DNA of 64,000 nucleotides from Azolla caroliniana. Lineage: Eukaryota > Plantae > Polypodiophyta. Made by a program: the position numbers and the translations under genes. The stretch covers positions 22,630,001 through 22,694,000 of the forward strand of contig JBHGNT010000007.1 of NCBI GenBank assembly GCA_043228905.1, read 5' to 3'. Shown here piece by piece: positions 1 to 64,000 of the stretch; the first letter of the stretch is position 1, and every line of letters begins with the position of its first letter. Below the pieces are notes generated by a model. That model saw only the letters and a program-made list of their open reading frames with translations, made no database searches and was not told the DNA's origin.

Positions 1-138
1 CGTACAGGGTTTTCCACGTTAATCCATGTGTATTCGTGTTCTTTCTCTGTGGTTCCTATTTTCTGCTGCATTGATTCGTGCTTACGCGGTTGTGGCCGAG
101 CGGTGAAGGTTAATCGGAGCGTTGATTGCTTTACAAAC

Positions 139-150
139 TGGTATCAGAGC
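139..150 (+). promoter_or_regulatory. Primer binding site complementary to initiator tRNA-Met
   Basis: TGGTATCAGAGC, 3 nt after the LTR end; canonical plant copia PBS. Confidence 0.95.
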
Positions 151-165
151 GACTGCTGCAGAAAA

Positions 166-3100
166 TGGAAGGCGGCGGCAGCGGGCAGCCGGGGATGATG
201 GTGCTGAATGCGCAGAATTACGCCGACTGGAAGATCAAGATGGAGGATCTTCTGATTGTTCGGGACCTGTACGAACCGATTGACAGGTCGGAAATACCGA
301 AGGGGGTACTTGAGTCGGAATGGAGGCTTCTGAACCGGAAAGCCGTTGCAACCATTCGGCAATACGTCGACGTGAGCGTTCTACAACATGTGGCGAACGA
401 CACCAACGCATATGAGATGTGGCGGAAGCTGTCGGGCCTCTACGAGAGGAAGAATGCGTTGAACCGGACCTCCCTGATGAGGAAGATAGTGAACCTCAAG
501 TACCGGGACGGCGAGAGTATGGTGGAACACGTAAGCACGTTCATGGGATTCGTGAACCAGCTTGCGGCGATCAAGTTCCCGCTGGAGGATGCAATGCAAG
601 CCATCATTCTGATGTGTACATTGCCGGAAAGCTGGGAGAACTTGGTGGTGACTCTCAGCACCTCCTGCACGGAAGATAACTTGTCCCTACAAACGGTAAA
701 GACAAGTATTTTGAACGAAGAAGCGCGTCGGAGAGATAAAGAACCGGCCTCCGACTCGAAGGCGCTGCTTACCGAATCGGAACGGGGAAGACAATGGAAC
801 CGGAGTCCGCAAAGACGGGAGAAGTCAGGGACCCGGTCGCAGTCAAGAGGAAGACCCACATGCTTCCACTGTGGGAAGCCGGGGCACTTCCGGAAGAATT
901 GTCGGCATTACCGAAAGGACAACGGAGCCGACGACACCGATTCGAAGAGGTCACCGGAGAGAAACGGTGCATACCGGGGAGCCACGGACCGGAGAGGTCC
1001 GGATCGGCGAGGGCAGGACCGGAAGGGAACGACGGCACTCGCGGCAAGTGAGGAAGAAATCATGCTCATCACCGAAGAAGGTGAGCTAAACATTGCCGGC
1101 GATGAGACGACCTGGGTGGTCGATTCCGGAGCGTCGTTCCACCTGACCCCGGAGAAGAAATACTTCTCATCCTACACAGCCGGTGAGCACGGCTGTGTTC
1201 GGATGGGAAATGAAGGTACGTGCCGGATCGCCGGCATAGGAGACGTGTGGTTGACAACCCCGACCGGATGCAAAATGCTGCTGAAGGATGTCCGTCACGT
1301 TCCAGAGGTTCGATTGAACCTGATTTCGGCCGGGAGGCTAGACGATGAAGGCTACACAGGTAGCATCCGGAACGGCGTAATGAAGTTCAGCAAAGGGAGC
1401 CTGATAGTGGCTCGGGCCCGGAAGATCAACACACTGTACCTGATGAATGCCCGGTTATGTCCGGAAGAGCTGAATGTGGCAGCCGACACTGCCGGTGAGC
1501 TGTGGCACGAGAGACTGTGCCACATGAGTGAGAAGGGGATGAAGAGGCTTGCAGAAGACAACCTTATTCCAGTGAAGCATGTGCACCTGGAGAAGTGCAC
1601 CGATTGCCTGGCCGGTAAGCAGAACCGAACCTCCTTCCACTCAAGGCCACCGACGAGACGTAGCGCACCATTGGAGTTGGTGCACACCGATGTGTGTCAG
1701 GTAGAAACGAAGTCACATGGCGGAGCCCAGTACTTCGTAACATTCATAGATGATCATAGCCGAAGACTGTGGACGGCACCGATGAAGACAAAGGACCAAG
1801 TGTTGTCCGTCTTCAAAGAACTCCACGCGAGAGTGGAAAGAGAATCCGGCAAGAAGCTGAAAGCGATACGAGCGGATAACGGAGGGGAATACCGGGGACA
1901 GTTCCAGGAGTACTGTCGCTCGAAGGGAATCCGGCTCGAGTTTACTGTGCCGAAGACGCCGGAACTGAACGGGCTGGCCGAGAGGATGAATCTGACCATA
2001 ATGGAGAGGGTCCGGAGTATGCTGGCGCATGCGGAATTACCCAAGGGGTTTTGGGCTGAGGCGATGTCGACGGCGACATACGTGATAAACCGATCACCCT
2101 CAGTACCTTTGGACGGAGACACGCCGCAGAGAGTGTGGACCGGTAGGGAAGTATCTTACCGGCATCTGAAGGTGTTCGGGTGTCTCGCATACGTGCATGT
2201 GGCAAAGGACCGGAGAGGAAAGCTAGATCCAAAGACCCGGCCATGCATATTCCTCGGTTACGGCGACGACGAGTTCGGCTACCGAGTATGGGACCCGGTC
2301 GACAAGAAGATATTCAGGAGTCGAGATATCATCTTCATGGAGAACAAGACACTCGCCGACTGGGAGTCGGAGAAGAAGATGAAGAGCTCCAAGTCGACCG
2401 GTGAGGATCAACTCTACGAGGAGCAGTCCCGACCGGCAAGGGACCGGTTAGCACTCGAGGATCCGGCCGAAGACGGTGAAGAAACAGAACCGGCCGAAGA
2501 AGATGAAAATGATACCGGAACCGGCCCCGATCCCGAAATAGATTCGGATGAAGAAGAATCGGAAGAACCGGTTACCGAAGCTCCGGAACGGAGATATCCT
2601 CTAAGAGAGAGAAGGGCCCCCCGGAGATTTCCGGAACCAGAGCACCTGTTACTAACCGACGAGGGGGAGCCGGAGAGCTTTGAAGAAGCAAAACATGACA
2701 CCCAGAGCCGCAGGTGGTTGAGTGCCATGCAGGACGAGATGGATTCCCTGCATGAGAACCACACATATGAACTTGTGGAGTTGCCGAAAGGAAAGCGGGC
2801 ACTTCGAAACAAGTGGGTGTTCAAGCTGAAACCGGGAGATGCCGGAAACCCCCCGAGATACAAAGCCAGGATCGTGGTGAAGGGGTTTCAGCAGAAGAAG
2901 GGCGTCGACTTCGACGAGATATTTGCCCCGGTAGTGAAGATGACCTCCATCCGGACGGTGCTGAGCATAGCGGCAAGCATGGACCTCGAGGTAGAACAGA
3001 TGGACGTGAAGACGACATTCCTTCACGGTGACCTCGAAGAAGAAATCTACATGCAGCAACCGGAAGGATTCGAGAAGAAAGGGAAGGAGCACCTGGTATG

Positions 3101-4239
3101 CCGGTTGAAGAAGAGCCTTTACGGACTGAAGCAGGCTCCCCGGCAATGGTACCGGAAGTTCGACTCCTTCATGACCGACGAAGGGTACCTCAAAACGCAG
3201 TCCAACCACTGCGTGTTTGTGAAGAAGTTCGAAGGAGGAGACTTTCTAATACTCCTCCTGTACGTGGACGACATGTTGATCGTCGGACGAGACCAGGTCA
3301 AGATACGGATGCTGAAGAAGGCTCTTCACCGAACCTTCTCAATGAAGGACTTGGGTCCGGCGAGACAAATACTAGGGATGCACATCATCCAGGACCGGAG
3401 CAAGAAGCAGTTGTGGCTGTCACAGGAAAAGTACGTGACAAAGGTGCTTAAACGGTTCAACATGTCGGAAGCAAGACCGGTCGGATCGACCCTCCCGGCA
3501 AACTGCAAAGCTGTCCAACAAGCAAAGTCCCAAGACAAAGGCTGAAAAGGAGGATATGATGAAAGTGCCGTATGCCTCAGCCGTCGGAAGCTTGATGTAC
3601 GCAATGGTGTGTACAAGACCGGACATAGGATACGCAGTCGGAGTGGTGAGCCGGTACATGAGCAATCCCGGCAAAGAACACTGGAACGCGGTCAAGTGGA
3701 TACTCCGATACCTGAAGGGCACGGCAAACGTGTGCCTCCGATTCGGCTCCGGAAAGCCCGAACTCGACGGCTTTACCGATTCGGATATGTCGGCTGATGC
3801 AGATACCAGCCGGTCCACATCAGGGTATGTGATGACGTATGCAGGGGGAGCTGTTTCATGGCAGTCGAGGCTGCAGAAGACGGTTGCGTTGTCAACCACG
3901 GAGGCGGAGTACATGGCGGCTGTTGAAGCCGGCAAGGAAATAATATGGATGAAGGACTTTATTAGAGAGCTCGGTATCCGGCAGGAGGAGTACCGACTCT
4001 ACTGCGACAGTCAGAGTGCCATCCACCTTGCGAAGAATGTGGCCTATCACTCCCGGACGAAGCACATCCAGCGAAGATATCACTGGATCCGGGAAAGGAT
4101 AGAAGACAAGGAGTTCGTGCTGACGAAGGTCCACACGGACGAGAACGGGTCGGATATGCTGACCAAGGTGCTCACACCCGACAAGCTGGAAGCATGCCGG
4201 AAGAGGATCGGATTGGAGAGACATCCCATGCCGAAGTGA
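166..4239 (+). CDS. Copia Gag-Pol polyprotein (Gag, CCHC knuckle, protease, GAG-pre-integrase, integrase, RT, RNase H) with a single +1 frameshift near 3507
   Basis: Motifs CFHCGKPGHFRKNC, WVVDSGAS, LWHERLCH, ADNGGEY, NGLAER, LYVDDM, then YASAVGSLMY/DSDM/TEAEY/RTKHI in the 3556-4239 ORF. Removing one A from TGCAAAG (about 3504-3510) joins both ORFs as NCKLSNKQSPKTKAEKEDMMKVPY. Confidence 0.93.
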
Positions 4240-4249
4240 AGGGGGAGTT

Positions 4250-4851
4250 TGTTGGGATTACGGTCCCTTCGGATGGGATGGTCGGATATCGGAGATGGAT
4301 GCCGACAAGCCCGGTTTCGGTTTCGGAACCGGATGATGAAGACCCCGGCTTCGGAGCCGGATGACGAATGTACCCGGAGCGAGATCCGGATGCGGGGACA
4401 TATCTGTGAATATGTCTGCCAAGGGCCCTTGAGGCTATAGTTGTAAATAGCCCCAAAGTCATATGTGTATAAATATGACTTAGGGCAAACAGTTTTAATG
4501 TTGCTTATCATTTTTCTGTTTTTCCACTCAAGAGGAGTGAAGTGAGAGCAGCCGTGAGAGAGATAGAGCGTGAGAGAGGAAGAGGTCGACGCCTCTGTGT
4601 ATTTCCGCCGCCTGTGGCGAAGACGGCGAGCTCAAGGTCGTCGCCTTGCAGCTCGCCATTGTATATTTCTCTGTGCATAGTTCTGGTTTGGAGTCTTGTA
4701 CTCCCGTGGTTTTTCCCGTACAGGGTTTTCCACGTTAATCCATGTGTATTCGTGTTCTTTCTCTGTGGTTCCTATTTTCTGCTGCATTGATTCGTGCTTA
4801 CGCGGTTGTGGCCGAGCGGTGAAGGTTAATCGGAGCGTTGATTGCTTTACA
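4250..4851 (+). repeat. 3' LTR of the copia element (602 bp)
   Basis: Follows PPT GAAGGGGGAG, starts TGTTGG, ends TTACA, contains TATAAATA at about 4468; last 135 bp identical to 1-135. Confidence 0.95.
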
Positions 4852-5371
4852 AGACCTTCTTCATATCCATGGTGATGCCAATGGGCGAGAAGATGTAGCC
4901 CAGAAATTCGATCGAGGTACGGTCGAACTCACATTTCTCGCCTTTGGCATAAAAGCCATGCTCATGAAGTTTGGCAAGAACTAATCGGACTTGGCGAGTG
5001 TGCTCCTCCATGTTTGGTGAGAAAATGAGAATATCATCGAGGTAAATGACAACAAAAAGATCAAGATATTCCCGGAATATATCGTTCATCATATGTTGAA
5101 AAACTACGGGAGCGTTAGTAAGACTAAAAGGTATTACCTTGTATTCGAAATGCCCATATCGTGTTCGAAATGCGGGTTTCCATTCATCCCCTGGCTTGAT
5201 GTGTACTAGATTGTATGCTCCACGCAGATCAACTTTGGAGAAGACACGCGCAACTCGGAGCCGAGCAAGGAGTTCGGGGATCAGAGGTAGCGGATAGCGG
5301 TTGTGCATAGTGAGTTTGTTGAGACCTCGATAGTCGACGCATAAGTGTAGAGAGCCGTCCTTCTTCTTCAC
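4852..5371 (-). pseudogene. Gypsy reverse transcriptase fragment, truncated by the copia insertion
   Basis: ORF 4847-5371: [29 protein letters not shown]...FLGY. Confidence 0.92.
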
Positions 5372-6795
5372 AAATAAAATGGGGGCCCCGGCTGGTGACT
5401 TAAAAGGTTGAATAAATCCTTTCTCGAGGTTCTCATCGAGCTACACACGAAGGGCCTTCAACTCTGGTGCAGACAACGCATATAGAGGACCAAAGGGTGG
5501 ACACGCACCTTATTGAAGATCAATCGGACAGTCGTAGAGCCGATGTTCAGGCAAACGATCAACATTACATTTTTCAAATACGTCGAAGAAGTGTTGGTAT
5601 TTTTCGGGAATAACATGGAGTGTGTTAGAAATGGCGCCACAAACAAACCCATCCTGGACCAATGATGGGGTAGTCAATTCGGAGTCGATCGTCTCCGAAG
5701 GATAGGAAACTAAATTTACCTTCATACTTTTGCACGAGCATCTTGGCTTGCTAAATGTGATTGAGCGGTTGCACCAATCCACTATTGGATTGTGCGCCTC
5801 CAACCACGTTAGTCCTAAGACGATCAGATGTCGAGGAGAGGCGATGAGGTAAAAGGCGAGCTCCTCCTAGTGTGAGCACACCCGAAGCCCTAATGAGATT
5901 GTAGCTTGAGTAATTGCACCTGACGAGAGGACGCACCCGTCGATGGCTTCAACTGGAATGGGTTTTGAGAGGCCAACGACAGGTATGCCATGTGCTTGGG
6001 CAAACGCGACGTCGATGAAGCAAGAAGATGCCCTAGAATCAAGTAAAGCAACAGACTTAATGGAACTAGAGTTAAATGAAAGCCATACCTCCAATGTGAA
6101 ATTGCCTGATGGTCCAGCAATGAAACCAAGAGAATGTGGGCAACAGGAGATGTCCAGTTGCATGGCTCCTACTGCAACCAAACGATGTCGTTTTCCGGAT
6201 GTTGGGTTCCGTTAGCTCGATGGAATTGTGGGTGAGTACTCCTAGGATAATGGCGAACGACATGACCGGAGGCGCCACAATACATGCACAAGCCATTAGA
6301 CCGCCGAAATTGTCGTTCAGCATCAATCAATGGCCGAAATCGGGCTTGATCAATTTCCATGGGGACAGGAGCATCTGCCAAAGTAGGCGAGTGTGAGGAT
6401 GCCTAGGATTGTATGACCGAGGCGTGGCGTGGAAGTGAATGAGGTGGAACCCAAGTCCGGCGCTCTTCTTGGCGAAATTCGAAAAGACGATTGTCACAAT
6501 GGACTGCTTGTGAAATCGCTTGGGATAACGAGGTGGGCTCCGGAAAGTTTAAGAGAAGATTCTTGACATTGCTTCGAAGGCCGCGCCGAAAGTGATCAGC
6601 TAAAGCTTGATCATCCCAATTGACGTCGCATGCTAGTTGTCGAAATTCTGAAGCATAGACCGAAGCTACACGCGAACCTTGTTCGAGTGCATAAATCTTG
6701 TTAAGAGCTGTACGTCGTTGGTCCATCTCTCCAAATGTGGCCTCTAACTCGACGAGGAAGGCAGGAAAGTCCTCCAATAGAGGTGACGAGGTTTC

Positions 6796-7071
6796 TGACG
6801 GGAACTGGACGTTCCTTATGCGCAAGACTCGGCCACAATTGAGATTCTTTTCATACACAGAAAAACGGGAAATAAAACACGACACAAAGAAGAGAAATGG
6901 TACATAGGAGGTTTACGGGGAAAACCCCAAACTAGGGGGAAAACCACGGCAGCCCACAGGTTGCAAACTGTCACTATGTATAAATGTACAAAACAGTGAG
7001 TTCACTGAGGCAACGACCTCGTGCCACAGATCTTCGCCGCAGGCGGCGGTTACAACAGAGGCAACGACCTC

Positions 7072-7106
<35 letters not shown>

Positions 7107-7455
7107 CAGTTACGCACTCTCTCTACTTCTTGCACCAACAAGTAGGAATGACTACCACTACAATATTAGTTTGCCCTAAGTCATATTTATACTAATATGA
7201 CTTTTCGGCTATTTACAAATATAGCCACAATGGGCTCTCAGAAACATATTTACGAATATGTCTCTTCCTCCGGTTCATACCGGGCCTGCACCATCCGGCT
7301 CTCCGTAGCCGGGTACTCCTCATCCGGTTCATACCGGGCCTGCGCCATCCGGCTCTCCGTAGCCGGGTACTCCTCATACGGATTCGGCCTCGGCCGAGTT
7401 TGTTCGTCGACACTGTTCTTCTCCCTTCCCATCCGGAGGGACCTGTCTCCCAACA
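6796..7455 (-). mobile_element. Solo LTR (660 bp) of a copia family related to the 1-4851 element, inserted in gypsy gag
   Basis: Perfect 5-bp TSD GTTTC (6791-6795, 7456-7460) and TG...CA termini. The minus strand starts TGTTGGGA..GGTCCCT.CGGATGGGA like LTR 4250. The gag frame resumes across it (APLVET|SSPLLEDF). Internal 54-bp tandem duplication at 7270-7377. Confidence 0.93.
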
Positions 7456-7900
7456 GTTTCTACCAATGGTGCAAACCAAGCTTGGGCCAAACCGGAGAGA
7501 AGGGTGCCCACAAGACCGACTTGTCGAAGACCATCTCCATAACATCGAGGTTGTAGCCGAATGATAAGTTGAACTTGGTTGATGAACCCTCGGAAACGCG
7601 ACCTCGTTCCATCAAATTTTTCTGGGAGGCTAACCTTAGGCTCAAGAAACTGTGACGAAGCTAGGCTAGATGTTGGTAGAAGATCGGGCTCTAGGCTAGG
7701 TTGTTGTGGGAGACTAGGGTTCGGGGGTTGTGAGGATAGGGAGGTACCGACTTGAAGTTCTTGTAAAGAATTTCGAAGAGCTTCATTTTCAAGCTGTAGT
7801 TGTCGTAAGGCTACCATTATTTGGCCTAACTCACTAGTTGAGTCGGACATAGCTATGGCTTATGAGAGGGAGAGCTATGAGGATGGGAAGGTGAACAAAC

Positions 7901-8240
7901 TGTCACGGATCATAAGCTCAAGAGACAAGCAAGAAGATAACCAAATGGACAAGAAAGAAGATAGTATTAAAGGGAAGACTCCATAACTGGTGTTGTTCAC
8001 CTTGAATTCCTTCAAGGTGAACTCCTCTATTTATACTACATGGCATGCATACTTGTTGCACACATGTGAATCTACAATAGAGCATGTAGGTATGCATGCA
8101 TGTGCCAAGTGTAAATACTATGCACATGATGCTAGCAAAATAATAAGAACCAATTACATACATAACTATGTACTAGATATCTTGGTTAACTCATAATACT
8201 AGATTATAACATGGTCGTGTCAAGAGTTCGAATCTTGACA
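7901..8240 (-). repeat. 5' LTR of the gypsy element (340 bp)
   Basis: Inverted termini TGTCA/TGACA, minus-strand TATAAATA at 8035-8028, 50 bp upstream of the gag ATG (7850). Confidence 0.85.
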
Positions 8241-9068
8241 GTCCTCTCCCTTTCTTGAGTGAGTGGGCATCCACATAAGATAGAACTATCACATCCCTAC
8301 AAGGATTTGTATATAACACTCTCATTTGTAAAATTTTATAACTAATGGAATGAGATTTTTTGGGGAAAAAGAAAGAAAGAAAAGAAACAACATGGTTAGA
8401 TTGGTTATCCCATCTACTTGAAGTTCAAAATGAAATGATTAGAATGATAATTCCATATTCTTGAAGTTTGAGTTGGAGGGGTTTCGAGTTGGAATCTCAT
8501 TGTCCAAGATTTTAGAAATCTCCTACTTTGATCTCATGGCTTTCATGTATGGAGTGGGATTGTGATGTATGGCTATTGGGAAGAGAGTGTTTAGAACTCA
8601 ATACTTGTTAAATCCTTTGTTGTGGTAACCTCAAACTTTTATTTATTTAATCTCATTTTTGGCACTTTGAGTTCTTTACCCCAAAACAAATGAGTTCTTC
8701 ACCTATCATTAGGTGTGGAAGCACTTAATACTATGCCTGGAAGACTATGCGTATGGATGGGTGTATGAGATTTCTCGCTTTAATGTTTCTTGTATAGCAA
8801 AATAGTGTACAAGAGTGCTTGTCTGAGAGGTATGTGTGGCCCACATAAATTGAGAATGTGCACATTTACACGTGCGGTGTTTCAAATTGCATGTATTGTA
8901 TTATACTGTATACATATATGAGAGAAATGAGGGTCTACATGTATATAGGTTCATTGTGTGTGTGTGTGTGTGTGCGATCTTATATGAACATGGGATCATA
9001 TATGTAGCTAAAAGTGTTTGTTTTACTATGTATTGGTTCTCATGTTGGTGCATTTTTGTGTGTTTGTA

Positions 9069-9170
9069 TAGCAATGGGGTCGGTTCGGTTTGGTTTCTTG
9101 GCCTTGAAACCAAACCAAACCAAACCAATTATTAATAATAAAAACCGAACCAAACTGTTTTAAAATTTAT
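9069..9170. mobile_element. Possible truncated end of a hAT-type non-autonomous element
   Basis: TAGCAATGG...GGTTCGGTTTGG followed by AAACC/AAACCG arrays, resembling the MITE at 38529-38974; no partner end found. Confidence 0.4.
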
Positions 9171-9239
9171 GAAGCCATTTAAACCGAGGAAAGGAGTAAA
9201 GGAGGAAAGCCATTTATGATCGTAGCCATTTATGATGCC

Positions 9240-10480
9240 TACGATTGGACGGAGGAAAGGAGTACTTCTCCGATGAATTCACCTCCTACTTCCAAAGTGA
9301 AGGCATTCGGAGAGATTTTTCGTGCCAACACACACCCCAACTAAATGGAGTAGCCGAAAGGAAGAATTGACAAATACTTGAGGTAGCACGCGCCATGATG
9401 CATGAGAAGCACATGTTGAATTTCTATTGGGCCGAAGCGGCATCCACGACTGTCTATCTCATGAACCAATGCACCACTAATGGAGTGCATGAGCTAACTC
9501 CATACGAGCTTCTTGTTGGAAGGAAGCCGATCCTGTCACACCTCAAGGTGTTCAGAAGCATTGCGAATGTACGCATCTCGAACGAAGGCCGACAAAAGCC
9601 CGACGCGAAGTCAGAGGAATGTATCCTCATAGGATACTCGTCTGAGAAGAAGGCATACAAGTGCTACAACCCTTCTACTCGAGCGGTTCGAGTAAGTCAA
9701 GACGTAGTCTTCAACGAGTCTGCATCCTGGTATGCACTAGAGACAACTTCGACTCCGACTCCGACTCCGACTCCGTTCGACCCGGAATCCGCCGAACAAG
9801 AGGTAGAAGATGGAGATCGCTTCGAACACATGTTCGAAGAAAGTCCGATTACGACAAAGCCTAGTGGGCCACAAGAGCCCCCACGCGACCCAAGCACATC
9901 GCGACCAAGTACGAACTTGGACAAAGGCAAAGGTAAGATGCCCGAATACGAAGTCGACCAGACAGTGATTCAGATGCGTCGGCTCGCTCACTAGACAGTG
10001 AGTTTGGTGTACCCATCATGCGGACACTCAGAGTAAAGAAGGCGCTCACATCAGCAAGCAAAAAACTTCGACGCTCATCTAGAGCTAAGAACCCCGTCAC
10101 TCGGCACGACTACAACGAGTACATGGCCCATCGCTATGCCTTCACGATGAAGGTAGTGGCCGAACAAGAGCCCAAGAGCTCCACCGAAGTGACTCGTAAC
10201 CCACGATGTGTGGAAGTAGACGACCTTCGCCCACACACTACAAGCCTTCGTCACCAGCTTGAGGGGGAGGAACCGAGATTGCTAGGGCGAAGAAAGTCGA
10301 AGGCCAGACGGAAGCACACGAAGCCGACGAAAACCAAAGCAGATGTCGGACGCCTCACACTTGAGCTTGAGGGAGCATGTTGAGAGATCAAGCTCATCTT
10401 AGTTTAGTTAGTTAGTCAACCATGTAACTTCGTAGTTACCTAGATAGAATCTAGTTAGAAGAGTTGACTATAACGCCTTA
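9240..10480 (+). mobile_element. Degenerate copia derivative: integrase, RT/RNase H deleted, PPT and start of 3' LTR
   Basis: NGVAERKN-like remnant at about 9343-9370, ORF 9395-9994 (WAEAASTTVYL, KCYNP, VVFNE), PPT GAGGGAG at about 10369 followed by TGTTGAGA at 10378. LTR end not determined. Confidence 0.8.
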
Positions 10481-10490
10481 AATAGGACCC

Positions 10491-11006
10491 TGTACTTAAG
10501 TGGGATATTCTAGATCCTCCACTCCTAAGTACATTTAATATAGGACTTACACTTTTGTACCTATATTATCCTCACACATGTGCACCCTTGCACATGAGAT
10601 CTATATATACCTCATTGTAGGTATTTTTGTATTTGATGACGATAATGCTAATTTAATATAGTTACTCATCCCCCATCTTGTGTTGTTCATAAGTCTCTCT
10701 CTTCCTCTCACACACATACACACACATATCACTTAATCTTCTGCTTAACTTAATCACATAATTAGCTAGGTACTAATTAACCCTTAATTACTTACCTAAT
10801 TCTTAACACACCCTCTATTCCACCTCATCTCATACCTCTCCTCCACCATTCCATTGCCTCTTACTTTTGACATTGTCATCGAGCTTGAGGAAACCTTGTC
10901 TTTGATGATAGCCTTGGTGGCACCTCCCTTTGTGCATATGTGAGTGTACCTACATTAGGTCAGGATAATGTTATCCACCAAACATCTCACCTCTCATGGT
11001 ATGATA
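10491..11006 (+). repeat. Possible relic LTR followed by a decayed PBS
   Basis: TGT...CA (10491-10996) immediately followed by TGGTATGATA (PBS-like); no partner LTR or TSD found. Confidence 0.3.
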
Positions 11007-11031
11007 CGTGGTTACACTAAAGTCTTATTGT

Positions 11032-11076
<45 letters not shown>

Positions 11077-11077
<1 letters not shown>

Positions 11078-11218
11078 TATTATTGCCTTCGGAGGTCAAA
11101 TATGACCTATGGGACCAAGAATATTACATTTCACATGTACATGTGAAATGTAATATTCTTATGAAATGTAATATTCTTGGTCCCATAGGTCATATTTGAC
11201 ATCCGAAGACGATAACAG
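11077..11218. mobile_element. Fold-back (hairpin) MITE-like element between (GA)n and (TCTA)n microsatellites
   Basis: Near-perfect palindrome (GTCAAATATGACCTATGGGACCAAGAATATTACATTTCA and its reverse complement). A diverged half-copy sits at about 29516-29590. Confidence 0.75.
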
Positions 11219-11422
11219 AATCTATCTATCTATCTATCTATCTCTCAGTTTTTGGTAAAAGCACCACTTCATTGTTCTCTATCTACCTATGTAGGGATGG
11301 GAACATTTTGTAAAGCCATTAGAAAATCTGAATATGCACTTTAGGAAATGATCCCCACATGCTCTAACATCCAAAAATTCCACACGAGAACGCCTTAGTT
11401 TTATTTTTCTCTCTCTCTCTCT

Positions 11423-14400
11423 AGTGCGCAAGGCACCGATGCTTGGGTAAGTTTTTTGTCATTTTTGTCTTTTCTTTCTTTTATCTTTTGAATTACAACA
11501 TGACTTCTAGACAAAACCATAAGGAAACACACGAATAAATTATAAGTAAGGAAGAAATTTTAGATGTCCTTGACCGTTTAGTTAAAATAGAAAAATGGGT
11601 GAAAGAGAAGCTAAAAAACAAAAAGATAAGGAAGAAAAAGAAGTGCTTATTGCTGAAATAACGAAACTTAAAGTAGACAACATGAACCTTCAGAAACAAG
11701 TTAAGGACCTTGAGACATCTAGGGAAGATGGTGAAATATATTCGCTAGAGGATATTAAGGACGAGATAAAAAAGGTTAAGGAAGAGGTTAAAAACGATAT
11801 GGAATTAGCAAAAACTGGGTGGGTTGATGGAGTAAAATGTAATATTAAAAAGGAACTAAAGGATGAAAATATTGTAAACACTACCCTTGAGGAGGAAAAA
11901 ATGTGTCAAGCTCGACACCTAAATGTACAAATTACTAGGCTCAAGGAAGGGGCATCCCTCGACGAAGATGCACAAACATTCGGGAAAATGTTGGGGTACG
12001 AAACCCTACAAATCACTAAAACTTGGAGGGTAGGACGTGACACCACTAGGAAAAGAGCTTTGGTCCTTTAGTTTAAGGACTCAGAATCTAGAATCGCATT
12101 TTTTAAAAAGAGACCAATTCTTTGAGGATTGGGCGGGGACCCTATCTACCTCTATGAAGACCTGACCAAAATGCAAATTGAGCATCGTAAAACTTGTATG
12201 CCGCGAGTCATACAAGCTTGTAAAGAGGGGCATTGTGCTTTTTATCGAGACGGACATGTGATAATAAATGATTGCGCCGCCAATTGATGACGTGTGGCCC
12301 ATGTGACAGACAATAAACTTAGGATGACTATATGGAACTGTAACGGTGCACTTTGGACACACCTTGGCCGTTTAGAGGAGATTTTGAAGGTATCTGTCAT
12401 ACTTTTTTTAGTAGAAACACATCATAGTCCAAATTGAGGACTACCACGAGTTGACAGTTTTTGTTGGGAATCTGTCTTTAGACAAACCTCACGTCTACAT
12501 ACTACTAGAGGGTCTAGAGGGGTTGCGATACTATTTCGGGGAGAGATACATAATAGGATAGAAATACTAAAGAAAGACCCAGAAGCCTGTTTTATGTGGG
12601 TGAAAGTCCTCACTAGCAAGGACTAGGCGATATTTATCGCCGTTTGTTACTTCCCCCCAAAAGGATCCCGGTATAATATGGCTGGAGAGGCGAGTATAGT
12701 TGATGAAGGAACGCCACATGGGCCTTCTCCATACGAACCTTTATCAGATGACATAATCTGATATTCTTCTCAAGGGGAAGTCTTCCTTGTAGGAGATTTC
12801 AATGCGGGAACCCAATCTCGACAATGCACAATATTTCAAATGGATAGAAACCTAGAAATGGTGAATGTTGACCCTTTATACTTAGACATAACACATACAT
12901 CAAAGGATCAAGGTGCGGACGCCACAAGCTTTGGCCATCATCTGCTTGAACTTGGAAGCCGACACCAGATGATCATATATAATGGCTTAGCCGAGTGGCC
13001 GGACTCGGAAGCGCTCACATGTTTCCCACATGGAGGAGGGGAAAGCATAGTTGATTACCTAATAGGACACCCTGAAGCTACCCACATGGTTAACTCCTTT
13101 CGGGTGGCCCCATGTCCCATTGGTGCAGACCATAGCTTCCTATACTTTGAGCTAAAATGTGACACCTCCCACGCCACCAACTCTAGTGAACCAAACCATC
13201 ACACCATAATACATTTCACACATGAGCTCGCTGACATCTACTCCCGACATGTTCAAGCCCATCTCTCCTCTTTTGATTCTTCCTTGCCTTTAGAGAACCT
13301 CACTACAGAACTCGCACACATCCTTCACTCAGCAACAATTAGTAGCTTCCCATACACGAAACACTCCAATCATAGTAGAATAGGGTCTATGCCACATACC
13401 AAGTGGTATGACGAGGAGTGCTCTAGTGAACCAAACCATCACACCATAATACATGTCACGCATGAGCTCATTGACATCTACTCCCGACATGTTCAAGCCC
13501 ATCTCTCCTCTTTTGATTCTTCCTTGCCTTTAGAGAACCTCACTACAAAACTCGCACACATCCTTCACTCAACAGCAATTAGTAGCTTCCCATATACGAA
13601 ACACTCCAATCATAGTAGAATAGGGTCTATGCCACAGAACAAGTGGTATGACGAGGAGTGTAGAGAGTTGTATAGACAACTTAAAGTGTCGCGACTTAGT
13701 GGTACTATTTCCTCAGTACAGGCTTCGCAAAGAGATGCGCAAGATGACACGTCGTAAAAGACGAGCTTGGGAAACATCTCAATATTGGGAACTCTACCAT
13801 ATGCTCATGAGTAGGGATTGCGCCCTTGCATGGAAGAGACTACGGGAACCGCGACCACAAACACCCATCAAGGATCCCAATATTTGGCACACATATATTG
13901 AGAGACTCTACCATGTCCCGAACCAACCACCCATTCCAATGCCTTCCACACCTCAACCTACCATGGGGACACTTTTCACGACCTCTAGGGTCACGAAGGT
14001 CATAAAAAAATTACAACATAGGAAATCCATGGACCACACAGGATTGTGAGCCGAGCACATCATATATGCTCGAGAGTGCCTAACCCCCTTTCTCACTCTA
14101 ATCTTCGACCGCGCCCTCACCGAGGGTTTTCCACCACAATGGACCATGAACACAATGGCCCCTATACATAAAGGAGGGGACCCAATGGACCCAAATTACA
14201 TATAGGACCATTATGATAGGCCATACGCTCGCTAAACTATATGGTGCGGTAATGGAAGTGGAACTCAACGATTATATGGAAACATTAAGTCTTCGAGCAC
14301 TTGAGTAGGCTGGCTTTAGACGAGCCTTCTCCACTATTGACCATATCTTCACACTTAGGTGCTTAATTGACCAGACGAAGGCTCGTAAGAAGAAACTATA

Positions 14401-15558
14401 TTGTTGCTTTGTGGACTTCCGCAAAGCCTTTGACACAGTTCCTAGGGAAAAGTTGTTTGATAGACTTAAGAGCTTGGAGATACCAAATGACATGATCTGG
14501 GCCATTTATGCCCTATATGAGCAAGTCTCTAGGTGCGTAAGATGCCCAGGTGGCCTATCCGATTGTTTCACTAGTACCATTGGTGTAAAACAGGGTTGCC
14601 CCCTATCACCGACTCTTTTTGGGATCTACATTAATGAGATCACTTATTTTATTGCTCGTAAGGGAGGCAAGGGAGTAGCTATTGGGGATACACAAGTTAG
14701 TCTCTTACTCTACGCAGACGACATTGTCTTGCTCTCGGAGTCAGAACACGACCTACAAAAGCATCTTAATGCCCTAGATGACTTTTGTACACAATGAGGA
14801 CTGATAGTGAATCTAGCAAAAACTAAAGTCCTTATCTTTCATACATCGTCTCGAGGTTAGGAGTAAATGTCACCTAATCCTCTCTCATAAACTAGTTAAG
14901 GTAGTTGGATCATATGTATACTTGGGAGTCACTTTTAGTGCTCGCTCAGGTAAATTCTCGATGACCAAGGCAACCAAAGATAGGCTAACAAGAGGGTATG
15001 CATCCCTCTCACTCTTAGAGAGACAATGCCACTAGGCATACTTTCAAGAGCCACGGAGTAAGGGATGGCTCTTCGACTCATTAATGACCCCTTCCCTCAT
15101 GTATGCATCAGTAGTATGGGCTCCAGGTCTACCATCTTTCATGTGGACACAATTAGATAAACCTTTGGTGACGATGTTATCACGTCAACTCCGAATCAAA
15201 TCGACAATAGCACATTACATTATTAGAGCAGAGTAGTCGAAGCACTTTTTCAAGTGGTAGTTTTTATTCATAGCCAACCACAAGATAGGATATCCCGTCG
15301 AGCCTTTGAGGCATCCCGATCCCTACATGCACCTGGAGACACTAGCTCTTGGTATAACATTGTGGTGAGTTGGTTACTTGCAAACGACATAGACATTAAT
15401 AAACTACTCCCCCTTAAGTACAACCATGGGACTGATCAAACTCTAATATCTCATGAAGACCGTAATAAAGTGATACGCCAAGAAATATGGCAAATTTACA
15501 CTCAATATAAATGGATCACCCCACGAGAGCCACTCCCATCTAAAATGTTGTACTAAAG
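11423..15558 (+). mobile_element. LINE non-LTR retrotransposon (ORF1 + APE-RT ORF2; RTE-X-like), degenerate
   Basis: ORF1 coiled coil plus IYLYEDLT motif (11595 to about 12290), APE start MTIWNCNG at about 12323, GDFNA, VDY, DHS, RT motifs DFRKAFDTV, GVKQGCPLSPTLF, YADDIV; many stops. The clade call is by recollection only. Confidence 0.88.
13181..13660 (+). repeat. 240-bp in-frame tandem duplication inside LINE ORF2
   Basis: CTCTAGTGAACCAAACCATC begins at both 13181 and 13421; the 80-aa unit SSEPNHHTII...KWYDEEC is repeated. Confidence 0.95.
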
Positions 15559-18500
15559 TGTAAAAAGAATAACATGTGGAAGCAATAGAAAACCGAACAT
15601 AGAAACGCAAGTTTAATGGAGAGCTTGAATATACACAATACGCGGGAGAGACAGAGAGAGAGAGGGAATGCACACAAAAACTAGATTAAAAAATAATACT
15701 CAGTCTGTACATAGGATGTGCTCAGTGAGCACTTTTATACAAGTCCATACAGATTGATAGAAATACTGACACATACTTCAATGCTCATAAATGAACTCTA
15801 CACTAACTCCCAAAATATATTCCTATGCGAAATATCTTTCCAACGGCCTCGCGGTTTACGCACCGCTACGGCTTCTCGTTGCGCATCGGTTTACGCACCC
15901 AGTTTATGCACCGATCTGGCCTAACTGATCGATCCCAACCGATCCGGTTCTCGGCTTGCACAGCCGATCCGGCCACTATTGAGCTTGTATCTCAACACTC
16001 CCCCTCAAGCTCAACTTGAGGTTCCATCTGCTCTTCCGGATCTGCACTCCGGTTCCTTCTGGCTTCACGCCATGCTCACGCTCCTCGACCTGTTTGATTC
16101 CGTGAGCCTCGACCCTTCCGGTAGGCTTGCATGCTCGTGCGGCCCTTCTTAGCTCCGTTGTTGTCACGGTGTTGGCGCTTCTTCTGCTGCCTTCTCTTCC
16201 ATTGGGCCCTCAGTTGATTCGGCATATCCAAATCAAACATCCGAACCAACTCGGATGTTGTCTCCAACTCTTCTTCGGTCTTCTTGCCCTTGATGGCTTC
16301 ATCTCCCCCATGCTTGGTTGGCTTCAGCTCTTTCTTTTTACTGCTCCCCTTATGTCCACTTTCAGAATCTTTTGTCGATCCGCCCTCGGCTTCTTCAACC
16401 GATCCGAAATCGAATTCGTCATCTGACTCGGCGTCGCGGTCTTCCGGAACTTCTCTCCCCCTTCCGTGATCATTTAGGACGTCTCTCCCCCTCAACTTTA
16501 GTACGTCGAGGTGACGCAACCCAAGCGCATCCGAGAATTGCCGCAACTTGTCCGACTGAAGTCCGACTTCACTGGAGAGGACACGCTCACAGACGAAATG
16601 GCAGTGCACCTCAATGTGCTTAGTTTGGGCGTGGAAGACGGGGTTCTTTGCTAGTTGGATGTTGTCGCAGTAGATTGTCGTTGGATCGGATACCTCCACC
16701 TGCAGATCCTTAAGTAGCCGCTTCAACCATATGGCTTCGCATGTCGCGATAGCCGCTCCTCTATACTCGGCTTCGGTGCTTGACAACGCAATTGTCGGTT
16801 GCTTCTTGCTACTCCATGCGATCGCGGCACCCCCGAGAGAGAATGCGAAACTGGACGTGGATCGGCGATCGACGACATTGCCGGCCCAGTCGGCATCGGT
16901 GTTGCCGACCATTTGTAGGGTTGTACCGGTCCGATATAGTAGCCCCCGGTCCTTAGTGCTGCTTACGTACCGCAGTACGCGTTGCGCACACTGAAGATGC
17001 TCCTCGGTAGGTCGCGCCATGAATTGACTAATCACCCTGACCGGGTAGTTGAGATCTGGTCGGGTGATGGTCAAGTATATAAGGCTTTTGACTATCTATC
17101 AGAACCTCATCGGGTCGCATACCTTTCCAGAATCGGGGCAAAGCTTGACGGTTCTATCCAGAGGAGTCGAGACAGACTTACAGTCGGCCGTCCCGAATTT
17201 GAAGAGCATACTCAACACGTAATGTCGTTGGCTGATCAGTATGCCTTCGGGGTTGCGGATCACTTCGATCCCGAGGAAGTAATGAAGGTCCCCCAGATCC
17301 TTCATATCGAATGATGTTGCAAGCTGGAGCTTCACGCGGTCAATCTGACCTAGGTCGACACTGGTGATGACCAAGTTATCAACATAAAGTAAAATGTTAA
17401 CCGGCCTGAGTCGACCTTTCCGGATGAACAATGAGGAGTCCGATTTTGACGTCGCAACCCCCATCCGATGCAATCGTTGCGTGATCTTCGCATTCCAGGC
17501 ATGTAGGGCTTGCTTTAGTCCGTAAAGGGACTTCTTCAACCGGCACACCGCCGAGGTGTTCGTTCCGGAGTGAAATCCAGGGGGTTGTACCATGTACACA
17601 TGTTCCTCAAGCTCACCTTGTAGGAACACATACTTTACGTCCATCTGGTGTAAGTGCCACCCCTTCGCCGCAGCTACTACGAGCAAAATGCGGACGGTCG
17701 TCATCTTCATGACCGGTGCAAACGTCTCATCGTAGTCGATGCCGTGTTGTTGCACGTACCTTTCGCTACTAATCGGGCCTTGTATCGGTTGACCGAGCTA
17801 TCAATGTTGTACTTGACCTTGTACACCCACCTACACTCGATCAGCTTCACACCTTTCGGTGCGTCAACCAGGTTCCAAGTTTCATTTTCCACCAATGCGC
17901 GCATCTCTTCCTCCATTGCGGCACACCAATTCGCGCCCTTCGCCACTTCTGCGTAGCTCTCTGGCTCACACACTTCCGCTACACGGGTCATGTACGCATG
18001 GTGATGCACCATGTACTCATTATATCCGAACCACACAACAGGGTTCTTCTGGCTGGTAGATCGGCGTAATTGCTCATTAGCCGATGTTGAGGCTTTCTTG
18101 GCCGACGTGGACTTCGCTCTCGAAGACCCGTCATCACTTCTCGGGGTCGGACTCGCGTCCATCCGACTCGTTCCTATCCGTGCCATAATCCGACACCTTC
18201 TTCTTCCCTTTTTCCTTGCGTGTAAGCCGTCTCCTCGGCTTCTTGCGCTGGGAATGCACGGCCGAGTCTCCACTACTCGCCAACTCTTCTTCGGACTGGT
18301 CAAACCGATTCAATCGTCCATTCGGTCCACTTAACCGAAACGAGATCAGACTCTCTTCGAGGGTCCCAATTTCACCCTTATCCGGAGGCACTTCAGCCTA
18401 GTTGACCTCATCGTCAGAGCTCAGATTGGAGTTGAGGTCCGGAGTCAGAGGCAAGTAGCAGGACGCGGACTCATCAAACACAACATCGCGACTCACGCGA

Positions 18501-21152
18501 GCTTGTTTGGTTCGGGGGTTATAACACTTATAACCCTTCTGCTCGTCCAAATAGCCGACTAAGATACACTTCTCAGCTTTCGCGTCCAACTTCCTTCGTT
18601 ACTCCTTCGGCACATGCACATACGCAATGCTACCGAAAACTCTCAAGTGTCGTAGATTCGGCTTCCTTCCAAAATACAGCTCATGCGCCAACACTTTGTC
18701 TCCAATCCGATTCTGGATGTACACCGCGGTTCGTACTGCCTCGGCCCAATAGAACTTGGGCAAACTCTTTTCTTCTAGCATTGCCTGCACCGCTTCTACA
18801 ATCGACCGATTCTTCCTTTCGGCCACACCGTTCTATTCCGGCGTATATCTGCAACTGAATTCGCGCTGAATTCCCATATGTTGTAGATACCCATTGAATT
18901 GACCGGAAAAGTACTCTTTTCCGCCATCCGACCGCAGGCACTTGATCTTTCTTCCTATTTCCCTTTCGACGAAACTCTTGAGGTCCCGGAAACAGTCGAA
19001 GACTTCGTTCTTCTTCTCAATGAGGTAGATCCGCGTGTGCCGCGTATAGTCGTCGATGAAGGAGACGAAATATCGACTCCCGCCAAGACTAACGTTCTGT
19101 GCTAGCCCCCATACATCAGAATGTATCAAGTCGAGCTTGTTCTGGCTCCAGTTACTCTCGTTAGGGAAAGGAAGTCAGTGTTGCTTCCCTAGCTGGCAGG
19201 CTTCACAAATTTGTGCCTTCCGACCACTAAATTTGGGCAATCTGAACACAACTTGTTTCGATTGCAGGTCTTGAAGCTGTTGATAGTTGACGTGGCCTAT
19301 CCGCTTGTGCCATAAGTTGATATCCGACTCAACTTTTTGTCCTTTCGCAAACATTGCGGTGCCACCGATCACTAGAGTTGAGGGTAAACATCCTCTCGTC
19401 TCTGCGCCCTTGTGCAACAACTCAACTTTCTTCCTCGATGAAGCACCCAAGATGCGTGAACTGAACTTGCATCCCCCGGTCGACGATTTGCCCAACCGAC
19501 ACCAGATTCTTCGTGATTGTCGGGACGTGTAACACGTTCATGAGTTTCCCTTTCTGCTCGACATGGCTTAGGGGAACTTCACCGACATTCGCGATTGGAT
19601 GCGGAGTGTCGTCTCTGGTTGTGACTACTGTCGGTTGCATCAATTTCTCAAGGTATGAGAACCACTCCTTGTGACACGTTGTCGGGGTGGTTGTGGTTTG
19701 TGTGGCGAAGTCGCAGGGACTAAGGTTAAAGGGAGTCGGCTATATATTTTATAAGGATTTGTGTATCGATGTTAGGAAGATTAAGGATAGGAAGAAAAAG
19801 AGTTAAAAGTAATGTGTGACAGAGAGACGAGTATAGATAAAAAGATAGAGACAATGTATAATTGAAGAATTGAAATGGTATGATAAGAACAAACTTTATA
19901 TTAAGAACACAAGATTTTACCAATTGTACAATGCTTCATCGTAAGATGCAATCTTCCTTTGCCAAACTCTGGATTTTAACCCTTGACTCCAACTTGCAAA
20001 CACAAGCCTCTTCACCAACAAGCTAACTTATTATTCGTTTCTTTGATTATCTTATTTCTCTAACTTTCTCTTCATTGATTGATTACCCTGTTTTCCCTTT
20101 CGCTTCTTTTTATAAGTATTTCCATGCATATGGTAATGGCATGCATGTAATGCATGCGTTACATGTGATGCATGATCGCCATTTGGTGTACATGCATTGC
20201 ATGTGATGCATGATAGCCATCATGCTCATTTGAGCTCCCATGTATGAAAATATATATGGGATAAGTATAATGATGGATATAAATAACCTTAAAACAAATA
20301 ACCTAGCTTAGTGGTGTATGCTTTGTGCTTGATATACAAGGTTGAGGGTTCAACAAATAGCCTACCCTAGTGGTATATACATTGTGCTTGGTTTATAAGG
20401 TTGTGGGTTCAAGTGTCTCAAATATTACTAAATACAATACTTAAGTTCATTTTTATATCGTGAAGCACATTCTTCACAATAACGTCATGTGGTTTGATGC
20501 GCCAGAGTCGACATACCACACCTCGTCCGATTTCGGGGTGGACTTCTTCATCGAGTTCGCTTCATGTCTCGTCACAAAGGTTGACCCTTTTTCGGCTTTT
20601 TCGGATCCTTTGGCGTAGTGAGATCGCTGCCGATTACCCTTGTCGGTTTGTCTGGAACCTGATCCGGATCCGGTCCTCTCCGAATCGGTGCGCTTCTTCC
20701 AGCACTTGCTCTCCTTGTGGCCTTTCTTGCCACAGTACCAGCATTCTGCGACGGATTTCCCTTGTCGGTTCTCGTCGCCTCGACTCTCCCTGTTTCCGGA
20801 GGTTCCGGAATTGCTGTCGGCATCACTTCGGTTCCTTCTTCCTTGATCTCGTCGGACGCCTCCATTGCGCACCGACTCTCCTCGTCCGCCACGACCACGG
20901 GGCCTATCTCCCTCCGTGTACAACATCTTGCTATCAGTGTGCATGCTCGTCGACGCACCCGCGTGGTTCTCCTCTATAAGGAGCATCGACTGTAGGTCGA
21001 AAAACGACGACGTATTCTCCCATGTACACACAACATTTCGGAACGTTCCGAACTTCGACGCCAGTCCCCCGAGACAGATCTGCACCATCTCACCTTCCTC
21101 GACATTCACATCGATAGAGGTTATGGAGTCGCATATCTCTTTGATCTTCGAG
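15559..21152 (-). mobile_element. Ty1/copia retrotransposon, degenerate, 5'-truncated (no 5' LTR or PBS)
   Basis: Gag knuckle CWYCGKKGH, protease WYVDSGASNHM, LWHKRIGH, integrase SDGGKEY, RT (YVDN), RNase H (DADWAG, TEAEY). PPT GAGGGGGAG at 15998-16006 (minus), 3' LTR 15559-15997 with TG...CA. Confidence 0.92.
19680..20481. mobile_element. 802-bp insertion (probable solo LTR) in the copia protease region
   Basis: Flanked by ACGT (19676-19679, 20482-20485); starts TGT and ends ACAATA (CA>TA). Removal restores the frame NHMT-CHKEWF. Confidence 0.75.
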
Positions 21153-21226
21153 GTAAATATCCCATTTTTTGTTGTAAACCATTTGTCTCATGGGCCAATT
21201 TTGGCCTTAGAAGACGTTAATATATC

Positions 21227-21265
<39 letters not shown>
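21153..21265 (+). mobile_element. Probable 3' terminus of the LINE at 11423-15558, with (CT)n tail
   Basis: ATTTGTCTCAT.GGCCAATTTTGGCCT..AGAAGA matches 54942-54976, which lies at the end of another LINE relic; a looser match occurs at 29353. Confidence 0.6.
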
Positions 21266-21267
<2 letters not shown>

Positions 21268-21626
21268 TTTCATGCACAACTTAGTTACCTACAACAAGAG
21301 CAACATCAAAATGAGCAAAGCTCTCTCTCTCTCTCTCTCTCAGTGATTAGTTCAAGTGAATTAATTCATTGCATGCATGTATACTATACAAGGGCCGATT
21401 GATCTACGCATATATAGTCTACTCTACAGGAGGCCTATGGTGGAAGGGGGGGGGGGGGGGATCGATCCATGGAAATTCATTCGTTCAGTCATTCGCCCCT
21501 CGCGTGTATGCATGCTCCAGAAGTTTGTGTGTTGGAGAGGAGGAAGGAGCAAGAGAAGCAAACACTTAAAAGTAAAAAGGAGGAGGAAGAAGAAGGAAGG
21601 AAGGATTTGATTTGTGTTCTGAGAAG

Positions 21627-21706
21627 AGTGGAGGGGTATTTTGGGGATTTATGGAAAATTGGGGTTAGTGGAGGGGTATTTTGGGAATTTATGGAAAATT
21701 GGGGTT
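21627..21706. repeat. 40-bp tandem duplication in the PTB upstream region
   Basis: AGTGGAGGGGTATTTTGGG(G/A)ATTTATGGAAAATTGGGGTT repeated twice. Confidence 0.9.
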
Positions 21707-21923
21707 AGGGGGGGACATATATGTAAATACACACAAATTCTTCTTCTTATTATTCTTCTTCTTCTTGATCTTCTTCTTCTTCTTCTTCTTCTGCTTCTCT
21801 CGCGAGAGGACACAGAAATCCTGCAGAGAAGCCCCAGAAATCGCCTGCTGAATCACCATCGCTGCGCATCGCATCTCATCTAGCGTGCCTTCAGTCACTC
21901 CTTTGCCTGTTTCTTTCGCTGCC

Positions 21924-24900
21924 ATGAACTCCTCCACTGCATCCTCGTCATCGGTGCAGAGCCAGTTCCGGTACGCCCAGCCCCCTTCAAAGGTCCTCCA
22001 CCTGCGTAACCTGCCATGGGAATGCAGCGAAGAAGAGCTTATCGAGATTTGTAGACCTTTCGGTCGAATCGTCAACACGAAGTGCAACGTTGGTGCCAAT
22101 CGTAACCAGGCCTTTGTTGAATTCGTAAGTCACGTTTCTTCACGGTATCCCTTTTTCATTCTCTTCCACTCTGTGTTTTGTTTTATTTTGCTCTGGAAAT
22201 ACAAGAAAAGCTTTGAATGAAGATTGGCATGAAAAATTTGCACCACAGCAACGTAATCTTGCATGAGAGGTACATAAATTAATGATAAAAAATATTCTAA
22301 GATCGTGCAATAGAGACTGGACTGTTGTAGTTCAGTTGATAAGGTTGTAGAGCGGAGACCTGAAGGCCATGCGTTCAGTCCCTATATTCCACAGAGGCAT
22401 CTAATAAAGCAGTGCATGTAATCAGTTGTGTGACCTGGATGTATAGGCTAGTTAAGGTAAACTTGCACTATACAACAATTACATTTTTGATGTTAGAAGT
22501 ATCTATTCACTACGTGTCTGGTTGCATTTTGATTGCAATGCATTGTGGAGCTACAGCAAGAGTCCTCAGAGACGAGGAACAAATGAATTGCAAAACTAGA
22601 CCAAGAGTCCTCAGAGACAATGGTTTCTATGGACTAGAACTGAACATCAATAACATAAAAAACAGTAACATAAAAACGTTCTTTTTTCGGTGCTAATCCT
22701 GTTATACATGCCAATGCTTTGTTTGGGGTAGTTCCCTGCATTCCATCTCATCCCACTACTTCTCTTCCAGCTACCATGGAGTTGATGGCGGCTGATTTGA
22801 CAGCATCACTGGTGTTAACTCCTTAAATCGTGACTGGTATTTGAGTCTTTGTTGATTTATAATGTGTTTTTATTAATGAAAAGGTGTTGAACCTGTAATT
22901 AGCATTCATGCAGCGCATACAATGATTAAAGGGACAGTGACCAACCCAAAAGTCTAGCTATTATTTATGATCCCATCCTCGAACACTGTCTGATGTTTTC
23001 TCTGCTGGTGGTGCTTTCCAAGTGTCATTTGATAATATAAAGAGCCCCACTACGTTAAATGCTTCTATGTTCCATTTACTGGTGTGATAGGGCTTCCATG
23101 AACCTAAAACCCCCCTCCCTCTACTCTATCTGAGGAAAGGTCACTGAGAAACACTGTCAGCCACAAACCACATATTAGTTGTTGTAGAGATGGCATGTTG
23201 TTGGTAAACTTATCTGAGCTGTCTTCTACGTGACCCGTGAGTTGGAGAGATTGCCTCCCACCTTCTGACTGTTTGTATTTTTTAACTTAGACAGACCTGA
23301 CCATGACACAATACAGGGTGACTTCGTTTTCTCAATTATCTTTTAATTACAGTAGCATTGTTCTAGGTTCTTGTTGCACCGCTTTCACGGGGCTGGTAAC
23401 CTTTCCAATAAGTTGTAATGCACTTTTTCAGAAATTTTTGTGCAGTCCTTGAATGTCTTTGTAACATTGAACTTCAAAATTAGGTCTGAATAGATTTGTA
23501 AGGTTTTCTATGGGGTACAGTTGATGTTAGCCCTGTTATTATAAAATAAAAGAGAGATATAATAACGATAACTAGTAGATGAAGATCTGAAGATTTACTT
23601 TATATACCTTCAGAGGAAATATTCATCCCTTCAACTTGGGTTGATCCTCTGATATGTTTATCTAGAATCATTTGTTTTTTTTAATCTTTGTTGTGTGCAG
23701 TGTGCCCATGATCAAGCTGGTAAAATTTGATTTTTTTTTGTCTGTTTAGGTCGATGTAAATCAGGCTATCTCTATGGTTTCCTATTATGCTTCTTCATCT
23801 GAACCTGCTCAGATAAGGGGAAAGTCTGTTTATCTACAATACTCAAATAGGCAAGAAATTGTGAACAATAAAGGCACTGGGGATGTTGCCAGCAATGTAC
23901 TATTGGTGACCTTCGAGGGAGTAGAAGCTGGTGATGTTAGCATTGATGTTTTACACTTGGTAAGCTTCAAATATCTGGAATTAAAGTACACATGCATAAA
24001 TGTGTCGTTTTAATCGTAACAGATCTACTCTTGACTAAATTTTTCTGCTTTCAACTGCAAATCTGCAGGTATTTTCTGCTTTTGGTTTTGTTCATAAAAT
24101 TGCAACATTTGAGAAGACAGCAGGATTTCAGGTTTGTATATTTCTCTTTAAGTTTTTTTGCTTTACTAATTGCCCACCTGCTAAATTTTAGTTCTGCCTA
24201 TGTAAATAGGCTCTTATCCAGTTTAGTGATGCTGAAACTGCATCATCAGCAAGATCAGCTTTGGATGGCAGAAGTATCCCCAGGTAATGTAAAATTTTTA
24301 TTTTATTTTTGAAGAATCTCATCATTAATATAGAGGTGTTTGTTTGCATGACGGACCTTCAAACTATATCCATCAGGGGTTTTGTTTGACCCCTTAGATA
24401 AGGATATCATAGTTTTGCTCTTGCATGGTTCTCATTGTGACCACCTACTTTTGAGCACTGGTGATCTCAATAAGGATATCTTAATTGTGGGCTATGTTAC
24501 ACATTTTGGCACTGGCGATCTCAATCTATGAAATGACACGCCTTGAGGCCATGATTTGTGTTCTTTCAACATATGTTGTATTCTATATGTATGCATGTCA
24601 TCAATAATCTTAATTTGGCTATCATGAGGTTTGAGATGTCTAATATATGAACTATACATTTTCTTTCAGATATTTGCTTCCAGACCATGTCGGAACATGC
24701 CACTTGCATATTTCATTTTCTGCTCACACCGATCTAACCGTCAAATTCCAGAGCCATAGAAGCAGGTATATACCTACCCTGCATATGTATGAGTGTTTGC
24801 ATACATAATTTGTAGCTCCTGAACCTTGATATGTAGTTGTTTCAAGTAGTTATGCAACTTTGTGAAGAAATTGGATTTCACTATTTATCATGCCCACACA

Positions 24901-27315
24901 TTATATTTACTGATGAAAAATGGTAAATTCTATTTTCTGCAAAGGAAGGCTCATGTATGCTTTTTATTATTGGGATTCTCTAGTTCTGGTTCGGTAGAAA
25001 TTGGATTTCGCTATTTCCCATGCTTGTTTACATCATTTACTGATAAAAAGATGGCATCTTTACTTTGTGCGAAAGAGGTCTTAGGCTGCACTGTTTTCAA
25101 TATGATATAAGTCTTTGCAAAGTCTCTTGAACTGTGGCTTATTTTTTCCTTGACATATACGTCTCTTTGATACTCAGGGACTACACTAACCCCTACCTAC
25201 CTGTGGCTCCTTCTGCGATTGAGGGCGCAGGGCAGGTAAAGTGAGAATTATTGTTTTTTACTTCTTGATTATCCTTTATTTTTTCAGACTATAAGTCCTT
25301 GATTTGTGTATGTATGTAGCTTGGCATAGGAGTAGATGGGAAAAAGGAGCCGGAAAGCAATGTCTTACTGGCATCAATAGAGAACATGCAGTATGATGTT
25401 ACTATCGATGTCCTCCACACGGTATGCTATCAGCATCTTTTTATTGTGAGCTCTGATACACTTGCATCTATGTGGTGTTAATTCACATTGGGATCAAACA
25501 AGATATGGAAATTGAACTTGGAATTTCCATAAATAGGACCAAGACAGTTCGTACTTCGGCAAAGTCAAAAAGAATTCGGGTAGTCATCCTCGTTGGATCT
25601 GCATAGAACACATGAACGATGGCCAGAGCTGAAAGAATAAAAATTATCATTCCTTTATCTTAAGCGTTAAGACATTCGCCAACAAATATAAGGAAGAAGG
25701 CATGTTTTTCTAGGCCCTGCTGGGTGGCTAAGGTAGCCACTATCCTCATACTAAACAAAATTATTAATAGCATCCTCTTCCCTTCTCTTCTTCCTCATGA
25801 TACTTCTATTTATCTTCATATTTCTGACCAGTATCCATGTTTGTTGAAGCAATGATTCTAGAAAGATGATATTAATGTATTGGAAAGCCGATAATGTGGA
25901 TTAACACCAAGACAAGTGGCAATGTCTATAGGTATTATGAGTATGATAGTATCAATGGGTGTTAGGAGTCCATCAAGTCTGTGTGATTGGGAAAAGACAT
26001 GGATGCTGGATTGAGGCCAGTAGAGTTCATCATATTCTTTTGAAGAGCTAATAAAAATATCATGGCGTTAAGATTTACAAATGTATGAATCGATCTTGGA
26101 ACAACTTGCTAAGTCACTGGATCCATTTGACTGACATCTATATGAACTATATATGAATCATACATGGTAGAGGTATATATATGGTTGCAATTTGTTCTGT
26201 TTGTGGGAACTGTGGTAGAAGATGATTGTCAGATTGAGAATCATAGTGTAAATATGGATGAAGTGGCACAAGCACTGAGAATAATCATCAGATCAATCAT
26301 AAGGCTATATATTGAGTGGATATTGGCTAATCATGGTTTACTCTGCCTAAGTCAATTGTTTTTGGCTTTGTCATTTCAGATATTCTCAGCATTTGGTACC
26401 ATCCAGAAGATAGCAATGTTTGAGAAAAATGCAGGACTGCAAGCCTTGATCCAATACCCCAGTAAGCTTGTGCTTTTTGTGTTGTAGGACTAAACACCAA
26501 ACACCCTTAACTTCTTGGATATGTACCAGAATGCCCTGTTGTAAAATTGTTTCTACTACAGTAGTGGGGTAATCCTGAAACTCTGAAAAACATAGGGGTA
26601 TATTCTCTTATACATCGAAAATGTGAAGGGTATGATGGTGTTTTCCCCTTCTCTTGTTTTGCATCGATCTTCCCACTCATATTCCAGTACTAACCTCAAT
26701 GTTCAAACGATCTCTACCAGATGTCCAAACTGCAGTAGCAGCAAGAGAAGCATTGGAAGGTCATTGCATATATGAAGGCGGTTTCTGTAAGCTCCATCTT
26801 TCATACTCTCGCCATACTGATCTCAGTGTAAAGGTATTATATAAGTGGGTTTAGGCCATACAAAAAGGCTATGGGAAAACAAGCTTGTCTTAAGATGCTT
26901 TTCCTTGTTTTAATTGTGTTGTTTGTTGCAACAGGCAAACAATGATAGAAGCAGAGACTACACAAACCCTAATCCAGGTCTTCTTCCACCTATTCTTGGT
27001 TCGGGATCACCACTTATTCCAACGACTCCTGGCTTTCCACAAACACAACAAAGCTTTGAAGCAGCAGGGTCTTCACCATATCCTTTTATTCCATTGACAT
27101 CAGTGGGAGGAGAGAATTTACCTCAGCAGGGTGGACCTCCTTTATATCAAACGCAGGCTATTCCAGGTCAAAGCTCTCCCTATTCTAGTTTACCATTTGG
27201 ACAGCCATCACCAGCTAATAATGGATCATTAGGTCATCCATATCAATCTTCTTACAGGGCAGAATCTGGGTCTATGCCCCTGCCGAATAGTGGGTCCTCA
27301 GCCTTCTACATGTAA
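21924..27315 (+). CDS. PTB: Polypyrimidine tract-binding protein homolog (plant PTB1/PTB2 type, 3 RRMs), 459 aa. Exons: 21924-22124, 23750-23959, 24069-24131, 24210-24283, 24670-24765, 25178-25235, 25320-25421, 26380-26461, 26721-26833, 26935-27315
   Basis: QFRYAQPPSKVLHLRNLPWEC, NRNQAFVEF, VYLQYSNRQEIVN, FEKTAGFQALIQF, SNVLLASIENMQY, GFCKLHLSYSRHTDL. All introns are GT-AG and the exons sum to 1380 nt in frame. Confidence 0.95.
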
Positions 27316-28999
27316 ATCAGATCATCTTTCATATCATCCTAGCCACAGGGCACTTCCCTGGGATAAGCAAAGCAGGAAAAGGGCAGAGTTTTGTGTAGTT
27401 TGTTTAGGATTTTTGTTCATTGTAAAAGACCTTTGTTTTTTCTAATTGTAGGATCTACTTTGCATGAACATCAGATATGTATATGATCTGAATTCGGAAA
27501 TTATGCAGAGTAGGCTTGTCATTATAGTGTTTGATAGCAGCTTTCCAAAGACAAATGTGGAGTACTTGAGATCTGCAGGATTGGTTCTGATTTGGGTATA
27601 CAATTGAATGTCTTAGGTAAAAAGGGAAGTGACGGAGATTTCTTATTTACTCCATGAGGTTATAAACCTCGAGATAGTCAAAAGACCCCAGGGAAGATGC
27701 AATAAAAGCGTCAAAACATTCAAAAATATGTACTAGGGGGGTCTGGAAACACACACACGGGCTCAGAGTTGGGGATTTCTTTCTAGTCACCATCTCACTT
27801 TTCTTTTTGTGTGTGATTATGTAAGTCTATATTGTAAGGTAAAGTAGCTGCATTGTCTGCGGTATGGTTACCTTCTGTCCTGTGGGTACCTTTACATTCT
27901 ACTTACGTAAGTTTGGTTGAACTATGAAACGTCTTTGATTTGGTCATGGGCTTTGTTAATTAAGATATTTGCACAACCACCTTGGATACATGCTCATTTG
28001 AGTGGCACAGCACTGTTGAGAATCAATTGCCCATCACTTCAACAAGATTGGGTAACAATTCTAGAAGTGAGATATATTGTCATGTGAAAGATTAAAATCC
28101 AATGCAAATGAAGTGGTTAATTGCTATATTTTATGACATTAGTGTCAGTTTAGAAGTAGCATGCGAGTATGTATTGAGCTGCAAGACAAAAGAACATTGA
28201 AGTAAAATTTAAGTTTCAGGTGAATGCAATGTATGAGAAAATGGATGCATTTTCCTACTCTTGGTTCCATGTCAACTCACTTTTACTAGTTATTAATCCA
28301 TTAATTTATTTATTTTTGCCCAAGTTCCTTCTAGTCTTCATAAATGTTTTTCATCTGTAGAACCCTTCTTTCATTAGGACTTTCTCCGTAGGTCAGCTAT
28401 GATTAACAAAAAGCCTCTAGTTTGGCATTGTTATTGAGCATTACATGTGGAGTTTCATGCTTTTACATCTTGCAATGCGAGCTGCTCATACTGTTCTAGG
28501 GAAAACCCCTAACTTTCTCCATGGACTCCTTATCAGGCACACTTCTCTACCAAAACAAATTGAAGCATCTCAAAGACCAAAGGAGTCCTTGCAAACAAAT
28601 GAATCTCGTAAGGGATGAGGGACCATTAAAGGCCGGTATAAATCTAGTCGAGGGCCATTGCAAGTATGGTTGATATCATCATATCATAAATCTATATGCT
28701 AATTGTTGGTTTGTCAATGATTATTGTAAGTGTGGCATATTCTTCTTCTAAGTCGAAAGTCGTATCACTTTTGATTAAATGATGAAGTTGCAATTATAGA
28801 TTGACTCTTCAAAGAGTATAGATGTTGATAATGGATTCACAATATTCACTTCTGGATAAGATATGAAGTCCTATCATATTCTAGACAATATGCAAACGCT
28901 GAATAACATATAAGATTGTATAAAAAACACCTCATATGTGGCTAGACAGACAATATTAGATTTGAAGTTGGTGACCCCAAATTGAGTTTCACTAGACTA

Positions 29000-29410
29000 A
29001 GTTATATTTTAAGAGGTTGTAATGAGTATATATGTACTATAGATGCCCTACACTTTTGATATCCCTCTGATAGTGGGGATGTTATGGCAAGGTAAACCCT
29101 ACAAGGTATTGGAGGTCTTGCTTACATAAAGGCAACACATCTAAGGACAAGGTGTGTGTAGTGTGCTTTTTTTATTGCAATTAGCTTAGCCTAATCATAA
29201 GTTGTTAGACTACAAGCATTGATAGATTGGAAGCATTGAGTGTTGAGGTCATATGTGTATGCCTTATTCACACATTGAGACTTGGTGCTTCGAAGTATGA
29301 ATATCCCTTCTTAAGAAGGAGACATACATAAAGAAAACCTTTATACTAAGGTCCCATGGGTCAATATTGGCCTCTCTATGGACACTAAATCTCTCTCTCT
29401 CTCTCTCTCT
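29000..29410 (+). mobile_element. Highly decayed 5'-truncated LINE 3' end with (CT)n tail
   Basis: CATGGGTCAATATTGGCCTCT motif (cf. 21189 and 54950) directly followed by (CT)n; upstream sequence is weakly LINE-like. Confidence 0.4.
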
Positions 29411-30308
29411 CATATGGAAAACAAGTCTTATCTATCTCATGGTGTTCGCCTTGTTTCTATTTTAGTATGCATAATATTAAATACATCAACATTTTAAGAT
29501 ACATATAGATAAATTTTATTATTGTCTTAGGAGGTCAAATATGACCTATGAGACAAAAATATAACATTTTCACGCAATACATGCGAAAGTGAGTAGCAAG
29601 TCTCGATGTTCAAGAACTTTCTAATGAATATCATAATGAAGAATGCACACTGTGACTGTTAGAGAAATTTGTGAAAGGATTGGGTCTGGTCAAAGATATG
29701 TGGAAAGCATAGTCGAATGTGATCAAAGGCAAACCATTGTATCAAAGTGTACTACTCAGGCTCTTGAACGTTTTTAGGGCAAAGTGTGTATATTCGGCTA
29801 TTGTCATCTCTTGTGCTCCAACTCACCGTCTCATATCATAGTGACTATGATGTAAATCACATGGAAGTAATAGTTCAGATGGTAGAAAATGGGATGGGCT
29901 CTACCATGTACTGATGTCTATGGTTTTCCCATTAAGCTAAGAATATGGTTTTGCCACTGGGTGTAACATATGTAGTATAATGTGTGAATCATGAGCCTCC
30001 ACAGTTTTCACATGCATGATAGGTTGACATTGCAAAAATGCCTTATTTAAAGAGGATTAGGGTTTAGGGTTTGTGTTGCATCCAACATTTTTTTTAGTGT
30101 GTTGCATCCGACCATTTTCAATATCTTGCATCCAACTAGTAAACCAAACTTTGTTGCTTCCCATGTGAGGGACTTTTTAAACCTTAAACATATGTTTCGA
30201 CAACCTTTTCCATGGAATTAGGCATTGAGTGAAAAGAGGAATATAAGTTGAATTTTAACTTTTCAAGGGGGAAGTTTATTCATGTTTAGATGTAGTAGAG
30301 TTCAAACT

Positions 30309-30462
30309 CATATAAACCAAACGTTACCATAGTTTCAAAATATAATGATGTAATAGAATTCATATAAATCAAACATTACCATAGTTTCAAAATATAATAA
30401 TGTACAAGAACTCGTATAATCAAACATTACCATAATTTCAAAATATAATCATGTACAAGAAT
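30309..30462. repeat. Three tandem copies of a ~51-bp unit
   Basis: CATATAAA(C/T)CAAAC(G/A)TTACCATAGTTTCAAAATATAAT... repeated three times. Confidence 0.85.
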
Positions 30463-30899
30463 CATGAAATATTTGAAACTTAATTAACATATATACATGT
30501 ATATATGCATGTCACTTAGATAGGAAAACAAAGAGCAATTCTTTCATGTGTTCTTCATGAGAGCTATATAGATTTTGCGACTTACGGTTTGTAGGTTTAC
30601 ATAAAGAATGACACTTGTTCTCAGTACAGAAGGTTAACAAATGATGTTTTTTACGATCCAGTGTGCACACCATATCTTGAGTATTGTGGCCACTCTTAAA
30701 ATTTTCTAGCAAGGTCACGCTTGAGAGTGGTAGATGCGATACAACCCCCTCTGGATCTAACATGATCTTAGATTTACATGAAGAAACTTGTTCAGATGCT
30801 TCAATCTTGACTCTTCATCATTTTGCAAAGGAAAAAAAATTGTGTGAACAATAGAGTAGATGTTCTCTCAACACTCTTCATTAAATACATCTCAAACTC

Positions 30900-33300
30900 A
30901 GGATCAATTTGATAGCATATTCTCCATAAGTTCCACTATGATATATTCTTCACCCACTATTTATAAATTATTGATGTAGACTTGATAAAAGTTTGTGTTT
31001 TTTTGCATCAACTTTAGCATGTAACATGACAAAATTTATTCTTCATTGAAGTTTGTTTCAAACCTTAGGGTTTTCACCTCCAACCAAGATATATCAAGAC
31101 AACTCATTGCCTTGTACTGAAATTGAAGATAAGTGGTAGTTTCAGAAATATTCAACATATTTAGTCATGCACGAAAACAAACTTCAATCTTCATATGGTC
31201 CATATCATCTTTTCATTAGAAATGTTATATAAGCAATGCAAAAAAACATAGAAAATTTGGAAATTTATAAAGACAACATGATGTTATTTCATACAAAACC
31301 TCATGAAAGGAAAAGAATATTATCACACTCATAACCTCCATTAACTCAACTTTGAGGTTGTTTATGAATTAACTATCTTCTTCTCAAAGTTTAGGGTCTA
31401 ACATTTGCTCTATGTAATCATAACGTCTTACGAATCAATCTTGTCGACCACCCATTCTTTTATTGTTTCCTCTACACCAACAATCATATCTCATGGCACT
31501 GACTTTTATATCCTACACAAGAATATTTTCTACAAGACTATGGCCAACATGTATATCATGTTAGATATTGACATTGGACACTAATGGCTAACTAAAAAAA
31601 TGAGAGATGTCTAGTTGTGCATAGCGAGAGATAGATCCTTTTAACGTCCATGGGAGATTGATTGTGATCTATGGGACAAAGCCTAGCCCAAGGCGAGTGT
31701 CCAACTTGGTTTCTCTAAATTTTATAACCTTGATGCTATGGTGTAAACCACCAAGCCAACATCTAGAAAGAGAAATGGTTGCTTGAGCATTAAAGGTAGT
31801 GGGAGCACTAAAATCTTTAAAATCCAGAAGCATAAACATTGGTTGCATGAGAGAGAGAGAGGTAGAGAGAAATTTCGTTAAAGGTTGTGTGAATGTTGTA
31901 TTATGTCGTTAGTGAAGTTGCCACAAACTTTTTCACAAGACAACACCCATGATTGTCACATAGTTGTTATTATGTATTTGGCCCTTCATGTAAAGATTTG
32001 ATTCAATTTATTATTAAATCATGAGCACATCATATTGCACTTTGGGCATGATATCTTGAAAATTTCATGTCTTGTGTGTGAGCAATTTCTTAGGCCTTCT
32101 ACATTCTCGTTCACTAATAAAGAAATTAGGAATATCTATAAGAGAACCATAAAACCCAAATTTTTTAGCATGATGCTAATGTCTACATGTATACGTTCTT
32201 ATAATGCATACACAAGCTAGTTTACTTTAAACACACTTCACTTTTACTTTTCTCCTACATCTATTTGCCACATGAACATGTTTTGAAATGGATGGCCAAT
32301 CAAGTTCTCACATTCTCTTGCATTTGAACAACTTTTTTGTATCCCTATCATAGGAACCCTATGTAGACATTTGAACTTAGTCTTATCTTTGGTTACGCTT
32401 AAACTCACTAAGAAACTTCAACCTTCTTTGAATTCCTTGTGAGACCATTTTGTTGCAACTTGCGCCTTTGCAAGATCACATGCTTCATGACAATGCATTT
32501 CTTTGTGCATGAGCAAATGGCTTGCATGAAAGCTTCTGAACTTGCCATCTAATGTTGCATGGTTTTGAGGCTCAACTTTGTTAAAATTTACTCAACTATG
32601 TAGGCATTCACAGGTTTGTTTTAAAAATTTATGATCCAACAAATATGGTGTTATCTTCCATCATGGTTAATCTTGAGTGCTTTCCACACATTTGAGTTCC
32701 ATACATAAAGTTCCATGATCTAATCCTAACACTCATTGAAAAAGAAAATGACATACTTTCTGGTCATTTGCACGTCATGCTTATTATATTTGATTATAGA
32801 AAAATAATCTTTCATCCCATGTTAATCAAACATGCTACCTCTTGTGATCCTTTTATTTTCCTTGGATGTCCCCTTGGATGTTTTTTCCCAAACCTTCAAG
32901 CCTTCATGCCTCATATACCAAATTTCAATAAGAAATATAATGGTTGAATCATTGGTTAGCTCATCTATGTCAATTCCAACATTCCATGGGCGTCCCCATT
33001 GCAATTTTAATCATAAACACATAGGCTACTTATGGGAGAGAGAGATCTATATGATTTTACATATTTGCTTGCTTTCCAAGCTAGAAGTAGGTTTTTTCCT
33101 CTTGTTAATCACAATATTATAAACACCGCAAAGCTTATTATTCCCAACTAACAACATATATGTGAGTACATTATAATATCGCACCCAATTATCTATCAAT
33201 GGGAAAATAATAGGGTGAACTAAAAGTTGCAAGAGTTGGACCTACATTCTCTCTTTGTTTATCATATGCTTATGGTTCATTGGTGAATCTTTCTTAGGTT
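30900..33300 (-). pseudogene. Possible highly decayed hAT-like transposase relic
   Basis: Only the motif GIDIDELTNDST (ORF 32822-33004) resembles the first catalytic-D block (iDE.TD.S) of hAT/ZNF862-type transposases; boundaries are approximate. Confidence 0.3.
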
Positions 33301-33552
33301 ATCTATGGAAAATCCATCGTGTTTTTAAGAGGGAGTTGGATGCTTGTTAACTATTACACTGAGGCGTAAGTTACCACACATTAAGAAAAAACATGGTGCA
33401 AGCATTAAGACTTCATGACCCTATAAATACTCAGAACTTCTATTTAATTCAGCCTATTTGAAGCATTTGAAGTACACACCATTTGAAGATATAAAATAAT
33501 GAAGTATCTAGGATCACATGTACATTGCTGACTCATTGAGAGCATCCAATAT

Positions 33553-33925
33553 TTGATTTTTGTTGATAATTTTATTGACAATAAAATATGTGAAGTTTGA
33601 ATTCTAGCACAAAATTTCAAGATACAATCATTTTGTTGATAATTTTATTGACAATAAAATATGTGAAGTTCATCCCAACATTACAACTTGCCTAAAGCTT
33701 TTCATGCAACGTACTCTCCCACACTTGAGATCATTTCCAAAATCCCTTGCATGCTATTCAATTATGCATAATCTTATTCATATGAGATCATTTCCAAAAT
33801 CCCTTGTATGCTCTTCAATTACAACTTGCCTAAAGCTTTTCATGCAACGTACTCTCCCACACTTGAGATCATTTCCAAAATCCCTTGTATGCTATTCAAT
33901 TATGCATAATCTTATTCATATGTTC
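33553..33925. repeat. Local tandem duplications (~40-bp unit x2; ~138-bp period x2)
   Basis: TTTTGTTGATAATTTTATTGACAATAAAATATGTGAAGTT occurs twice. ATTACAACTTGCCTAAAGCTTTTCATGCAACG... occurs at about 33680 and about 33818. Confidence 0.85.
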
Positions 33926-34229
33926 TAACAAGGTTATCAAGCTACACACATGAATTCTATGTTGTCACAAGATGAAAATCCTATGGCAAGTTGAGCATTT
34001 ATCATCCACATTAAAAGCTTTTAGAAAACCTTTGAGGTAATTAAAGCATAACCTCTCTATACAAGATAATAAGCTAATGTGTCGGATGTATCGTGGCTAC
34101 TATATGTTATGCCTACCATTTGTATTATCACAACTCTGATTATAAAAAGTTGAGAAGAAAATATCATATGTTTGATACCTAAATTTAGGGTTTAGGGTTT
34201 CAGTACCTAGATTTTAAGTGACTTTGATA

Positions 34230-35997
34230 ATTGTTGATCATGAAGCTGTCATAACTCTGCCTTAGAGCCAGTACTCATGGAAAATGTCAAAATGCAACAT
34301 TAGGTTTGAAAGAATTCCTTGAAACCAACATTGAATTAGTAGATTTTATTGTCATGGGGATTTCAAAAAAAATTATTCTCTTCCCTGAAGTTAGTAAGAG
34401 TTGCTACAGTAGACACATCAAAACCATTTCTTCAGAAAATTGGTCCTCTTTCAAGCCAATCATGACTATTTTCTTAAAAAGCTTGTTTATTGATTTAATG
34501 ATTGTGACCAAGACAATAGCAGGGATGTATAAACAAAAAAATTGAAGACCCCTCAATGAAAACAGACATAAATCCCAATGGAGAAAACAAAGACCATGTA
34601 GAAAAATTCTTGAGTTAAGAACTGTTGAAAACATCAACTTTGGGGAAAACAATGCCATAAAATGATTACAAGATGAACATAATTTATCGTATAAATGAAT
34701 GCAACTGTCACCAAAATTTTCTTCATCAATAAACAAATATGAAGCAAAGAGGCCCATGGATGATCTTTACTTTAACTGCACAAAGAGGTGACGACAATTA
34801 GTTCTTTCATCTGATCGGATGAGGGAAAACAATGCCATAAATTTGGGCACCCTGCTTCTGGGATCTGTTTCTGTGGAAGAGTAGAAGAATATAGATACTG
34901 TAGCAGCCATCTCAAAGATTGGATATCTAAGGGAACCTTTAGAACTTTTGCAATGCTGCATATGACACGTACAAGATATTATTGCATTCTTACATAATAG
35001 TTTCATTCTTACAAAAAAACTGAAAAATTCATATTCATATTCTAGATACCTGTCTTGCATGCCTGATCGAAAAAGCCCCTCAAAATGGCTGTCGATGTCT
35101 TCATCTGGCATGATACTCCAGTTCAAAGAGTTAGAAAATCTCTTCTTCAGAGCTGCATTTATCTTTTGGGCTGTGTTTGATCCGCGAGCTAAATTAGCAA
35201 ATCCCCATAAGGTAAAAAATAAGATAGGATTACTTCCTTCCCATTTGTTCAGATTATTGCAGCAACACATGTTCAGATCAATAGGTATATATAAGCATGT
35301 TGTAGCAGCAACACGTGTCTGAAGTGACACATTTGTAAAAGAGTGTGCCTTGATAACTTTAACAAATACATCCAACACACCGTGCTCAAGAAGTTGTCTA
35401 TGACAATATGCAGATACAGACAAACAGCTCGTGGCAATTAAGCTCATAACAGTAACCATGTTCTCAGTTGCTGCTCCATAACTGAACGTTAGTGAAAGCT
35501 TACTGACAAAAGAAGGTAACCAATCATATCCATGTTGTTGTAAGCGAAGCTCAAGCCTACATTTCGTAGTGTCTGACAAGTGATGTGATGGGGAATAATG
35601 AAGGAGAAGTACCACTTTACAAATTAGAACACCTTCTAAACCTGTGCAATCGAGATCCTGTAGATGTTTTAAATCTGGGTCTATACCCCTCCTGTCAACC
35701 ACTTTCACCAGTATCGCACTGATGAAAAATCCAGCATAGTTATTGTTAGAGATAACATACCCTTATATATGAAATTTCTCAACAACCATGTAATAAAGTG
35801 CATTATATAAAATGACAAACTGGACTAAACTGGAATTGCTCTTGAAGGTTATGGTAGTTCGATAAAACCATGAAGCAATAACCTCAAATGATAAGTTGAA
35901 ATGCAAAATCCACGCAGAGCATTTATGCAGAGCCCATGCCAAGAGAGATGAAAGAGAAAGGAAAATTGGAAAGTAATTTAAGCATGTAACCCAGGAA
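34230..35997 (-). pseudogene. Rearranged partial duplicate of the BTB locus made of three pieces: copies of ~39072-39684, ~45462-45700 and ~46726-47640
   Basis: Direct near-identity of each block to the downstream locus. ORF 34767-35708 is almost identical to ORF 46224-47351 up to DEDIDSH, then jumps to FEGLFRSGMQD. Confidence 0.92.
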
Positions 35998-36475
35998 AAA
36001 CCTTCAGCCATGATGCATTTTCAAACTCTTCATCTAGCATGTCAAGCTCCCTTTCCATTTACATCTTCATTGCATCTTAACAGCACATTTGCCTTTCTCA
36101 GATGGAAAATGCAATTTTGACTGGCTCTAATTTGATTAATGGTTACAATTAGTTGCGTCTCACTAGACATGGCTCCAAGGACGTCAATGTACATGCTGCA
36201 TCGCAATTAGTATGAGAATGTTTGCACTCCGACAAATGCTTTCCATCCTCATTGAATTCCTTTGATAATATTTGTCGTTGACTACTGCATGTGTCTCGAC
36301 ACTTTCTTCCACATTGACTATCAAAGATCGTATTGAAAGGACGATCTTCGAATAGTGAACTATAAACCAAATCAAGCTGGGTAAATAATAATAATGTATA
36401 TGTCCATCACTGTAATTTTTTATATATATCCAGCACTGCATTCTTCTTGCCCATTACATGTACAAATTGTAAGTT

Positions 36476-38227
36476 TCACATAACCATATTTACTTCTGGC
36501 AAATATCCTTCATTTCTAGCCTTCACATTCAACCTTAGCAGCTTTGCATATATAGCATCCACTTGAGGATGTTTTTCGTCCCCCAAGGTGAATTTATACA
36601 CTCTCTGCTCAACTTCAATACATGAATTCCCTGGCTTTTTCCATGCATTCAAAGATTTTCTTTGCTCCAAGAGTTCAGCCATGGCATCCCACATGGCCAT
36701 ACCGCTAAAAAGTTTTGAAAGTAAGACATAGCAGGATGCATCCCTTAACTCTAAATGAGAAACCTGATGTAAGCATCTCTTTCCAAGGTCTGAATTTCCA
36801 TAGACTCTTGAACTATTGAGCAAAGATGTCCATCCAGTCATATTCAGGTCATGTGGCATCTTTTCGAGCAGTGCATCAACCTCCTCTAAGCACCCAGCTC
36901 GCCCGAAAAGATCTAATAAGGAGTTATAATGCTCACTCATCGGCAAGACCCCGTATACATTTATCATTGCTTCAAAATGATGGATACCTTCTTGCACAAG
37001 GCCAATATGGCTACATGCAGAAAGAAGACACACAAAAGTGACATCATTGGGAATTAATCCTTCACTTACCATGCCTTTGAAGTAGTGCAAAACCATGCCA
37101 TATTCACTATGAAGCGCATGTGCTGCCATCATAGCAGTCCATATGACCGCATTTCGGTTTCTACTTTCCCCATAAAATACAGAGTGTACATCGTCAAGAT
37201 CTCCACATTTGGCATACATATCAATGAGGATGCTTCTTATGTATGCATCTGAACATAGATCAGACTCCGTGATATCCGCATGAATCAACTTTCCTTGATC
37301 TAACGCTGCTAGAGCAGAGCATGCTTTTAGAACACTCACATAGGTGAAATTATCGGGTTTTTTGCGACTTTCAAGCATATCGCGGAAGAGGGCAAGAGCC
37401 GAGAAGTAATCCTCAATCTGTACATATCCATAGACAATGGCATTCCAAGACACATTGTTTGGTTCAATGCCTTCATTTCGCATCTCATTGAAGAGAGCCA
37501 TGGCTTCGTCGCAAAGAGAATGTTGGGCAAGAGCTGCAATCATTGCACTCCAAGAGACAACATCCCGCCACTTAACACAAAGTCCCCCGAATACAGAGAG
37601 AGCATCATCTAGAGCTCCACATCGTCCATACATGCTAATGAGAGTATTACAAATGAAAATATCAGATTCTTGTGAGGATCCAACAATATCGTGATGAAAT
37701 CGTTTGCCGTTGTGCAAATCTTCAAGGCTCGAGCAAGCTTTGAGGAGAGCAACATAAAGATGCCCATCAGGCCGAACCTTGTGATTCGGGTTATTCTCAC
37801 TTTCTCGATGCATCTCCTCGTAGAGATGAATCGCTTGCTTGGGTTCTCCATTTTCACAAAGTGCTGAGACGATACCACTCCATGCAAACACATTGGGAGA
37901 CTGTAGTTTTGCAAAGACTATGCTTGCTTCTAGAAGCTTATAACCACAATAACTACCACCAATAGAAGGAGATAAGAGCGAGAAGAGGCGGATCAGGTAG
38001 CTCCCTACTATAGTGTTTCTTTCTACTGAGCCACCATCATCATCAATATCATCGTGTTGAACTATGAAGCAATGCGCTTCTCTGCCCACATCAATGTTTC
38101 TGGTGTTGATACAATCCTGTAGAAGAGAGGTGAGAAGCTTGATCACACTCCGTGTGTGCCTGTCTTCTTTTACTAATGATCTTTTCACTGTCTCTAGCTT
38201 CTCCAGAAGCTTGCTTCTCTCACTCAT
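36476..38227 (-). CDS. Pentatricopeptide-repeat protein, PLS class with E1/E2/E+ extension and no DYW domain (putative organellar RNA-editing factor), 583 aa, intronless
   Basis: Repeated PPR motifs (VSWSAMIAALAQ, NTLISMYGRCG, LIDMYAKCG, VTFVCLLSACSH), E domain YVLLS, PG box KKPGNSCIEV, ends HPQ...GYLPE. Confidence 0.93.
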   Translation of the reverse strand: MSERSKLLEKLETVKRSLVKEDRHTRSVIKLLTSLLQDCINTRNIDVGREAHCFIVQHDDIDDDGGSVERNTIVGSYLIRLFSLLSPSIGGSYCGYKLLEASIVFAKLQSPNVFAWSGIVSALCENGEPKQAIHLYEEMHRESENNPNHKVRPDGHLYVALLKACSSLEDLHNGKRFHHDIVGSSQESDIFICNTLISMYGRCGALDDALSVFGGLCVKWRDVVSWSAMIAALAQHSLCDEAMALFNEMRNEGIEPNNVSWNAIVYGYVQIEDYFSALALFRDMLESRKKPDNFTYVSVLKACSALAALDQGKLIHADITESDLCSDAYIRSILIDMYAKCGDLDDVHSVFYGESRNRNAVIWTAMMAAHALHSEYGMVLHYFKGMVSEGLIPNDVTFVCLLSACSHIGLVQEGIHHFEAMINVYGVLPMSEHYNSLLDLFGRAGCLEEVDALLEKMPHDLNMTGWTSLLNSSRVYGNSDLGKRCLHQVSHLELRDASCYVLLSKLFSGMAMWDAMAELLEQRKSLNAWKKPGNSCIEVEQRVYKFTLGDEKHPQVDAIYAKLLRLNVKARNEGYLPEVNMVM

Positions 38228-38528
38228 TCATCTACAAAATTTTGCCAAACAAATACATACATATATATATATATATATATACATACAAAAAGAACAGGGG
38301 AAAAATTTCCCCTGCTCTGATATGCAATTCAGATGAATGAAAACAGAGGACTTTTTTTTCTCAGTTTCCTCCCCTTAATGCCCCTATGTTCTTGTTATTT
38401 CCAATAATGCCCTTATATGAGTCTAGTTCGTGAATCATTCCCCTTTTCTATTACTTGGCCAATCTAGTATTATGTGTGACAAGCCATCTCATTTTCTCAC
38501 CTTCCTTTCTATCTTCCCCTATTGCGCT

Positions 38529-38974
38529 TAGCAACCAGCAATGGTTCGGTTTGAATTGAATTGAACTACGAAACCGAAGCGTAACGGTTTAAACGGTTTG
38601 GTTTGGGGATCAATGATTTAGTTTGGTTAGGTTTCAACCTTTATTGACTTAACAACTTCTGGTTTAAACAAATTGAAACTGTAGTTTAAATAGTTTATAT
38701 GATTTAGGATCGACGCTTACATTTTCATTTTGAGGCTTAATTATGACATTTTAGGAAAAATCTTTAAAACATTGAATTTTGACCTAACTTGAAAAAATAG
38801 AAACCGAACCGCGAAACCACAATTTTAACGGTTTTAAAAAATCTCTAAAACCATTCGATTTTTAACTCTTTGGGTTTGAACAATTTTGTGGTTTGGTTTG
38901 ATTTTGTCTAAGTTTAAACAGTTGAGTTTGAGACAATGTCAAACACAACCACACTGAACCGTTGCTAATTGCTA
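38529..38974. mobile_element. Non-autonomous hAT-family MITE (446 bp)
   Basis: Imperfect TIRs TAGCAACCAGCAATGGTTCGG / CTGAACCGTTGCTAATTGCTA, flanks ATTGCGCT / ATTGCCCC (degenerate 8-bp TSD), AAACCG-type subterminal motifs. Confidence 0.75.
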
Positions 38975-39490
38975 ATTGCCCCTAGGTTTTGCTACTTCCC
39001 ATAAATTCCCTTTGGCCAACGCTCACCTTCTAACTCAACACTTTCTTCCCCAACTCGACACTTTGAAACATATTGTTGATTATGAAGCTGTGATAAGTCC
39101 GTCTTAGAGCCGGTACTCTTGGAAAATGTCAAAATGCAACATTAAGTTTGAAAGAATTCCTTGAAACCAACTTTGAATTAGTAGAGTTTATTGTCATGGG
39201 GAATTAGAAAAAAAATTATTTTCTTAACTGAAGGTAGTAAGAGTTGCTAGAGTAGACACATCAAAACCATTTCTTCAGAAAATTGGTCCTCTTTCAAGCC
39301 AATCATGACTACTTTCTTGAAAAGCTTGTTTATTGATTTATTGATTGTGACCAAGACAATAGCAATGGATGTATAAACAAAAAAATTGAAGACCCCTCAA
39401 TGAAAACAGACATAAATCCCAATGGAGAAAACAAAGACCATGTAGAAAAATTCTTTAGTTAAGAAATGTTGAAAACATCACCTTTGGGGG

Positions 39491-39838
39491 AAACAATGCC
39501 ATAAAATGATTACGATGAACATAATTTATCGTATAAATGAATGCAACTGTCACCAAAATTTTCTTCATCAATAAACAGATATGAAGCAAAGAAGCCCATG
39601 GATGATCTTTACTTTAGCTGCACAAAGAGGTGACGACAAGTAGTTCTTTCATCTGATCGGATGAGGGAAAACAATGCCATAAATGGTTACAAGATTAACA
39701 TAGTTTATCGTATAAATGAACGCAACAGTCACTAAAATTTTCTTCATCAATAAACAGATATGAAGCAAAGAGGCCCATGGATGATATTTACTTCAACTGC
39801 ACAAAGAGGTGACAACAAGTAGTTCTTTCATCTGATCA
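39491..39838. repeat. ~180-bp tandem duplication
   Basis: AAACAATGCCATAAA...AGTTCTTTCATCTGATC occurs twice. Confidence 0.85.
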
Positions 39839-40376
39839 GATGATCATCAACCTTTCAACTGTATTGTACATTGCTTTCCCATATGATCAAATACACGGGT
39901 TCTTGGTATCCGTTCATCATTTTCTGCTGTTAATTACCCAATCATAGAGGTAATGGATAAGTCTCCTTGGCATTTAGAAAAATCTGGGAGCAATCTCCAA
40001 CCAAGATCAACAATTCTCTACCATTACACCCATAAATGAAAATCAATTCTTGTATAAAGTTTTCACGACGTTTGTAAAAGAAACTAGGATACAAGCAAGC
40101 TTCTAATTCCTCATTGTGCATATATACAACCGCCTCAAATTATCCACCTATATCAATAAAACTCTAAATCCTGAAATAGTGTCTTTCTTTAGTGTTACTC
40201 ATCCCCATATCTACAATCATCAACAAACTTATGCAAATCCCTCCATCACCTTTCCAAAAATGAAAACGCATCTGTAAAAAACAAATAGAGATGAAACAGA
40301 CAATACTCTTCCTCATCCATATCTACAGAGCTGCCTACTGAGTCCAACCTTCCATAAATTGCGATACGCCGCTAAA

Positions 40377-43300
40377 TAGGAATCGGCAACGGCTCGGCTC
40401 AAGCCTAAACCGTTTAGATAAACCGGTTTAGACCGGTTTGGCGGTTTGGCGGCTCGGCTCGACTCGGCTTAGGTTCGAGTCGGGTTAAACGGTTTGAGCT
40501 CGGCTCGGCTCGGCTCAAGTTGTGCTAAACCGGCTCAAACCGGCTAAGCCGATTATTAAAATTAGGTCACAGTAAAAGTTAAAACACTTAAAAAGTTAAA
40601 ACACTTAAAAAGGTTAAAGTCTACAGTCTTAAGACTTAAGTCTTACACTACGACTCACAATCTACAGTCTACAGAGATCAGAGAGAGAGAGCTCGGAGAG
40701 GGGCTCGAGAGGGAGACTGAGGGAGAGCGACTGAGTGAGAGAGGATCTCCTGCAGGCTGCAACCTTCACCCTTTACCCTTCTACAGTCTACCGAGCTTAA
40801 TTACAGCCTACAGGTATCTCTTACTCCATAGTGGTAAAGGTAATGAATTTGATTTGCTGCACATAATGGTAATTATTTCCACGAGGGTCGACAAAATAAC
40901 AAAATTAATTGTTTCTAAAACGCTTTAAGAGAATTTTGCAAATATGTTACATGTGGTTCTATACACAGAGGCACATTATTCTCTCACAAATCAGTTGGAC
41001 ATCTCTGATTTCTCTTTTCCGTGGGCATTATTCATTCTCAGTTTCCTGTTCTTTCTTATCAGCCATCTTTAGTTGAGAACATTCTCTTCTGTTAACCAGC
41101 CTTGCCCTCTTCATCACTTATTCTGTTGCTAGGGAATTCCTGTCCTATTATAGCTAGTCATCTCTATTTATTAAGTTTTCTGTGATTATCTTACTTTATC
41201 AAATGATCTTTTCATTTATCAGAGCCCATGTTTCTGATGTACCAAAACTTCAAATTAATATTCGTTTCCTTCTTGGTTCCTTTCTGCGATCCATCCATAT
41301 CCACTTTTTCTGGATGCCACAATACCTTTAGCACCTTGTTATCAGATTCTGCCAAACTGTGTGAAACAAACTACCCTATTTGGCATACAAAAGTGCTATG
41401 CTGATAGGCAATGATATCTGTAATTGTCTTAAAAATGGATAAAATACTGTGAAGCCCACTAATTTTGTTTAATATCCATCCTGGGAAGAAACCACAAAAT
41501 GTACTACTTCTTGTTCTCAACATTGCCAACATTGTTCTCCAATAGTGTGCCAATATGACATGCGCATGGTGTATGACAGTCATTCAATGACTGGAGTCTG
41601 GTACCATATCAAATCCTATGCTCGGGTCCTCGTGGGAAAGGGAATTATGGGACATTCATTACTCACAATAAAGCTTTGGCAGTGGTCTAGCTTGTAAATT
41701 GCTAGAACTATGAGACAACATCGTTGTAGTGGTGGAGGATTTGACTTGAAGAGAATGATCAACATAATGGTACTTAACAATTTGTACTTAATTGCTTTCC
41801 AAAGGTTTGAAATTGAGATGATCCAATATACTCATGGGCTGTAATCATATTGAGATGATCCGATATATCAATTTTTTGTCTTATTTTTATTGAATGAAAA
41901 TTTTTGTCTTATTTTTATTGAATATTCAATGTTTTTTTAATTTATGTATAGGTACATACATAAACATGGAAGATAGCCAAGCTACAACTCATTTCTCTCC
42001 ACCCACAGATGCAACATCAATATCTGTCCCTCGAAGCATATCAAGGACAAGAAAAAGAAGTTCATGGACCGAGCAACACATGGTCACCATCAAGGAGGGA
42101 GATGTATCTAAACGTCGATGTGCTTATTGTCACTTGTTATGGTCAAGCTCTACATCTACAGGTTCTATTGCTAAGCATTTATTAGATAAGCATAATATTA
42201 ATAGCACATCACAACAACAAGCTTCTAATAGTGTTCTTGTCCAAACTCAAATAGATGCATCTATATCTACATTAGCTATATCTCGTACTCAAGAGAAGAG
42301 ATTGGATAGCATTATTGTTAGATATATAGTTACATCAATGCTACCTCATGCACATATTGAGTGTCCTAGTTTTAAAAGATTAATGCATGATATCTTGCCC
42401 AATTATCAACTTAAATCAGCTCGTACACTTAAAAGATTAGTGTTACGAATGTATGTTGTTCTTCGTCATTTAGTTATTAGTTATTTGTCCTCACAAAGTT
42501 TTAGATATGCTATAACTTATGATGGGTGGACAAATAATAGTTTGAAAGGATTTTATCCCATGACATTACATTGGGTCTCTTTGGAGTCTAGTAAGCCAAC
42601 TAGTGTGCTCTTAGACTTTCTAGATGTCTTTCCGGGAGATGGGGTAGGAAAACGTGTCGGGCAAGCTTTATTCTCGCGTCTAAAGTCATTTAATATCTCT
42701 TCACGTATTTTATCTACAACTTCTGATGGTGCTAGTGAGTCTCTAGTTGCATCAAAAGAATTGGCTCGATTATTACTTAGCCATCATGGACAAGAGATTT
42801 TACAACCATCACATATGTTAAGATGCATGGTGCATACCTATCAACTTGGTGTAAAGTCTGCATTAGAAGCTATTACTCCTTCTACTATGAAGTTAAGGAA
42901 GACATTACATTCTATACGTACAAGTAAAGTGAATAGAGCTATATTTAAAAAATATTCAAAAACCATGCATGAGAATGGGGAACATGAACCACCATGTCTA
43001 GATTGCATTACTAGATGGAATTCAACTCTAATTATGTATCAACAATCCCTAAAGTTAAGAGATGTCTTGATTTGTACCACAAGTGACAAGGCCATTGCTA
43101 ATGAGTTCGTTGACTATACACTTTCCATAGAAGATTGGAATCATATACAAAGTATGGAACAATGGTTACAAGTGCCTGCCAAAATTTGTAATCACTTGAG
43201 TGGGTCAAAGTACCCAACCCTCTCACTAGCAGCGCTTGCCTTCAACCACTTATTATCACATTGTAATAAGTATATATCTATGGATATCAACTCCGTTGAC

Positions 43301-44734
43301 TCACCCTCTGAGAAGATTACTCGTCAAGTGCAACATGACGCTAGTACCAATTTCCTACAATATCTAATCAAGTACCAAGAATCTTTGAAATCTGTTCCAT
43401 CTCGAATCACAATGTTTCTTGACCCTAGGTATGTGTTTTAATTGAAAATTTCCCTTTTTTAATATTTTTTTTGTACTAATAGTGTCTTATATTTGAATGT
43501 AGAGTTCCAAAACCAACAAATCCAATCGAGAGAGACCTTGATGTAGAGTTGGTGCAAACTGTTTTAACATCAGAATATCATGATCCTAATGTCGAAGATT
43601 CTCCACCCAATGATGCATGTGAAGGATCTCAATTTGAATATATGGAGTTTTGGTGTATGACCAATGAGAAATCTCATGATTCATCAATCCGGTCAGAAAT
43701 TGAAGATTTTTTGAAGCTTCCACGATCCAAGACTACCATATCTGACGTTCTACATTGGTGGTTTACAAATAGGTTTCATCAATATTGCATCATATTTTAT
43801 TAAACACATTTGTTGCTATTGTTGGTAATTAAGAAACACAATCTAACATTATCTTTTTTGGCCATTTGAAACAGAACTACTTTTCCAAGGATGTACAAAA
43901 TGGCATGTGATTATTTAGCAATTCCAGCTTCATCGGTGCCTTCAGAGGAAGCTAACTCCGAAGCTCGTGATAACTTTGAAGATAGGTACCGGTTGCATTC
44001 ATGCACTTTCAAGGCAGAAATGTGTATACGATCTTGGGTAGATTTGCTTGACAATGTAAACATTCCTCTACCGGAAGATATTAATGATGCCTATAATAGT
44101 TTAGATATCAATTTAGAAGAGATGATGGCAGAGGATGATGTTATTGAATACTTGTATTTGGACAAGTGAAAATGGTTGGAATATAACCAACTCGAACAAC
44201 TAATGATTTCTTACACTTTTTGAATAGTAAACATTTACATTTTCTCATTGTAAGTTTTCTAGTCTTTTTTAAACTATGAGACATTTGTCTTGTTTTTCTT
44301 TAAATTCTTTTTCATTGATTTTGTTTTCATGCTATTGTTGGTACTAAAGAGACATTTTGATCCTTGCAAACTGTTTCAATCGTCCTTAAATTCACTAATT
44401 GTTCAGTGTTTTACTTGTTTTTATCGGTCTTCATCAAGTCTTTAGTGTTTTACTTGTTCACTAATTGTTCAGTGTTTTACTTGTTTAGGGTTAGGAGGAT
44501 TTAACATATATTTCAATTTGTCAAGTTACAATAATCCAAACCGCTTCCCAAACCGCTTTCCAAACCGTTTCCTAAACCAGTTTAGACTAAACCGGTTTAG
44601 CCTAAACCAGTTTAGGGACTGGTTCGGTTCGGTTTGGTTCAAGTTTGAGAACCATTAAACGGTTTAGGCTTAGCCGGTTTGGCTTGGATAAGGCCAAACC
44701 GGCTAAGCCTAAACCGAGCCGTTGCCGATTCCTA
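40377..44734 (+). mobile_element. hAT (Ac/Tam3-like) DNA transposon, apparently autonomous, 4358 bp
   Basis: Perfect 21-bp TIRs TAGGAATCGGCAACGGCTCGG, perfect 8-bp TSD CCGCTAAA (40369-40376, 44735-44742), subterminal AAACCG/CGGCT arrays at both ends. Confidence 0.97.
41966..44169 (+). CDS. hAT transposase, 675 aa; exons 41966-43428, 43503-43772, 43875-44169
   Basis: BED finger CAYC...HLLDKH, D (YDGWT), D (TSDGA), CMVH, TRWNS, dimerization domain WW...YLAIPASSVPSE. GT-AG introns join in frame (2028 nt). Confidence 0.9.
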
Positions 44735-45094
44735 CCGCTAAATCTCAAAATAATGTGTGGCCAAGCTTGTCCAAAGATACAGCAATCACATTTATGCCTC
44801 TATCCACCATATCTGAAGCTGTTTCCATGGATGACGTCAATCTCTTATTTCTTCCAATGTTTGTTGACTGGCTTCAGAGCAAAAATAAACTGCTACAAAC
44901 AGCATTGGGCAGTCCCAATTGAGCATCACATGATATTATGAAATTCAATATATGAAGAATACAAACTTTGTTCCTCGCAATCTTTGGATCTCAGAACTCT
45001 TTATAATGACCCCCCACTAACTGAATTCACAATGGATTATAACTCAGAGTCGCAAAGGTAATACCCATAAATAACTTTGGATAGTGATAGCTGT

Positions 45095-48000
45095 CTACAG
45101 TAGAAGTGAGCCACCATTTTCAATGCCTTCTTGATTGTCCATTGACATTCTTACATGTGCTGCTCGCAAAGCATCTGCGAGATATTCATCCAATGCATCC
45201 AATTCACCATTATCACGCATTTGTGGATAGTCACAGGCAATGCATTCAATCGCACCCTCTACAAGCCTCCACTGCTCACACATATCTGCTAATTTTATAA
45301 CTTCTGTCCCTAAATGTAAGTTCTTTGCCAAAAGATCTAGAACAACCATCACGCATTGCTCATTCAGATCCTCAAGCAGCCATTGCTGGGCAACCTGAGA
45401 GAGTTCCACATACAACTTTAAATGCTTTATTTGATCTGACCTAAATAATGAAGACCACATACACCCTGCTTCTGGGATCTGTTTCTGTGGAAGAGTAGAT
45501 GAATATAGATACTGTAGCAGCCATCTCAAAGATTGGATATCTAAGGGAACCTTTAGAACTTTTGCAATGCTGCATATGACACGTACAAGATATTATTGCA
45601 TTCTTCCATAATAGTTTCATTCTTACAATAAAACTGAAAATTTCATGTTCATATTCTAGATACCTGTCTTGCATGCCTGATCGAAAAAGCCCCTCAAAAT
45701 AGCTACACTGTGCCGAAAGTATAGCCCGGTGTGCATGTTGGTGGCCTACATCTCCTTTACTCACATTACAACCAACTTGATAATTGTCCTTATCCTCGAA
45801 ATAAATATCTCTGCATGTAAAAATCAAAATCAGATATTAAGGCTACACGTCATATTTCATTTCAAAGATAGGAGTTTCTTTTCTTTTATCCTTTTATTAA
45901 ATACATTTATGGTATTGTTCTCTTCTGGCTTCTATTATTCAATAATTTCCTTCTCCTCTCTCTTACTAATTCTTTATCATAGCAACATGATATTGTTTTT
46001 AACCTGATCGTTACTCCAGTACACACACTGACTTCCCATAAATACTATTAGACAACATCATCAATGAATCAGAAAATCAGGCCACGGCTTTTTCTTTAGC
46101 TTTTTATCTTACACTTGTATAATGTATCAGATTATTTTTATTTTTTAGCTTTGATCATTTGGCCTTGGTTGCAGGAGTTAATACAACATTTCATTTCTCT
46201 CTAGAATTAAGAAACTATTTTACTCACGCAAAGTTGCAACCTTTACTGCCAACTGCAGAGGTGAAATCATGAATATCAGGAACACTGCCCCATACAGGCA
46301 TCTTCCCCTCGAGTAACCTGAAGAAAGTATCCATGTGGCATCGTTTTGCTAACAATTTGACATCAGCTACCAGTTCCTCATCAATGAATGCAAGTCCTTT
46401 GTATATGAATTCCAATAAAGTCTTCATTGAGGCTTCATGTATACGTGCTGAAAGATTTAACTCCATAGGATGCCTCCTTTGAGATGCTGCCTGTTTAGAA
46501 GAGGGCAAAAGATCCGGACATTTGATTGCAATAATCACCTTATGGGCATAAAGACGGTTACCACTAGAAAAAATCAGGTGAACATCTGCCGTGTTAATAT
46601 CGTTGAATAGTTTTGACAGTTGACTTCTATCAGATGGGAAACCAAACAAACCACAAGATGCAAGACAGCACGATGCCCACCAGCGAATGCCTTCAGCAAC
46701 TTTCCGGGAGCCAGCTAAGACAAGTAAATGGCTGTCGATGTCTTCATCTGGCATGATACTCCAGTTCAAAGGGTTAGAAAATCTCTTCTTCAGAGCTGCA
46801 TTTATCTTTTGGGCTGTGTATGATCCGCGAGCTAAATTAGCAAATCCCCATAAGGTAAAAAATAAGATAGGATTACTTCCTTCCCATATGTTCAGGTTAT
46901 TGCAGCAACACATGTTCAGATCAACAGGTATATATAAGCATGTTGTAGCAGCAACACGTGTCTGAAGTGACACATTTATAAAAGAGTGTGCCTTGATAAC
47001 TTCAACAAATACATCCAACACACCATGCTCAAGAAGTTGTCTATGACAATGTGCAGATACAGACAAACAGCTCGTGGCAATTAAGCTCATAACAGTAATC
47101 ATGTTCTCAGTTGCTGCTCCAGAACTGAACGTTAGTGAAAGCTTACTGACAAAAGAAGGTAACCAATCATATCCATGTTGTTGCAAGCGAAGCTCAAGCC
47201 TACATTTCGTAGTGTCTGACAAGTGATGTGATGGTGAATAAAGAAGGAAAAGTACCACTTTACAAATTAGAACACCTTCTAAACCTGTGCAATAGAGATC
47301 CTGTAGATGCTTTAAATCTGGGTCTATACCCCTCCTGTCAACCACTTTCAACAGTATCGCACTGATGAAAAATCCAGCATAGTTATGGTTAGAGATAGCA
47401 TACCCTTATATATGAAATTCCTCAACAACCATGTAATAAAGTGCATTATATAAAATGACAAATGGACTGAAATGGAATTGCTCTTGAAGGTTATGGTAGT
47501 TCAATAAAACCATGAAGCAATAACCTCAAATGATAAGTTGAAATGCAGAATCCACACAGAACATTTTATTCAGAGCCCATGCCAGGAGAGATGAAAGAGA
47601 AAGGCAAATTGGAAAATAATTTAAGCATGCAACCCAGGAATAATGTAGTTTTTTCCAACAAAACAGGCAAGAATGGCAGCCTGCTTTTATACATGCACTT
47701 GAGACATGTGATAATTCGTACATTCATTATGTAAAAACGTGCTTCCAGATGGGGAATTCCCCCCTATATATGGCAGTGAAATTTAAAAAATCACAGAACA
47801 GAAACAGATGAAATATGTTCACAACAGTAAAACAGGTAGGACTTGCAACCGGGTTTTACACATGAACTTCAGGCATGCGATAATACCTTTGATACATTCA
47901 TCATACATTTGGATGAAAATCAGTGCTTCCAGAAGGGGAAATTCACTGCATCCTATGGCAGTAAAATTTAAATTATCCAGACACAGAAATGGATGAAATA

Positions 48001-51000
48001 TCCTCGCAACAAGGATAAGAAATGTGCCTGGCATGGGAAGACCTGACTGAACCATAATGCCATGGATGAAATGTGTTTGGTGGACTATTATATCCGTAAT
48101 TGTTTTAATACAAATAGCAGGAACATATTTCTTGTTGTCACATATATATGAGACCACAAGCATGAATAGACGACAGTGACCTATGGAATAGAAGACCCTC
48201 AATAGTCTTCAGGGTGAGCGATTTTATCGTTAGTAATAAATAGAGAAATTATAAAGCTTCAGCATAAGAAACATGAAAAGTGAACACTGCGTATGATTCT
48301 GAGGACATAAATATATTAAATTTAAGACAAATTTATTCACTTCAATAATTTAATTTGGAATTCCAGAGCAAATATGCACATAAAGAATGCATCATAATCT
48401 GCATGCAAGAAAAAAAATCTGTGATGCCGGTAAAGAAAACACCAATCCTTGTTCATGAACTGATGCATGGAATGATCTTGTGGAGCTGAATTCATAAGCC
48501 TGCCAAGGAAAAGCACATGACTAACACCAGATTACCGATTGTCAAACATGTACACATACAGACATACCCATATGTATGTGTGGAACATAAGCTCATGTAT
48601 GTGTGACTTAATTAATATTGTACTTTATACTCATTTCTTTTTCTCTAAATTGACATGCATAGGTATGTGTTTAGAGTATTTTTATAACTGCAAGATACAT
48701 TGGTCAGATTTGTTTTTACTAAATGGAAATCTGTATCTCCCACAACGTGTTATCCCAATTTCTGCATATGGGTTCATTCACAAGTTATTCCCAGAAAACC
48801 AGCAGTCATCAATGCTTTGAAGCTGAGGGCTCCCCAGTAGAATGTTCTAGATATTATAGAAAGTCTGAAATGATATGGAACGTAAGGCATCTAGTTCTGC
48901 AACTGTCAATTAATTTTTAACACATTCAATCACTCTCTTATCTTCCAATGACTTCCTACCCTACAGCAGCCTCTAAAAAGAAGGCTTCAGTAATGGAAAC
49001 AATCATAAATCCAGACTTACTCAAGATATAGATACTAGAAAATTATAGTATATGTGCCAGGTGAATTCATAAAGAATAATATCCACTTGGCAACTGAACA
49101 ATCACTGTCCCACCAGCAATCTAGGTTCTCGTTTAACACATACAGATTATAGGACTAGAAAGTAATCCTAAAAGAATTCTTTGAAGGTCGGAGCTTACCA
49201 TGCAAAATCAACTGTTCTTGATATCAATGCCACTTGCTGTTTTGTTCTCAAAAGGGTTTCCTCACCTAATGTAGGAGCATTAATGAAGAGCCAACCCAAT
49301 GCATCCCACAAAACAGGCCCAAGAACTGCATCATACTTTGCTGACTTTGTAATGACAGCAATATCTTTTTGGACATGGCTTTGTACACCAGCATCATATA
49401 TGTCTAGTAATAAGTTGCAAGAAACGGTGGAAAATCCAGCCCTCCAAAAGGAGTGATGATGATTTCCAGGTAAACGAAGTAAGCCCTGAGCTGCTTGAGA
49501 TGCTTTCAGCACTAAATTTTTAACATCTGAAGGCCATCTAGAATTAGTATATTCTAGTCCTTCAGAAATTGCATATGTGATATTTTTGCAAACAGTATCA
49601 GCAAGGGACTCACTGAATAACGTGCTCAAAGCACAAGATCTCTACAAAAGGATCACAACACTATTAGCAACTTCCTACTGCAAAAGACACAGAATCATGC
49701 CACTAACAGATAAGGAAGTTCAAACATACTGTCAAAGTATAAAGAAAATGGAATGCTTCAGTTCTGATATTGCAACTCCTTGATGGGTTCGTATTAGTCA
49801 CTAAACAAGTTGATACTGCGTCACTGTCTTGAACCTGCAATGATGCAACCCCTCCACACAGGGCTACACAATTAATTAGGTAAACAAAAGATGACAAGTA
49901 TTTGATTCATCTCTATTAATCATTACTATGATAATAACTCAAAAGAGGTAATGGCATACCTAATGCAGCACAAAGCCTCAGAGCCGCAGATGAGACAGCT
50001 TCATTTAAATTTGAACATTGAAAGAGAACAGTTTTTTGGAAGTTTGAATTGCTACCAAGGGAAAATCTCGCGACTTTCCAGAAGTGACAAATAGCTGAAA
50101 GTAGATCAGCTATTGCTATATAAAGGGAGCTTCCTTCTCCATCAAATCTTTCATGCGTCTGTAATCTATATCCCAAAATATTTAGTACATTCATATCTTT
50201 GAGTGCTTTCCATAAATCTTCTACCCCAATGCCTTCTCTTGACTTGGCTAAGTTAGTAATGATTACTCGCAAAGATGTTGCACATGAAGTAACAGTACTG
50301 GTATTACTGCATAAAAGCAGATGTACAAGAGGTGCATATACTCCTTGAAACTTAGATCCAATGAATGAAACACCCCCAGATGTTATCAACATAGTGGTTA
50401 CTTCTACTGCAACACGGTAAACTTGCTCACTTTCTGCCTTCAGCAATCCTTCTAGTGCTGATATAATATCGTCCAATAAGTTTTTCTGCCCATCATGAAA
50501 GACCATCAGGTACTTGCCTGACAGGACAGATTCTAAAGTAAACATTCATCACACTTAGAAACAAGTCCATATCTGCACCATAATAAAGATTATATCGACA
50601 AAATATGCAATAAGATTCAGACAAGTTTTAATATTCATTGACAATGCAGACAGATGTAATTGAAGTATAAATTATAGAAAGACAACCAATGAAAATAGAA
50701 AGAATACTTGATAAAATGTCAGATTCTGCATGTATCATGTTTCTACCAAACCAGGAAAAACGTTTACAATGTTGGCCTTGAACAATCAAAGATTAAATTT
50801 CCAGCAGAAAAACCAAAACACACTTTAATACCAGCATTAGATGACAAACATTTGGATAGATTTGCCAAATAAAGAAGCTAGCAAATACTGACTACAGGTC
50901 TAACATAAGCCAATAGCAGCACAGCCTCTTTTATATATTTAGAAAGTAGATTTGCTTTCTAGATCTGCTTTTCCTTTATACAGACGACATGACACTTAAA

Positions 51001-54000
51001 AGTTGGTGTCCATCTTGTTCCTACTATTTGTAAATACTCTTTTGGTCCATCACTTGAGTTCACAAGCCCACTACTTAAGGTTTGCGCTTAGTTGTCAATA
51101 ATAATACTCTCCATTTCCTTTTTTCTTTTTTTCAGGGGAAACATGGTCAGGTTCAATAAGATATTTAAACAAATAAGCCATTACGATATTATCTATGAGA
51201 ATGTTCTCTATTGTGATTAGTCGCATCACCCAAATAAGAATTGCTTGCTCCGACTTCTTAGGAAAAGGATCTAGAGGCATTTTGCCCCTTTCTATTTAAT
51301 TCAGCCCCAGACAAATAGAAATTATTTCATTTACCTGACTTCCTTACAAACTGCCAACTATATGCATAAAAGTTGCATGATGTTTAGGTCTCTGACTATT
51401 GTGTATCACTCCTCTTGCTCATCAGCTCATAATAATATATATCTCTCGTTTTAGGTTCTCACTATGTCTTAGGGGTTCTTGTTGTGTTTCAGGTTTCTTG
51501 TCACAAATAAAGGGTTTCTTGCTGCATTTTAAGCTTTTCGCATTTGAAGGTTTCATGCTGCATTTTAGGGTTTCATTCACATGTTTTTTAGGCTTTCTTC
51601 TGCTTTTATGTTTCTTTTGGATGTTCCCTTTCAGAAGGGAAAAATGGAGCTACAGAATAAGTGACAGTAAGGACGCATGCATTAAATGTGCGTGCTCACA
51701 TACATTTTGTCAAAGTTGGATGCCTACGCAAGGGTAGGAATAGTTGCATGCTAGCATAGAAACTAATGATGTGATGCATGCAAAGAAGAGATGTTTCTAT
51801 ATTTATCCAACAAGAGAGGCCATTCTCAAGTTCGCAAGTTTTGAAATTTGATAGGGCCACAATCATAAGGGCGCATGGGAGGCTTGCACGACCAAGGCAA
51901 CATTGTCAATCATAGACTTGCCATGCCAGTTCATAAGTTTTGAAAATTGACGGGGCCACAAATCATAAGGGTACGTGGGAGGCTTGCACAACCAAGACAG
52001 ACTTGCCATGCCAGTTTGTAAGTTTTGAAAATTGACAGGGCCACAAATCATAAATAAGAGGCTTGCACGACCAAGGCAACATTGTTAATCATAGACTTGC
52101 CATGCCAGTTCAGGATATTTCTCCCAAAATTTTCTTATCTTAATTTCTTTTTACCCTACATAAATGGGTTCAAATATTGTATAATTTCGTTCAATTTATG
52201 GAAAACTTATTGTAATCAGTGAGTTTTATATGTTTTCCTCGGATTCCACTTTTCATATAGCAAGTGTGCTTTGAAATTGTCCCCATTTGCCTCTCCCACG
52301 AAAGCTTGACAAGAGAAGAACGAACCTTTTAAAGGCTCCCTACAAGAAAACATGCTTGAAGTTTCTCTCTCATGAATGCCAGTGTGATATACACCTTGAT
52401 TCGCTAATTTGTTTCCTGTTAGCCTCTCCCGCAAAGGCCTGATGCAAGAGAAGCCCTCTTATAGTCAACTTCTGGTGAAGGCTGAGCTCGCAAGTACATG
52501 TGAACCCTCATGTCTCAAAAAAAGTGTGTTTACAAGACACCATCCAAATACCACATTCCTGAGAATATGCCACAAAATCATTGGTACAATGAGGATAAAG
52601 AGATGTATCAGCATCACCATACAAATGAAAGCCTCGGAGAGATTACACAACAAATACCTCGCAAGTACATGTGAACCATTACACCCCAAAAACTGCTACA
52701 AAGAAGCACAAGATTGGGATTTATACCATCTCTTCATGAGCAAAGACTCGGCCACTGCCTCATGATGTATTAGACAGCCCAGAACCCAACCCCAACATAG
52801 GATCCACAACTATGGCATTCTTATGCAGAAAGTTTGTATCATTTTCCATGGCAAACCCCTTTACCACCACCATTAGAGATTCTCCCTAATTCCTCCACCA
52901 TCTTCACCTCATACACGTTTGATCATCTGACCACATGGGATTACAAGGTGAACACCTCATAAAAGTGGAAACCACACTTGCCCCTATCCTTGCACACATG
53001 TTCGATAGAGTGTTCAAACGCATGTATCATGCACATGATCGTGCCTATTCATAAGCCAGGTTACCCTTGCAAATTACGAAACTATAGGACACGATCATAA
53101 GTCAAAGCAGCAGGGAATCGACATATCAGCATGTAGGTCTGCATCATCCCAATGCCTTAGATGGTTTTTGCCATGAAAAAGGGATCATCGTAAACCTAGG
53201 AAAGACAGGCTATAGTCTTCCACGCGTCAGTGCTGACTAGCTGACAAGTTGTCTTCACCCTATCAAAAGAGCAAGTTGAAATAGTGGCTTTCTATGTATA
53301 TGTAGAAGTCAGATAAACAGTGCTGCCATATGGACTCCAGCCATTCCCATGTACATGAAAACACAAATAGAGCATCCATTAGTCAAGATGTTGTCAAGGA
53401 ACCATGCACCCCATGCTGAATTGGCAAAACCCCCATGATTGTAGAAGCTCTATTCTAGGGATGAACCTCATCAACCGTATTTGAACATGCCACATCAAAG
53501 AAGTACATATGAGGCATAGAAGCAAATGGTGAAATAAGGTCACATTAAAGGATCGTGGTAACTGCAAGTAATGAAGTGGTTCTACAACAATGGCCTCAAA
53601 CATCGGGAATTTCCTACCTTCTTAATAGCAAGTATGAAGTGGTTCAACAACAATGACCTCAAACATCGAGAACTTGCCACCTTTATAATAAGTACACATC
53701 TCCGAAATGATGATACGAACAAGGTATTGTGGCAAGATCTATAGCAGCTCTATAACCAAAAGTCTTGGCTCACATCAAGGAGCCACTTCTCCCAAAGACC
53801 ATCTATTGAACTTTTCCGCAGATGATTTCATATAAAGACAGGGGGAGGGGGTAAATGGACATTACATGCCCCATAGCCCTTGCAAAGAAATAGCCCAACT
53901 CAGAGTTTCCTCCCATCAACCAGAGATCGAGGCAAGACAAACACTTTGCATACCTAGAGCTGAAAGACTTGTGAATTATGTAAAGGAGAACATTTTGTGT

Positions 54001-55472
54001 GCAAGTGCTCAGCTTTCAACTACATCAGAGATAAGTATGTCATTCTCTATGAAGATTTCATGACCATTTGACAAATGATAGAGCAGACTAGGCCACAACA
54101 GTTTGTCCAAATCATGCTTGAACTTCAAAAACATAGGGAATCAACCCTTATATTAGCATGTAGAATGCAACGACAAACACACATCACCAATTTCTTCCAT
54201 GGCTCCTTACCTCCACTAACAACATGCGGAGGTGTTACAGGCATGACCATAATTTATTCCATGGTAAGTTGTACTGCAGTATTCTACACACAAGGATAAA
54301 GTGTGAGGGTTAATTGAGAGTGTAAAGAAGGGAGGATTACTTTTAATCCTAGGAATTGAGACAACCCATAAGAGCCAAGTGTGAACTTGCCTGGGGACCT
54401 TAAGTATGGCTATAAATATGAGGCCTATCTACCCTCATTAGTCACATTATTCGACTACGTCGAGCCTATGATCTTGTGGTGAACAGACTCTTGTAGTGAG
54501 CACACCAATACCAAGCACGACTGAATGCCATTGTGGTGGTATGGGACACCGATCAAGCCTCGAGTCTGTCTCGATCCCTCCGCTTGGGGGTGGTCGGGTG
54601 GATCGGCACCCTTCTTTCGCTCTTTTTTCTTTGTCTTCTGCTTACATTAGGAATGATCTCTAACACGAGGAGTCATCAAGAGTGAGCAAAGGAATGTCAA
54701 CAACAGAGTCCACAAGTACCAGGCTATACGGCATATGGGCCATTCCATCACCAGATCATGGAGATCATTGCTCACCATGCATGATACAAACAAGGACACC
54801 CAGATGCACTTGCTAAACTTCATCATAGAACAGTAACCTACGGCATGCATTAAGATCGTGATCATAGATCTTTCGGAAACCTACAGCTTTTGTTTTCATT
54901 TCATTCTGGATGACATGAATTCGCCCATATTTGTAATCAGGATTTGTCTCATAGGCCAATTTTGGCCTCTAGAAGATAAGAATACAATGTGCTGTCTTTT
55001 TTCCTCTCTATCTCAGATATAATGTGCTTTTTCATGGTCAGAATACATAACAACATATTGAGCAAAATGACTATAGAATGAAAAGATGAAGGACATAATG
55101 TTTCTCATCATTAACAAACCTCGATAGACTGAAGTTTTGATTTGTGAGATTTGACAAAGGCTTGAATCGCACGCACGGACTGGCCCTGCATCTCTACATC
55201 AGAATTCCTCCATACTTTCTGCCTTCTCGTGCCTTGATGAAGGCTAAAGCAGAAAAGAAGGGGAAAAAAATAATAAACAAGGGAAAGGGAGAAATGCAGA
55301 GAAGCAAAAAAATAGAATAAAATCAAATAAAGGAGTGTAGGGGAAAGAGAGCAAGAGGAGAAATTAGAAAAAAGGAAGTGGGAGAAGCAGAAGGGGAAAC
55401 AGATATGAGGGGGAGGAAGGAATGAAATTTGGAAGGGTATGAGGTTTGAACAAATACATGGACCAAGAAAAC

Positions 55473-55521
<49 letters not shown>

Positions 55522-55617
55522 AGCTTACGAGGAGGTGGAGGTAGTGAGCCCGAGGCTGAGGAGGCGTCTGAGGCGATCCTCTAAAGCACGAAGAGCTCCA
55601 GTTTTCGCCATCGCCAT
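45095..55617 (-). CDS. ARM-like/BTB-POZ domain protein, At1g04390-like. Exons approx. 55529-55617, 55120-55243, 49960-~50513, 49730-49863, 49199-49641, 46228-47361, 45664-45810, 45095-45569
   Basis: N-terminal RL..LL.LG / W..SDVEMQ...V.AI.AF pattern recalled from At1g04390. Two BTB motifs: DVHLIF...YAHKVIIAIKCP...LLEFIY and HAHRAILSAQCSYFEGLFRSGMQDS...LLQYLY. GT-AG junctions keep the frame; the exon 3 acceptor is uncertain. Confidence 0.85.
51830..52110. repeat. Complex tandem repeat (~3 imperfect copies) in BTB intron 2
   Basis: AAGTTTTGAAAATTGA..GGGCCACAAATCATAA...GAGGCTTGCAC.ACCAAG...AGACTTGCCATGCCAGTT repeated. Confidence 0.8.
52700..54990 (+). mobile_element. Decayed LINE ORF2 relic in BTB intron 2 (related to the 11.4-15.6 kb LINE)
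   Basis: Remnants PIHKPG (~53043), VNLGKT (~53190), IAQLRVSSHQ.EIE (~53890), and the shared 3' motif at 54942-54976. Confidence 0.6.
54233..54665. mobile_element. Solo LTR (433 bp) nested in the LINE relic
   Basis: Termini TGTTA...TAACA, flanks GGAGG/CGAGG (4/5 TSD match), internal TATAAATA at 54411. Confidence 0.7.
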
Positions 55618-55622
55618 AGCCA

Positions 55623-55660
<38 letters not shown>
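55478..55660. repeat. (GA)n and (CT)n microsatellites flanking BTB exon 1
   Basis: (GA)n at about 55478-55518 in intron 1 and (CT)n at about 55625-55660 in the 5' UTR. Other SSRs occur at 7073, 11039, 21230, 56186 and 60977. Confidence 0.9.
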
Positions 55661-55665
<5 letters not shown>

Positions 55666-56184
55666 CTGTTTTCTCTGAGAAAACGACGACGATGATGACG
55701 TGGCTTCTTCTACATACATATTTACTTATTATTTGTGTTTTATCCATTTATTTCGCTTTTACTTAATTAATTAAATGTTTTTATAATTTTCTTTTCGCCT
55801 TCTGTTTACATAAATATGTATTTCCTTCTAGATTATGCATTTTTAATTTATTCTTATAATTCGCACCCCCCCCCCCCCCCGGGTCACTATTTGATACAGA
55901 AATAATAAATAGTGAGAGCCCGTGAATCTAGGCCTTGGACGGCTCTAAACTCGTCTCGGGAATCCTAGATGATCGGGGCCGTCCAATTATTTTAGATCTA
56001 AAAAAAGGAAAAGAAAATAAATAAGAAAATAAAAATAAAACAAAAAAGTGAATAATAGGAGAGAGAAAACATTTGGGGGGGGGGGGGGGGGGATTTTTGA
56101 ACGTGTATGCTTTGTCTCTGTGTTTCTCTGTCTCTGTGTTTCTCTACGTGCTCCATCTCTGTCTCTGTGTGCTGCGTGTTGCGT

Positions 56185-56240
<56 letters not shown>

Positions 56241-57264
56241 TCCATTGCGGGCTTCCTCTACGTGCTTCCTCAGCCTCCAATTTCAACATCTTGGTGGAAC
56301 AACAGGCGGAGTTCACGAACGACCAGTAAGAAATTAGGTATATTTCTGTTTATTCTTTCCATTTTAATTAGTGAGTGCTATTTCTACAAGAGATAAATCA
56401 TTATCACTAGGATTAAGGTGATTATATATGTTGAAAGTCTGAGTGTTGATGTATAGTGAGTGTTATTTCTACAAGAGATTAATTACATCATTATCACTAG
56501 GATTATGGCTGAAATGTTTCAGTGTGCAACAAAATGCCAAATCTGATGTTGGCTAATTAGTTCACAACATATGATATTCAGAGAGGGCACTTATTATAGG
56601 TCTTCCATATGAATCTTACACGATTGAGTGGAGTGTACATCTAGCAGGCCAACATATGTGTATACATACCGTGAGACATTTTTTCTCTCTTATAAGCTGC
56701 TTCATACAACAGAGGATACACACATTCACAAGCCCTGGCATGTGCCAGACATTTGACGCTAACATACGTGGATACATAAATTTGGTATGGACGACCGTAG
56801 ATACATACATTGAGGCCCTGCCATAGCTTATTGCAGAGTCATCTACTATTAGATATGTACATTAAGATACATATATATAGCTAAAAGTTATGAAATTATA
56901 TACAATGTATGCCCCCAGATGCAGACATTTCGATACATGCATAAATCCCATTTAAATAAGATATTTTTCTCATTTACACTCTAAATTCCAGAGGGCTCGA
57001 ATGTGAGCACACATACATAGAATGAAGCTAAGTGATAACAAAATATTGTTTTTGATGTTTTTCTCCCCCTCTTTGTAATTGTAGGATCAAATGAACCAAG
57101 GTATTTGGGGTTTAGGACATTGACTCTTCATCATATCTATCAAATCCACCTTTAAAGACCAAGTAAGTTTCCCACCCAACCTTAAATTGCTATCAACATG
57201 CAAGGTTTTACAAATGAATGAAGAATATCAAGAATTTTGTTTTGTGGTTTTAGGGGTAAACAAG

Positions 57265-58248
57265 ATGTTTGACTTTGACTTAAACTTGAGTCCATCTCAT
57301 TGTTCTACCTCTCATGCACTTGAGATACAAAATATGGATGCTTTGAATGATGATTGGGGCTCACTTGATGACTTTGATTATACTAGTAGTGATTCTATAA
57401 GTTCAGATTCACACACAAGTGATTCAACTAGTGACAACGAGTCATTGGAGAATAAGAACCTCATTATGATGAATGAAAATCTCAAAAAATATCCCGACGC
57501 TAGTTTATTTGTGCCAAAAAGTTATTTTACTTTTAATAAGGCTTGTTATGATTTAATGGTTGATGATATATTAGGAGTTCGTAAAATTACACTTGACTTG
57601 TTGAGGGATGCCAAAGACGGTGTAGTAGTGGATCTTAGATTGTGGAAATCTATGAAACAACGAATATTGTTAATGGGAGATCGAGAGATATATTTAAAGG
57701 ATTCTCCTAATTGTAGGATACCATATATCGAACAATGGGGAGATATAGTGGTGAATGCACATGTTAAAACTAGCCATCTAGGGCTAAAAGACACATTAGA
57801 TGAAATTAAGAAAGGTTGGTCGGTGGATACCCGATATTATGGGCTATCAAAGGTGTATGTAAAAGCATGCATTGATGCGTGTGGATGTCAAAAGGTACAA
57901 AAAACGACACCTTTAGACATCCAACATCATACTAGATCCATCCCAAATGAAGAGTTCACGGTAGAAGAATCCATGTTGGGGGTTGTATTAGATGATATTC
58001 AGATTAAATATTGTACGTGCTTAAAGAAGTCTTATACCAATACCAAATATCATGAAAGGTATGTTTGTCACCGTTGGGGGGAGTCAAAAAGGGGTGGCAA
58101 ATACATTCGTCGATGTAAGACTTCAAAACGATGTGGATGCACTTTTCGTGTTGATGTCAAAAGGTCAATTGGAGACCGAAAACAAGCGACCATCTCTGTA
58201 TATGCCCAACACAAAGGTCATGATCCAAGTGCACCACATGAGGTGTAT
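57265..58248 (+). pseudogene. Mutator-like (MULE) transposase, N-terminal half only
   Basis: Strong similarity to the minus-strand copy. H-x4-H...C-x-C zinc motif, FAR1/WRKY-GCM1-like YVCHR...CGC...HKGH. Ends at the junction with the antisense copy. Confidence 0.8.
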
Positions 58249-60282
58249 CAATGCATGCACCAAATCAGTTATGGATCGATTAATTCTTCCTCTAAATGCG
58301 GTGTACTTGATATATTGCCAATGCCTCTCAACGATATTTGTAGTGTCCACATGGCCATATTGGAACATTCTTCCAAACTTGGGCCAAGTATTTCTCCAAA
58401 TGTCATTACACCAACAATTTTTTATGTAGTTGCAAACTAATTTTTGCTCATTGTATTCTTCCAATATTTCAGCATATACATGATCAAATTCTTCTTCTTT
58501 ACTAGCATACATGAGTTGGCACATTCGAGCATATAATTTGTCTCTTTCGTTGCCATGAACTTTTGGCAATAGATGGTCAACCTATGCTTTTTTCACATGG
58601 AACCAACAAAGCAAAATTTTGCAAGTTGTTTGTTGCCTTATATCATTGACCATCTCCCAACAATATGGATCAGATGTAATAACATTTTTCAAAGCAATGT
58701 ATTCTACCCAACACTTATCTATTACCAGGGCATTCGGTCGGATACCTTTCATTCTTTCAAATATCTTCTTTAGTGTCATTTCCAATGCGAGTTGTTCATG
58801 ATGATATCCTGCATCATTGGTGCAAAGCATATACCACAATGGGATGCCAACCCCTTGCTCGTTTGGTGCAACGGCAGCATATAAGGGCAATCCAAATACA
58901 TTAGTCTTAAACGTAGAATCAATTGCCCAAGCATTGTTCTTTGATAAGCGCATACACATGTTTAACATCCATTGATCTTGTATTATTAGAACAAATGGTT
59001 GCTTTGTAGGAATATACGGTTGAATATAAGCTACTTTTCCTTGATCCTTCAATGCATATGCTTCTCGTATCATTCTAGTCCAATCATCTACGGCTATAGA
59101 TTTTTTAACATTTAACTTGCTAGCTATATTTTGAACCTCCTTTGTAAGTATAAAAAACCTAAAAATAACTCTCTCAACATGTGTAACTTTGTTCTTATGG
59201 ATAATCGCTTTCCTCATGCTTATCCTTGCTACATGCCTTGCACATCCAACATCAAAAAGATCTTCCATACAACAATGGATGACATTTGGGTGCACCTTTA
59301 AATAATATACCTCATGTGGTGCACCTGGGTCATGGCCTTTATGTTGGGCATATACAGAGATGGACACTTGTTTTCGATCTCCAATTGACCTTTTAATATC
59401 AACATAAAAAGTACATCCACATCGTTTGGTAGTCTTACATCTACGAATGTATTTACTACCCCTTTTTTATTCCCCCCAACGATGACAAACATACCTTTCA
59501 TGATATTTGTTTTTGGTTTTACACTTCTTTAAGCATGTAGAATATTTAATTTGAATGTCATCTAATACAACACTCAGCATAGATTCTTCTACTACAAACT
59601 TTTCACTTGGGGCACTACTAGTATGATCAAGCATGTCTAAAGGCGTCGCCTTTTGTACCTTTTGACATCCACAAGCATCAATGTATACTTTCACATAAAC
59701 CTTTGATAGCCCGTGATATCGGGCATCCACTGACCAACCTTTCTTAATTTCATCTAATGTATCTTTGAGCCCTAGATGGCTAGCTTTAACATGAGCATTT
59801 GTCACTATATCTTCCCATTGTTCGATATAAGGTATCCGTAAATTAGGAGACTCCTTTAAATATATTTCTCGATCTCCCATTAACGATATTCGTTGTTTCA
59901 TCGATTTCCATAATCTAAGATCCACTACTACACCATTTTTGGCATGCCTCAACAAGTCAATTGTAATTTTACGAACTCCTAATATATCATCGACCATTAA
60001 ATCATAACAAGCCTTATTAAAAGTAAAATAACTTTTAGGCATAAATAAATTGACATTTGGATATTTTTTGAGATTTCCATTCATCATATTGAGGTCATCA
60101 TTATCCAATGACTCGTTGTCACTAGCCGAATCACTTGTGTTAGAATCTGAATTGGTCGAATAACTACTAGTATAATCATTGTCATCAAGTGAGACCCAAG
60201 CATCATGTAAAACATTCATATTTATGTTTTGAAGTGCATGAGAGGTATCACAATGAGAGGGACTCAAGTTTAAATCGAACAT
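58246..60282 (-). pseudogene. Mutator-like (MULE) transposase, one frame with two nonsense mutations (59467 TAA, 58582 TAG), 3'-truncated
   Basis: ORFs 59467-60348, 58582-59367 and 58165-58569 are in the same frame. MULE core AIDSTFKTN.FGLPLY, VIDK, CWFHVKKA(W), TTNIVERHW; no SWIM domain before the junction. Confidence 0.88.
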
Positions 60283-60972
60283 CTTGCTTAGCCCTAAACC
60301 ACAAAATAACAATTCTTGGTATTCTTCAATCTTAAGTAAAACCTCCACACTTCAACTTAGAAATTTAAAGTTGGGCAGAGAACGCAAATAAAAATGCAAA
60401 TAAAAATGAAAAAGAAACTTCTCTAGAACAACTATACATGCAAGCCAATGAAAATGCCTATTAAATCCTTTACTATTCCACATGAAAGCAAATGAAAATG
60501 CACATGAGAGCGACTAAACACTTCAAGGGAAAGCAAATGACAGAGAATTAGTGCCATTGAAATGAATGCATTTTGTGAACTAAACAAAATCCAAATTGTT
60601 TTGCATTCAAGGACAATAATTAGTACCTCCGATTCTTTGTTTATGTATACAGAACGACTCCCCCAATGCACTTCTCCTGTTGTTCCACCCACAAACGAAT
60701 CTGAAAACGAATCAAGGTATTTCCTTTAGGTTCAATACCCGATTCATTAATTGAAAATCTTTCTGGTCCCTCGTGGGTGAAGCTCAGTGGAGGTCTGAAC
60801 CGACTGATGTTGAAAAATCAAGTTGTTGCAAGCTGTGGGGATAAGCTCTACGCGCAGAGATCACGCAGAAAGCAAAGAGAGAGAGAGCAAGAGAGCACGC
60901 AGCGAAGAGAGAAAACACCTAAACCCTAAACGCGCAGAAGAGAGCACGCAGGAAAGCAGGAAAGAAAGAGAG

Positions 60973-61018
<46 letters not shown>

Positions 61019-61769
61019 CAAAATTAATATTTCTCGACCTCTTTCCGTTTTATTTAATTAATATTTGTGTGTTTTTTTGTTTTAATATTATGCATTTATT
61101 TACTTTTATTCGTCCATTTGATTCTCATGAGAGTTTTATTTATTTATTTATTTATATTTATATGTATTAGACATTTATTTATATTTTATTTATGTATTTA
61201 TTTATTTATTAATTATATAATACACATATATATATATGTATTAGAAATTTATTTATTTATATATGTGTATTTATTTATTATATTTATATTTATATTTATA
61301 TGTATATGTATTGATTGATTATATATATATTTATATATACATGTATTAGACATTTATTTATATATATATATGTATATTTGACAAATGGGTCGATTTGTCC
61401 ATTTATTTCTTGATATTTATCAGGTTTCTTTTGCATTTCTCGCTTTGTGTTTTTTTTATATAGATTATATTTTCAATCTTGTTTAATTACTTTAATTTTA
61501 TCTATTTATCACTTTAATTTTATTGTTTTATCCATTATTTGTTCATTCTTTTGATCCTATTTATATATTTATCCATATGCTTTTTACATAAAATTATGAA
61601 TCCATTTATTTACTCATTTGTCCATCTACTTTCTATTTATTTCCCCGATAATGCCCTTGCAGTTGCTTATGTGTCCATAATCATTTCTATTTATTTGCAT
61701 TATTGCCCCACAAATGCCCCTTACTCATTGGTTCATTAATTCTCTATTTTACTCGCATTATTTTACCCC

Positions 61770-62165
61770 CTTTAAACATGCCCCTTGAGTCCAACCAGAC
61801 ACTCTGTGAAGAACTCTTGTTAGTTAAACATGCGATCCAAGCAACCAATCCTAAGCATAACTGCAACACCCCCCTTCTTTCTCAATCCTTCTATAATTCT
61901 CCCCTAAATATGCCCTTGGGGTCCGAACACTCTGTGAACTCCTGCCAATTTTTCGTTAAGTGTTGTGATTTGAGCAACCAACCGTAAGCATCATTGCAAC
62001 ACACCCTTCCTTCTCAATCCTTCTATCATACCAAATTCTCCCCTAAATATATCCCTAGGGTCCAAACACTCCAACCTCTCTTTTGCTAGTTTTTTGACAC
62101 ATGGTGCAATCCGAGCAACCAACCGTAAGCATCTCTGCACACACCTCTTCCTTCTCAATCCGTTC
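61770..62165. repeat. Three diverged tandem copies of a ~135-bp unit
   Basis: TAAA.ATG/TATCCCT..G.GTCC.AACACTC...GCAACCAA.CGTAAGCAT...CTTCTCAATCC repeated three times. Confidence 0.75.
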
Positions 62166-64000
62166 CGCCGCTTCCATCTTACCAAATTCTAGTCACTCCA
62201 ACTTGCTTTCTCTTTTTTCAATGCCTAGCAAGGGCCTCCAAACAAATGGCAAAAACTCGGCATTGTCTTAATAAACACTCGAGAGATACTTCAATGTTTC
62301 TTCCTTTTGCTTTGTTTTATTTCCTCCTACTTTTGTACTTGTCTCCTTTCTCTCAACCATACAAGATGGCCAGTATTATTGCCCAATAGTCCTAGCAAAA
62401 ACCCACATATTCCCTCATTACTAATAGGCACAATGCATAAAAACAGAATACACTGAGACTATAGATGCTATGCCCAAACAAGTGTCTATCTTCCATATGG
62501 AACATCCGGTTTTGTGTAAAGAAATACACAAATGATGTGAAATTGTGATTTCGACCCCTCTTTCATCTTAAATCTACATAAAAAGCATCCACGTCACCCA
62601 TACACATAAAAGAAGGGGAGGAACAAGTGACCTCGCAAATGTCTTCTTTCTAGCACTCATTTGAAACTCTTAGGGACTTGCAAAGCTTTTAGATTAGATT
62701 GGATATCGTAAAAAGGTCACATATTCTGCATGTATAATGGTATTTTATCTATCCCTCAGTGTCCCATACCTGTTTTCAGTGCTGTGAACAATAATAATTG
62801 GAAATGTCGATTCTCAATTTGAGACTAGTATGGAATGTAGAAAGCAAGCCAGAGAACTCTAAATGCCCAAGGGAAATGTATATACCCTAGTCACATTTCC
62901 ACCTATAGTCCAAGAAAATGGTTTCTTTACAAAATGGTGATGCTCACAGTTCGTCTACCATCGTCCAATGATGTCTTTGTCGCCTTTGTTTTGCACATGA
63001 TGATTCTTCCTTCATACTAACGATATTTAATCTAAACCAATGTCCTACAATATGACCTCATCTCCATCCGCATCACTCTTATGCACATGCATGCATTATG
63101 AACACATTACACTCCATGTTAATACATTGATTCAAAAATCTAAAACCGATGCAGCATTTTGAGGCCCACTGCAAAGAAGAGTACTAAGAGTTTTATTGGT
63201 TGAATCTACAACCGAAGTGTCGATAGGTGCTTGATTCAATTTTTCGAGGGATATTATCTTCCTCCGTGAAAATTTTAATGCATACACAGCAGACTCGGGT
63301 ACAATGGGTACCTACATACCACAAATAATGAAACAAATTATACACTTCATGATTGTTCAGTAAAAAAATACTAGCGTTACGTATGTAACCTGTGTGTTGA
63401 TTGAAGGGAGTTTTAAGATCCGCAGAAATCCAATTGTATCGTTGTAATCCGTGATTAACGACATCATGCTTTTGTCATCATCTGTTCCACAATTAAACCC
63501 TTTCGTAAGCAATAAACATAAACAAAAAAACTTCGCATTCAACTCTCTCCCATATAAAAGAATTCTAATATGGACACAGTTATATGAGGACTAACAGTTT
63601 TGATTTCTATGAATATTTGTAGAAACCATAAAACCATGACCAAGATGATGATAATCAACGGACAAGATTTCTCCAAGCACTGAAGCCAGGGCTCAGAGTT
63701 TAGCGTTCAGATCTATATCAACATGAACCCTAACTATGCTAGATTTCTCCAAGCACTGAAGCTTAGCTTCAGGGTTTCTACAAATGTTCAAGATCAATGA
63801 CACTAAGCAACTTTTGATATGTTTTTATGATGAGATAGGTAAAAATAACATTAGATCTGATCCACCACCTGGCACAGCCTCCACAGATAATAAGATATCC
63901 GCCATGTGTTGCCACCGAACAGAGAAGTTTGAAGACAATAATGAAGCAGGAAAGGTGATCATGGCTACAGTATTCGAAGCTCGAACTAGCCCCTTCAAAG

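What the first reader, a model, noticed from the sequence alone, without database searches (positions are those of the whole stretch)
56100..61015. Mu killer-like locus: two MULE transposase 5' halves fused tail-to-tail into a long hairpin between convergent promoter-like regions
Seen in sequence: a plus-strand MULE 5' half (to 58248) is joined at a 3-nt TAT overlap to the antisense of a related MULE copy. This gives ~1.07-kb arms (57175-58248 / 59305-60375) around a ~1.06-kb spacer carrying most of the DDE core. The arms contain perfect runs long enough for siRNAs, e.g. 44 nt at 57517-57560, then 30 nt after one G:U-compatible mismatch. Each side keeps a 5'-UTR-like (CT)n tract pointing inward (56186-56232 on +, 60977-61012 on -). 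The left side also has splice-like signals (acceptor near 57085, donor near 57163). Established: maize Mu killer is an inverted duplication of a partly deleted MuDR whose hairpin transcript makes siRNAs that silence the family in trans. Inference: read-through from either side would give a fold-back RNA, making this a candidate natural trans-silencer of a MULE family. Unlike Muk, it appears built from two diverged family members and could therefore target two subfamilies.
Basis: partly seen in the sequence, partly recalled or inferred. Interest (0 to 1): 0.8.

Follow-up and report, generated by a model that had tools for sequence, protein, structure and literature searches.

The report
Two fern Mutator halves fused tail-to-tail
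Two broken copies of a fern jumping gene from different branches of one family are joined tail to tail, so a transcript across them would fold into a long hairpin like the maize "Mu killer" locus that shuts down its own family; whether this one is ever transcribed is untested.

Summary
Arms 57175-58248 (+) and 60375-59305 (-) align over 1085 columns at 88% identity. The 1056-nt spacer is the antisense continuation of the right copy and carries the MULE/DDE core.

New evidence from 21 public contigs of the same family:
- The right copy (R, 58249-61025) is 99.5% identical to a contig with an intact 1047-codon transposase.
- The left copy (L) belongs to another subfamily. It is 92% identical to a contig with an intact 1046-codon gene.
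- Arm dN/dS is 0.275, so the arms diverged as working genes. This is a fusion of two family members, not a decayed duplication.
- The (CT)n tracts lie inside the family's long terminal inverted repeat (TIR). L keeps a whole TIR from 55883. R lacks the outer ~240 bp of its TIR.
- The window holds only one true terminus, so the composite cannot move.
- The junction microhomology is AT to ATCA (58247-58250), not TAT.

A transcript across the junction would fold strongly (-1663 kcal/mol against about -720 for controls), and 92% of R-arm 21-mers match the intact R-type copy. Transcription, siRNAs and silencing could not be tested.

Earlier notes of this scan describe other fold-back transposon loci on other DNA of this genome. 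This locus is a good but unproven Muk-like candidate.

The parts
55883..56270 (+). Complete 5' terminal inverted repeat of the left (L-type) MULE. It comprises an outer segment (55883-56070), a G17 run (56077-56093), the motif TGCGTGCTCTC (56180-56190) and (CT)24 (56186-56232).
   Evidence: Aligns with the 5' end of L007 and, in inverted form, with the 3' ends of L005, L012 and L002. Homology starts sharply at GTCACTATTTG. The outer-TIR motifs occur only once in the window. Motif count.
56271..57264 (+). L leader. It holds an exon-1-like stretch with GGTGGAACAACAGG (56293-56306), a putative intron with about 700 extra nt relative to L002, a mini-exon (57085-57162) and an acceptor at 57253.
   Evidence: The 14-mer occurs only here and at 60676-60689 on the minus strand, against 0 expected. 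blastn to L002, L004 and L011 resumes at 57042/57052. Splice signals were read and are unverified.
57175..58248 (+). Left hairpin arm: the last 90 nt of the L leader plus L transposase codons 1-328 (ATG at 57265). The frame is open to the junction and for 63 codons beyond it (stop codon ends at 58440).
   Evidence: tblastn with P0037 gives 82%. No Pfam domain even at E<=10.
58247..58250 (.). Tail-to-tail junction with 2-4 nt of microhomology (AT, or ATCA).
   Evidence: Comparison with the uninterrupted L-like (L002) and R-type (L001, L003, L004, L005) sequences. blastn end points.
58249..59304 (-). Spacer or loop: right-copy (R) transposase codons 327-678 with the MULE/DDE core. It is cut after ...DLVHAL. 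A private nonsense codon TAG lies at 58582-58584.
   Evidence: Pfam MULE, E 3.6e-08. 98.5% aa identity to the intact 1047-aa P0037. G>A at 58583 is private to this copy.
59305..60375 (-). Right hairpin arm: R codons 1-326 (ATG at 60282) plus 93 nt of leader. Nonsense codon TAA at 59467-59469 (codon 272).
   Evidence: 99.6% nt identity to L001. The stop at codon 272 is shared with contig L004.
60376..61025 (-). R leader and the inner part of the R TIR: GGTGGAACAACAGG at 60676-60689, TGCGTGCTCTC-type motifs at 60857-60950, and (CT)18 seen as (GA)n at 60977-61012. Homology to intact copies stops at 61025, so the outer ~240 bp of the TIR are missing.
   Evidence: 99.5% identity to L001:64-2836 ends at 61025. 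End sequences compared. No outer-TIR motif to the right and no family DNA elsewhere in the window.

Best explanation
Shown:
- The locus is an immobile chimera of two members of one fern Mutator-like (MULE) family.
- On the left is the 5' half of an older L-type element: its whole 5' TIR from 55883, its leader, and codons 1-328.
- At 58247-58250 it is joined, through 2-4 nt of microhomology, to an inverted 2.78-kb piece of a young R-type element. That piece holds codons 678 to 1, the leader and the inner TIR, and it is cut at both ends.

Inferred origin:
- The join arose by break repair, either end joining or a template switch during gap repair of the L element. It did not arise by duplication of one element.

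Inferred mechanism:
- MuDR's TIRs carry its promoters. If the L TIR does the same and fires, RNA polymerase II would read through the junction.
- The RNA would carry L sense sequence, then 2 kb of antisense R-type transposase.
- It would fold into a roughly 1.07-kb imperfect stem with a 1.06-kb loop.
- Dicer-like enzymes would cut it into 21-24-nt siRNAs.
- These would act mainly on R-type elements, and weakly on L-like elements, as Mu killer does on MuDR.

My odds: structure and origin about 0.85; the locus gives hairpin or antisense-derived siRNAs today about 0.35-0.4; it has really silenced the family about 0.2.
For: - Arms and junction.
- R is 99.5% identical to L001 over 2779 nt, and L001 has an intact 1047-codon ORF.
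- The L arm and its adjoining leader are 91-92% identical to L002, which has an intact 1046-codon ORF.
- Arm dN/dS is 0.275 (CI 0.18-0.41) with dS 0.31.
- In the tree, R sits inside a 100/100 clade that excludes L.
- R has only 7 private substitutions in 2777 nt, against 32 private to L in about 1200 nt. The R piece is therefore young.
- TIR anatomy and the single terminus.
- RNA fold: MFE -1663 (+) and -1689 (-) kcal/mol against about -720 with one arm shuffled, and 959 of 1074 arm bases pair with the other arm.
- Perfect 21-mers shared with L001: 92% of the R arm and 96% of the spacer.
- Precedents: Muk (PMC3440606); Ac composite insertions that give dsRNA and siRNAs (bioRxiv 10.1101/2020.01.07.897926); TE loci rearranged into inverted repeats give siRNAs (PMC10827316).
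Against: - No expression, small-RNA or methylation data were available.
- No promoter can be called with these tools.
- The R side has lost its outer TIR.
- AATAAA and ATTAAA motifs lie inside the read-through path and could end transcripts early.
- L's private substitutions show no C>T excess that would hint at long-standing methylation.
- The intact L001 and L002 copies come from public metagenome contigs of the same or a close species, not provably from this genome.
- The junction was not found in any public protein or contig, so it has no independent confirmation.
Confidence: 0.5

Rival explanations
1. Inert scar. The structure and origin are the same, but both TIR promoters are silent. 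The locus then gives only the ordinary Pol IV 24-nt siRNAs of any dead transposon and has no trans effect.
For: Most plant transposon copies are transcriptionally silent (general knowledge; PMC10827316). R lacks its outer TIR. There is no sign of selection or of copies of the composite elsewhere. Earlier notes of this scan report many fold-back transposon loci in this genome, which suggests they are common repair by-products.
Against: L keeps a complete TIR, its leader and an open frame. The R piece is very young, so it formed while R-type elements were probably active. Long inverted repeats are efficient siRNA sources once transcribed.
Confidence: 0.38
2. Protein-level repressor. The open L frame (57265-58440: 328 transposase residues plus a 63-residue foreign tail) would give a truncated protein that lacks the catalytic domain. 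It would poison or compete with full-length transposase, in the manner of KP repressors of the P element.
For: The frame is open across 391 codons. L's terminal branch still shows fewer nonsynonymous changes than neutrality predicts: an N/S count ratio of 1.8 against a neutral 3.98. A separate subfamily (the P0003 cluster, 13 proteins of about 267-282 aa) also encodes only the N-terminal part.
Against: The 328 residues have no recognised domain, so DNA binding is only my reading of a C..C..H.H pattern. From my own knowledge, MuDR deletion derivatives were reported not to act as dominant negatives (Kim and Walbot 2003), which I did not check here. There is no expression evidence.
Confidence: 0.05
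3. Assembly artefact. The junction at 58248, or the one at 61025, joins reads from two different loci.
For: The junction has no independent confirmation. R-type copies are repeated, and repeats invite misjoins.
Against: Fold-back read chimeras give near-perfect palindromes, but these arms differ by 12% and belong to different subfamilies. There are no Ns. The join is clean, with short microhomology typical of repair.
Confidence: 0.04
4. A mobile fold-back derivative. The composite would be a non-autonomous MULE with two 5'-type ends that transposes as a unit.
For: Both sides carry TIR-side sequence in inverted orientation.
Against: The outer-TIR motifs occur once only, and R stops 240 bp short of a terminus. 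No TIR+TSD pair flanks the composite. No second copy of L or of the junction turned up in the public data. R's outer TIR could still lie beyond the window end if a large insertion displaced it.
Confidence: 0.03

Closest known systems
Mu killer (Muk) of maize
   Same: Both derive from a Mutator-superfamily autonomous element. Both have two partial 5' copies of the transposase gene, each with TIR-side sequence, in inverted tail-to-tail order and without the 3' part of the gene. Arm length is about 1.1 kb here and 1.3 kb in Muk (PMC3440606). Both have a neighbouring host gene.
   Different: Muk is described as a partial inverted duplication of one MuDR (PMC3440606). Here the halves come from two subfamilies (88% identity, dN/dS 0.275). 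One half runs 1056 nt further and puts the antisense DDE core in the loop. One TIR is incomplete. No genetics, transcripts or siRNAs are known for this locus. The host is a fern.
Ac/Ds composite insertions made by alternative transposition (maize p1-ww-id alleles)
   Same: Both hold inverted repeats of fractured transposon pieces. In maize these are transcribed from the element's own or a flanking promoter and yield dsRNA, 21-22-nt and 24-nt siRNAs and heritable silencing (bioRxiv 10.1101/2020.01.07.897926).
   Different: The maize loci belong to the hAT superfamily and were made by sister-chromatid transposition with re-replication, from copies of the same element. Here the microhomology junction and a piece cut at both ends point to break repair, not to a transposition reaction.
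Endogenous inverted-repeat (endoIR) siRNA loci of plants
   Same: Both are long, imperfect fold-backs read by Pol II and cut by several DCLs into 21-, 22- and 24-nt siRNAs (PMC10827316, Table 1).
   Different: That class is defined by measured small RNAs, and none are available here.
MuDR internal-deletion derivatives and Pack-MULE-type sequence acquisition
   Same: Both involve short microhomology at junctions and foreign or inverted filler copied during repair of the element. Template-switch models for Pack-TIR elements are in PMC8277862. Microhomology-mediated deletion with interrupted gap repair is in PMC3814204.
   Different: The acquired piece here is not host DNA but a relative of the element itself, placed in antisense. 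The product has lost one terminus.

Membership tests
Mutator-like element (MULE) family | Transposase with a MULE (DDE) domain | tested here: met
   Pfam PF10551, E 3.6e-08, in ORF 58582-59367 (-). The same domain is found in the intact relative P0037.
Mutator-like element (MULE) family | Long terminal inverted repeats at both ends of full-length copies | tested here: met
   The 5' ends (window L, L007) align with the reverse-complemented 3' ends (L005, L012, L002) over at least 230 nt, starting at GTCACTATTTG. In this locus only one complete TIR is present.
Mutator-like element (MULE) family | 9-11-bp target-site duplication | tested here: inconclusive
   No TIR+TSD pair flanks the composite. 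This is expected if one terminus is missing. The contigs did not give both ends of a single copy.
Mu killer-type silencer locus | Two partial 5' copies of the transposase gene in inverted, tail-to-tail order, with the 3' part absent | tested here: met
   tblastn with P0037 finds residues 1-679 (-) and 2-326 (+), and no residues from 680 to 1047 anywhere in the window.
Mu killer-type silencer locus | Both outer ends are the transposase-side TIR | tested here: inconclusive
   The L TIR is complete. The R side keeps only the inner TIR as far as 61025, and its outer ~240 bp are absent from the window.
Mu killer-type silencer locus | Halves arise by duplication of one element | tested here: not met
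   88% identity, dN/dS 0.275. R groups with L001 at 99.6% and L with L002 at 91.8%.
Mu killer-type silencer locus | Transcript that forms a hairpin or is antisense to the transposase mRNA | not testable with these tools
   Only the fold of a hypothetical transcript could be computed.
Mu killer-type silencer locus | siRNAs and dominant, heritable trans-silencing of the family | not testable with these tools
   This needs sRNA-seq, methylation data and crosses. Sequence potential only: 92% of R-arm 21-mers match the intact L001.

The most novel reading that the evidence does not exclude
A natural hetero-subfamily killer locus in a fern. An old L-type MULE's intact TIR promoter drives antisense and hairpin RNA made from a freshly acquired piece of a young, still intact R-type relative. 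One subfamily's remnant would then have become the trigger that first exposed a newly amplifying sister subfamily to RNA silencing, with weaker cross-silencing of its own kind. This would be the first Muk-like initiator outside maize. It would also be an example of how identity-based silencing can be seeded across diverged transposon lineages.
Probability: 0.15. Interest if true: 0.75.

Novelty: new variant of a known kind. Interest (0 to 1): 0.45.

Why it matters
How a host first recognises an active transposon is still an open question. Muk and the Ac composite insertions are the few loci where the trigger is known, and both are in maize.

This locus has the same architecture in a fern. Both target subfamilies have intact full-length transposase genes in public contigs of the same or a close species. 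The 12% difference between the arms lets small RNAs and transcripts from this locus be told apart from those of other copies. That makes it a directly testable candidate.

Together with the other fold-back transposon loci that earlier notes of this scan report for this genome (which I did not check), it also suggests that break-repair chimeras may be a regular source of hairpin loci in large fern genomes. If it turns out to be silent, it is still a clean, dated example of microhomology-mediated fusion between transposon subfamilies.

Tried and rejected
DNA of relatives came instead from the search for related loci.
2. A systematic search for a TIR (>=14/20) plus TSD (8-11 bp, <=1 mismatch) pair around the composite gave none.
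3. Exact look-up of six ORFs of the locus in the public protein collection found none. A homologue search with the R ORF that crosses the junction found no hit covering both sides. Both results are uninformative and are not evidence against the junction.
4. The L ORF search found no copy closer than 81%. The length filter hid full-length L-like proteins, and L002 later filled that gap.
5. Pfam on the arm-encoded 328 residues gave nothing even at E<=10. My reading of a zinc-finger-like C..C..H.H pattern therefore stays an unsupported impression.
6. An Rfam scan of 55000-62500 gave no family.
7. I first inferred a TAT/ATA overlap from protein P0037. DNA of relatives showed that the R-type codon is ATT, so the overlap is AT to ATCA.
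8. The mutation spectrum of L-private and R-private changes, as a proxy for methylation, involved small numbers and gave no clear bias.
9. Poly(A)-like hexamers along the read-through paths were listed, but they are not decisive in plants.
10. The idea that the (CT)n tracts mark a microsatellite target site or are a plain 5' UTR was rejected. They lie inside the TIR at both ends of intact copies.
11. Earlier-findings look-ups by place near the locus, by sequence and by word sets were blank.
12. A paper search for the ERZ assembly accessions gave nothing, so the source sample of the contigs is unknown.
Full report
**1. Observation**

The repeat finder reports an inverted pair at 57274-58248 / 59305-60279: 975 nt without gaps, 87% complementary, 1056 nt apart. 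blastn extends it to 57203-58248 / 60344-59305. A local alignment gives 57175-58248 against 60375-59305, with 1085 columns, 932 matches and 11 small indels.

The 44-nt perfect run at 57517-57560 and the 30-nt run after it exist. Simulation at this identity gives 6.2 runs of 21 nt or more (8 seen) and P = 0.17 for a longest run of 44 or more. The runs are therefore a by-product of 86-88% identity, not a feature in themselves.

**2. What the pieces encode**

The left copy (L, + strand):
- Its frame is open from the ATG at 57265 to the junction (328 codons).
- By chance the frame runs on for 63 more codons in the antisense of the other copy.

The right copy (R, - strand):
- It is colinear from the ATG at 60282 down to 58249 in one frame.
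- The frame is broken only by two nonsense codons, TAA at 59467-59469 and TAG at 58582-58584.
- Its middle part has a Pfam MULE domain.
- It ends after ...DLVHAL, past the NIVERHW stretch (which I read by eye as the E of the DDE triad). This is residue 678 of a 1047-residue protein.
- tblastn with that protein finds no C-terminal third anywhere in the window.

The arm-encoded 328 residues match no Pfam family.

**3. Relatives**

A word-based protein search found four clusters. One of them, P0001, is nearly identical to R. Its cluster holds an intact 1047-aa protein, P0037, to which R is 98.5% identical and L 82% identical. The closest named relatives are hypothetical MULE proteins of Adiantum ferns at about 50% identity. 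This fits earlier notes of this scan that call the genome a fern.

From these:
- R (58247-61025) matches L001 at 99.5% over 2779 nt.
- The L arm and the adjoining leader (57042-58250) match L002 at 91.0%.
- L001 carries an intact 1047-codon ORF and L002 an intact 1046-codon ORF.
- The window shares other repeats with the flanks of contig L006, so the contigs come from the same or a close species.

**4. Two family members, not a decayed duplication**

- Nei-Gojobori dN/dS between the arms is 0.275 (bootstrap CI 0.18-0.41), with dS 0.31 and differences of 32/25/54 by codon position.
- In a maximum-likelihood tree, R sits inside a 100/100 clade of near-identical copies that excludes L.
- In the arm CDS, R-L001 is 99.6%, L-L002 is 91.8% and L-R is 87.1%.
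- Counts on the branch between the two subfamilies are 38 synonymous and 50 nonsynonymous, far from the neutral ratio of about 4.
- R has 7 private substitutions in 2777 nt. L has 32 in about 1200 nt.

The R piece is therefore young and joined an older L copy.

**5. Ends of the elements**

Comparing the window with the contigs shows the family's terminal region, from outside to inside:
- an outer segment of about 190 nt that begins GTCACTATTTG;
- an A-rich stretch;
- GGGAAATTTTGAATCC;
- (TC)n;
- repeats of TGCGTGCTCTC.

The same order, inverted, follows the gene in L005, L012 and L002. This region is therefore a long TIR, and the (CT)n tract lies inside it.

L keeps the whole TIR from 55883. 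R's identity to L001 stops at 61025, at AATTTTGAATCC, so R lacks about 240 outer nt. The outer-TIR motifs occur only once in the window, and no family DNA lies elsewhere in it.

Two short motifs occur colinearly in both leaders and almost nowhere else in the window. Both upstream regions therefore belong to the family. No TIR+TSD pair flanks the composite.

The composite has one terminus and cannot transpose. R is a fragment cut at both ends, unless an insertion larger than 3 kb has pushed its outer TIR beyond the window.

**6. Junction**

Uninterrupted L-like DNA reads ...GGTATATCATTTG. Uninterrupted R-type DNA, reverse-complemented, reads ...CTCCAATCAATGC. The window reads ...GGTGTATCAATGC. 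The overlap is AT (58247-58248), or ATCA (to 58250) if L's parent had the L002 variant. It is not TAT.

Short microhomology joining an inverted piece of a relative is the signature of end joining or of a template switch during gap repair. Models for such events are in PMC8277862 and PMC3814204. This step is inferred.

**7. Folding and targeting potential**

ViennaRNA folds 57175-60375 to -1663 kcal/mol on the + strand and -1689 on the - strand, against about -720 when one arm is shuffled. 959 of 1074 arm bases pair with the other arm.

Share of 21-mers with a perfect match in an intact copy:

| Segment | Target copy | Share of 21-mers |
|---|---|---|
| R arm | L001 | 92% |
| Spacer | L001 | 96% |
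| L arm | L002 | 19% |
| L arm | L001 | 6% |

A transcript from the L side would carry 2 kb of antisense R-type transposase even if it did not fold. Canonical poly(A) hexamers lie along both paths. Rfam finds nothing.

**8. Context**

The ORFs on the minus strand at 46.2-50.5 kb belong to an ARM-BTB gene. Pfam finds a BTB domain, and the atlas structure search hits the At1g04390 type at TM 0.79. A possible first exon lies at 55525-55612. The L terminus sits about 220 bp upstream of it and points away from it. This fits the known taste of Mu elements for gene 5' ends (general knowledge). The exon assignment is inferred.

**9. Comparison with known systems**

Muk has two copies of TIRA and 1.298 kb of mudrA on each half, ending in an inverted duplication. 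Its silencing individuals make antisense transcripts (PMC3440606). Ac composite insertions with inverted fractured Ac give dsRNA, 21-22-nt and 24-nt siRNAs and heritable silencing (bioRxiv 10.1101/2020.01.07.897926). Rearranged TE inverted repeats are a recognised siRNA source (PMC10827316).

This locus shares the geometry. It differs in three ways: its halves come from two subfamilies, it is asymmetric, and one TIR is incomplete. All functional criteria remain untested.

**10. Verdict**

Structure and origin are well supported (about 0.85). Function is open. I put about 0.35-0.4 on the locus being a present-day source of hairpin or antisense siRNAs, about 0.2 on real trans-silencing, about 0.38 on an inert scar, and a few percent each on artefact, protein repressor and mobile derivative.

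Earlier notes of this scan describe several other fold-back transposon loci on other DNA of this genome. That lowers the surprise of one more instance but points to a recurrent process.

Noticed in passing
window 46224-55662 (-): A host ARM-BTB gene of the At1g04390 type. There is a possible first exon at 55525-55612, flanked by (GA)n at 55478-55518 and (CT)n at 55626-55662. The MULE terminus lies about 220 bp upstream of it and points away from it.
   Followed up: partly
window 55866-55880 and 56077-56093: A C15 run abuts the L terminus, and a G17 run sits inside the L TIR where relatives have only GGGGG(A). These are homopolymer expansions in and next to the TIR.
   Followed up: no
P0003 cluster; L007:1695-3813: Thirteen near-identical public proteins of about 251-282 aa (most 267-272) cover only the N-terminal part of the transposase, and L007 has its first stop at codon 268. 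This may be a derivative subfamily that encodes a truncated protein.
   Followed up: no
window 56340-57041: The L leader has about 700 nt that L002 lacks, including an 85-bp tandem duplication (56369-56398 / 56454-56483). This is probably an insertion into the first intron.
   Followed up: no
window 59467-59469; L004 codon 272: R's TAA nonsense codon is shared with contig L004, which is 98% identical, although R is closer to the intact L001. This could be a recurrent mutation or exchange between copies.
   Followed up: no
L005:2026-4040: About 2 kb lies between the transposase stop codon and the 3' TIR, and it holds no ORF of 80 aa or more. Unlike the fern MULEs with a Ulp1 helper gene noted elsewhere in this scan, this family seems to carry a single gene.
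   Followed up: partly
window 61030-62170: To the right of R's cut lie 370 nt of AT-rich low-complexity sequence and then three repeats of about 140 bp (61763-62161). Their origin is unknown and they match no contig of the family.
   Followed up: no
window 126-3545, 9395-9994, 36476-38227: A Copia-type polyprotein ORF (gag, integrase, RT), a second Copia fragment, and an intronless PPR gene with an E motif.
   Followed up: no
window 57800-57960 (L) and P0037 residues ~185-235: The N-terminal region shows an H-x4-H ... C-x3-C-x-C pattern, read by eye. It recalls the integrase-like HHCC segment that another note of this scan reports for a MULE transposase. There is no Pfam support.
   Followed up: no
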